Below are positions 1-64,000 of a stretch of 64,000 bases of DNA, piece by piece. Position numbers and translations under genes: made by a program. A model generated the notes under the pieces. That model worked only from the letters and a program-made list of their open reading frames with translations. It did no database searches and was not told the origin of the DNA. Position 1 is the stretch's first letter. Every line of letters begins with the position of its first letter. This stretch comes from Nageia nagi (Eukaryota; Plantae; Pinophyta), in assembly GCA_050084985.1 (NCBI GenBank), contig JBITNC010000002.1, forward strand, positions 16,430,001-16,494,000, read 5' to 3'.

Positions 1-1181
1 CCAAAATGCAAGTCTATGGATTTCCAATCACTTGGAAACTTGCGCCTAGGATTTTAGGGCACTTCCATTGGTCAAAATAAAAAATTTGTAGACCTAAAGT
101 GCCTTAGAATGGGATTTTACATGCAATCAAATCATCTTCCTTGATTTTTGAGATAAATTTCATTTTCCCCTATGTAGCTAGGTGCCAAAATACACCTCAA
201 TGGATTTCCATTGGCTTGAAAAACTGTGCCTAGGCTTGGAGGGCTTAAAACTTTGTCAAAATTGAAAATTTCAAGTCCTAATTGTGTTAGAAACAACCTT
301 ATCTCTCCAATGACGCTCTTAGACTTGATTTTCAACACCATTTGCATTTGTCTCTTGAAATGTTTTCATATTTTGCCGTTCCTTGGAGCTATGTGTCAAA
401 ACCCGGGCTTTGATATCACTAAAATCCTCAAACTTTGTTCTTGGCCACACCTTATGCATTCTGGACCCATATCCATCATTTCCGAGCTTGAACTTGACCA
501 AATCCACATTTTCCGCTGTTTCTAGGCTCAAACTATGCATTTCCGAGTTCAAACTTTGAAAAATGGTCATTTCTGATATTTATGGTCAAAACCAAGCTTA
601 ATCTTTGAAAAATGATAATTTTCGGCTTTCTTGACACTTCAGAGCTCAAACTTTACATTTCTGGTCATTTTGAACTCAACTTTGAATTTTTGACCATTTT
701 TGAGCTTTCTGGGCTGAAATGGTGCAAAAATGCATATTTTCTATCATACTTGCCCTTTTCGGCTTTTCGGAGTCAAAATTGACAAAAATGCTTATTTTTG
801 TCATCTTAGCCATACTTGGACACCTTTGTGCTTGTATCCTGCAAAAACGCACCTTTTTGTCACCCTTGGCACTTCCAAGCTCAAACTCTGTATAACCGAC
901 CCCATATGCATTGATTGCACTCTAGACTCAAAAATTCGTGCTCTGATGCTGTCTTTCAGATCTTGGCTCTATGGCTCCAAAATTGGTGATTGGATACTCT
1001 GATACTCTTCGAGGTCTTTGTTGCAAGATCTCCGTGAATCGCTTCCTGATATCATGTTTGCACTCTTTAGAATGAACTATCTGTTGCCAAAACCCAATCT
1101 CAAGGCAATGCACCTCATTGCCTTTGTAAAAATAGGGTCCCCAAAATCTTGTATTTTGGGGTGTGTTGTGTGGGCACAACA
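1..1181 (-). mobile_element. End of a large LTR (same family as 36354-40383), cut by the window start
   Basis: Positions ~700-1181 align by eye with ~39800-40383. Both end in ...AAAATAGGGTCCCCAA...GGGGTGTG...GGGCACAACA, which reads TGTTGTGCCC... on the minus strand. Confidence 0.65.
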
Positions 1182-1431
1182 CAGGGTAGTGATGTCAAGA
1201 CAACGACGAGCAGTAGTGTCAGTTGCAGGTGTGAAGGCTACGAACCACCATGATGTCCATGACATCAAAGGAGCCAACGTTAGGGAAAGCCACATTGAGC
1301 TGGTGTTTACACAGTGCCAAGAGTTTCAAACCACGAGCAAAGCCACAAACGTCCAACAGAGGAGCACATTAGGTGAAACCACACCACGAACAGATCAAAG
1401 GGCAATGTAGGTTCCATCTCTAATGAGGATA

Positions 1432-2568
1432 TGATCCGAAAATTTGGATCCCTTCAACATTCAATAATCTCCATTTCAGTGTGTTCATTGTGATCGTCTT
1501 GTCTTCAGCTTTCCGATGCTTCTTTCGGATCAAGAATCCGAGTCCGTATGTGGAAGTTATGGCATTAAGTTCAGTTTGTGTATATTTGAAAAAAAAAAAT
1601 CAAATATTGGCGGGACCCGCCCGCCACTGTACAGCCCATGTAGGCGTGACAGGGACACGTAGGCGGAGGAGCGGTGGATCGCCAAACGAGCCGCGTGACT
1701 GCCAACTCACCTGCCACCCGCTTGCCACGTCCAGACCACGTAGGCCGGACCATGTGGAGGCCTATTTGACTATTTGACTGCTAAGCCAGCCGTCCGTGCG
1801 CGCGACTTGCCCACCCAGCCAACCCGCCTCGACCTGCGTGGCAAGCCGCCCAGTCAGCTAGCTGCCGGTCAACAGAGTTTGACTTCGTACCAGAACGTGC
1901 CACGTGTCGCCACCACAATGCACCCGCCCAGTTTTGGATTCTTTTAACGTATTTTGGCGTTTCTAAGGTTTTTTGGTGATTTTTGATTCGCCTAAGGTCC
2001 TATTTTTGGGCTGATTAATCCTGTAAGCCTGAAAACAGTCCAGAGAGCGTGTTTTTCAATTTCAGTGCTTGTTTTTGGGAGATTTTTGCAACCATTTGAG
2101 CCCAAATTTGACAGGAAGATCAAGGAGGTTAATGGGTATCTAAAAATGTGTTTTTTTTACCCAATTTGCTAGTTGTAATTCTCTCCAGTTTTAGCTCCAA
2201 AAATTGTATAAAAGGGGAGCAAATTGTACAGGAAAAAAAAAGAGTATTTCGGGAAGTGTTTTCAGTTTTGTTTGTGATTTTCAGAGCTGGGAGTGTGTTG
2301 TGAATGTGAGAGGAGGTTTTGAAGGACCTTGGAGGCCTTGTAAAGTGATTCCACCTATTGATAGTAGAGAGCTTTTGAGCTGGATGTAGCCCACATTGGG
2401 TGAACCAGGATAAATTTTGCTTGTCTCTTTTATGGTGAATGCTTTTCTTTTCTTTGTGTTTACAAGTTTATTCTTGATTTTCTTTTACAAGCACTTAATT
2501 GTTTTAAGTGTGAATTGATTCATTTGAAAAGATTAAATTGAAATTGTAATCTTATAGTTTATGGATCA
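1432..2568 (+). repeat. 5' LTR of gypsy element
   Basis: Near-identical to 7078-8211; TG...CA ends. Confidence 0.95.
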
Positions 2569-2572
2569 AGTT

Positions 2573-2584
2573 TGGTATCAGAGC
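2573..2584 (+). promoter_or_regulatory. Primer binding site (tRNA-iMet)
   Basis: TGGTATCAGAGC just after the 5' LTR. Confidence 0.9.
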
Positions 2585-2650
2585 AAGTTGAAATCATTGG
2601 GATAACCTTTATTTTTGAGATTATTGTTGGTGTTTGGAAAGTGTTCTTGC

Positions 2651-5600
2651 ATGTATACCAGGTCACAAAGCAGGACAGGAGAAGGAGAATTGGTGGAGGA
2701 GGATCCAGAAATTGGTTCTAGAGTTTGGCTAAAGAAGCAAAGAGAGCTTGGAGCCATGGCCAATGAAGGAGGGTCTAATATGGAAAAGCAAATTGCTGAT
2801 CTTGCCACAATGTTCCAGAAAATGTCTCTACAATTCCAACATTTTCAAGAACAACAATACAAGAAAAATGAAGGTGAAACTAGTGAATGTAATAAAATTG
2901 ACAATGATGTTACACATAGTGTTTTTCAAAGTTCTCCTTTGAAATTGGAAGTTAAATTTGATTTGCCTACTTTTATTGGAGAAGTGAATGCTGAGAAATT
3001 AGACCATTGGATTAAACAAATTGAAGTATATTGTAGAATTCAAAGAATTGTAAGAGATGATAAAATCCAATTAGCAACTCTTAAAATGAGTGGTAATGCA
3101 CTTGTTTGGTGGGAAAGTTGTTTACAAAGTAAGAATGAATCTATTCAAGCTTGTATTGCTTCTTGGACCCATTTTGTACAATTGCTTAGAAATCAATTTT
3201 ATCCTTTGAGTTATCGACAAAAAGGCAATCATGGAATGACAAACTTTCCGTCAAGGCAAAGGGCAAAGTGTGCAAGAGTACACTACGGAATTCCGAAGAA
3301 GAGCTACAATGCTAGGTATTCCTCTTGATTCCCAAGATACTCTTCTTAAGTATATTGGTGGTTTGCACAATTATTTAAGGCATACAATATTGATGTTTGA
3401 TCCAAATGATTTGGATAAAGTTTGTGTACAAGCTACTCACTTAGAAGAAAGGGGAAAATATGTTAAGGATGGGAAAAAGAACAATGCTTCCAATAACAAT
3501 AGTAATAATGATTCTGAAAAGAACAAAGGAAAGAGGAAAAAGAAACCTATGTCTACTACACAAAAAGAGAAGTCTAAAGATGCATGTAAACATTGTCAAA
3601 AAGAAGGTCATTTAGAGGCTAAATGTTGGAAATTGCATCTTGAATTACGCCCTAAACCTAAAGGTCAAAAGAAACAAACAAATTCTGTTACTAAGGAAAT
3701 TGAGGATGGTTCAGATGTAGATGATAAAATGGCATGTATGGTTTTGCATAATACACCTAATGAAGATGAGGAAAAGAAGAAAATTGAACTTTTTCACATC
3801 AAGGTGCAAGCTAAGAAGACTAGGATTGATACATTGTTTGATTCTGGATCTCAAGCAAACTTAATTGCAGAAAAGTATGTCAAATCACTTGCACTCACTA
3901 CTCAACCTCATCCAAACCCATATCCATTGGGATGGGTTAATAAAAATTCAAAGTTAAAGGTAACACAACAATGCAAGTTGCAATTTGGGATTAACAGGGA
4001 TTACATTGATGAAGTTTTACTTGATGTTGTTCCTTTGGATATTTTTGGGATTGTGCTTGGTAGTCCTTATCTATGGGAAAGAGATGCTTTATTTTATAGA
4101 AAGGAAAACAACTATAGACTCATTAAAGATGGAATTGAATACATGGTTAGTGCTCATCAAAGCATGAAAAAGGATATTTCTTTGATTACTGCAGGACAAG
4201 CAAAGAAACTAATCAATACAGGACAAATGTTTATACTTGCAATGGTGAAATCTCAAGATGAAGTGGAAATTATAAAGGCACTTGAAGATTCTGAACCACA
4301 ATACAAAGAAGTAAAAGAGGTAGACATTCTGTTTTGGAAACTGAAGAAATTAAGAAACAAGTCAAGGAATTGTTAGATCAAGGAGTCATTAGACTTAGCA
4401 CATCACCATGTGGATCTCCTATTGTTATAATTCCAAAGAAAGATGGAACTTGGCGTATTTGTGTTGATCACAGGGCACTAAATAAGATCATGGTTAAAAA
4501 TCGATATACTTTGCCACGTATTGATGATTTAATGGATCAATTACAAAAAGCTAGGCTTTTCACAAAATTAGATCTAAGAAGTGGTTATCATCAAGTACGA
4601 GTTAAAGAAGAGGATGTGTGGAAAATTGCTTTTAAAACTAGGCAAGGATTGTTTGAATGGTTGGTTTTACTGTTTGGATTATGTAATGCTCTTGCTACTT
4701 TCATGCGTGTAATAAATGAGGTTTTAAGGCCTTTCATTGATGATTTTGTTATTGTGTACCTTGATGATATTCTCATTTATAGTGATAATTGGAAAGAACA
4801 TGTGGTGCATATTCGTAAAGTGTTTGAAGTTTTAAGGGAAGCAAAACTCTATTTGAAAATGTCTAAGTGTGAGTTTGTCAGGAAGAGTTTAATCTATCTT
4901 GGCCACATTGTAGGTGAAGTTCAATTGAGGATAGATCCTGCAAAAATTGAGGCTGTGTTGAAATGGCCTACTCCCACTAATGTGACAGAGACTAGGAGTT
5001 TTCTTGGGGCAGTACAATATTTACGCAAGTTTATTGCTAACTTTTCTTTCATGGCTTCTCCACTTCATGCTATTACAGAAAAGAGTCATGGATTTCAATG
5101 GGGAGGAAAAGAACAACATGCTTTTGATTTGCTTAAAAAGAAAATCAGTAATGCTCCAGTACTTGCTTTGCCTAATCTTCAGAAACCTTTTGAAATTGAA
5201 ACTGATGCAAGTGACTATGCTATGGGTGCAGTTTTATTGCAGGAAAAACATCCGGTTTGCTAGCACTCGGAAATGTTTACCGGTGCGGTAAGAAACTATC
5301 CCACATATGACAAACAATTGTATGCATTAGTTCAAAGTGTTAAAAAATGGAAGCACTATTTGGTAGGTAAAGAGACAATAATTCATACAGACCATCAACC
5401 CTTGCAATATCTTCAGTCACAATCTAAGTTGCAACAATCTAGGCACTTTCGTTGGATGGGATTTTTGCAACAATTTCATTTGGTGATTAAGTACAAGAAG
5501 GGTATTCAAAATAAGATTGCTGATATGTTGTCTAGGCCTCCAATAGTTGCTAGTGTTGTGATTCTGCAAAATAGTTCTTTAATGCATGATGGGTATAAAG

Positions 5601-7039
5601 AACAATATATGGTTGATCCTAATTTCCAAAATGTCTATCATAGATTGAGTCTTGGTAATGAGATTGGAAATTATGACTTTCATTTGCATGATGGATTACT
5701 TTTTCATTTGGGCAAACTTTTTATTCCTAATGGTGAGAGGAATGATTTGATTAGGGAAGCTCATACTTCTCGTACTTCATGACACTTTGGTGTTGGGAAA
5801 ACTCTTGCTAATCTGCAAAGGTATTGTTATTGGCCTAAAATGCAAGAAAATGTATCCAGATATATTAGAGGTTGTATGTTATGCAGTGTAAGCAAACCCA
5901 ATAACAGGAAATTTGGTCTTTATATGCCATTGTCCGTTCCTACACGACCATGGGAGAGTATTTCTATGGATTTTGTTGGAGGTTTACCTATGTTTAAAAG
6001 AGGTCATGATTATTTATATGTGGTTGTGGATAGATTCAGTAAGATGTGTATTCTAATCCCATGTAAAAAGACTGTGACAGGTCAAGAGGCAGCTAATCTT
6101 TTCTTTACTTATGTGTGGGTACATTTTGGTCTTCTTACTTCTATCATTTCTGACAGGGATTCTAGGTTTCTTGGAAGATTTTGGACTTCTTTGTGGGAAA
6201 GGATGGACACTAAGTTAAAGAGGAGTACAACTTTTCATACACAAATAGATGGTCAAACAGAGGTGGTAAACAGGACAGTGGTACACCTATTACGGGGTTA
6301 TTGTGGTAAGCATCCTAAGACTTGGGATGAGCATTTGAATTATATACAGCATGCATATAATTGGGCTTTACATTCTTCTACTAACAAATCACCTCTTGAG
6401 ACTTGTTTTGGTTATTTGCCAAAATCACCTTTCGATATGGCATTTGCTTCAACAAGTGATGGAGATATAGTTCTTCATAATGAGAAGGAGAGGGCAAAGA
6501 ATTTTATTGAAAGGATCGGATTGATTCATCAGAAGGTAAAAGAACAGTTGGAGAAGAGTCAAGCCAAGTATAAGGAGAGGCATGATCGTCATCATGTGGA
6601 TCATAAATTTCATGTTGGGGATCAAGTATGGCTTCATCTTAGCAAGGAGAGACAACATGGTAAGGGAAAGAAGTTGAAACCAATAAGGTATGGTCCATTT
6701 ACCATTATTGGTCAAGTTGGAGACAATGCTTTTCGGTTGGACTTACCACCTTATATGCAAATGTATTCTGTTATTAATGTTGAGAATTTGAAGTTGTATG
6801 AACCAGCCTTAGTTGTAGAAGATACAGATGTCATGTTACCATTAGTTGAGGATTTAGCCCTTGAGCACATGAATGTGTTGGTTGAGGATGCAGTATTGGA
6901 AAAGAAGCAACGATCATCTCGTAGTGGCATACGTGAGGTGTGGCGTATTGGAGTGAAGGGCCAACATCCACACAAGGCCAAGTGTTATGCAGTTGATCGG
7001 GTGAGGGAGCTCTACCCTCACCTCATTTCATCATCCTAA
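2651..7039 (+). pseudogene. Disrupted gag-pol polyprotein
   Basis: Gag with zinc knuckle CKHCQKEGHLEAKC, protease LFDSGS, RT YLDD, RNase H ETDASDYA, integrase SMDFVGGLP/SDRD/GQTEVVN. Frameshift near 3222, frameshifting deletion near 4320, in-frame stops at 5261 and 5780. Confidence 0.92.
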
Positions 7040-7077
7040 ATGCTTTTGGGGACAAGCTCTCTCTCAGTGGGGAGGAA

Positions 7078-8211
7078 TGATCCGAAAATTTGGATCCCTT
7101 CAACATTCAATAATCTCCATTTCAGTGTGTTCATTGTGATCGTCTTGTCTTCAGCTTTCCGATGCTTCTTTCGGATCGAGAATCCGAGTCCGTATGTGGA
7201 AGTTATGGCATTAAGTTCAGTTTGTGTATATTTGAAAAAAAAAAATCAAATATTGGTGAGACCCGCCCGCCACTGTACAGCCCATGTAGGCGTGACAGGG
7301 ACACGTAGGCGGAGGAGCGGTGGATCGCCAAACGAGCCGCGTGACTGCCAACTCACCTGCCACCCGCTTGCCACGTCCAGACCACGTAGGCCGGACCATG
7401 TGGAGGCCTGTTTGACTATTTGACTGCTAAGCCAGCCGTCCGTGCGCGCGACTTGCCCACCCAGCCAACCCGCCTCGACCTGCGTGGCAAGTCGCCCAGT
7501 CAGCTAGCTGCCGGTCAACAGAGTTTGACTTCGTACCAGAACGTGCCACGTGTCGCCACCACAATGCACCCGCCCAGTTTTGGATTCTTTTAACGTATTT
7601 TGGCGTTTCTAAGGTTTTTTGGTGATTTTTGATTCGCCTAAGGTCCTATTTTTGGGCTGATTAATCCTGTAAGCCTGAAAACAGTCCAGAGAGCGTGTTT
7701 TTCAATTTCAGTGCTTGTTTTTGGGAGATTTTTGCAACCATTTGAGCCCAAATTTGACAGGAAGATCAAGGAGGTTAATGGGTATCTAAAAATGTGTTTT
7801 TTTTACCCAATTTGCTAGTTGTAATTCTCTCCAGTTTTAGCTCCAAAAATTGTATAAAAGGGGAGCAAATTGTACAGGAAAAAAAAAGAGTATTTCGGGA
7901 AGTGTTTTCAGTTTTGTTGTGATTTTCAGAGCTGGGAGTGTGTTGTGAATGTGAGAGGAGGTTTTGAAGGACCTTGGAGGCCTTGTAAAGTGATTCCACC
8001 TATTTATAGTAGAGAGCTTTTGAGCTGGATGTAGCCCACATTGTGTGAACCAGGATAAATTTTGCTTCTCTTTTATGGTGAATGCTTTTCTCTTCTCTGT
8101 GTTTACAAGTTTATTCCTTATTTTCCTTTACAAGCACTTAATTGTTTTAAGTGTGAATTGATTCATTTGAAAAGATTAAATTGAAATTGTAATCTTATAG
8201 TTTATGGATCA
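7078..8211 (+). repeat. 3' LTR of gypsy element
   Basis: Follows PPT AGTGGGGAGGAA; copy of 1432-2568. Confidence 0.95.
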
Positions 8212-9179
8212 GCATACAACAGTTGTTAACACCTCAGGAAGTGCACGTCATCATCCTTTATGATCAGTATGCAATCTTTACGACAGAGAGTAAGGGCACG
8301 AGCTATGGAGTAGGAGAGATCGCGTTTTGAATTTGAACAATAGGTAGGCCACGAGTAGAATGGGAGGGGCCACGAGTTGCAGAGAGGTAGCTTTAGGAAC
8401 AATAGCTCTAGTCACACATACAACAAACACCCATGATGTCTAGGTTGGAAGGGGTGTAGTTGTCTTGGGCTGGAGTCCACGTCAAGAGTGGGGGCTACAT
8501 CAAGGGGTCCATCTTCGCACAACTTAAAAGACAACAAGTAAGTAGCATGACTTGTCACTTTGCAAACGATTTTGGGTCTTTGATGAGGAGGTCTGGTCAC
8601 TTCTAGTGTAGAAAACCATGAGCAAAGGTGCGCTATTGTGGCTCATGTCAAGAGTAGCAGGCCACAAATGAACAATGTCCACTAAATGAGAGGTCTATAA
8701 TAGCATAACCACCTAGGATTTCTGCCAACAAACTATCTCTGTCACCTATGATCACAAAGTCAAGAAAAATAAGATTGAGACTTGGATGGAAAGGCTATGA
8801 ATAACAACTTTTACGTCAGTAAACATGAAGTTTCCATAACCTTTCTCTGACACCAATGTAGGTTTGAGATCTAAACTCCAAATTGATTAATTGGAAAATA
8901 ACAATGTTACAATATTTATAGATTGGTTATGTAACCAACTTTCTAAAAATAGAAACTAGCTTAACTAACTAATTAACCTAGAATCGACACATTTTGATTT
9001 TAATATAATATTTGCAAATACCATAATATTATGGTTTTAACAAAAAGCATCCTAAAATTGCCTCAAAATGGCTTTTATTGGCATCAAATTGCTTATTCCA
9101 TCAAAATATGTCCAATGTCACTTGTTTAGGAGTAAAATTTGTTGGTTTATGGTGGAACTCTATTGGTTGAGGCGATAGT

Positions 9180-10620
9180 TTAGAAAATCGCCAATTAAGT
9201 GCAATTTTTTCAAAAAATCGAGATTTGCAATTCTTCCTGACTTTTTGTTTAAAAAATGATGTTTTTTTTAAATTGATGATTTTTTTTTTTTGATAGGGTT
9301 AAATTTATGGACTTTGAATGGAATTGTAACTGTTTTACATTCGAATCAATCACCCAAGTGTGACAAGTACAACAACAAACAAGGTGATTCGAACGTGGGA
9401 CTTCCCAGCAATGAGAAATGCACCCAATCGGTGTGGTATCCCTGAGGGGATTTAAATTGATGATTTTTTGCATCCCCAAAAAGACATTATTTTATACAAA
9501 AAAATGTGGGTCATTTAAACGAGAAAAAGACTTTATTGCAGATTTTTTGAAAAAAAATGCAATTTTTTGTGTGAAATCGCAAGACTGTGTGGGCACTCTT
9601 AAGAGGGCAGAAATGAGATTTTCTTGGTCATTTTGTGTTGTGCAAGCTTGGGAAAAGAAAGGTTGGAGCTGTGTGGGCATTTTTGTAGGTCTGATTTTGT
9701 GATTACAAGAGGTTGGAGGTTGATTCGATGGTTTGTCTACCATGGGAGAGGATTTTTGTGTTCAGATTTCTCTTCATTTTCTTGTATTCTTGTTAGAAAA
9801 TGAAGATGCCTAAGGAGTTGGATCCTTTTAGGTTGTATGCAACACAAGTCAAGGGCAAGCCAGGGAAGCTACAGTGTATCTTTTGTAGAAAGATTATCTC
9901 TAGCAGAATCTACAAGTTCAAAATCCATATTTCTCAAGAAATAGGAAGAGATATGGAAATTTGCCCAAATGCAAATGCAAAACTTGCCCTAGAGGCAAGC
10001 AAATCCCTACAAGGCTGCAAGTTGCAACTAATAAGAAGGCTGCCATTCAAACTGAGTTGGGGATAAATGCTTCAAGATTTCATATTCCCAATGATGTTCT
10101 CCTACTTTGGTCTATGGACACAACTTGCAGCTGAAATATCTATTACCAGTTTGTTGAACAAGAATGAGAAAATAAAGGTAGACCTGATAATGGCCAAGCT
10201 GTATACTATGAAAGAATTCCAATCAACATTGTCTGGAGCTCTTATTGGACACAACATTGCAAAGGCCTCTTGTACATGCTATCAAGCAGGAGTGCTTGGA
10301 TAAGTATATTATATTTTTAAAAATATTTCTTTACTTGTAGTTTTAAATTGTTTTTTATAGAGTTGTGTTTTAGTTTTTAGTTGCTTTGTTTTTTTTTTTT
10401 TTCTAAGTTCTTTGAAATTCGAGAGTCCTAGAAGGTAATGGGATGCACCATAATGTCTGACAGGTGGACAGATGGGAAGGGTAGAACATTCATTAATTTC
10501 TTGGTGTATTGCCCACGAGGCACAATGTTCATGCAATAACAAGAAAAATCATCACATGTTTTAAATACAATCCTTATAACGGGGTGTTTATGCATTGCCA
10601 ATAATGTTGCAAGTGTGACA
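9180..10620 (+). mobile_element. Degenerate hAT transposon fragment (BED finger + DUF659 remnants)
   Basis: ORF 9800-10066 has a BED-like LQCIFCRK...KFKIHI...MEICPN; WTDGKGRTFINFLVYCPRGTMF is readable near 10464. Boundaries approximate. Confidence 0.7.
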
Positions 10621-11269
10621 AAAAGAGAGGGGCTGGTGGTCTTGGTAATCATCATGTGGCTTCCGCCACTGTATTCACTTTCCTTTCTTCTATAAGGGGG
10701 TCCCTGCTAGTGGTATGTGGTTGTTTTGTGACTTGGCCATCCTCCTTGACAGTCTATGCCCATGCATCTGTACACATCATTGGGTTGGTCCACTGTTACT
10801 GCATTGGTGTGTTTATGTCCCCAGGATCTTCCATGCATCCCCACCACCTCATTTGCAAGAAATGATAAATGCAACTGTCGGGAACTTGTCATTGCACAAA
10901 ACAGATTAAAGGGTGAGCATGATTGCTGCTCTGAATGTGTTGAGTAGCTCTGTTGCCCATTTTAGTGGTCCATTACTGCTTTGCTAGGTCTGGGCTAACA
11001 ATCCAAGGGGTGTTTCCCTAGTGGTTAATGAAATTTTAAGGGTGGGAAGCCTCCTTTGCCATTTTGTTGGCTTGGATTGGGATCTGTAGACAAACATTAG
11101 AAACAATGTGTATGTTGTTAGCAAAGGAGAAGAAATTGCAACTGGTAGCTCCAATAAACACACACCCATATCATGCTTTGCAAAGTGAGAACAAAATGAC
11201 AACCCAAAAAATGCAGAACTTCTGTACATGTGGCAAGCATATCAACTAGGTTACCTGCTATTAACTTAA

Positions 11270-11680
11270 TGTACACATATTATAATTAATTATCTAATAA
11301 TAACCTAATAGCACGACCCTACAATTAATTATCTTATAATTAATTAAAGTTATTAATAATAGAGTTATAACTCTTCGCAAGGATGTATCCTTTCACTAGA
11401 TTATATTATATATTAATTAAAGGATTCATATATAATCATCATTGAATATCAACTATCATAAATATATATATCTGTTTCTCATTGGTGAATATTTGGAGAT
11501 CAGCCCTCTTGAAGTGGCTAAGAGCGAGTTGCCCTTTCAAAGTGGCTAAGTAGAGTTTCCCTCTTGAATTGGCTGTACAATAATCATTAGAAGATTCACA
11601 TATATATTTTTTAATTATTGTTAGAATTACTATTTCTGAGATATTATTGCACCTTTTGTATAAGCAATATCATTGCATCA
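11270..11680 (+). repeat. Dispersed AT-rich repeat, second copy at ~44742-45132
   Basis: Shared blocks such as ATAGAGTTATAACTCT, TCCTTTCACTA and GTGAATATTTGGAGATCAGCCCT.TTGAAGTGGC. Confidence 0.7.
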
Positions 11681-11742
11681 CCCAAAAGAATTTGATGCCA
11701 AGAGAGAAAATCTGGGTAGAAATGGCTAAATCAATGTCAAAC

Positions 11743-12100
11743 CCAAGGTTGTCACAGACTGGGGATGGGGTACGGGGGACTAGGGGACGGGTTTCCGGAA
11801 CAGTAGGGGACAGAGACGCGAATTTAGGAAATGCGTGGGATCTAGGGGATGACAAGTTATAAGACAAGGAAAAAAAATGACACATAATCATCCATTATGC
11901 AAAAACCAACAAAATCATTATTCAAAACCTAACAAAATGGTAATACATCATTTCAGAACACAAATGTTATATGAAAACTAACAAAATGGCTAAATATATT
12001 CTACATTCTTAATGAACAGTAGGAAACTTCCCCTATGGAGTCCCCAAGTTTCCGGGGATGGCAGGAATGGGGATGGGGATATTGAGGGTGGGGACATGTT
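11743..12100. mobile_element. Non-autonomous hAT-type end remnant
   Basis: CAAGGTTGTCAC followed by GGGGAC/GGGGAT subterminal motifs, resembling the end of the hAT at 50470. Confidence 0.4.
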
Positions 12101-12439
12101 TATGATATTGTAAAACAACCATAAGCTTGTGTCTTATCCTCCCCTTCACTCTTGTATAATCCAGTTGTAGAATTGTTTTACTTTAATTTGTCTTTAGATT
12201 CATTCTTGTTCTTTTTATCCTTGCTTTTGCTCTTTTGGATATTCTATGGCACTCGAAGGAGATCATATTTTTTGTAGGTATTTATCCTGTGTGATTTTCC
12301 TCTGATTTTCTCTTTGTTAGTGTTTTCTTTGACATTTTTAGGTACAAGTCTAGGTTTTCTACAATGCGTTTCTTTGTATTTAGTTTTCTCAAAACAGAAA
12401 TATAATTTGTTTGCGTTGTTCACTATTTCCCTTTTTGAC

Positions 12440-13220
12440 AAAATGCAACATATATTACTTGAACCAAAAACAGTTACCAACATGGGATCACATGGAAATT
12501 CTCTTGAAATGAAGACCAAAATAGGTCAATGGGACCAATAAGTACATCAAATCATGCAATAGTTAAAGAGAGACAGCGAAGGTGTCTTCTAAAATACAAG
12601 AAAGAGAGGTATGATGAAGAGAATCAAACAACCCTAGAGAGAACAAAAAACAAGTTGGTATATGAAAAAAACAATAAGGTTTTCTCTCGAGGTAGAGGTA
12701 CAAAAGCATCAAACAATCATGCTATAAATCTTCTTCGAGAGTCTGTGTGCTATGCTCAAACAACCTAATAAATCCTCATCACCTTCATGAGAAGTAGAGT
12801 AGGAACACCTACATCTTTTTCTCTCACAAAGATTAGGCTTTTCGCTAAAGTATCAAAACCTTATAGAAGTCTACAAAATAACAGTAGACTTTCAAAGACC
12901 ATTGGTTGTCCTCCTCAATATGGCATGAAAAGTGAACATGTGGTCAATAGATTGATGGTACTTTTTGAAACCAGCTGGCCCTTGGCCTTAGCCCCAACTT
13001 CTTTAATACTTTAGATCAATAGCGTAAAGTGTGGCAACAGTATGGCCAAACATGATAGTCTTATAGATTTTGGGGTCAAGGACACTGACAAACTCGTGAA
13101 TGGGATGGATAATGTTTTGAGACCAAGCTGGTGCAAAACCAGAACAGCCACCTCATTGAAGAGGGTAGCAATAGGACCAGCCATCGGTTTGGTGGTAAGG
13201 AAATAAATCACCAATGTTGT
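12440..13220 (-). mobile_element. Degenerate LINE (RTE-like) reverse transcriptase fragment
   Basis: Minus-strand remnants read DPKIYKTIMFGHTVATLYA, AKG...GF and DHMFTFHAI...VYCYFVDFYKV, matching the RT motifs NYRTIM/QAGFR/DHIFTL/FVDFRKAFD. Multiple frameshifts. Confidence 0.6.
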
Positions 13221-14406
13221 AACTCCATGAGAGTGGAGTCAAGAAAGCTAAATCGTACATAATAACGTGACATTAACAAAAGATTGTTGTAGACTCATTT
13301 TGGAAAATTGATTTGCATGGTAACTCTACAAAAAATCTGCATGCAACCATGCAGATAAACCCTAACCTATGTTGTCTGGATGAGCAAATCAGACCCTAAA
13401 CAGCTTGCACTAGATACGTACTTGTTGAGAGTACTTGGGGATATGTATTGAAATTGAACCATTGCTACATCCATTAAAGCCATACTGGGTGAAAGGGCAT
13501 GTGCAAGGTGTATTGATCCTACTTAAAAATTAATACATGTATCTGAGTAAAACACCAAAGGCTTTGTTAAAAAGGAAGGAACAAACTTCTTTGGTGAGAT
13601 GCAAAATCCGATCCTTCAAGTAAAATCTTTGCAATCCAAACTATTCTAATCAAAAATCGAGACTGAGTTTTATGATATCTTAAGTACTTTTACATGTTGT
13701 AACTAGAGATAAATAGTTATTGAAAAATTATAATATATATGATGTTATGCTGTGATTTACTCATGACATATTTTAATGTATCAATTGACAAATTATAACC
13801 TGAAAATATTATTTCAGTGCAGTTCTACTGAGTAAATGATCTTATATTTTATCTTCTGATTTTTATTATTATGTAACCAAGTTTAAATGGTTTGCACTAC
13901 ATAACCTTGCACCTTGCATACACCTACTCCCTCACATCCATGTACCAAGTCTAGGGAACCTGCACCAGATGAGCGATATCCATATCTTGTGTACCCCTGC
14001 ATCTGTTCACCATACAACCTTACTTCACAAAGTCTGAAACTGCTTATCAATTATCAAAGAATACCAAAGTTGTGTCTTGTACCAAGGGAACGTTGAAATG
14101 AAAAGTAGGCTCATCTCAAATAGACATTGTGAATACATTTCTAACCAATACCCTTTTTCCACAATTGATACACGAGGAATTGCCAAGCTTTATGTCTTTT
14201 AAATGGGTTTTTATTGTTAAACCATATGTAGGATTAATCAAGAAAACACTCTTATGTTAAAAAAAATTAAGAGTGATGGGAGATAATTCTATATTTTGGT
14301 CATTGTTAGACATCAACAAACTTCTTTCTTTTATATGTGTTATTGAAATATAAACTTGATCCATGATCCTTAAGAAAAAAACATTTTTAACATCTTTGGA
14401 TTTCAG

Positions 14407-14645
14407 GTCCATGGCGTTGGTTTGATGAGTCTATGCTGGATTGCTGTGAACCTTTGGAAAAAGTCAAAGTTGATGGTATTTCATTTGGAAAAGTTGCATG
14501 TCTAGCCCACTGTGCTGGAGCCAAGGTTGACGCTTTTCGAACTAATCAAAGTTCTCTTGATGATTTTCGGAGATATGTTGCAAAGTGTGCTTCATCTGAG
14601 GATTGCCATGTCATTGCATCATATCATAGAGCCCCATTCAAACAG
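14407..14645 (+). CDS. PCS: Phytochelatin synthase internal exon ([21 protein letters not shown]...YHRAPFKQ)
   Basis: Diagnostic PCS N-domain sequence; tttcAG acceptor and GTgtg donor. Confidence 0.95.
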
Positions 14646-16900
14646 GTGTGGTTTTTGTGAATTTTAGTTTTCCAAAATTGTTCAGACATTTAGTATGGTT
14701 TTGTTACTTGTTCTCCTGATATCATTATATGTTCTCATGGCAAAAATATGGAGGAGTAATAATGCAATGTTGGACTTGAATGTCTAATTGTAATTGCCAA
14801 CTGTTGCTTATTATTGCCTACCAATGCTTAAGTTCTTTTAATTTTTATTATTAGAAGTTTTATGTTTGCTTTTTCTTTTTCTTTTTTGTCGTGTAAAGTT
14901 TGGTAAACAGGATATCAGAAAACCAAAATATGTCATCAAATGGCTATAAAAGCTGGTAGATACTTCACAAGTTTCCAAAAAATCTATTGAAATATCAAGT
15001 AAAATTTGAAAAGGCTTCTCATATTTGTTCTGTTTATAGTTAATTTTTTAGTTCACAGCCTAGCTAGCATGCCAAATTGGCATATGAGCTCCCTTTTTGG
15101 TAGCTAGGGAGCTTTTCAGTTTACGTTGTATATCCTTTCAAATTTGCACGTCCTTGATTTGTGTTCTATCCAAATGATTTGGGATTTCCTCTTGTTGGTT
15201 AGTTGGCCTATCCTTAGACATTGGTCTCAGAGAGCTCTTTCTGATGGGATGGGGTTGCCAGATAGGGCCTTTTGTGTCCCGAATGGTATATCTAATTGTG
15301 ATTGCTATTTTGAGGAGACACCAATTGACTAGGTCTCCCACTGGGCTAAATGCGTGCCTGGGTTACAGATGTTATAATTAGTTGTGCCTACTATGCTTAA
15401 GCGTTATTACTGGACTAGGTCATCGGTGTTCATTTTACCTTAGGCTGCAAATGGTTCCTGACCATGGAAGACATTTCAAACCGGAATATATGAAACTCAG
15501 ATCCTTAATGGCCACATCAACAGTTGTCAAGAACAGAAAAACAGCATGTGGGGACAAAATTCACAAAAAGTGATAGGAGGAGAATAATATCTGATTAGGA
15601 GTTGATATGTAGCCATGTGCAGTCTCAATTCATTTTGTTTTCATTATCCAAGAATTTTCTCAATATTGATTCCAGGGAGTTGGGGGAGGGTGATTACTAC
15701 TCATACTACATTTCAGTTTGTTATATGTTCTGCATGTGAAGCTATCTTTTCTGATATCTGTTAGTATCATGGTTCCAACGTTGAAAGTTTGCACCCTTGT
15801 GCATCCTACATTTTTTCAAATTGTTCATTATGGTGCAACTATCTTCCAATTTGCTCAAACACCTCATGCATAAATTCTATGATGTGACTCCTGCATTCTT
15901 GTTTGATTCAGGCATGAAGAAGATATCAGTTAATCCCTTTGGTGACCTTCTAGACATAGTTTAGGATGTGATTTAGCTAAATGACCTATTCACGGAATTG
16001 TTGGATGTGAATTCATCTTGTTCTAAGGTAAGTTCAATAATCTTGGGTTGTTTCCAATAATATCATAAAATTATTCATACTCCTATTTGTTATCTTTGAT
16101 GATCTTTTTGGGGGATGATATGTGAAACTGTTCTGCAATTTGTTGTGTAATTTTTTCTAGCGTATTCCTGAAATGGCAAAAATCGTTGATGTCACTGTTA
16201 TCCTGATTGGCAGTCAATGCAATCTAACAACTTACATGCAATATAAAATAAGAAATTTTGTGTCTTTCAGCAAGGAATAAAATATGCCATCTTGGAAAAT
16301 ATGTCAACTACAGAAAATGTGAACCGGTTCCTGATTTCATTCTGGGCAATCCAAGAACAAAATCTGTTGCTGGTACCTACAACAGCCCGACTGGCACAGG
16401 AAATGGCTGATACAATTTAACACTTTGACATCAACCTCTTTCTAGCTGGCATGCTTGGCAACTCTCCACATATGATTTCACCTCTAGTTGTTTATGGTTA
16501 GTATAATTTCTCCTCTACCAATGTGAAGTTTCGCCTGGCAAATTGACCACCCTATGCTATTCTTGTTAAATTTTCTTTCATGGATCTGTCTGGACTGCTT
16601 ATGTAATTTGTTTTTGCAAAAAATACTATTGCTTGATGACAAAATCCAGAAACTGAGATATTTGCTTCCCATGTTTCATGGAAAGATTTAACACTTGCAA
16701 AATCTACAGCCTTCTTATGCTTATCAAGTTCTCCAGTCAAACTAAACTTGCTGACATGGCGGTTAACAAACTTAACCATTTACTTAGAGCATCAAACATC
16801 CTATCTGATCTACCTGACTGCTGCTTCAAAATGAATGAGAAGCTTTGGAGGTCTTTCACCCATTTCATCTTTTTGATTTAACATTCTTGATTGTTATGAA

Positions 16901-17304
16901 CATAGTGTTGAGACTTTGCAAGTCTTTAGAAGATTTTGAGTCCCGATTTGAGTTAGAGATAACAAGTCCAAAGTAATAGATTCTCAAGTTTTTTGAAGGC
17001 CCTATGAGTTTTTGTGAGCTTTTTCGAGCCCCACAAATTTATCTCTTAGACTCAACGAGTCCTTATCAGCTCAAAGAGGAAAAAAATTGCAAATCAATAA
17101 TTAAAAAACTGCACATTCCACACTTTTTTGATTTATTTATTATCACTTGTAGTGATAATTTGGTTAATGTTGTATGTTAGTGATGTGCCTTTGTTGAGGA
17201 CTATATCAAAAGTGAATCCTTTTTTTTAATTGCTAAATTATGTAATATCTACCAAGCTGTTGCGAATTTTTTTGTGACGTTGAAGTCCAAGTCTCAACAC
17301 AATG
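16901..17304. mobile_element. ~400-bp MITE, probably hAT-type
   Basis: 16-bp TIRs CATAGTGTTGAGACTT / AAGTCTCAACACAATG (1 mismatch). Flanks GTTATGAA/CCTAGGAA match only 5 of 8. Confidence 0.65.
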
Positions 17305-17723
17305 CCTAGGAAGCTATCAAGAAGAGTTGTGATCTGTATATGATACAAATTCCTCACATATCAGATGATGCTTTGACTCTTCAATGTTTGAACAAGTACA
17401 TAAAATTCCTGTGATGATTTTAGTATTTCTTATTTGTCTCATTCAGTTTTTCACTGAAGTAAGCTTCTTGTTTATCCTTATGAATTATTAGTCCCAATTT
17501 GCATTACGCTAGCATCACAGTTAGCTTGAAAGTTTGAAACATTTTAGTGAAATCAGGAAAGGTCAAGACTTAACTCTTTATAACCCTCTTCTAAAATCTC
17601 AAATCTTTTTTAATGTGCTCTTCTTACAGGTTTTTCTTTTTACAAGCAGTCTGCCATTATTTGTGATAGACTTCTTGCTAAAACAAACCTGCCCATGAAA
17701 ACTTCTTCCCTTAAATATATTCT

Positions 17724-20700
17724 TATCAGAGAATGCAATGCAATTTATTTTGTATTAAGGTAATGGATATTTATACAAATAATGAATAATTGAGCCCATG
17801 TAACAACAGGTACTCACAAGGCTGCATGTGAATTAACAAACTATAACAAACCAGATAAAAACAATAACTAACACATGCATGGGGATGAGGAGATGATGTA
17901 ATATATCAAACATTCCCCCCTCCCGCACCCCCCTCCCCCCAAATTGTTGTCTTGATGTTTGCAAATGAGAGATCCCTGAAATGTTTCAATCTTAAGCGGC
18001 TTAGTGAGAATATCTGCTCAATGTTATTCAATAGAACAAAATTCAAGCTGAATATTGTGTTGTTGAACATGTTCTTGTATGAAGTGGCATTCAACTTGAA
18101 TATGCTTTGTTCGTTCATGAAATACTGGATTACGAACGAGCTTGAGAACACTTTGATTGTCACAATAGAGGATTGTAGGCTGCTTTTGAGGTACTCCCAA
18201 TCCTTGTAGCAGGCAGCATAGCCAAATTGCTTCACAAACAACTCCACTTGCTGCCCAATATTCTGCTTCAGTTGAGGAATGTGCAACCGTGTTTTGATTC
18301 TTACTTCCCCAAGATATTAGACCAGATCCAAGAAAGAAGACATCCTGGTGTAGATTTTCTATCATCAATAGATCTTGCCTAGTCTGTATTTGTATATCTA
18401 GTCAAGAAGAATCGATTATTCTTCTTATATTCTAATCCATTGCTCACAGTACCACATATATATCTCAGTATTCGTTTAGCTGCTTTCCAGTGACATATCT
18501 TTGGTTCTTGCATGAACCGTGAAAAATAATTGACAACATAACTGATATCTAGTCTGGTGTAGGTCAAGTAGATCATATCTCCAATCATTTGTCTATAGAG
18601 TGTTGCATTCACTGGTGGAGATGTATCTAAAACGGATAACTGTAACCTTGATTCCATCGGTGTAGAAATGGGTTCGCAGTCAAACATTTGAAACTTATCT
18701 AGCAAATTCTTGTCATATTTTCTTTGAAGTACAAAAATATGATGCTCTATCTACCATACCTCTAAGTCGAGACAATAATTAAGCAGCCCAAGATCTTTCA
18801 TATTAAATGCCTTCTTAAGGTCATTCTTGGTTGATTCAATCAACTGCACCAAACTACCTGTGAATCTATGATGACTAAGTCATCAACATACACATTGAAA
18901 ATCACAACCTCCCCCTTGCTCCATAAGGCAAAGGTGTAGTTTGCCCCCCTGGTTTGGTGATATAAACCTTCTCCTTAAGATCACCATTAAGGAAGGCACT
19001 TTTCACATCTATTTGGTACACCTTTCATTCAAATTGTGCAACTAGAGCAAAAATCATTTTGATGGTTCTGATTTTTTTTTGTGGAGAAAATGTTTTCTCA
19101 TAATCAATCCCTTCTTTTTGGGCATAACCCTTAGCCACAAGTCTTGCGTTATACTTACCTATAATGACATCTGGCTTGTATTTGGTCTTGTAAACCCACT
19201 TACAACCTATGGCTTTCTTCCTTGATGGAAGATCAATAAACTCCCAAGTCTTATTTTTTTATTAAGGATTGATATTTTGCATCCATGACCTCCTTCTAAA
19301 GCTTTGATTCTAGTGCTTCCTGAACAATAGAAGGCTCAAAATTATCAACTATAGAGCTCATAAATGCTAGATTTACCTCATTGCGAGCCATGCTGCAAGT
19401 CCTTGGTCCTGATGATGAATTTGGGACAATCATGAATGGTACTAGTGTACCACTTGGGTATGAGTTGTGTAACAAATTGATTATCGACATTCCCATCTTA
19501 AGCATCCACAACCTTATCACTTTTCTCATCAATGAAGCGAGGAGCACTATCTGGAGTAGGTGTTGATGTGGAAGGTGAGCTTGACTCATTCTCTTCATCA
19601 AAAATGACATCTCTACTGATGTAAATCTTCTTTGTGGTAGGATCCATAAGTCAATAAGCTTTTGATTTATTGCTACACCCAAGAAGAATTCATTTCCTGG
19701 ATTTCTCATCAAGGTTCTTTCTCTTTTCCTTGGGAATATGCATGTATGTAGTACAACCAAACACACGAAGATGAGCTATGGAAGGCTTAAATCTATCCAT
19801 GCTTCCTCTAGTGTGATGGCATCAAGGGATTTGGTTGGTGCACGATTTAGTAGATAGATTGTTGTGTGCACAACTTCTGCCCAAAATGCCTTTTCCAAAT
19901 AAGAATCTTTTAACATGCTACGTGCCATTTCCATGATGACACAATTACATCATTTTACAATTCCATTTTGCTGAGGGGTGTAAGCTGCAGTTAATTGATG
20001 ACAAATTCCATTTTGTTTCAAGTAGGTGGAGAATTTTGTGTTGTTGAATTCTCCCCTTGATCTGAGCGAAGCACATGAATACGATGATTGGATGCTTTTT
20101 CCACAATAGTTTGAAACTCTTTAATGTAGGAGAAGCTTCATCTTTAGTCTTCAATTAATATTTTCTTGTATGATCACAAACAAAAACTGAAAATATTTGA
20201 AACAACTTACACTTGTCATGGGTCTGTACATATTGACGTGCACTCGTTGCAAAGGTTCACTTGCTTTATGCTCACTTGTGTTGAAGGGTGCTTGATGTTG
20301 CTTTCCAACAATACAATTGGAACAAATAGCACTCGTCTTCTGAAGAGAGGGAAGACCTCTCACCATATTATTCTTACTCAAAGTAAACAAATAGCAAATG
20401 CTCAAGTGACCAAACCGCCAATGCCAAAATGTAGCAAGATCATCATTCTTTGCTACCAAGGTTTGATTATTGTTGATGGTATCAAGCCTAAACATTTTTC
20501 CTACTCTAGAGGCATGTGCAACAATTTTTGAATTTCTAGATTTGTCTTTGATGAGACATTCCCTTTTTCCATCAATACTATCAAACTCGATTCTCAAATT
20601 ATGATTGAGAAATTGGTTGACAATAGAAGATTTTTGGTTAGTCCTGGAACATATAGCACTTCTATAATCATGCAATGATGTGTGCCAAATTGTAAAGATA

Positions 20701-21931
20701 TTTCACCAATATCTTGAATATCATAGGTGGTATCATCTTCGATAGAAACTTTGCTAGGATGAGGTTTTATTGTTAGAAACCACTCCACTCCAGTCATGTG
20801 CTTTGTAGGACCTGAGTCCACATACCAAATTGAATTTTTGTGTGAACCATCGTCGGAATTATGGGAAGTGAAGACAAACTCATTAGATTCATTTTCTTCA
20901 ACAATGTTGCCATGCTGTCATTTTTTGTTCTTTGGAGCCCATCTTGGATTGCCACCTTGAGAGGATTGCTTTTGATGCATCTTATTGTTGGATGAACCTT
21001 ATGCCAAGGAGTTGTACAAATAATGCTTCCCATCATGTCTAGTCTTCTCACAAATTGAACATTGCAACTGGGAACAAGATTGATTCTGATATTTGGGAGG
21101 TACACCATTACACTTTATAGGCTTCTTGGCTTTTTGGTGTGTGGTCATAGCATGATCCTCATTATGTTCTTGATTCACCAATTCCTCTTTTTGGAGTTGG
21201 TTTACCAACTTCTCAAAGCTAGGTGTTTGTTTTGTGACATTCAAGGTTGTCACAAATACTTCATACTGTGGTGGCAATGCTCTTAGAACAACAAGTACTC
21301 ACAAAGCTGCATGTGAATTAAAAAACTAGATAAGAACAATAATTAACACACACACATGGGGATGAGGAGATGATGTTATATATCCAACATTTCCCCCCTT
21401 CTTAAATCATTGTCTCCAACTATAATCTCCATGAAGATCAGCAATGCACACCAAGAGCGCACATGCATCAATAGCAAGATAGCCAATGCGTAAAAAGGTG
21501 GAATAAATAGTTCTGCATTTGCAACACGTCTATATTTGAACGGGGTGTGCCCACGATGGACAAGAGTTTTAGACGAACATAACAAGGATCATGGCTGCAG
21601 GATTCACATCAGCTGGTCTCATCTTCTGCTACACATTAGTTCGCGTTCCCAATCTACTTCATCGCTTCCCTAGATAGATAGTTCGTTTGATGGCACATCC
21701 ACCATTTCAGTGGCGGCCTAGGGGTAGAATGCTTTGATACCATATCAAAGAATGCAATCTGATATATTTTGTATTAAGGTAATGGGTATTTATACAAACT
21801 ATGAATGATAGAGCTTGTGTAACAATAGGTACTCACAAGGTTGCATGTGAATTAACAAACTATAACAAACCAGGTAAAAACAATAATTAACACACACATG
21901 GGGATGGGGAGATGATGTAATATATCCAACA
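17724..21931 (-). mobile_element. Ty1/copia LTR retrotransposon, degenerate, with short (189-bp) LTRs and an extra internal LTR piece
   Basis: LTRs at 17724-17912 and 21743-21931, perfect TSD ATTCT, PBS TGGTATCAAAGC (21731-21742, minus), PPT at 17913. Copia domain order gag-PR(DSG)-INT(WHWRFGH)-RT-RH(SSTEAEY, TKHI). Confidence 0.92.
21287..21389 (-). repeat. Third, partial LTR copy inside the copia element, with its own PPT (21390-21400)
   Basis: Matches the LTR segment AACAACA.GTACTCACAA...GATGATGT.ATATATCCAACA. Confidence 0.85.
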
Positions 21932-22249
21932 ATTCTTGGATGTTGACTAGTCCAAAGTTGCTTGGATATTGTTTTGGCCCCATCTTTAATCCATCTTTGA
22001 TTTGTAATGGCTCATCTCCTTTAATCCAATGATAGAAGGCAAAGTCATGAGTTGAACAATGAAGACAAACAATCTCAAAGACCAACTTGTGCATGTATGA
22101 TTTGGGTTGCAAACTCACCTCTCCAATGGATGCAAGAGCTTGTTGCCAACCTTGGCTTGTAAGTAGGCAATTCTAATGATTTGATTGCTGTGGAAGGTGA
22201 ATTGACAATTCATGTTCGAGGAAGTTGAACTATCACTTGGGAATGCGCT

Positions 22250-25200
22250 ATTGCTACCATATCTTGCTCCTTTGTTGAGCTATTTGATGAGCTGCCCTCA
22301 TCATCCAACTAAAGAGCTTGCGATGGCACTCCAATCAATCCCTCCATATCATCATCATCCTCAAGACAACTTGCCTCTTTTGGATCAACATCCCACCATG
22401 CAGTTGGACTAGCCTTATACTTTGGCCTAATTCTCTTTTGAAGGTGAAGAGAGGTATGCATTGCAACTATTTTCTCCACTTTAAGAGAGGTAAGTATGTT
22501 CATCTTCAAACTATGTCTGAAGTCATAGGTGGACCAATTTCTCTCTACAAAAGATTAACTACCAAATTACAAAAGTATTTGATATATTTTATTATACATT
22601 TTAATTATGTGAGAAACAATCATTCAAATACTTAATGGGATCTTCGAATTTGAGAAAGGAGCTTGATTGCAAGTTGCTTCAAATGTGGAGCATTATCCCT
22701 ATACAAATCCCACCATCCAATGGAATCTCTTTGGGCAATGGTATCCCTATCCTCTTTGCATTTTGGTTGGTTGAAACGAGAACCCCAAAGTCTTGTAAAT
22801 TTCACAAACTCATCTTTAATTATTGCAACCTCTTTTCTTCAAATACATCTTTTAAGGCAATCCTTGAACCCATGTTTTACCTTAGGATCCTCATTAGATG
22901 CCCTTCTTTGAGTCATAGGTGCATACCACTTTGGATTCAATGCATATGCAGCCATATGTAAAGAGATATTGATCCCATTCCACCTACAAGAAATAAAAAA
23001 ATAAAGTTAAAAAACTACATGAATAATAAACAATCCAAATTGAAACTACAATCGACAATCAACATTTGTTACCTATTCTCTTTAATGTGTCTAATTTGGC
23101 TTTCATAATAAGGAGGATCTTTAGTAGAAATTATCTTTTTCATTTCCCCAAGCATGTTGTCAAAAGTTCGATATATCTCTCCTAGATTACGAGAATTTGT
23201 ATCAACATATCTTATTACTGCAACAAATGAAAGATACAATGTACTTATAAGAAATAAAAAACCTACATGAACAATCAATAATCCAAATTGAAACTACAAA
23301 AGTGAAACTTCATTGATTTCAAGTCTTTAACATTTGTGACCTAGCTTGAGCCCAGTAATTCTCATCCAAGACTTTATCTCTAAGTCTGTTTCCCTCCTTT
23401 GTTTGAGATTCTGACCATCTCTTCCATTTTGCGGAAACTACCATGCCCTGCAGTGCCATTTGCACCTTAATTAACCTCGCTAATAAAATGAAATAAGTGG
23501 CATATGTCGTATCTCCTAGTTTTCCTTCTTTGAGAAGGAGTGAAAGAGGGCCAATAGAATGTGATTCTTGCAAATAAACGTTTGCAAGTCTCTAGCTTCT
23601 ACAACCATATTCCTCAGTCAAACCATCTTCTCAATGTCCTTCAATGCATGAATGCAACACGGGGTCCAAAATTTATGTGTATGAGTGTTCTCTATCAGTT
23701 TACTTGGATGTTGACAAACATGAGTTGCATTTGTAATTACTTCTACAACAAAAAATATTTAGTATTTGTATTTGCACAACAAAATACTAATAACATCATT
23801 TGAATTCACAAAAAAAATGAAAACTAAAGTGATTACCTGCACAACATTGGAGGATCCAACGTTCTCAATAGCCTCCTTCAACATGAGTAATTGGAACTCT
23901 GCATCTTCCCTTTTCCTTGAGCAATCAATAGCTTGAAGAAAATAAGGACCCTCTCAACATGTCATAATAATGTTGATGAGTGGACTTGACGAATGTTAGT
24001 CCACCTCCACCTATCCATGATAATGGAATAACCACTATTCAACCATTTTGCCTTCATCTCTTGCATCATCAAATTGCACTTGGTATATTACTTCTCCAAA
24101 AGAGATGTATGAAGTCTAGTCTCTCCAGATGGTACATACAAAGGGCCTGCCTTGCTTAATTTTTCGAATGCAACATTGAAGTAAGGTGAGCATGCAAAAT
24201 GGAAAGGTAACCCATGTGCATAAAAAAACAGTGCTACAAGATGATCAACTACCTTTTTTGCTTACAAGTTAAGCACATCAACTATGTTTCATCTTTTTGT
24301 TGAGGGTACTGTAGGACTTGGCAAACTAGAAGTAAAATGATGAGTTTCTGGTTTTGCGGACGATGAAGATCCATGGGCAAGTACATAATCTTGGCCATGT
24401 ATAGGAATAGAAGTCTTAAATCTCTAAGTCTAGCCTCTTGCACAAGCCTATTGGTTTCTACAAATTGGAATTTGTTCATGATTTTATACACCTGCACCCA
24501 TGTCCTTGGTTTGTTTAGAAGATGTAACTCAACCCTAGTATAACTGCCTTTAAATTCAATGGTACAAAAGTGCCATCTCCAAGTTCTTCCTCCCCCAACA
24601 ATTTTTTTCCTTGGTCTAAGTTTTTGACAAATTGAAACAATGTTTTTTTTTTTTTAATATTAAATGGTCCTTTAGCAAAGCTTTTCAACATTGGGCATTG
24701 ACAATCATAAGTGTGCATTGCTTCCCCTCCAAAAGTTTATGATTGTTGGACATTTCCTCCCCGCATTTGAGTTTCTGACTCATAACCAAGGTTCCACAAG
24801 AATGTTTTCCTCCCTTGGAGGGGTGTTCCCATTTTGGGAACAACTGGAGGAGTGCTTTCTTTTTTGGGGGAATGGAGGGGCCGTTCTTGGGAACACCCTA
24901 GGAAAGGGGGGTATTAACTCCTCATGCCCCTAATGGGAACAAGAAGGCGTTCTCCCTACATTTGGGTAGCCAACCAAAACTCAAATTAAAAAAAAAAAGC
25001 CAAAATCATATGGGGGTGGGACCCACCAATTTCCTCACCCCAAACCCTAAAAGCAACTTCTAAAAACATACAAACATAAGAACATTTTATTTTATGTAGC
25101 CAAAAAGAAAATACAACAATGAGAAGAAATAGACCACATTGAGGAAGAAAAAGATCTTAATGAAGAAGAGAAAGGCAATTACCAAGGAAGAAGCAACAAA

Positions 25201-28200
25201 GCCTAAGCGTATTTCACGATTTCTTATTTTACTACCTTGTTTATTAAAAAATTTCCAATATGAGTGATAGTGAGGGTTATGAGACAAAAACTCAAACTTT
25301 TGGAGAGGGGCAGCAGTACCTCCACTTATAATTGTCCGCCCCTAAGGTTGAAAAGGTTTGGTAAAGGACTATTTAATACAAAAAACTTTGCTTCAATTTG
25401 TCACAAACTTAGACCATGAAAAAAATTGCTAGGGAGGAAGAACTTGGAGATATCTTGTTTGTACCATTGAGTTTAGAGGCAATTATAGTAGGTTGAGTCA
25501 CATCTCACAAAAAAACTACGGATAGGGGAGAGAGTGTGTAAAAACATGAACATATTCCAATTTGCATAAGCTAATATGTTTGTGCAAGTGGCCAAACTTA
25601 GAGATTTAGGACTTCTTATACCTAAATCTGGCCAAGTTTTTGCAACTTCCCATGGATCTTCATAATCCTCAATACAACAATGTCATCCTTCTACTTTTAG
25701 TTTGCTAAGTCCTATGTCACCTTTAAAAATAGAGGAAATGTCGTTGATGCAGTTAACTTGCAAGAAAAAGAGGTAGTTGATGATGCTATAGAAGTGTTTT
25801 TTATGCACATGGGTTGCCTTTCTATCTTGCATGGTCATGTTACTTCAAGGATGTATTTGAAAAAGTAAGCAATGTAGGGGCTTCATATGTATTGCTTAAA
25901 GAGACAAGACTTCGTACTTCTCTTTTGGATAAGTAATATTCCAGGTGCAATTTGATGATTTAGGAAATGAAAATGACATGGGTGAATAGTTGTTGTTCTA
26001 TTATCATGGATGGGTTGATTGACATTCGTCAACTTCAACTTATCAACATTATTGTAATACATTCAGAAGGTCCTTATTTTCTTCAGGCTATTGATTGCTA
26101 GGGAAAAACCAAGGATGCAAAGTTCCAATTCTTCTTGTTGAAGGAGGCTAATGAGGAGGTTGGATCCTCCAATGTTGTGCTGATTTGAGGTATATACCCC
26201 CAAGATTTACAAGATATACCTCCAAAGTATGTGGTTGAATTTCGCTAGAGGATAGCCACATCCTTTTATCAAACCAATATATACGAGATATGCAACTTAT
26301 TTTATACTATTAGAGAGGACTATTGAGGTGCAAGAGGCACTACAGGGCATGATAGTATCCATAGAATGGAAAAGGTGGTCAAAATCTCAAACAGAGGAGG
26401 GAAAAAGACTTAGAGATAAAATTCTTGAATGAGGATTGGTGGGCCCACTCTAGGTAACAAAACTTGAAGACTTGAAATTAATGAAGTTTCACTTTTATAG
26501 TTTCAATTTGGATTGTTGATTGTTCATGTAATTTTTAAACTTTTTTTTTTTAATTTCTTGTAGGTACATTGTATCTTTTATTGCCCCAGTTGTTGCAGTA
26601 ATAAGATATGTTGATATAAATCCTTCTAATTTAGGAGAGATATATGGAACTTTTGAAAGTGTGCTTGGGGAAATGAAAAAAATAATTTTTGCTAAAGATC
26701 CTTCTTTTTATGAACGCCAAATGAGATCCATTAAAGAGAAAAAGTAACAAATGTTGATTGTAGTTTCAATATGAATTTTTTATTGTTCATATGGTTTTTA
26801 AACTTTATGTTTTTATTTCTTGTAGGTTGCATAGGATGAATACCTTTTTTTCATATGGTTGCATATGCATTGAATCCAGATTGGTATGCACCTAAGATTG
26901 CGAGAATGACACCTATTGAAGCTCTTGTGGTGAAAGATGAATTTATGAATTGCCTTACAAAGATGTATTCGAAGGAGGGGGTTGCCATAATTAGAAATTA
27001 GTTTATGAAATTTACAAGACCTAGGGGTTCTCATTTCAACAAAAGGAGGATAGGGCTACCGTTGCCCAAAAAGATCCCATTGGATGGTGGAATCTATATG
27101 GGATGATGCTCCACACATGAAACAACATGCAATTAGGCTCCTTTCTTAGGTTGGTAGATCCCATGAAATATTTGAATGATTGTATTTGTTTTTCACATAA
27201 TTATATTGTATAATAAAATATATCAAATGCTCTTGTAGGTTGGTAGTTCATCTGCTGTAGAGGGAAATTGGTTCACCTATGGCTTAATTCACATTTTGTA
27301 GAATGAATAGGCTAGTCGCAATAGATTCCTCTCTTAGCCTTCACGAAAGATTGAAGCCAAAGTGCCATGCTAGTCCAATTGCATGGTGGGATGTTGATCC
27401 ATAGGAGTCAGGCTGTCTTGAGGATGATGACAATGTGGAGGGGTTGGTTGGATTTTCATTGCATGCTCCTCAATTGGATGATGAGCGTAGCTCATTAAAG
27501 GAGTAGGGTATGCTACCAGTAGGGCATGAGCCTATAGAGCCACAGTTTTGATTTTGACATTTTGGATTTTGATATTTTCATGTCAAAGTGTAGTCTATGT
27601 TTTTAATTTTACAGTTTTAGTACTATGATCTTCGTATTGCTGATTTCACATCTATCATTATGTACTAGACTGATTTAGATTTAATGACATTATGCTTTGT
27701 GATAATTGATTATGGCTTATTTTGATATTCTAATTCATAATTGATTTTTTAATTTCAATTTCAAGTTTTGTATATATGATTGAATTGATAATAATGATGA
27801 ATATTACACAATGAAATCTCAAAAATTTGGAAATTTTTACTAGAATTATACTTGTCGTTCCTTTGGCGTTCCCTAAAAATGACCTCCCTTGTTCCCCCAT
27901 TCCTAGATAAACGTTCCCCTGTATCCCTGTTCCCCAACCTTGTGGAACCTTGCTCTTTCCCTTTAGCATCACTCATATTGGAAATGTTTTTAATAAACAA
28001 GGTAGTGAAATAAAAAATAGTGAAATACGCTTGGGCTTCTTCCTTGGCTGTGTTTCTTCCTTAATTGCTGACTTTTTTTTCTTCATTGTTTTCTTTTTCT
28101 TCTTCACTGCCATCTTTTGTTTCTTGGCTGCATAAAATGAGATGGTTTTTTGTTTGCATGCTTTAATAAGTTACTTTTAGTGTTCGGTGAGGGTGAGGAC

Positions 28201-28547
28201 ATTGGTGGGTCTCACCCCTTATGATTTTGCCTATATTTTATAATATTTGAGTGAGATGTATTTTTGGCTGGCTTCCCACAACCAGGTGGACTGCCTAAAC
28301 ATTTTCAGTAATGGATGAGGAACAACCAGCCATTCATGGGAATGGTTTTCTTCGGAATGGTTGAGGAATGACTAGTCGTTCCCAAGAATGGGTGACTTTG
28401 GAAAGGTCAGTTGTTCCCTTCCTACAATAGGTTAGCTTGGAAGGAATGGTTCCCTTCATACCCTGAGCATTCTCAGGAATGGCCTTGCAGTTCCCCCAAA
28501 AATGGGAACGGGTTCGCCAAGGGGAAATGCATTTCCATGGAACCTTG
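22250..28547 (-). mobile_element. Degenerate hAT copy A (family of 50470-54352), interrupted by copy B
   Basis: Minus-strand transposase remnants at 22300-24786 with the same exon layout as the intact copy. The start codon region (MSDAKGKE) and 5' end resume at 27953-28547, ending in TIR ATGGAACCTTG. 3' TIR not found. Confidence 0.8.
24787..27952 (+). mobile_element. Degenerate hAT copy B nested in opposite orientation within copy A
   Basis: TIRs CAAGGTTCCAC (24787) and GTGGAACCTTG (ends 27952). Plus-strand transposase remnants (GCSIIMDG-, SSAVEGNW-like) with stops. Confidence 0.85.
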
Positions 28548-29119
28548 CTATTAAATATGCACTTTAATTTGCTAACAATTGCTCTTGCTTTAGTATCTTA
28601 AGGACTGCTATGAATGATGCAAAATATTTATCTTCTAGAGATGAGAATAACCTCAAGTAAAACAATCACGAATTTTCCTGTAAACGGTTTCAACATTTTA
28701 TTCATTAGCCTTGTGAAAGGAGATAAACTACAAAATTTTGAAATATCATATAGTAAGGGTACACCTATCCATATACATTGGTAGAAGCATGGTTAGCAGA
28801 ATGACCAATTAATCGTGAAAGTCTTCTTGGAATTGCGATCAACAAGGCAAACAGTTTTTCTAGAAATGATTTTTTTTAATTTTTCTAACTTAAGTGATTT
28901 GGTTTACAAAAATTGCGATTCCGATTCCTCAAAAAATCGTGATTAGATCACAATTCTCGATGTTAAAATTGCCAATTTGTAACAAAATAGCACATGAAAA
29001 AGGCTTGTCAAGGGGTGCACCGCCATACTACCACATTCATGCACTACCATGCAGAAGAACATCAAAGATTTGGATATTGATTTCACCTCCTAACAAAAAT
29101 GACACTATATATGCATGCA

Positions 29120-29421
29120 AAGACAAACACACTTCATTTTATACTCACTTTTGGCATTTTGATTTGACATATTCATGTCGAAGTCTACTTTATGTATTTT
29201 CTTAGTACTCTTTAATTTTACTAGTTTACTACTATGATTTCAAACTTCAGTATACCTGATTAGAGATTTCACATCTATTATTATTTACTAGACCAATTCA
29301 GACTTAATGACATTATGTGATGATTATGTCCATTGTCTTATGATTATTGATTATGACTCATTTTGATATTCTGATTCATACTTGATTTCTAATTTCAGTT
29401 CCCAGAGCCTTGGGAACCTTG
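29120..29421 (+). mobile_element. 3'-end fragment of the same hAT family
   Basis: Similar to 27545-27760; ends in GGGAACCTTG. Confidence 0.6.
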
Positions 29422-29915
29422 TGTAATACAAAATTGAAAACTCTACGATTTCCAATTTTACATTATGTTTTCATTTGTGAAATATGTTCTTTGATATGGA
29501 ATGTTGTCTTATTTGATATGCAATGTTTAGAGATAGCTAAAATTGATTTGTTTAAATGTTAAATTGGGAAAATTCTTTGGTTTTTCTTCTTTACCGATTT
29601 TTTCGCAGATTTCGATCCAATTCTTGATTAATCCAAATCCTCCAGCCAACGATTCCGATCCGATTCCAATCTTGACAACTTTGGGTAGAAAAAGATCATG
29701 ATAGAAACATAAGAGATGAAATGTTAGAGAGATTTGATGACCTTTGATTTGAACTTTATGTTTAATATTGTTTTTACTTCAAAAATATTTATTTTGTGTT
29801 TTTGATCAGAAAATTAACTTTCTTGTTTGAATCGGCCAAACTTATCTTTACAATTTCTATGTTGCATGCATCAAATTTTACTTCTTCTGTTGAGATTTGT
29901 TTTGCCTGTTGACAG

Positions 29916-30079
29916 ACAGGATCTGGTCATTTTTCTCCTATTGGTGGATATCATGCTGGAAGTGACATGGCCCTTATTTTGGATGTGGCACGATTTAAGT
30001 ATCCTCCTCATTGGGTTCCAGTTCCACTTCTTTGGGAGGCAATGAATACTGTAGATGCATCAACTCAACAATATAGGGG
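29916..30079 (+). CDS. PCS: Phytochelatin synthase exon with catalytic His and Asp ([34 protein letters not shown]...)
   Basis: Canonical PCS motifs GHFSP and LDVARFKY; gacAG acceptor, GTatg donor; in phase with neighbouring exons. Confidence 0.96.
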
Positions 30080-31299
30080 GTATGATTTCTTCCATTAAAT
30101 GGATCTTAGCTGATTAAGTTTGCCTAAATTGAATTTTAATTGATTATAATAGGCCTTTTCCAGTAGGCTGGATTGTAGTTGCTTAATCAAAATTTAATTT
30201 TCTAATTTCTGTTTTGACAGGTACAATAAAATTTTATGTTTTTAGTAATATGTGGCTATGCGCATGAGATTAACATTTTAATGGTTTTGTTGCAATGACC
30301 AAATTTGGGCTTTAATTTGCTAATGTTAACCCCTTGTTCATGATAATGACTTTGGACTAGTTTTGCTAGCAGCATAATATGAAGTTTTCAAACTGAATTC
30401 TCTTACGATATATCTTATTTTCATTCTCATGGTGGTTACCAAAATTGGAGGAAGGAAACCTGACTGTCTACTAACTAAACATTATTACAAATAATCACAT
30501 CTGTTCACAAAAATGGCCAACATTGCCACACATTCAAAATTGAAACCCTTAAATAATATGCTCTGGTTAAGTGACTAACTTTTCCCTTTAGATAAAAGAG
30601 ATATTCAAGGCCAAATTGGGCTCACGAATGGTCAGCATCAAAATTCTGAGAAATTACATATCCCTTAAATAGAGTTGGTAAAGAGAGCCAAGTGAAATTA
30701 AGACATCAGGTCAATGACCAATAGAAGATTACTAAGGTCTTGATTTATTTTGTAAGGGCTCATAGGGTACTGTCTTTGCATCATTATCTTGGACTTGTGA
30801 TATAGCGGTGAGATTTTCAGTATGGTTTGCAGTGTTTACAGTGGTATTTCAATTTGGATTTGCAGTATTGTCCGTGTGTGATTTTTGCATGCAACTTAGT
30901 TCATATCCTACCTTGGAGAGGGACGCCCGACTTAAGGAGTCCTATTTTAGTATTTTTGTTGCTTGATTTGAGCAGCCTTTATGCTCTTCTATGTAATGTG
31001 TGATAGAAAACTGATATAAAAAATATTGTGGTGTGTTTGTGACGATTTAGGGTTTTATGGTGCATTTTTCTAGGTTATTTGCAGATCTGATTTTTTGTTG
31101 ATAAAATTTTAGAACTAGCAAGTTAGTGTTATTACAGTGGTATCAGAGCTAGTTTCCAGCCAGCCTGAGGAAAAAAAAGGGTGTGGCATACCAGTCAGAG
31201 AATTGCAAGGTAGATATCCAGTCTGAAAAACTACTTGTATGTGATATGCAAGCACATGCAACTACATGCACGTGACATGCAAGCACGAAAGTTTTATTA

Positions 31300-31630
31300 A
31301 GAAATTTTGAAGGTTTGTGTAGATTAGCATTAGGAAATTTTTCTGGACACTTTTGAAGGTTGATTTTAGGGAAAAAAGTGAATGAAGAGGAATGGTTGAA
31401 TGTTTTTTGTCCATTTTACTTGCACTTGAATTCAAATGCAGAATTTGTATATCCATTTGTACTTTGGCAAGATGTAAAGCAGCCATTTCCCTTATGTCAT
31501 GGATACTGGAAGAAATATACAGGATATATTAGCAGTTTGGTGATCATATTGCCCTGGAAACAAAGGTTTAGACAAATGCCAGATTGAGCTGGATGAACTT
31601 GAGCTTGTCCTTGATCCACGATCTAAGGGT
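31300..31630 (+). pseudogene. Captured ATG2-like N-terminal (Chorein_N) fragment, frameshifted
   Basis: Reads GYISSLVIILPWK...[shift]CQIELDELELVLDP, resembling plant ATG2 GSIGSLLVKMPWK...CQVEVDELELVLAP. Confidence 0.65.
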
Positions 31631-32390
31631 AAGACCTTGAGATGCACTGAGCATGTTCTACTGCAGAAGTAGATTCCTAAAATTTTTGATACTCAATAAC
31701 CATCATTTAAAGTGCTCTAGGGCCCGTGAGAAAGGGGTTTTCACTTATACAGGTATCCGTGATGGAGCTCAGATGATATCAAACTAGGTGGAAAGCCTTC
31801 TGCTTGGTGTCCATGTTAAATGTTTGATTACATTTGAGCCTTGTACGAAGAACTGTTGAATGAAAGCAGGATTTGAAAGCGGCAGACAATCTCAACCCAT
31901 TTTGGTTATTAGATTGTCAGAATTAGAATATGGAGCAGTGGGGTCTAATTATTCTTGTTAAAATACTCATGTATATCCAGATGACGGAATAAATTTAAGA
32001 CTTATAAGGTTTCATGGTGCAAATGTTGATCTCTATGATGCGTCTGATAATGATATTGACAGGAAACCTCTGGGGCAGATTATGTGTTTAGGACCTGATG
32101 AGGATGACAGTTATGCTTTTCAGAAAGAATCGGTGATTAATGAGGGAATAGAGTGATTTTCAAGCATCCCTGCATCAGTGACAAAAGAAACAGAAAATTC
32201 TACTTTAATTTCAGATGACAGCTCATTCATGATGAAGGGGCAAAACTTTTGCAATGTCAAAATCGTTGAAGTGTATCAGAATGCTTCAACTGTTGTTTCT
32301 AAAGATATAACTCAGCAAATTTTGTCCTTCCTTCATTAGTATAAAGGACTATGACAACATAAACCGTCTTTCCTTGATGGTGTAACTTTA

Positions 32391-34769
32391 GTGTTAGAAA
32401 GTAAATCAAACCATGTTGACACTTTGAGATATGCCTGCAAGATTTCTCATTTTCATACAAGCAACTTGCAAGTATCAAATGATGTTTCTACACAGTTGAA
32501 AGAAGTTGTTGATGTTGCAAACGTCATGAAGGAGCTTGGATATGATTGTATTATAGATGCTACACATTGCAAGGATATAGTGTCATTGTTTTGTCTATTC
32601 AAACAGCAAACAGTTTCCAAGATAATTAGCGCAGTTGTCTGTTTTCATATGGGGCTTGTGGATTCTCAAAGCACACATACAACATTTAATTCTTCACCTT
32701 TTAATGGTCACATTGATGTCCTTGTGGATTGGATCAATGAATTCGCTCCACAGATCAATTGGTATTCTGTAATGGAGACTTTAGATCATGAAAAAGTCTA
32801 CTTACCAAATCAAGAGGCATTCTCTACGTTGATGTCCGTATATACAAAAACCTACCACGGTTCTTTTCCTGTTCAAACAGTTTGTGGAATCGTGAGAAAG
32901 AATGATGCAGGGCAACTATCCTTCTTGATATATGTTGTAATTTCTTTTCCTGAAATTCTCACGTTTGCAAATTCAAGGAGGTTCCAATTACCTTTGGAAT
33001 ATGCAAATGGAAATAAACTTCCATGTGGTCCTACAAATCAGGCATGGTTGTCCATTGATCTAGTAGAAGTTCTATGCCAGTTGGCTGAAATGGGGCATGT
33101 GAGTGCTGTATATGAAATTGTTTATTCTGTAGTTGAAAGGTATAAAAGGCAGACTGTTGCTGAGTTTGGGATTCCTTTGTTTGCTCAAGAAGTTGTAGAC
33201 TCTGAAAATAATAAGAAAGGAATTAATGAAGCTGAGTTTGTTGCTAATGGTGGTGAAAGGGGTGTTTCTCCTTTGCAATTAAGGACTGTAGCTATGACAT
33301 TTTTAAGCTATGGACTGACAATGTCAAAAGAGCGGTGTGAAGAGACTGAATTAGTTGCATTACAGACTATTCCGCAGAATAGCTGCAATGACATGGCCAA
33401 AGATCTAACACTAATAATTCTGTTAGAAAAGGAATTAAATGTTCTTGTAGCTGGGGTCGAATGTTGTCATATAATACATGGAAATACCATGAAATACATT
33501 AGTCTGGCAGTGGCAGCAAAATTTGGAAATGTAGTTTCTGTGTTGGTTGCAACTTCTTGTTTTTCATTTGATCTTTTGACACCCATACGGATCTTAATGC
33601 AAAATCTACTGAGTGACATAATTCAAATCTTCATTCCTTGGGACAAAATAGATCCAGAGTATGTTAGAATACCTCATTACTGGCCGACAAATGGCATAGC
33701 TACATTTATGTTGTGGAATGGTCCTACAATTAACATTCTTAGTATTGCTACATTCTTGTTTGTATGTTGGTATTATGATGTAGATGTAGTGGACACACAA
33801 AAATTCTTTCATTCAGCATGGTTTGTGAAGGGACTTCTTATGCAAAGTCTCATTATCTACATGACCAGAACTGGAAAAATTCCCTTTATTCAAAGGACTG
33901 CCTCATGGCCAGTAATATGTGCAACTCTGGTGATATCTACAGTAGGCATAAGTGATCACTGTTATTCTGACATAGTTTTTCTGCAGCCTTGTAATGGAAT
34001 TGATGAGCATTTTGTTGGAGCTTGTGTTGAAATGAGAAGACAGTTGTTGTTGTTGGCAGCAGAAGACATTGCTTTTGAGTTGTTGTTGAAAGTTGTTAAT
34101 GGTTGGGATAGAGCTGTCATGAAGTGGTTGTTTGAACAACATTTTGAGCTTGAAGACTCTGGTTGCGAAAAGACATACAAAAAGTTTATGGACAGTTATT
34201 TCATGGCTGTGTTTTGCGTTGATTGCTCATGGAGTACTGTTATTGTTGTAATTTATATTGATCAAGCAGCAACAAAAGCTGACATGCAATCAACTTCGAA
34301 ATACTTTGAAAGAGCTGTTGAAGGAGAATCTTATTTCATGGCTCTAGAAGAGTACTTTGATGCTGACATACAGTTGATTTGGGATCCTGGAATCACAACT
34401 AGTTATGGTTATCCTTTGGTTCAGTTAGGAGTTGTTGAGGATGTGTTGACAATGCTTGTGCATTTCTTCTCCAGGCCTTCAGTTGGTTTGAGTTCAGCCC
34501 AACCAAATGATATTGAGATTACGTTTTTATTGCTTGTGGACAAGCAATTTTGGGAGGGGCGGTATTGTAATGTCCCGAATTTGATATTTGTTCGATATGT
34601 CATTCACCTTATGTTCACTTATGTTAATGTTTTGAAAGTGAAGTGGGACACCCCTTGTCTTCATGTGTTAGGAGACATAATATTATATTTTAGTGTTGAG
34701 TTTGGTGTTTTAAGTCGTTTTAGGGTTTCTCCACTCAACGAAGAAATAAAATGTCTAGCCTATATATGA
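32391..34769 (+). CDS. 792-codon chimeric ORF: NOT1 N-terminal fragment + P3B (MgtA-like) Mg2+-ATPase C-terminal TM region + retroelement-type tail running into the 3' LTR
   Basis: NOT1-like MKELGY...APQINW..VMETLDHE..YLPNQEAF...GQLSFL...NQAWLSIDLVEVLCQLAEMGH (~32510-33120). MgtA-like IILLEKELNVL...GNTMKYI...FGNVVSVLVA...QNLLSD...IPWDK...FHSAWFV.GLLMQSLII..RT.KIPFIQ..ASWPV (~33393-33950). The ORF-track start is GTG; expression is unknown. Confidence 0.8.
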   Translation: MLESKSNHVDTLRYACKISHFHTSNLQVSNDVSTQLKEVVDVANVMKELGYDCIIDATHCKDIVSLFCLFKQQTVSKIISAVVCFHMGLVDSQSTHTTFNSSPFNGHIDVLVDWINEFAPQINWYSVMETLDHEKVYLPNQEAFSTLMSVYTKTYHGSFPVQTVCGIVRKNDAGQLSFLIYVVISFPEILTFANSRRFQLPLEYANGNKLPCGPTNQAWLSIDLVEVLCQLAEMGHVSAVYEIVYSVVERYKRQTVAEFGIPLFAQEVVDSENNKKGINEAEFVANGGERGVSPLQLRTVAMTFLSYGLTMSKERCEETELVALQTIPQNSCNDMAKDLTLIILLEKELNVLVAGVECCHIIHGNTMKYISLAVAAKFGNVVSVLVATSCFSFDLLTPIRILMQNLLSDIIQIFIPWDKIDPEYVRIPHYWPTNGIATFMLWNGPTINILSIATFLFVCWYYDVDVVDTQKFFHSAWFVKGLLMQSLIIYMTRTGKIPFIQRTASWPVICATLVISTVGISDHCYSDIVFLQPCNGIDEHFVGACVEMRRQLLLLAAEDIAFELLLKVVNGWDRAVMKWLFEQHFELEDSGCEKTYKKFMDSYFMAVFCVDCSWSTVIVVIYIDQAATKADMQSTSKYFERAVEGESYFMALEEYFDADIQLIWDPGITTSYGYPLVQLGVVEDVLTMLVHFFSRPSVGLSSAQPNDIEITFLLLVDKQFWEGRYCNVPNLIFVRYVIHLMFTYVNVLKVKWDTPCLHVLGDIILYFSVEFGVLSRFRVSPLNEEIKCLAYI

Positions 34770-35322
34770 GTGGAGCATCCATTATGGGCTATGTTATTTT
34801 GATATTATATTTGATCATTGAGAGTTTGGGTTGAAAATCCTATCTCTACTTTTGTTGGATTTGGGAGATGTCCTCTTGTTCGGTTGAAGAGTCATTTTGA
34901 TGGTTTAGATGTGCCCTTTGCCATTAAAGTGATAGTGGATAGATTCATCCAGAGTCTACACTTGGACATTCAAGAATTTTAGCAGTATAGCAATGAGATT
35001 TTCAGTGTGGTTTGCAATGTTTGCAGTGGTATTTCAGTTTGGATTTGCAGTATTGTCAGTGTGTGGTTTTTGCATGCAACTTAGTCCATATCCTACCTTG
35101 GAGAGGGAAGTCCGGCTTAAGGAGGCCTATTTTAATATTTTTGTTTCTTTATTTAAGCAACCTTTATGTTCTTTTATTTAATTTGTGTGATAGAAAAATA
35201 ATATAAAAATATTATGGTTTATTTGTGACAATTTAGGGTTTTATGGTGCATTTTTCTGGGTTATTTGCAGATCTGATTTTTTATTGATAAAATTTTAGAA
35301 ATAGCAAGTTAGAGTTATTACA
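34566..35322 (+). repeat. 3' LTR of the gene-capturing element
   Basis: TGTAAT...ATTACA terminal inverted repeat, preceded by a PPT; its 3' part is duplicated at 30801-31136. Confidence 0.88.
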
Positions 35323-36000
35323 AAGCCACCATGAAGTTGATGAGTGTGTGATTCCTTGTGTCTATCCACAAATATGATAAAATACTCTACCCATGTCCGC
35401 AAATGTCATCACCATGGCATCCCAGTAAGGACTATTTGCAACATTAAAAGGAAAGTTGCAAGAGGACCAAAACATTACCGCTGTTGCTCAAGCTGCATTG
35501 AGCTCTTCTTTCTACCATGCTATAGTGTCAAGGCAAGGTTGTGCCTTTCCATGAGGAACAAATAAACCCTTAGCTATATTATACCTCTCTATGGTATCAC
35601 CACCTGAAGATCGAACACATGGACAAAGAATAGAATTTGATGTTGATATTGACTCATAAGCTGCACAATCACTGATGCCAAAGTTCTCAAGCCCAACTCC
35701 AACTACAACCTTGGTTCCTTTATTTTCCATCTTCTCTACCTAGAAACAAAGTAGGGCTTGTACTCACAAGTGAACTTAGGGTCCACAACATTGTAAAGCC
35801 CTACATCTCGACCAGGTATCCTCAAAAGATGTTATTTGAATCCATGAATACCATGCTTCCAAGTCGGATCCTTGGCTAGTAATGGAGATGAATGGTCCTT
35901 GAATTCGGAAGCCATTTACAAACAAAAACACCCATTTAAGTTATGGGCATACCAAAAAATGAAAATAATAACAATAATAATTTTGTTCAAAAAAAATAAA
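35323..36000 (-). mobile_element. Degenerate hAT transposase fragment
   Basis: Minus strand reads FWSSCNFPFNVANSPYW and WIDTRNHTLINFMVA (DUF659 motifs) and stops at the LTR edge. Confidence 0.65.
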
Positions 36001-36353
36001 AAACCTAATCTTCTACAAAGTACAAATAAAATCTAAACTAGTAGTGGAACGTTAATCAGCTTTAAAAAAAAGAAAAAAACCTAACCCTAATTGTTTTTTA
36101 GTAAATCTACAAAGTATGAAAAAAAAACTCTTTGAAATATGGGCCTTGCTATAAGTGAAGTTGAACAAAGAAAAAATTACTTTAGAAAAAAATTAAATAC
36201 CCTAATGTTGGGATGCTTTTCTTTCCCGTGGTGACCCTCTGAAGATCGCATGTAGGACTTACGAGCCACCCAACAACATAGTTGGGAATGCGTTACCAAT
36301 TCCCCCGTTTGAAAAGGACTGGGTACCTCCAAGGCTCTTGTCGAAACACCTAC

Positions 36354-39300
36354 TCAATGACTCAATGTTTTGTCGTTGTAGGTATGCTTGCCAAGCGAGA
36401 TCACGTGCTTGGGAAAGTGTTTTTGGTCTAGGGATAGGTGAAAGAAAGTGCGGTATCCCTCTTTGGAATCAGCCTCAATGGAATGGAATGAAAAGTAGCC
36501 ATGTGTTAACCAACGTTGTTTTATTTGATGTATAGAGTTTATTCAAAATATCTGTGTGGACTTAATGATTGTATTTGGTTTTGAAACCATAAATAAAGCA
36601 TAAAGAAAGCACAAATAAAATACTGTAAAGTGAGAGACTACACTTTGTGAAACAAAAATGGATACTTGGTCAGATACCAAATGAGTCACCACGATGAAGC
36701 ATTGTCTAAAATGTTCATCCTTTTTGGATCAGTTTAGGGATTTCATTCAATTCATCCAGCTTTGCGAACAAACAACTATGTTAAAGTTGTTTCAAAGAGC
36801 AGCGGGGAGGAATGACGATTACGAGCAATCAAATGGACTTGGTGGAAGAATGTGGGAAGAACAAGAGTTTGGATGTAAACCTCTAGTTTGATGTCATAAA
36901 ATAGGAAACAGATTCAGAATACCTTATCTAGTGCATGCTATGAACCAAGCAATTATCAAGGATTGATTTCCAACACTTTAAATAATAAAGCAATGATACA
37001 TTCCCTAAAACTCTCGAGTTTTCAAAGGAAGGATGCGAAAGTGTCAAACGAGCAGTGATAATCCTTAAGAAACAATTCACAACACCACAAATGGATAAAC
37101 AAGCTCGATCTTTGCCTTAACCACTTTGTATTAACTTATAAAAGAGTTGTGCAAGGATACATCAATTTGCTCCTCTTTTACAAAAGTTTCACTTTTTTCA
37201 CAAAATGAGCTCTGGTGAAAATGAGACCCCATGCCACTTATTTATAGGCAAAATTAGGTCAAATTCTCAAGTGTTGCCCTAATTTCTAGAAAAACACTAA
37301 AATGCTAATTTGAATGTCAAATTGAGATTACAATATCGTTTTAGTGGGAGAACAATCTCATCCCACTAAAATATGCTTGAAATAAAATATTTACAAAAAT
37401 TGATGCCCTCCAGCATAGATTTCGAGGCGTTTTGCATCAATTTGGCAAAATTTGGAGCTTAAAATCATTGTTCTGGATTTGTTCGTCAATCTTTTGAGCT
37501 CCTTTCTTCAGTTTGGATTCACCCTCGATGTGATCGTTTTGGCAAAATTTGAAGGAATATTGAGAAAACTTTCCGAAAAAAGTGAATTTTTGGTCTATTT
37601 TTCGGAAAAGATGGGGGGGTCCGAAATTTGGAAAATTTAAAAAAATGGGTTTGACCCCATGGATGGATGAAGCATGGGATTTTAAGGTTCTTGGGAAGTT
37701 TTGAGAGGATTTGGAGCCTTTTTGCATTGAATTTGGGGCTTTTTATGAGGGGGCATTTTGGAGGTTTTGGCATGATTTTCCTCTTTTTTCAAAAATTTCA
37801 AAGGCCAAAGTGCTTGAAACCTTATTCCACACATGATCTCCAAATTTCTTTTTTTTTTTTATGAAAAAGTGAAGATTTTCAGCCTTTAGATCTTGTATCT
37901 TGAGAATTTTTTGTGTTTTTCTTCACTTTTTTGGATCAAAATCACTTCTCTTCACAATGGAAATGGGTACCCAAATCAATCATCAAAATTGATTTCTAAA
38001 ATTTGGATCTTGAGTCACAATTTTCAAGATTTGAAGTTTTCGCTTTTTTCTGATTTTGTCCATTTTGGGAGGGCAAATCCATGATTTGAGGGGTTTTTCT
38101 TGTCCAAATAATGCACTTGGAAGACCAAACTGGTGTAGAATTAAATTTTGCACCCCATGAAGCTCACAAATTCCACTTTGACAACTTTTAAGCCTTCTTG
38201 ATGCTAGGCGCAGGTTTTAGGAGTTTATGCAAGTTTTTGGAAAATTTTGAAAAGTGAGGGAAACAAGTCAAAACTGCTGCCTAGCTTTTTGAGGGGGTAA
38301 ACTTGATTATTTTGCAACATTGCAAGAGGCAATATTGATCTCCTTTGAATTTGACAACCTACCTTTCTTTTCAATTTTAATTTTGAGAATTTTGAAAAAT
38401 TTGAAAAATTTTAGAGCTCTCCCATTGGCTGATCCAAATTTTGGGGTTTTGAGGGAGTAGATCAACTTTTTTTCAAAAACTTAAAACATAAATGATATGC
38501 AAAATTGGATTTCCTATGCACCTAGGACCAAATTTTTGAATTTTTGAGCAAAAAAGGGGGCTTGCATGCTAGGTGCAGGTTTTGAGAGAATTAGGCAAGT
38601 TTTGGAAAAAATGGAAAATGAGGGAAGAGTCTCAAAACTCCCCCCTAACTTTTTGGGAGGCAAAACTTGATTTTTTTGCAACATTGCAAGAGGCAATGTT
38701 GGTATCCTTTGAATTTTGCACCCTACCTCACTCTCCTTTTTTGATTTGGCCAATTTTGGAAAATTTAGAAAAATTTGGAGCTCTCTCATTGGCCAATCAA
38801 ATTTTGATGATTTGAGGAAGTAGATCTCATTTTTTTGGAAAACTCAAATCGTCAAACTTGTGTGAAATCCCATTATAGACCCCATGAAGATAAAAAATTT
38901 CACTTTTTTGCAATTTTGGAGCACAAGAAGGGTAGGCATAGGTTTTAGGTTGTTTAGGCCATTTTCGAAATTTAACAAAACATGGGAAACATGCCAAAAC
39001 CAGTGCCTAGCCTTTTGAGGGGTATTTTTTGTTTTTTTTGAAAATTCCAAGAGGAAAAGTACCTAAAATTGGGTTTGGCACCCTACCTTATCCTTGGATT
39101 TTCATTTTTGCATATTTGAAATTTTGGAAAAAATGGAGCATTCTTATTGGCTGTCCTTATGCTCATTTTCCATTTTTCTCACTTTCGGTGGAGCAAAACT
39201 TGTTGAAATTGCGAACTTGAAAGACGAATTTGATGTAGAATCATGATCCCCACGCTCTTGAGCTAAAAAATTGCCATTTCGGATCAATCTGGGCCCTCCA

Positions 39301-40383
39301 AAAGGTAGGCGCAAGTTTTGAAGAGAATAGGCCATTTTTTCAAAATTTGACTAAGGGAAAACTCGCAAAACTCCCTCCTAACTTTTCGGGGATCAAAACT
39401 TGAGTTTTTTTGAAATTTCCAAGAGTAGAGTGGCCTTAATTTGTCATTTGGCACCATACCTCTCTCTTAGATTTTCATTTCAAGCACTTTGAAAAAACTC
39501 ACTTTTTAGGCTCAACTTGAAGCTTCTCGGATGCCAAAATGCTCATTTTCTGATTTTACCCCTAAAGGGTGCTCAAACTTGCTTTCCTCATTCATCCCGA
39601 GCTATATTGCACATTCCCAACCTTTCTCGTCCTTTATGGGCTCAAATGGTGTATTTTTGGCCATTTTCGACATTTCCGGGCTCTAAGTATGAATTTGAAA
39701 CATTTCCAGCTTTTCCGAACACTTCTGAGCTTGAACGGTGAGAAAACAATCATTTTCGGTATTTTCAAACATTTTGAGCTCAATCTTGGAATCTTGGTCA
39801 ATTCCGAGCTTTTCGAGCGTAAATCGTGCAAAAATGCACATTTCTACTACACTAACCACTCCCAAGCTCAAAATTGACCAAAATGCATTTTTCTGTGCTA
39901 TCGACCATTTCTTGGCTCTTCGGACTCAAAATTGACAAAAACACACTTTTTGGCCGTAGATGTCCTTTCTGGGTTCAATTTGTACAAAAACGCGTATGTT
40001 CGTTATCTTAACTGTATCCATTGCTCCCGAGCTCAAACTTGACGAAAAATGCACCTTTGGTCATCTTGACACCTCTATTGCTTAATCTTGCCAAGACAAC
40101 CCCACCTTCGCTGACCCCATCTTAGAGCCAAGAAATTTGTGCTCTATTAATAGCTCTCAGATCCTAGTTCATTGGCTACAAAACTGGCAGTTGGATACTC
40201 TGATACTCTTCAGGGTCTTTGTCGCATGATCTCCTTGAACGGCTCCCTGATATCATGTTTTTACTCTTCATACTGAACTATCCGTTGCCCAAAAGCCACA
40301 CTCAAGGCAATGCACATCATTGCCTTTGCAAAAATAGGGTCCCCAAGATGCTGCATCTTGGGGTGTGATGTGCGGGCACAACA
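36354..40383 (-). mobile_element. Putative ~4-kb solo LTR
   Basis: Right end homologous to 1-1181, starting TGTTGTG on the minus strand. Flanked by CCTAC at 36349-36353 and 40384-40388. Minus-strand TATA (CCTATAAATAA) near 37240; no coding domains. The left terminus reads TC, not TG. Confidence 0.6.
38200..39500. repeat. Four diverged ~365-bp tandem units inside the large LTR
   Basis: Recurring TAGG(C/T)GCA(G/A)GTTTT...GGGAAA...CAAAAC at ~38205, 38569, 38933 and 39306. Confidence 0.7.
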
Positions 40384-41560
40384 CCTACCTCTTAAAATTC
40401 ATGGTGTGCATTAAATCACTAAATCACTTCCTTGGTGGAAGTTTAAAATCCATGGTGAAAAGGTCGAGATTGATGAAGAAACTTTGAATCCTTAGAACGC
40501 AAACCTATGGAGCGAAATGGAGTTCAACTAGGCTGAAATGACAAAAAAAAACCCTTATTTCCTACCTATCCCCTCTTTTTGCAATTTTTTCTGTATTTTT
40601 TTTTGTGTTTTTCAACTTTGGTTTTTAGGTAGGTGAGTAGCTTACGATTGTTTGGGTGAGAAAAATGCCTTGAACTTGCAAAAACTCACTTGCAAGTCGG
40701 GCTATCCTGATGGGAATTGTGATTTTCTTGATAGAGGTACAAACTAAGTGTGAGAAATGGGAGAAGGAATCAATGTCTTTTTTTTTGATATGGTGAAAAG
40801 CCCCTTTGTAGGCCTTCGACATAGTTGCTGCAATGGAAGGGTGTTTGTTCTATCAAAGTCAGCTAGGATTTGCATTTGGCCCAACCACACTTGCACTTTT
40901 GTCCAAGATTTTACTTGTTCTACTTTGTAGGGGTGGGATATTGGAATTCGAGTCATCCATGGAGCATTCCCATTGCTTCCCCAATTCCCCTAATGTGGGT
41001 GGATGGAGAAGGGATTGGTGATGCTTTTAAGAGAATCCTATGGTTTTCTGTAGAAGTAATTGAATTTTTTTGTTATGGTGTTTATGCAATAGTACGGCAT
41101 GAATAAGCATTGAAATTCTGATTTCCGATACATGTGTTTTATGTCATATTGATACTTCTGACTAGATTTCAAGTGCCTTCAACCAACATGCACATATAAT
41201 CAATCTAGTACAACAATTTTTTTCCATGTTTGCAGTATGTGGTTTGGTTTGTAAACTAAAAAAAAATAAAGAAATTGATCATTGTTCTTGTCAATTATAT
41301 TGTTTACACTTTGTACTTCCTAGATATGTTATTTATTTTTTGTCCTCACTCATAAATAGTTAAATACTATCCATTATTATATTAAAATAATGACTGAGAA
41401 TTAACTTCGAGGATAATTGCATATGGCATTTAACACTCTTGGGTAATTTATTAATACAGGAGATCACTAGTCATGTTGTTATACCATCTTGCCACAGATT
41501 ATATTTTTTGATAGTTTATCATTAAGATTACTGACTTAAGTATGTTATATTGTGTATCAG

Positions 41561-41612
41561 GTACATGTTAATTTCCAAGCGCCAACAAGCTCCATCATTA
41601 CTTTATACATTG
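41561..41612 (+). CDS. PCS: Phytochelatin synthase 52-bp exon (G|YMLISKRQQAPSLLYTL)
   Basis: Matches PCS RGFMLISR...LLYTL; atcAG/GTaat splice sites; phases fit. Confidence 0.9.
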
Positions 41613-43111
41613 GTAATACTAGGAGACCAAAATGCAGTCTTTAAAATTTTAGAAGTTCTGTTGCTCTTGCCACTTTTTCCTGCATTGTGTGTCGTTAACT
41701 CCACATGCTTAGTTTATTTCTTAGGCTACTTTACAATTAATGCCATAAAAAGTCAATAAGAGGTTGGAATCAAGGCTTACAAAGTGTTGTGGATAATTTA
41801 TAAATAACAATAAGCAGCACTGTGAATTCAACTGTTTTTTGAATTTGGCCTAGATTTGGTTTGAGCACAATGTTCACAGAAGCCTATACAAACAAGGTAG
41901 AAAGAGATAAAAATGTTAATATCCACAAAAACTGGCATCATAATACAAAGGCATAAAATAAAATATTAAAAACAATAGTAGAGAAAAAATGCCTCCTGAT
42001 AAAACTTAATAAAAAGAAATTATATAACCTGAAAAGAAAAAGAAAACTAGAATGAACAAAAAAAACAATGATATATATATAATATATGAAGGTAGTCCAA
42101 GAAAGGAGGATGAATTCATGGAGTACCAATCATGAGATCATCGTGGAACATTCTTCTCCTAAATCATAAAATTCCTGGGATTTTGATTATAAACACTAAT
42201 ATTTCTCTATAGCAGGACTATCACATTTGTTGATTGGTAAATATGTTCTATGGAAATCTATAACATGCTAGCACATCAAAGTTGTTTGATGCACATTCAT
42301 CTCTTTTTCATTTGACTTGGGTTGATGTCGGATGCAAACAACCTATTGTAAGTATAGTCCATGATGCTAGTGTCCGTGCAAATATCAAGACAACTTATTA
42401 AATGACCCTATAGAACTGTGCTGACCCTTATTGGCTCTCAAATTCGTAGTGTGTCCATAAATACTTGTTTAACTGCGTTAACCATAAGTAACTGCATTGA
42501 TGAAGTTGAGTGTTTTATTTGTTGTCTTGATTAGTATAGTCTTCCATTGACTGAGTCACATTACTGATGGTTGCACAGATATTTAAGGTTTATTGAATAT
42601 GAACAGTTCTTACTTTTACATGTATAATGAGCATATAATAATTGATATCTCCTACTGGGAACAAAAACTAAATATTATGCAATGGAGTTGAGTAAGCAAT
42701 AAGAGCGCTCAAGATCTGCCTGCATCCAAGCTGCAGGACTTGTTGCGTCTAAAACCTTGCTTGCTGCACACATGGAAGTGTGCTGGCATTATTCATTCCC
42801 ATGTATATTTTGAAAATGAATACACTTGTATTAAAAACGTGATGAAGTGCTATTATGATCATTAGAGACCATAATGCAAATAATTGTTCAAGATCATACG
42901 AATTTGGAAAAATTAAGGTCAAAATGTATGTTTTTGTCATGCAGAGACATGTTATAGATAGATGGATATCATGTTCTAGTTTTCTGTCCATGACTCCATA
43001 CTAATGATGAGTCAATCCTCCTTTCAATTAGTGCATCATCTGCTAGAGAGTAAGGTTGGCTTATGTGTTTCTTGAGCACACCTGCTGATTGGGATTTTTC
43101 ATGTAGTGTAG

Positions 43112-43339
43112 TCCTGCAAACATGAAAGCTGGAAAAGCGTTTCAAAGTATTTTATGGAGGAGGTTCGAGAAATTCTGAGAACAATGGATATTATCAGTGT
43201 GCAAAAGGCTTTATCAGCCATATTTGAGTCGTTGCCTTCAAATCTTACAGACTTCATCAAGTGGATTGCAGAAGTTAGGAGGTGGGAAAGCAACGAAAAA
43301 ACTATAGACAAGGAAGAAGCTGACCGGCTTGCTATCAAG
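43112..43339 (+). CDS. PCS: Phytochelatin synthase exon (SCKHESW...FIKWIAEVRRWE...RLAIK)
   Basis: PCS C-domain motifs SCKHESW and FIKWVAEVRR-like; gtAG/GTcag. Confidence 0.93.
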
Positions 43340-43455
43340 GTCAGCTTTTTACTGGGTCTGGGTGAAATATTTTATTATGCTTCATGTTCTTTTATTTTTG
43401 ATGCAATTTAACGGTAAAAATAATACAATGATCTTGCTTATGATTGAAATCTCAG

Positions 43456-43974
43456 GCAGAAATATTGCAGCAGATACGAGCAACCAAAATCTACAAGGTG
43501 GTAAATGAGTGGTCATTATCTGCCACCTCATGTTGCGCTTTATCATGGACTGATGATGTGGAGTTGGTAGAGATAGCTAATAATGTTTGTTGCCAAGGAG
43601 CTTCCACCTTATGTGGAATTGTTGGGATAGAAAAAGAGTGTGTCTGCAGAAAGTATTGTATCAGAAGTGTAGGCACAGGGGAAAACATGTCAGCTGCTAT
43701 TGTCTCTGGAACTTCAATTGCAAATGGCAGTGAACAAGGCATTGATATGCTGGTTCCCAGTGCAGGGCCAGTTAAACATCCTTCATATTGCAGGAATGGG
43801 AAGTGTTCAGCTGCCAACTGGTTACAGATGTATCCAGCAAGCAAAGATGTACTCACAATTTTAATCCTAGCACTACCTCCACATACTTGGTGTGAGATTC
43901 AGAATAAGGAAATACGGAAAGAAATTCAAGAGTTTGTTTCAGTTGACAACCTTTCCATTGGCTTGCAAGAGGAG
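43456..43974 (+). CDS. PCS: Phytochelatin synthase exon, Cys-rich C-terminal domain (AEILQQIRAT...VCCQGA...DVLTILILALPPHTW...LQEE)
   Basis: PCS C-domain motifs; ctcAG/GTaaa; 519 nt, phase 0. Confidence 0.92.
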
Positions 43975-44741
43975 GTAAATATGCTGGCTATTTTTTTTTT
44001 TAAATAGATTTTACTTTGTTTATTACAGCACACACTAATGTTGTCATCAGCTGTTTTGGCATCTGAACTTTTATACTGTTAATTTCTGATAAGTATTCAA
44101 GGAACATAAGTGCTCTATGATTTTCTGCGAAGTGCGAACAAAGTACATGCCATTTTCTGTTAATTCAATGAATAAGTTAAAAGCAATTGAAGCTATAATG
44201 GAAAGTGCTCTAGTCTTAGAGACATTTATATCAAGTGACTAAGGCACAATAAACAGACTTCCCGTAAACAGTCTTTTCTATTTTAAGCATAGCTAATAAG
44301 TTCCAAAGGTTACTATGTTTGAGATGGGAACTTAAGATTGAATGTTTTGATAAATGCAAAAATAAAATGTGACACAAAAGTTAAAATATATGTAACTAGA
44401 TAATTACATGCCGCATAGTATTAAAACTAGATTTCTTCTCTAGGTGAAATAACATGAGCCTTAAGTTTAAATCAAGGGATGCTCATGGGATATCTGCAAA
44501 GTGCAAACAACAAAAAAATACTAAAGAAATTCAGTTACAATTTCAAATAAACCAAGATTCTGCAAAAACTTGGATGAAGGCCATTATCAAGATGTGTTTG
44601 ATTAAGGACTTCATATCTAAATGTAGTCACTGATTTGGAATTCCAACTAATTGCAGCTTCTTTTTATTATGCACCTAGTCTCTCCTGCTTCTATGTAATT
44701 GTTTTTAATAGGAATATGAAGTGTGTGACATGATGCACATA

Positions 44742-45275
44742 TGTTATGAACCTAATATAACCATTCTGTAATTAATTATATAAAAATAACCTAATAATAT
44801 CACCTTATAATTAATTGTTTTATAACTAATTAAAGTTTGTTACTAATCATAGAGTTATAACTCTTTATAAGGATATGTCCTTTCACTATAGTATGTATAG
44901 AGGAAAAGATTAGTTCTTATTCATCATCAAATATCAGATATCATAAATTTCTAATTTTCTATATTTTTTTTCATTAGTGAATATTTGGAGATCAGCCCTT
45001 TTGAAGTGGCCGAGGAATATTTGGAGTTTCACTATAATTATTGGAAGATTCATATAATTTTTTATTGCTGCAAGAATTATTCATTCTAAAATATTATTGC
45101 ATCTTTTATCTAATAGCAATATTATTTCAACATTGCCTAGACCAATCTTCCTCTTGAAGTGGCTTCACTATAATTATTGGAAGATTCATATAATTTTTTA
45201 TTACTGCAAGAATTATTCATTCTAAAATATTATTGCATCTTTTATCTAATAGCAATATTATTTCAACATTGCCTA
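44742..45275 (+). repeat. Second copy of the 11270-11680 repeat, with a local ~135-bp duplication
   Basis: Shared blocks with 11270-11680; 45028-45140 is repeated at ~45164-45276. Confidence 0.7.
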
Positions 45276-45326
45276 GGCTAATCTTCTTGATGTTATTTAG
45301 ATATCAAATAGGAACTTAATAGTTAT

Positions 45327-48300
45327 CATAGTAGTCAAAACTCAGACTCAGAAAAACTCAGACTCAAGAAAAACTCAACAAAAAAACTCATAGAACATAG
45401 TATATACATATTTTCACATATAAAAATCCTTTTTTGGCCAACCCTCAATGTTCCACATCAAAGAACACAATATAACGTAAGAAAAACTCAACAAAAAAAC
45501 TCATAGAACATAGTATATACATATTTTCACATATAAAAAACCTTTTTTGGCCAACCCTCAACGTTCCACATCAAAGAACACAATATAACGTAATTTTCAG
45601 CATTCTGTATTAATTATCAAGGTACAAACTACATTACAAATTTACAAAACAAAATGAGCTTTTCATTTGCCTATTTTGTTTTGGCTTTTGCTTTCTCTTT
45701 TGGAATTCTACTGCTAATTTCCGTTGGTTGTGGTGGGGGTGTTTCTTGTGCTTATGATGCTTTTGTTGCCCGTGCCTTCGCAATAGCTTGTTGTTTCATG
45801 GAATCAAACTCCTCAAAGATGAATTTGAAAAGGGGATCCACATCTGGCTGTTTTGATTTCCAATCGTATTTTGGATCAATGGCATTCAACTCAATTGCCT
45901 CATGATTGATTCCTTGAATTTGTTTGTGGCGAAGGAATAGGTTGTAATGCACAAATATCAAATCATTTAAGTGTTGTTGGGTGAGCTTCTTGTGCTTCTT
46001 TGAGTGGATATGCTCGAAGGTGCTCCAATATCACTCACATCTAGAAGCACTACATGGTTGGCACAAAACTTTGATTGCCAGCTTTTGTAGATTTGATGTC
46101 CTAGTGCCATAATCTTCTCTGCATAGATCTGAAAGATAAAAAAAATTTAGATTTTGATATTTGTATTATTATTGAACAATTCTCTAAAATAAAATACATT
46201 TTTTTTTGCATACTTGTTTTTTACTTGGAGCCTGTGTAATGTCCCAAAATATTTTAATTTATGTTTTTTTGTGTTTATGGGCTTCTAAGGGGTGGGTTAG
46301 TGTGTTTTGAGAAGTTTTATTGTTAGAATAAGTGTTTAGGGAGTTGGTTATGTATTTAGAATAGTTTTTGGACAAGAAAAAATGTATTAATTAATGTCAT
46401 TGACCTGGTACACGTTTTTAGTTTGATGGTTGAGATGATAAGGCAGTATTAAATGTCTCTACTATTTGTAATTGCCATTTTGGCAAAAGTAACTGTTATG
46501 AGGTCAAAGTTCAAGGTATTATTTAATGGTTTTGTAACTGCCATAGGAGAGGATTTGTAACTGTTATGAGGTAGAGAGGTTTAAATTAAGACTTCCAAGG
46601 CTATATAAGAGGAAGAGCTGGTCATTTGGTGAGGGCTGATTTTGGTAGAGAACTTAGAGAGCTTGCATGCTCTTGGGCCTTAGTATTTTGCTAAGGATTT
46701 TTTAGAGGGGTTCCCATTAGACTTGATCTAATGGAGGTTGGAGGAGAGATCTGAAGACTATTTACCCATTTGAGGACAGATCTATTCAAGGTCTGTATAT
46801 GTGCTTGCATGTTTGAAGATTCAGTGTTTTGGACACCCATTTGCAATAAAAAATAAAGGGACTGTGAGTTAGGGCTTAGACCAATTGTTAGAGGAGAGCA
46901 GAATACAGAATCTGAAGACACAATATCCTTATACAACCAGATCTGAAGCTGTCTGCATATAGCCAAGGTCCTGCAATGATGTGTCTAATTGTGTAAGCAA
47001 TATTTGTGTGTTCTCAAGTTTAATGAGAGATCTGTTTAGCATACTTTGATTGTGCCTTTTATACAAGTTGTAGTGTTCTATTGTTGCGGAGTGTTGTGTG
47101 TGATTGCCATCTATATTCAACAAAAAGCAAGTATGAAAGACAAAAAAATCAGTCCTATTCCTATTATGTCTTAAAGTGATTGTGTATTTGCATTTGCTCT
47201 ATTTCAGCTTGAATCATCCTTGTTCGAATGTGTTGTGGAGAAGTGAAGATGTAGCCTTTTGACTTCTTATAAATTTGTAGCTCAGCCATGATCAATCACC
47301 ATACAATGAATGCACATATGAAGGCCTGTCGAAATCTCCTCATCTGTCTCAAATGTTTCTTCATAGTGAAATTTGGGGTTCCAAGAGTATCTGCTGTGTG
47401 TAGTGGCATTATATGTTATCACCTGCACAACATTTTTAGAGCCTGCCTCTAAGATGACCACCTTAATCAACCTCAATAAAGTATTGTCATTTTTATTTTT
47501 TATTTTTGCTGATGTATCAACTGATTTCAAGAACACAAGATCCCTCGTAGAAGAAACTAAATTTTTTATTAGAGTTCTACCCCATTCGTTGGTCCAACTG
47601 TCAATCTAAATGTTGTAGACCATTTTCTTTCAAATTTTTTCTGCTCATCAATGATGAGGTTAGTATCAGAAGCAACATCATCAAGCAGCGGGCGTTGAAG
47701 ATTGTGTTAGCTAGGTGTGTTGAACCCTGCACTGCAAACTGTGATGGCATTCACCATATACTCCCAATATGGTGATCTTGCCATATAAAATGGAATGTTT
47801 GAAAAGTATCAAAAATTGGCACATGCCTTTCTAGCTTCCTGTATCTTCTCCTTGTTCCCTGCAGTTGCTTCAAGGGAGCATTGGCTATTATGAATGGAAC
47901 GGGGAGGCAAAAAAATACATCTTACAACACCTGATGTAGCTGCAGAAGACCCTATCTAATCCTAGGGCCAATCTCCCCTATGCTACTTGCAACCTCATTT
48001 GAAAAAGTTGGAGGAGGATGTGGAGGCTTTGCCATTTTTGTTTGTGTTCTCTTCCTTAGGTTTTTCTTTTCTTCGAAAGCTTCTAATTGTGCATTGATTT
48101 CTTGCTGCACTTCAAGCTCAACCTGATTGCACAAACGAACATCACGACCTGCGATTTTGGTAATGTGATACTTCATTCTGTTTGGGCTCCCATGAATGCA
48201 TGCATTGAAGCAGTTACAAATTGTTGTGTACTATTTCCGATCCAGTTTGCGATGCTTTCAAATAGGGTCTTGTATAAGTGACTCTATGCTTGCTGTCTCT
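45327..48300 (-). mobile_element. Degenerate hAT transposon
   Basis: BED-like MKYHITKIAGRDVRLC (ORF 47952-48176), FLKSVD...NVVQVIT (47282-47536), hATC WSTFEHIHSKK...LNDLIFVHYNL (~45930-46050). ~113-bp tandem duplication near its 3' end (45367-45590). Confidence 0.75.
46235..47275 (+). mobile_element. LTR fragment inserted in the hAT
   Basis: Begins TGTAATGTCCC like the LTR at 34566; TATA CTATATAAG at 46601; interrupts the transposase. Right end not resolved. Confidence 0.5.
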
Positions 48301-48375
48301 GAGGAGCTCAAGTTTAAGTTTGGATTTTGAAAAATTGAAATTTCAATTTCCAACCCTACAGTTGAAAAGGAACCA

Positions 48376-48471
48376 CATGGTACTTGTTCGCTATCGGTCT
48401 CTTGCCTGTATTTAGCCTTGGACGGAATTTAGCACCCGATTAGGGTTGCATTCCCAAACAACCCGACTCAC

Positions 48472-48504
<33 letters not shown>

Positions 48505-48733
48505 CTGACGGGGCTCTCACCCTCTCCGATGCCCCCTTCCAGGGGACTTGGGCCCAATCCGCTGCTGAGGACGCTTCTACAGACTACAATTCGGACGACG
48601 CCGCCGTCCGATTTTCATGTTGGGCTGTTCCCGGTTCGCTCGTCGTTACTAGGGGAATCCTTGTAAGTTTCTTTTCCTCTGCTTATTGATATGCTTAAGC
48701 TGAGAGGGTGGTCTCGCCTGATCTGGGGACGCG
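48376..48733 (-). pseudogene. 26S rRNA 5' fragment (decayed)
   Basis: Reverse complement of the LSU 5' end, including near-matches to GCATATCAATAAGCGGAGGA and ACCGATAGCGAACAAGTACC, with several transitions. Confidence 0.95.
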
Positions 48734-48935
48734 AAAGGCATGCAAAGTTCGATCGCGCGGAGCCGCACGATCCGCGATCCCGAAAAACGCCGACCTCGAA
48801 CGGAGCCACCGCTGGTCGGGCCGGGGGCGACGGCCCAACACGCGTATTTCAGCCGATCGCACCTCGAAGGGTCCGGACGACCATGTCCGCTCTTCCCCCG
48901 CACGTTTCGAGGGGAGGCGTCAGGCGAAAGTGCGT
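48734..48935 (-). other. ITS2
   Basis: Lies between the 5.8S and 26S fragments; contains GAGCGGACATGGTCGTCCG...GGCTGAAAT, a seed-plant/gymnosperm-like ITS2 motif. Confidence 0.85.
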
Positions 48936-48997
48936 TGCCCAGGCAGACGTGCCCTTGGCTGGGGCCTCGGGTGCAACTTGCGTTTAAAGACTCGATG
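48936..48997 (-). pseudogene. 5.8S rRNA 3' fragment
   Basis: Minus strand CATCGAGTCTTT(A)AACGCAAGTTGC...GGGCACGTCTGCCTGGGC. Confidence 0.92.
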
Positions 48998-50469
48998 TCG
49001 GTTCATGTGGACAGTGTGGTTCGCATGCATGGGCTTGTCAACGGGTCGGTTTGTGTCCACGGTTTGGTTCTTGTGCACGTTTTGGGTCCACGGTTCGGTT
49101 CGTGTCCATGGTTCGGTTCATGTGCACATTTTGTTACCATGGTTTGATTCATGTGCACGGGTCGGTTCGTGTGCACGATTCGGTTCATGTCCACGGTTCG
49201 GTTGGTGTGCATTGGTCGATCCTAAAACACATAGATCGTAGGCAAATTGCCCCCTTATCCGATTGCAAATAGGTATTTTAATGTAAAACTAATATAGGTT
49301 CCTTGCGGATTGACTCACGGTTTGACCCACGGGCCGGTTCATGCCCATGGTGTTGTTCATATGCACGATTCGGTCATGTCCATGGTTTGGTCCACAGGCA
49401 TGCCTTTGGTGTACTAGGATGATCCATCATCTTAATCGATCCTCCAATAATGGACGTTTTTCATGTTGGGGTCCAAAGCGAGGTTTCCAAAAAACACATA
49501 TGCCGTAAGCAAACCACCCCCTTATCCGATTGTAGACAGGTCTTTTAACCGAAAACTACTATGGTGAGGATGGTTGGTGACCCGTGCTTGCCTGGGTTGG
49601 CGCAATGCAACTCGTCCAGTCTTGAGACGGTCGGTTTCTCGAGTCGATCTTGTCACCTAGGTTGGTTATGCACGGAGCCAAACTGTCCCTTCCGTTGATC
49701 GCTTGGTCTTGGGCGCATTCTCATTTGCATCGGTCCGTCCCATGTTTCTACCCTCGGTTTCTTGCAAGGTTCATCTAAGGCGTGATGGTCATCTAAAAAA
49801 CACCCATGCCGTAGGCAAACTAGGCACTTAACCGTTTGTAGACAGGTCCTTTTACCTAAAACTACTATGGTGAGGATGGTTGGTGACCCATCCTTGCCTG
49901 GGTTGGTGCAATGCAACTCATGCAATCTCGAGACGGTCGGTTTCTCGAGTCGATCCTATCACCCAGGCTTGCTTGGCGCGAAGCCAACCTAACCCTTCCA
50001 TTCACCCGTCCCTCCATGTCTCCTGCTTTACCATGCTTCCATCCCCCTATTCGAGATTCCCCTGCAATTCGGTTGAGGTGCCAAGTACATCCCAAGCTAC
50101 GGCTACATGCAGAACGTCTCCTGTGAGTCCTTCCCATGCGCGATGGTGGGAAGCACTTGGAGGAACCCTGCCGCACGGTGTATCATGATCCTGGGTCTAC
50201 CAGCAGACTGCGGTTGCCCGATGATCACGTTGCCTATGAGTTCGCGAAGAGTACTGTGGATGCCGAGTGTAGCGACGAGTCAGAATCGTGCCCCATCCTG
50301 ATCGCGGACCCCTTGTCCTTCCCGTGCCATCCTTGCTACCTTTACCGTCCTTGCTGTGTTCGGTCCGTCCTGCCTGTCCGTCTCGCCTGTCCGTCCCTGC
50401 CTATCCGTTCCTGCCTGTCCGTTCCCGCCTGTCCGTCCCACATGTCCATTCCCGCCTGTCCGTTCCCAC

Positions 50470-53400
50470 CAGTGTTCCACACGCTTGGGGAACGGGGATA
50501 TGGGGGAACGCGGGAACGCGTATCCGGGAACGGCGGGGAAAAAATAGGGTCTTTTGGGGAACGGCAGGGAACGGCTAGGGAACGGCAAACATAATACTAG
50601 TAAAAATTATTAGATTTTTAAGAGTATCATTTCCAATTCATTTTTATTATGATGAATGATCATATTATCAAATTTAATTATGTATGATGTATACAAAATT
50701 ACAAATTAAAAACACGGAATCGAAATTACTCAATTAGAAATTCAACTTCATAGCCCATCAAATTAAAAAAGCCCAAGGGTAAACCACTAAACCGTAAATC
50801 TGATAACACAATCATAATGTCATAGGCCATAGCCCATAGGTCTGAAAGACTGAATGAAATACATAGATGGGACATCAGTATGTCGAATACGGAATACGAA
50901 TAAGTGTTTGAATAACAAAATGAAAATGCCAAAATATTAAATAACCACTATAGTCTATGGATCTATAGGCTCATGTGCTAATGGTTGTGCATCCATATCC
51001 TCCTCATCTGTTGAGCTATCTGACGATATGCTCTCATCATCCAAATGAAGAGTATGCAATGGCAATCCAAACATCGACTCATCAGCCTCATCATCATCAG
51101 CCTCAAGCTGGCCTGCCTCCACTGGATCAATGTCCCAACGTGCAGCTGGACTAGCTCTATACTCTGGCGTAACTCTCTCACTAAGGCGAAGAGAGCTATG
51201 CACTGCAACTAACTTCTCTGCTCTACGAGAAGTAAGTCTATTCCTTCGCAGACTATGGATGAAGCCATAGGTAGACCAATTTCTCTCCGCAGCAGATGAA
51301 CTACCCACCTACAAACAATCATTCAAATTAGATTTTTCATTTTTGATTATGTGAGAAAGGAGCATAGTACAATACTTAATGGCATGGCAATGGCATCTAC
51401 TAACCTGGGAAAGGAGCCTAATCGCAAGATGCTTCAAGTGTGGAGCATCATCTCCATATAGCTCCCACCATCCAATGGGATCAGTTTGGGCAATGGTAGC
51501 CCTATCCTCCTTGCACTCTTGCCTGCTAAAACGAGGACCCTTAAGTCTCACAAATTTTACAAACTCCTCTCTAACTATACGACCATCCTCTCGTGAAAAC
51601 ATCTTGGCAAGGAAGTTCATGAACCCATCTTTCAACTCAACATCATCATTAGGTGCCATTTTCCCAATCTTTGGTGCATACCATTTTGGGTTCAACACAT
51701 GGGCAGCCATATGGAGAGGGGTATTCATTTTATTCCACCTACAAAAAGTTAAAAAAAATAATTTAATAAACTTAAAGACAAAAGTTAACAAACCAAATTG
51801 AAACTAAACTCTAAAGTTAACAATCAACATTTGTTTTTGTTACCTCTTCTCTATGATGGGTCTAATATGGCCTTCATAAAAAGAAGGATCTTTGGCATTA
51901 ATTATTCTTTTCATTTCCCCAAGCATGCTATCGAAGGTCTCGTATATCTCTCCTAAATTAGGAGAATCCGTATCGGCATACCTTATCACTTCAAAAACTG
52001 GGGAAATAAAAGATACAATGTACCTACATTCAAAAAAAAAAAGAGTTAAAAAACTTAGAAAGTTAAATCTAATTGAACAATTACCTAATGACCAATCCAA
52101 CTTGAAATTCAAACTACAATAGTGAAACTTTCAAACTTTGTTACCTGGCTTCAGTCCACCAATTCTCATCCAAGACTTTATCTCTAAGTCTTTTTCCCTC
52201 CTGTGTTTGAGATTCTGGCCACCTCTTCCATTCTACACAAACTACCATGGATTGTAGTGCCTCCTGCACCTCAATCATCCTTTGCAATAGGATGAAATAA
52301 GTGGCATATCTCGTATCTGCAGGTTTAAGAAACTCCTTCTTTGAGAAGGAGCGAAAGAGGGCCAATGAGGTATGATGGTTGCAAATAAACATTTGCAAGT
52401 CTCTCGCTTCTGCAACAACATTCTTCACCCAATCTATTTTCCCAATGTCCTTCAATGCATTATTCAATGCATGAACGCAACATGGGGTCCAAAAAATATG
52501 CCTGTAAGTGCCCTCTATCAATTTTCCTGCACGCTTGCAAACAGGGGCTGCATCTGTAATTATCTGTACAAAAAAAATTAAAACGTTACAGTTTGCCGTT
52601 TGGCATTTTTACAACAAATGTCAAAAAATAAATTAGAGAACTAAAAGTAAAGTTTAAAGTTTTAAAATTTAAACTTAGTAAAGTGATTACCTGGACAACA
52701 TTGGAGGATCCAACCTCCTCAATAGCCTCCTTCAACAGGAGGAACTGGAACTCTGCATCCTTTTTTTTCCCCGAGCAATCAACAGCTCGAAGAAAATAAG
52801 GACCCTCTGAACATGACACCATTATATTGATGAGTGGACGTTGACGAATGTCAGTCCATCCATCCATAATAATGGAACATTCACTACGCACCCATGTAGC
52901 CTTCATCTCCGACATCATCAAACTGCATCTACTATACTGCTTCTCCAAAATAGAAGTACGGAGTCTAGTCTCGCCAGGTAGTACATATGAAGGTCCAGCC
53001 AACCTTACTTCCTCAAATGCTGCCCTCAAGTAAGGTGAGCGTGCAAGATGAAAAGGCAAGGCATGTGCATAAAATAATCTTCCCACTGCATCATCAGCTC
53101 TCTCTTTCTGCTGCAAGTTTAATGCTTCAGCTATATTTCCTCTTTTTTTGGAGGGGAATGTAGGACTTGGCAAGCTAGAAGAGAGTCCAATTTCTTTTTC
53201 TCTAACTGATGAGGAGGAGGAAACAATGGAGGCTTGAGTAGATTTAGGAATGGCCAGCCCATGATTCCTAAGGTAAGCCTCTTGTGCAAGCCTACTAGCT
53301 TCTGCAAACATAAATTTATTCATTTCTTTACAAACCCTCACCCCTGCCCCTTGTTTATCAGTCAAATGTGATTCAATCCTAGTATAACTCCCTTTAAATG

Positions 53401-54352
53401 TGGAGTTACAAATGTGACATTTATAAGTTCTTGCTCCCCCTTCAATCTTTTTCCCAGCATCTAGGTTTGTGACAAACTGTAACAGTGGTTTTTTAGGATT
53501 AAATGGGCCTTTAGCAAAATGTTTTAACATTGTGGATGGGCAATCAAAGATTGATGTGTTTTCTTGCTCATTTTCAACTCCCATTTGTGATGTTTCTACC
53601 TCATAGCTTTGATTTTCTTCCTCAATATCACTCATCTTGGACTGTTTTTTTTTTAAAAACTACAAGTAAAGTTTAAAATTTAAACTAAACAAGTAGAGAA
53701 TGAGAAACAGAAAATTAAAAACCTTGGACTGTGCTAAGTAATTTTCTTCTCCTCCTTGGCTTTTCTCCACTACACTGCTGTGTTTCTCTTCCTCCCTCCT
53801 TGCTCTTTCTCCTCACTGCTGTGTTTCTCTTCCTCCCTCCTTGCTCTTTCTCCTCACTGCTGTTTTTTTTCTTCTGTTTGCTGTCTTTCTCTTCCTCTTT
53901 GCTGTCTTTCTCCTCTACACAAAGACAAATGATAACAAAATCACTTTTAGCCTTTTAGAGGAGCTTTTTAGGGTTAAGGGGGGTGCAAAGTTAGGTGGGA
54001 CCCATGCTAGGAGGTTTAAAATTTTTTTTTTTTAAGTGAATCTTTTTTTTTTTTTGAGCTTTAAGCTCTCAGCTGCGCGGGGAACGCCGGATGTCCCCGG
54101 GAACGGTCGGGGAACGGCGGCCGTTCCCTGGCCGTTCCCGGGGACGGCCAGCCGTTCCCTGGCCGTTCCCGATCAGGGGGACGGTCGGGGAACGTTCCCC
54201 CTTCCCCGGGAGCCGTCTCGGGAACGGCCCCCAGCCGTCCCCCAAAAGGGGAACGGCTGGGAAACGTTTCCCAAGGCGTTCCCGCGTTCCCAAAACGTGG
54301 GAACGTCGGGAACGGCTCCTCCAGGAGGGGAACGCGTCCCCGTGGAACACTG
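50470..54352 (-). mobile_element. Intact hAT DNA transposon
   Basis: TIRs CAGTGTTCCAC/GTGGAACACTG, perfect 8-bp TSD GTTCCCAC (50462-50469, 54353-54360), GGGAACG subterminal repeats at both ends. Confidence 0.97.
50955..53635 (-). CDS. hAT transposase, 5 coding exons (53635-52691, 52563-52145, 52023-51844, 51738-51405, 51308-50955), 743 aa
   Basis: GT-AG introns with compatible phases, 2232 nt including stop. BED finger CHIC...IESHL, DUF659 IIMDGWTD/ITDAA/WTPCCVHAL, hATC SSSAAERNWS...RRNRL. Confidence 0.92.
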
Positions 54353-56555
54353 GTTCCCACCCTTTCGTTCCCGCCTGTCCGTCCCCGCTTGTCTGTTCCC
54401 GCCTGTCTGTTCCCGCTTGTCCGTCCCGCCTGTCTGTTCCCACCTGTCCGTCCCGCCTGTCCGTTCCCGCATGTCCATTCCCGCCTGTCTGTTCCCACCC
54501 TTTCGTTCCCGCCTATCCATCCCGCCTGTCCGTCCCGCCTGTCCGTTCCCGCCTGTCCATCCCGCCTGTCCATCCCGCCTGTCCGTTCCCGCTTGTCCGT
54601 CCCGCCTGTCCGTTCTCGCCTGTCCGTCCCGCTTGTTCGTCCCCACTTGTCCGTCCCGCCTGTTCCTTTCGCGGTTGCACGCCACGTCCATCCTGCCTGT
54701 TCGTTTTACGGTTTCTCGCACGGTTTGTCCTAGGCGGCATGGTCGTCTAAGAAACACCTATGCCGTAGGCAAACTGGGTGCCTAACCGTTTGTGGACAGG
54801 TCTTTTTACCTAAAACTACTATGGTGAGGATGATCGACGACCTGTCCCCGCTTGGGCTTGTCAACGGGTCGGTTTGTGTCCACGGTTTGGTTCTTGTGCA
54901 TGTTTTGGGTCCACGGTTCGGTTCGTGTCCATGGTTCGGTTCATGTGCACATTTTGTTACCATGGTTCGATTCATGTGCACGGTTCGGTTCGTGTGCACG
55001 GTTCGGTTGGTGTGCATTGGTCGATCCTAAAAACACATACATCGTAGGCAAACTGCCCCCTTATCCGATTGCAAATAGGTATTTTAACGTAAAACTAATA
55101 TAGGTTCCTTGCGGATTATCGACTCACGGTTTGACCCACAGGTCGGTTCATGTGGACGGTGCATAGGCCAGTTCATGCCCATGGTTTTGTTCATGTGCAC
55201 GATTCAGTCATGTCCACGGTTTGGTCCACAGGCATGCCTTTGGTGTACTAGGATGATCCATCATCTTAATCGATCCTCCAATAATGGACGTTTTTCATGT
55301 TGGGATCCAAAGCGAGGTTTCCAAAAAACACATATGCCGTAAGCAAACCACCCCCTTATCCGATTGTAGACAGGTCTTTTAACCTAAAACTACTATGGTG
55401 AGGATGGTTGGTGACCCGTGCTTGCCTGGGTTGGCGCAATGCAACTCGTCCAGTCTTGAGACGGTCGGTTTCTCGAGTCGATCTCGTCACCTAGGTTGGC
55501 TATGCACGGAGCCAACCTATGCCTTCCGTTGATCGCTTGGTCTTGGGCGCATTCTCATTTGCATCGGTCCATCCCATGTTTCTACCCTCGGTTTTTTGCA
55601 AGGTTCATCTAAGGCGTGATGGTTGTCTAAAAAACACCTATGCCGTAGGCAAACTAGGCACTTAACCGTTTCTAGACAGGTCCTTTTACCTAAAACTACT
55701 ATGGTGAGGATGGTTGGTGACCCATCCTTGCCTGGGTTGGTACAATGCAACTCATGCAATCTCGAGACGGTCGGTTTCTCGAGTCGATCCTATCACCCAA
55801 GTTGGCTTGGCGCGAAGCCAACCTGACCCTTCCATTCACCTGTCCCTCCATGTCTCCTACTTTACCACGCTTCCACCCCCCTACTCGAGATTCCCCTGCA
55901 GTTCGGTTGAGGTGCCAAGTACATCCCAAGCTACGACTACATGCAGAACGTCTCCTGTGAGTCCTTCCCATGTGCGATGGTGGGAAGCACCTGGAGGAAC
56001 CCTGCTGCACGGTGTATCATGATCCTAGGTCTACCAGCAGACTGCGGTTGCCCGATGATCACGTTGCTTGTGAGTCCGCGAAGAGTACTGTGGATGCTGA
56101 GTGTAGCGACGGGTCAGAACCATGTCCCATCCTGATCGCGGACCCCTTGTCCTTCCCGTGCCATCCTTGCTACCTTTATCGTCCTTGCTGTGTTCGGTCC
56201 GTTCTTGCCTGTCCGTCCCCGCCTGTCCGTCCCGCCTGTCCGTCCCACCTGTCCGTTCCCGCCTGTCCATTCCTGCCTGTCCATTCCCATCCTTTTGTTC
56301 CCACCTATCCATCCCGCCTGTTCGTCTTGCCTGTCCGTTCCCGCCTGTCCGTCCCGCCTGTCCATCCCCGCCTGTCCGTCCCCGCATGTCCATTCCCGCC
56401 TGTCCGTCCCCGCTTGTCCGTCCCCGCCTATCCGTCTCGCATAGCCAACCTAGGTGACGAGATCGACTCGAGAAACCGACCGTCTCGAGATTGGATGAGT
56501 TGCATTGCGCCAACCCGGGCAAGCACGGGTCACCAACCATCCTCACCATAGTAGT

Positions 56556-57053
56556 TGAAACGCTACCAGACGTGCCACCCCTTGGGGCATGGCTTGTCGA
56601 TGGTAACGCCCAGCACCAACATAGTCGACACGGTCCGAAAGCCTGGGTACCGGACTTATGGGAATCACCCCCGCCAGACGTATCATCCCATGGCCCGTCC
56701 TGCACGGCTAGCCAGCTTCGCCGTCTCCGTCAACTCCGTAGTTGCATACTGCTCGAGGCCTCGTGCCTCTAGAGCTGGTCCGACCCCTTGGAGCATCGGA
56801 CTGGTTTGTCATAGTTACCAGGATGCCTGGTGCTCACAGCCCAACCAACGACCTTGAAACGGGTATCACCCCTAAGGTCCCCCTGAGCTGTATTCGGCCA
56901 TCCATGTCGCCCAGTCCAACCATAGGAACGGACTCTCAACCTTGTCCGCCATGGTTCCTAAGGCACGATAGTCTGGGCCCGGAATGGATCCCCGTGTACT
57001 AGAGGTTACGCTCTACGTACACTCACCACCCCGGGAGAGGCGGCCCTCTCACA
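56556..57053 (-). repeat. 3' LTR of Galadriel-like element
   Basis: Copy of 62710-63207; about 16 substitutions by manual count. Confidence 0.95.
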
Positions 57054-57135
57054 TTCTCCCCCACTTAAAGATGTTGACGTCCTCCTCAACAATGTACCCT
57101 GAAGGGACAAGTGGGTCTCTGGCAACAAATTGGTG

Positions 57136-60100
57136 CTAGTCACGCCACCAATATTTTTCATGGCCTTCAGCCAGGAACTCTTGGATCTTGTCCTCAAAGT
57201 TGCATAAGCTTTCTGCTCTTTCCCATGTGTCATTTTCGATGGTTTCACCTTCCCATCCGATAAGGTACTCGGTTTTCTTTATCTTGCCAAAGCCCCTTGT
57301 CCTAACACCCTTGATCTCTTTTACTATCTTCTGCGGTCTGTCGATGATACCGGCAGGCGGGCGAGTGGGAACCATTCTCTCAGGGTTTTCTAGATCTTCC
57401 ACACATGGCCTCAACTGGCTGACATGAAAAACATCATGTATGTGTAGATGACTTGGTAGCTGGATCTTATACGCCACTTTGCCAATTCGCTTAATCACTC
57501 TAAACGGTCCCTCATATCTCCTCGTGAGGGACTTTGACGTTCCCGGTGCAGGCTTGAAGTGGTCTCCATCAATTCTCAACAATACCAAGTCCCCAACCTT
57601 GAACTCCAACTCCCGTCTCCTCTGATCTGCATTTTTCCGCATTCTCTACTGAGCCTGTAGTAAAAATGCTCGTGCGACATCTATTCTCTCCTTCCAATCC
57701 TCCAGGTACCAAGTTGCCGATGGGCAAGTGCTATAGTATTCCGGTACCACCGTGTGGGGAGCGATTGGTTGCCTACCCGTGGCAAGTTCAAATGGAGTGA
57801 ATTTACTTGAGGCTGACTTCTGGCTGTTATAACTAAACTGTGCAATGTCCAGGAGGTCAGGCCAATTTGTTTGGTCTGATGTCACATAATGCCTCAAATA
57901 TTCCTCTAGGATCCCATTTATTCTCTCTGTCTGCCCATCTGTCTGTGGATGGTGACTTGTGGACAGGAATAGCTTTGTGCCCATTATCCTGAATAACGCT
58001 GACCAGAAGTTACTAGTGAATCGAGCATCCCTATCCGACACAATGTTCAGTGGTATCCCCCAATATTTCACAACATGCTTGAAGAAGTACTCGGCTGCCG
58101 TTGCCGCTTCGCATGGATACCTACACCGGATGAATGTGGCATACTTAGAGAATCTATCAACCACTACCATAATGCTAGTATACCCTTGTACCTCCGGTAA
58201 GTTGGTGATAAAGTCCATGCTGACACTCACCCATGGTCCGACAGGTATTGGGAGAGGTTGAAGTAAACCTGCTGGCCGTTTTCTCACTCTTATCTTGTTG
58301 GCACAACAGGCAGCTTCTCATATAGCTTTCCACATCCTTGAACATGTTCGGCCAATAGTACCCTCTAGAGATCAACGCCATCATCCTATCTCTTCCTGGG
58401 TGTCCGGCCCAAGGTGAGTCGTGACACTTTCATTATCTCCGTTCTTAGGCCGTCCCACTTCGGCACATAGATCCTGTTGGCACCGTACATCAACAAGCCC
58501 ATACGAGTCCTGAACCTTGTCAACCGATTCACATTTGCAAATTTATCTGCTGAGGCTACCATGGCTCTGGCCTGCGGGTCATTTTCCATCCCTTCTCTGA
58601 TTCTCGAAACCAAATCCCCTGAAAGCTGTACTTGACCTGGTTGATTTGGTTGTTGATCCTCTTTAGCCAACTCCTCTTGGCCATTTGTCATCGCAGTGAG
58701 GGCACGGGGTGGTCTCTCCCCCACTTGAGCTTGGGCGAGCTCCTGCGAGTCCTCATTAGGGTCTTTTAGTTGAGCCTTATGGCTCAAGGCATCCGCTACC
58801 GCATTCTTCTTGCCAGGGTTATATCTGATCTCAGCATCATATTTAGCCAAGAAGTCTGCCCACCGTGCCTTCTTGCCCGTTAGCTTACTAGATGTCTTGA
58901 AATAAGTGTTGGAGATGTCCGTTTTGATCACAAACGGAGTGCCCAAAAGATAGTGTCTCCAAACACGTAAACAGTGTAAGACTGCCACCATTTCCTTATC
59001 ATGCGCGGGGTAGTTCGTCTCTGCGTCCTTCAGCTTCCGTGATTCATAAGCTATGGGGTGTCCATCCTGGATCAAGACCCCACCGATGGCATAATCTGAG
59101 GCATCCGTGTGCACTTCAAAAGGCTTAGAAAAATCAGGCAAGGCTAAGACAGGTGAGGTTGTGAGTTTACTCTTTAACTCCTCAAATGCTTTGTCGATCT
59201 GCTATCCAAAACCACCTTGTTTGCTTTCTGAGCAACTGCGTGAGGGGAGCTGCTATCTTTGAATATCCACACACAAACTTTCTATAGTAGTTGGCTAAGC
59301 CCAAAAACTGTCTGAGCTGGTGGACATCCTTCGGAGGCTCTCAATCCCGAATGGCATCCAATTTATTCATTTCTGGCTTAATCTTTCCACCACCGACGAC
59401 ATGTCCCAAGAAGCTCACTTCAGTTTGTGCAAAAGCACATTTTTCCTTTTTGACGTAAAGCTCATTCTCCCTGAGCTTGTCAAACACCAAGGCCAGATGT
59501 GTTTTGTGCTCCTCTAGGGACTTGCTATAAACCAATATGTCGTCTAGATATACCACGACAAACTTATCCAAATAAGGTCTGAACACATCGTTCATCAGTG
59601 TACAAAATGTCGCGGGGGCATTGCATAAGCCAAATGGCATAACCATAAAATCAAAAGAGCCATATCTCGTTACACAGGTTGTTTTCTCTTCATCACCCTG
59701 TGCGATACGCACTTGGTAATAGCCTTGCTTTAAATCAAGTTTCGAGAAGTACACGGCTTTACCCAGTCGATCAAAACAATCCTCAATGAGTGGGAGTGGG
59801 TACTTGTTTTTGATCGTAATTTTATTAAGGGCCCGGTAGTCCACACACATCCTCAATGACCCATCTTTCTTTTTCTGAAATAGCACTGGTGCCCCATAAG
59901 GTGAGTGAGACAGTCTCAAATAACCAGCAGCCATCAACTCCTCTAGCTGTTTCTTTAACTCTACCATTTCAGTCGCTGACAGTCTATACGGTCTGATGGA
60001 TGGTGGTTTGGCCCCCGGTGTTAACTCAATCTTGTGATCCACTGTTCTCCTCGGTGGAAGTCGGGTTGGTAGCTCCACTGGCATCACATCTCCATATCTC

Positions 60101-62066
60101 TCCAGAACTTCCTTAATCTCCCCCGGAACTGCTGCCTTCTCCACTTCCTGATCTTCCCATCCGCCCAACATAGCTGCTAGAAACAAGGGTTCCCATTTAT
60201 TCCTAGAGGCTTTTCTAATAGACATGGCAGATAGGTTTTGGAGACGACCACTAGACCTAGGTTCAACAAGGTCGACCATGCACGAGTAGTCAGGGTGCAT
60301 AATGACCAGCTTCCCGATGTGGGGCATGGCCGCGGCATGGGCAGTATAGATGAAGGACTGACCTAGGACCAGGTCGAAGTTGAGGCTAGGCACCACAAAG
60401 AGAATTGTGGTTCCAAGCCACTTCCCTACTTGGAGGGACACCTTGGGAGTCCGACGCAGATTGATTTCCTCTGGCCGGATGGCAACTTGTAGGGAGTCAT
60501 TGGACTTGTGCATTTTGAGGCCCAAATCCTTACACAGACGTTCGGATATATAATTACTTGACGCACCCCCATCAACAAGAGCCACGACAGGTCTACCATT
60601 AAGGGTTACATCTACATAACTAAGAGGGTAATGTTGACTCTCATCGATGCGAGTCGGCTTACCCTCGATGGCTGCCAAGGCATTCAGAAGTCGAACACCA
60701 GGATTGCCCTGAGGGTTCGATGTCGTTGGGGTGGACGTCGTGAGGGCCAACGGTTGAGAAGGTTGAGTGACATAGTATTGGACCGGCTGGATTTGGGGCG
60801 TGGCTAAGTTCATGACATTAAGGCGATTTTGGTGAGGGCATTCTCTAGCAATATGATCGGTACCATCACACCTAAAGCACCTTGATTTGCTTTGTCGCTC
60901 GTACTCCACCCGTCGAGCCTTCTGATACCGGTTATTGTCTTCACCCTGATACCCTCTTTTGCCCTTTTTGTTCCTGTCATGCTTGCCTTCTCCTTTTCCA
61001 AACCTTTCCTGCTTACCCCTGTTGTCTCTGTCATCCCGACTGTCACTTCCCCAACCTTTTCTGTGCTTCCGCTTGTCCCCTGAATTCTTCTTCTCCGAAC
61101 TTGACCCTCTTTTCCCATCTCTTTTATTTCCTTTATCCATCTTCGAACCGGACTCTTTATAATCAATCAGCTTTTCTGCCGCTGATATCGCTTCAGTGAG
61201 CTTGCTTATCTGTTGTCTGTTCAACTCGGCCTTGGCCCAGGCTTGAAGGCCCTTCATAAAATAGTGCAGTTTAACATGCTCTTGCAAGCCCGTTGTTGCC
61301 AACACATATATCTGGAAAGCCTTGATATAATCTTTTATGGTACCGGTGTGTTGGAGAGTGTCCAACTTCTCAAGGATCTTTATCTCCGCATTGGTGGGCT
61401 TAAATTGCTCTCTCACGAGCTGTTGGAAGTTTTCCCACGTTTTGCAGGGATCCACCCCTGTCAATGATGTAGAACGGGTTCTCCACCAAAGTTTTGCACC
61501 ACCTTCTAATAAACCCACTGCGATATTGATCTTTTTCTGATCATCAACCCGTGGAAGCTGACTGAAGTAATGACCCAAATCCAGAGCCAAGTCTCCAACA
61601 CCGTTGCATCCCGTTCCCCACTATACGAGGTTGGCATTTTCACCTTTATTCTTGCCTCGACCTTATCTTGTCCTGCCGAACTCGCCGTGAGTTGCATCAG
61701 CAGGGTCACCTTTTCGGTCAAGTCCTGGATAATCCGTCTATCCTTTCCCACTTGAGTCTCTAAGTCGAAAACACGGTTACCCAAGTCCACAGTCTCACTG
61801 CGCATGATCTCATGCTCCTCAGTAAGGGCAGCATTTTCTGCTTGGAGTCGCACGATTAACTCACCATCCCCCACTCTTTCACCGCGGGGTTTACTTTTAT
61901 TCAGATCCCTCAATTCCTTGAACTGTTCCAAATATTTATCCATCGTTATTTGATGTATGGCTCGGTAAGGAGTTTCCTCCTCTTCATCCCGAGCAACCGG
62001 TGCCTGTGGTGCCACTTCCTCAGGCACCTCATCCAACAGTGTTTCTTCCACTGGCTGCGCAGACAT
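57136..62066 (-). pseudogene. Disrupted gag-pol with chromodomain
   Basis: ORF pieces 61506-62066, 59341-61590, 58386-59141, 58175-58384, 57646-58287 and 57136-57642, separated by frameshifts/stop. Zinc knuckle [14 protein letters not shown], protease LVDGGAS. Confidence 0.9.
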
Positions 62067-62709
62067 CTTGAACAACCTGACACAATCCCCAACAATAGTC
62101 TGATGTAGGTAGACACACGCAGACACAACTATCACACTTCACGCTTCAAACCTACATCAAGGGACATCTCGGTTAGGACACAACACAAGGCGCCACGAAT
62201 TGCTAAGGCAAACAAAGGTTGTGCATGAGCAGAAATAAACACGCAACACAAGCATGCACCAACACATGGTAAACATCACATCACATTCTCCCACCCCTGC
62301 TAGACTCTCTATAGTTTCACATGGGACCGGGGGGGAGTATGATAGAAACCATGTTTTGCCTTTCACATAGCAATTCTATTATGCCGTCGACATGGCATAC
62401 GGGATCCCACTCCTTACACGAGGAGTTCCACAAGTGCTGCCTCCTTCGGCGCATCTGCACCCATGGGCGGGTGCTGCCTCTATCGACGTATCGGCACCCT
62501 TGGGCGGGTGCTGCCTCTATCGGCGTATCGGCACCCCTGCACGTGTAGCAATCAAGCATCAGTGCATACTCACATACCTTGGTCGATGAGGCATAGGTGA
62601 GTAACCAAATCCCCTTCGCGGGCATCGTGTTTCATGCGGGTCGAATCGGCACGATACACACGGCACATGGCACCCTCCTTGCCTGAACCCCCAAGGCTTT
62701 GATACCACA

Positions 62710-63207
62710 TGAAACGCTACCAGACGCGCCACCCCTTGGGGCATGGCTTGTCGATGGTAACGCCCGGCACCGACATAGTCGACACGGTCTGAAAGCCTGG
62801 GTACCGGACTTATGGGAATCACCCCCGCCAGACGTATCCTCTCATGGCCCGTCCCGCACGGCTAGCCAGCTCCGCCGTCTTCGTCAACTCCGTAGTTGCA
62901 TACTGCTCGAGGCCTCGTGCCTCTAGAGCTGGTCCGACCCCTTGGAGCATCGGACCGGTTTGTCATAGTTACCAGGATGCCTGGTGCTCACCGCCCAACC
63001 AACGACCTTCAAACGGGTATCACCCCTAAGGTCCCCCTGAGCTGTATTCGGCCATCCATGCCGCCCAGTCCAACCATAGGAATGGACTCTCAACCTTGTC
63101 CGCCATGGTTCCTAAGGCACGACAGTCTGGGCCCGGAATGGATCCCCGTGTACTAGAGGTTACGCTCTACGTACACTCACCACCTCGGGAGAGGCGGCCC
63201 TCTCACA
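62710..63207 (-). repeat. 5' LTR of Galadriel-like element
   Basis: Adjacent to the PBS; TG...CA ends. Confidence 0.95.
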
Positions 63208-64000
63208 GTAGTTTTAGGTTAAAAGACCTATCTACAATCGGATAAGGGGGTGGTTTGCTTACGGCATATGTGTCTTTTGGAAACCTCGCTTTGGACCCCA
63301 ACATGAAAAACGTCCATTATTGGAGGATCGATTTCCTAGTACACCAAAGGCATGCCTGTGGACCAAACCGTGGACATGACTGAATCGTGCACATGAACAA
63401 AACCATGGGCATGAACCGGCCTATGCACCGTCCACATGAACCGGCCCGTGGACCAAATCGTGAATCGACAATCCGTAAGGAACCTATATTAGTTTTAGGT
63501 TGAAATACCTATCTGCAATCGGATAAGGGGGCATTTTGCCTACGGCGTATGTGTTTTTAGGATCGACCCATGCACACCAACCGAACCGTGCACACGAACC
63601 GACCCGTGCACATGAATCGAACTGTGGACACAAAATGTGCACAAGAACGAACCGTGGAGGCAAAACGTGCACAAGAACCAAACCGTCGACACAAATCGGC
63701 CCGTTGACAAGCCCATGCACACGAACCGCACCGTCCACATGAACCGGCCCGTGGACCAAACCGTGAGTTGACAATCCGCAAGGAACCTATATTAGTTTTA
63801 GGTTGAAATACCTATCTGCAATCGGATAAGGGGGCATTTTGCCTACGGCGTATGTGTTTTTAGGATCGACCCGTGCACACCAACCGAACAGTGGACATGA
63901 AACGAACCGTGCACACAAACAGATCCGTGCACATGAATCGAACCATGGTAACAAAATGTGCACATGAACCGAACCATGGACATGAACCGAACCGTGGACC

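Follow-up and report, generated by a model that had tools for sequence, protein, structure and literature searches.

LTR elements are known to shuffle exons by capturing pieces of genes, and in gymnosperm genomes such capture is now reported to occur on a massive scale. In a study of Platycladus orientalis, transposable elements (TEs) of gymnosperms, LTR elements included, were found to carry about 400,000 captured exon fragments per genome, some of them transcribed, and only about 14% of the host TEs in that study hold two or more fragments (PMC13477047). In maize B73, LTR elements combining pieces of two or more genes were not found (PMC2774510). Sequences transduced by LTR elements usually lie in sense orientation (PMC7264820). 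Clear cases in which several donors share one long open frame within one LTR element are few, and the textbook example is maize Bs1 (Jin and Bennetzen, 1994; Elrouby and Bureau, 2001, 2010; summarised in the review PMC13317346).

Here we describe an element of similar design in a 64-kb stretch of DNA, referred to as the window. A sequence-only reading of the window had likened this element to Bs1, and this comparison fits (PMC13317346). Both are LTR elements devoid of reverse transcriptase. Each combines pieces of three unrelated host genes, a P-type ATPase among them, in a hybrid ORF with a length of roughly 740-750 codons. Each would be mobilised in trans. The donors differ, since we find NOT1, RRP6-like 3 (RRP6L3) and a P3B-ATPase here, as compared to a P3A H+-ATPase, a xylanase and a glucanase in Bs1. 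The hosts differ as well, being of gymnosperm type here and maize for Bs1. Bs1 was shown to be transcribed and translated. It keeps a gag-like part; in contrast, none was detected here.

Other described systems share some of these traits. Conifers and other gymnosperms harbor LTR elements bearing captured exon fragments, but the present element links three or more donors within a single, very long open frame. LARD, TRIM and TR-GAG elements likewise keep LTRs, primer-binding site (PBS) and polypurine tract (PPT), lack pol and depend on partner proteins. Their interior is non-coding or restricted to gag, whereas the interior described here consists of host coding sequence. Pack-MULEs, Pack-CACTAs and Helitrons are also mosaics of host gene pieces and can form chimeric transcripts. 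However, capture by these elements proceeds on DNA, often with introns retained and in either orientation, while we observed retroelement signals and uninterrupted pieces exclusively in sense. We conclude that the locus is a Bs1-like transducing element, in which an established process has taken its rarer form with several genes. The earlier suggestion of a possibly undescribed gene-shuffling family overstates the case, since genome-wide exon capture by gymnosperm TEs, including LTR elements, has already been published (PMC13477047).

Architecture of a 5'-truncated LTR element

All features reported below lie on the plus strand. The element is bounded by direct repeats at 30801-31136 and 34986-35322, which align over 336 bp with 90% identity (31 substitutions and 2 indels, K2P 0.10). 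The 3' LTR is longer than this repeat. It comprises 757 bp (34566-35322) with the termini TGTAAT...ATTACA, it starts with TGTAATG at 34566 behind the polypurine run GGGAGGGGCGG, and only the terminal 337 bp have a counterpart in the 5' copy. Correspondingly, the 5' LTR remnant (30801-31136) represents the final 336 bp of an LTR, ends in ...TTATTACA and has lost about the first 420 bp. A counterpart of these 420 bp (34566-34985 in the 3' LTR) was not found anywhere in the 64-kb window. The short inverted repeat with TG...CA termini is present at the 3' LTR, and the start of the 5' LTR is absent. We conclude that the 5' LTR is truncated, since the 757-bp LTR recurs on the 5' side only by its last 336 bp. 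Thus, the proposed LTR pair is real as far as the direct repeats are concerned, but the 5' partner is incomplete. An LTR of just 336 bp was considered and rejected: such a repeat begins with TATAGC, has no PPT upstream and shows no target site duplication (TSD).

When the repeat is taken as 336 bp, its flanks (TGTGA and AAGCC) differ, and hence no TSD was found. This comparison is uninformative, because truncation of the 5' LTR removed the true insertion site. A truncated 5' LTR without TSD also means that the two repeats could stem from different copies by recombination, so that dating based on the LTRs is unsafe.

The signals for priming were read directly from the sequence. The primer-binding site TGGTATCAGAGC (31138-31149) is located one base past the end of the 5' LTR, and we take it to be complementary to the 3' end of the plant initiator tRNA-Met (tRNA-iMet). 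ARAGORN detected no tRNA gene in the 64-kb window. The polypurine tract (34552-34562) lies three bases ahead of the 3' LTR. With direct repeats present and both PBS and PPT at the LTR edges, the arrangement of LTR, tRNA-Met PBS, PPT and LTR described in the first reading was recovered. The same is true for its statement that element proteins are missing. Domain scans of plus-strand open segments of at least 30 aa and of seven minus-strand segments of at least 66 aa revealed no gag, reverse transcriptase or integrase domain in the element. As a control, genuine TE domains were detected elsewhere in the same window. The element is a real non-autonomous, pol-less LTR retroelement of about 4.5 kb.

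Host coding sequences in the interior

The interior turned out to be a head-to-tail, sense mosaic of unrelated host coding sequences in adjoining coordinates, as had been proposed. The identity of the donors had to be revised in part: NOT1 and the Mg2+ P-type ATPase were recovered by HMMER and BLAST, an ATG2-like donor was not, and RRP6-like 3, overlooked initially, was added.

The most 5' of the mapped pieces (32124-33122) derives from CCR4-NOT subunit 1 (NOT1) and covers the N-terminal HEAT region, corresponding to residues ~91-448 of plant NOT1. The functional NOT1 features, namely the MIF4G, CAF40-binding and NOT1 superfamily-homology domains, are missing. The plant NOT1 P0121 matches this piece in tblastn with an E-value of 8e-97 and 51% identity over 326 residues, angiosperm NOT1 proteins reach 37-38% (tblastn), and human CNOT1 is hit in the PDB (E 1.7e-7). 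The long continuous NOT1 run noted before was therefore found again, but it spans about 333 rather than about 200 codons. Close to the 5' end of the run there are three in-frame stops, and of the deletions in this piece three are in frame and none out of frame.

The RRP6-like 3 piece (33111-33356, 82 codons, residues ~617-698) belongs to the exosome 3'-5' exonuclease family and is situated between the NOT1 and ATPase pieces. It shares 66% identity with P0128/P0129 (E 7e-30). The Taxus chinensis sequence P0130 is 61% identical inside the 82-residue segment and 41% identical over a longer alignment of 150 residues. In many angiosperms, the relatives of this piece are named RRP6-like 3. At 33261-33413, the far stronger RRP6L3 match is accompanied by a weak match to the ATPase (E 0.009), which was taken as chance.

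After a 12-nt filler follows a piece of a P3B-type ATPase of the PH1/MgtA type (33369-33953). It comprises residues ~715-909 of about 950, that is, the end of the P domain and C-terminal membrane helices. It does not contain a complete P-type ATPase core with the A, P and N domains and the phosphorylation motif. Over 195 residues it is 67% identical to Ginkgo Gb_14318; identity to a Cryptomeria sequence is 65%. E. coli MgtA (residues 660-850) is matched with an E-value of 1.6e-43 and Pfam Cation_ATPase_C with 9e-9. For all three pieces the best relatives are from Ginkgo, Cryptomeria, Taxus and similar transcripts, which fits a host of gymnosperm type. A metagenome scan with P0003 yielded a single cDNA-like contig (L001), two short genomic pieces from plants (L018 and L019) and bacterial loci, but not the 33-kb contig on which P0180 lies.

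The leader ahead of the NOT1 piece (31150-32123) is decayed and contains unassigned coding-like pieces. A PRP39-type HAT motif at 31480-31527 (Pfam HAT_PRP39_N, 16 residues) has an E-value of 0.005, which is below the cut-off for acceptance and uncorrected for about 30 queries; a PRP39 piece is a lead rather than a finding. The stretch at ~31510-32120 had been read as ATG2-like, and the N-terminus of Arabidopsis ATG2 may resemble 31590-31630 and 31890-31930. Searches with the leader pieces, which were queried separately and never spliced across stops, recovered neither ATG2 nor its Pfam domains (Chorein_N, ATG2_CAD, ATG_C) in Pfam, the PDB or the ESM Atlas, and no accepted match for any piece there. 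Among 1.84 billion proteins, segment 31962-32153 matched P0169 only, and no ATG2. P0169 is a public ORF of 108 aa from another contig, so related sequence exists elsewhere. It aligns ungapped with 31773-32078 at 79% identity and reads open at three positions that are stops in the window. P0169 would represent another copy or, alternatively, the locus of the donor.

The chimeric open frame

The NOT1, RRP6L3 and P3B-ATPase pieces are all in sense, adjoin each other and share one reading frame, which joins them in an ORF of 804 codons plus stop (32355-34769). All three junctions that can be assessed are in frame. The ORF is longer than any other in the 64-kb window and has its first in-frame ATG at 32526 (747 aa), and the other five frames across the same interval contain 35-69 stops apiece. 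Downstream of the ATPase piece the frame continues into a tail of 204 codons (33954-34565) that extends to the polypurine tract, and it ends 200 bp inside the 3' LTR, hence a 3' UTR would be short. Upstream of the first in-frame ATG lies a leader of 1.4 kb in which 46 ATGs occur, so that a full-length transcript would hardly be translated efficiently. No match to the tail was found in Pfam, the PDB, the ESM Atlas or a search of 5.8 billion proteins restricted to 442-1407 aa. AlphaFold modelled it with a pLDDT of 38.6 and no recognisable fold. A second chimeric ORF in the range of 442-1407 aa was absent from 5.8 billion protein clusters, and consequently these searches lend no support to the open frame as a trait of a family.

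The protein sequence has drifted considerably. At columns that are invariant across land plants, 21% of the residues are replaced in the ATPase piece, 25% in NOT1 and 37% in RRP6L3. Since change at these columns occurs at about the rate of the variable columns, the constraint of the parental proteins appears to be lost. In the ATPase tree the branch of the window has 0.48 changes per site compared to a median of 0.17, and comparison with gymnosperm-type cDNA gave a dN of 0.23 and a dS of 0.6-0.9. New stops are expected in the 804 codons at 102 per unit divergence, which amounts to about 5-14 at d=0.05-0.13, the lower value being half of the LTR divergence. None was observed. The probability of finding no stop is 0.13 at d=0.02, 6e-3 at d=0.05 and 4e-5 at d=0.10. 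Replacement of about 25% of the invariant residues implies d of about 0.1 since capture and thus a probability of about 1e-5, frameshifts not yet counted. An intact frame of 804 codons therefore seems hard to explain by chance. That it is free of stops and frameshifts despite this drift is suggestive, though no proof, of selection that keeps the frame open.

Origin of the mosaic and of its frame

The locus is probably a single old copy, truncated at its 5' end, of a non-autonomous LTR retroelement from a genome of gymnosperm type, whose mosaic of host mRNAs arose by template switching and which was mobilised in trans. From the orientation and contiguity of the pieces alone we infer that capture most likely took place at the RNA level. 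The element retains the cis signals for reverse transcription, namely the R-U5 end of the LTR, the tRNA-iMet primer site, the PPT and a full 3' LTR. Reverse transcriptase would have switched template repeatedly between element RNA and co-packaged host mRNAs, which could account for the order of the 3.4-kb interior: leader, NOT1 (~333 codons), RRP6-like 3 (82), P3B-ATPase (195) and the 204-codon tail. Subsequently, a putative autonomous partner may have mobilised the product in trans, as proposed for maize Bs1.

It is quite improbable that the mosaic was instead built at the DNA level between two LTR fragments, for example as filler of double-strand break repair, by nested processed pseudogenes or by ectopic recombination, and was never retrotransposed cargo. 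The truncated 5' LTR, the lack of a TSD and the filler of 12 nt that separates the ATPase piece from RRP6L3 would fit such an assembly. On the contrary, PBS and PPT adjoin their LTRs exactly, the mapped pieces are all in sense, contiguous and in a single frame, and related sequence (P0169) occurs on another contig. Intron-like interruptions are absent within 333, 82 and 195 codons; introns do occur in plant members of the ATPase family, at other places in the gene. The open frame itself may be a neutral relic and a chance survivor, in a copy perhaps younger than the LTR divergence suggests, for instance because its LTR pieces recombined. We regard this as a genuine possibility, although a doubtful one. 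LTR-based dating is unsafe for the reasons given above, a copy at d=0.02 would remain free of stops with a probability of 0.13, and amino-acid evolution is unconstrained. In addition, the window comes from a genome said to abound in TE-borne gene fragments and was picked as an extreme, so an outlier could have been selected. However, the extent of replacement at invariant sites implies a d of about 0.1 since capture, and the stretch of the element directly upstream of the frame is badly broken up.

This broken segment, about 280 codons long (31510-32354), contains at least six stops and two frameshifts. These at least eight disabling lesions, three of them absent from P0169, stand against none in the 804 codons downstream, and the contrast favors a frame that is, or recently was, translated into a selected product. 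It might be a host gene that arose from the element at this locus, for which maize BS1 is a precedent, or a frame kept open whatever its protein, since translation protects the RNA, for example from nonsense-mediated decay (NMD). The missing stops, the exclusively in-frame deletions in NOT1, the three in-frame junctions and the stop within the 3' LTR all point in this direction. The apparently unconstrained amino-acid change, the long leader with its upstream ATGs, the tail without recognisable fold and the lack of a homologous long ORF in public protein sets do not, and we hold such a translated product to be possible but short of probable. The more specific proposal, that a frame of 800 codons was long kept open while its amino acids drifted freely, appears rather unlikely; it would imply selection on translatability, such as shielding of the RNA from NMD, or a newborn chimeric membrane protein combining NOT1 HEAT repeats with P3B-ATPase helices.

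As a Bs1-like transducing element, the locus represents a second, independent case of several donors in one long open frame, in a distant plant lineage. Its oddity is that the protein sequence is unconstrained, yet the frame is free of nonsense and frameshift lesions. If this pattern held true across copies or species, it would reveal why such frames stay open and how frequently genes arise from them.

Structure of the element and its surroundings

The element at 30801-35322 (forward strand) has a direct repeat at either end (30801-31136 and 34986-35322), and alignment of the pair over 336 bp revealed 31 substitutions and two indels (K2P 0.10). One base past the 5' repeat lies TGGTATCAGAGC (31138-31149), known as the priming sequence of plant initiator tRNA-Met. 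At the other end, the polypurine run GGGAGGGGCGG (34552-34562) is followed by three bases and then TGTAATG, and the 3' repeat terminates in ATTACA. Together, these signals place the 3' LTR at 34566-35322 (757 bp, 6-bp terminal inverted repeat), exactly the span proposed in the sequence-only reading. An LTR of 336 bp was ruled out, as it would have no TG start, polypurine tract or target-site duplication. The 5' side repeats only the last 336 bp of the 3' LTR, and the remaining 420 bp have no second occurrence anywhere in the 64-kb window. Hence, the 5' LTR is truncated and, consequently, the target-site duplication is unreadable. Gag, protease, RT, RNase H and integrase domains were not found in the scanned open segments of the interior on either strand, in line with the earlier claim of an element without gag, RT or INT; the same search readily detected such domains in two further elements within the 64 kb.

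A young Ty3/gypsy-type element occupies 1431-8074, with terminal repeats 96-99% identical and RT, RNase H and integrase domains. Its coding region is broken up into ORFs (237-399 aa), none as long as the 804-codon frame described here, whose element looks much older. Another Ty3/gypsy element (56556-63009, reverse strand; LTR ends 96% identical, 749-aa gag-protease-RT ORF) is the one previously termed a "Galadriel-like chromovirus". Two arms of a large imperfect palindrome (22283-24409 and 25617-27499, ~80-85% complementary) each show 74-88% similarity to a region coding for a DUF659 (hAT-type) protein (51090-53154). They seem to be rearranged and older copies of the hAT element already flagged. 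At 43444-44007 (forward strand) a 187-aa ORF matches Pfam Phytochelatin_C in one uninterrupted stretch (E 6e-50, profile 75-248/252); this may be one large exon belonging to a genuine gene, or else a further intronless fragment, captured or retro-copied. A eukaryotic large-subunit rRNA fragment (48373-48708, reverse strand; Rfam RF02543, 282 bits, model 24-358/3401) sits on the margin of the G+C-rich part, and the window past ~48 kb resembles rDNA-spacer-type sequence. G+C-rich blocks at 49000-50480, 54340-56490 and 63200-64000 contain 13-14-nt tandem units (CCTGTCCGTCCC-like) together with repeats of ~306 bp. They are present twice, ~5.8 kb apart, and once more in inverted form near the window end, which fits a repeated spacer array broken by TE insertions.

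Donor genes of the interior

Protein-level matches confirmed three donors, NOT1, RRP6-like 3 and a P3B-ATPase of the PH1/MgtA type, whose pieces adjoin each other in sense orientation and share one frame. The NOT1 piece (32124-33122, donor residues ~91-448) is 51% identical to the transcript-derived plant NOT1 P0121 (E 8e-97) and 37-38% to angiosperm NOT1, and also matches human CNOT1 (E 1.7e-7). Its homology begins upstream of the open frame, crossing three in-frame stops. The RRP6-like 3 piece (33111-33356, donor residues ~617-698) shows 66% identity to P0128 and 61% to P0130 from Taxus within an 82-residue segment. The ATPase piece (33369-33953, donor residues ~715-909) is 67% identical to Ginkgo Gb_14318, 65% to Cryptomeria and 52-57% to angiosperms; Petunia PH1 is found among its matches, and E. 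coli MgtA aligns over 660-850 (E 1.6e-43). Thus, the NOT1 and Mg2+ P-type ATPase parts named from sequence alone were recovered, the ATG2-like part was not, and the RRP6-like 3 piece had been overlooked.

The leader (31150-32123) was searched in separate pieces, none joined across stops. ATG2 was not found with these pieces in Pfam, PDB or ESM Atlas, and it was absent from a full HMMER scan of 31962-32153 against 1.84 billion proteins. The Arabidopsis ATG2 N-terminus resembles two short stretches, at ~31590-31630 and ~31890-31930, which we treat as a lead only. A PRP39-type HAT motif at 31480-31527 (E 0.005) fell under the Pfam cut-off. The single match of the HMMER scan was P0169, a 108-aa ORF whose contig of 3,954 nt comes from the assembly of one public sequencing run. 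P0169 aligns gap-free with 31773-32078 at 79% identity, and has Q, G and E at three leader sites where the window has stops; it stems either from a further element copy or from the donor locus. The tail (33954-34565, last 204 codons) had no match in Pfam, ESM Atlas, PDB or a 5.8-billion-protein search confined to lengths of 442-1407 aa, and has no confident predicted fold.

Divergence of the pieces and the open frame

At columns invariant in all compared plant homologues, the window differs in 15 of 70 (ATPase), 16 of 63 (NOT1) and 15 of 41 (RRP6-like 3) cases. Residues unseen in any homologue make up 18% (ATPase) and 29% (NOT1) of variable columns, about as frequent as at invariant ones, with RRP6-like 3 as the exception (17% at variable versus 37% at invariant columns). 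The pieces are thus no longer under parental constraint. A maximum-likelihood tree built on the ATPase segment groups the window with non-angiosperm sequences, closest to Ginkgo, on a terminal branch of 0.48 (median 0.17). Comparison with L001, a gymnosperm-type cDNA, gave dN 0.23 and dS 0.6-0.9. From the replaced columns, the long branch and these values we infer that ~0.1 substitutions per site accrued in the element lineage after capture.

The frame at 32355-34766 nevertheless comprises 804 open codons, the longest ORF in the window. With its own codons, 4.2% of random substitutions create a stop, so that 102 stops are expected per unit divergence. For d=0.05, which corresponds to half the LTR divergence, the probability of none is 6e-3, and it falls to 4e-5 for d=0.10 and to 2e-7 for d=0.15; adding frameshifts would lower the no-lesion probability still further. 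Three in-frame deletions are the sole length changes in the NOT1 part, against two indels in the 336 bp of the LTR pair. Upstream, 31510-32354 (~280 codons) holds at least six stops and two frameshifts, and by simple arithmetic eight lesions placed randomly over 1,084 codons would all fall within the first 280 with a chance of ~2e-5. All three assessable junctions are in frame (chance 1/27). Taken together, these data suggest that the frame was kept open by selection. This reading is weakened by the 5' truncation, which makes LTR dating unsafe, by the fact that a scan picks extremes, and by a search of 5.8 billion protein clusters in which no chimeric relative with a length of 442-1407 aa turned up. 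It is further weakened by the position of the first in-frame ATG (32526), behind a 1.4-kb leader holding 46 ATGs.

Proposed capture route and known comparisons

The element combines retroelement signals and the absence of pol with a multi-donor mosaic in sense orientation and in frame. Template switching onto co-packaged mRNAs, a capture route described in a review (PMC13317346), probably built it, with mobilisation in trans and possibly selection on the frame. Transduced sequences in LTR elements are mostly sense-oriented (PMC7264820). Introns occur in plant PH1/MgtA-type ATPase genes. Two plant-like genomic loci of metagenome origin (L018:325-459 and L019:1307-1441) have in common a 133-nt intron, placed at residue 253/254, and hence plant genes of this bacterial-looking family have conserved introns. 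P0180, an ATPase-family protein on a 33-kb contig, matches the scan query P0003 solely over residues 413-533, which we read as one exon.

The closest known case is maize Bs1, which likewise has cargo from three host genes, with a P-type ATPase among them (PMC13317346), and the comparison drawn in the sequence-only reading fits. The Bs1 pieces make up a hybrid frame that undergoes both transcription and translation (PMC13317346). LTR elements with captured gene fragments are on record in maize, rice and sorghum (PMC2774510 among the sources), and gymnosperms show such capture on a very large scale (PMC13477047). The suggestion of a possibly undescribed gene-shuffling family goes too far. Among host TEs of gymnosperms, ~14% contain at least two fragments (PMC13477047), and none of the LTR elements of maize B73 was found to combine fragments from more than one gene (PMC2774510). 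Consequently, mosaics with at least three donors are uncommon, although their kind is not new.
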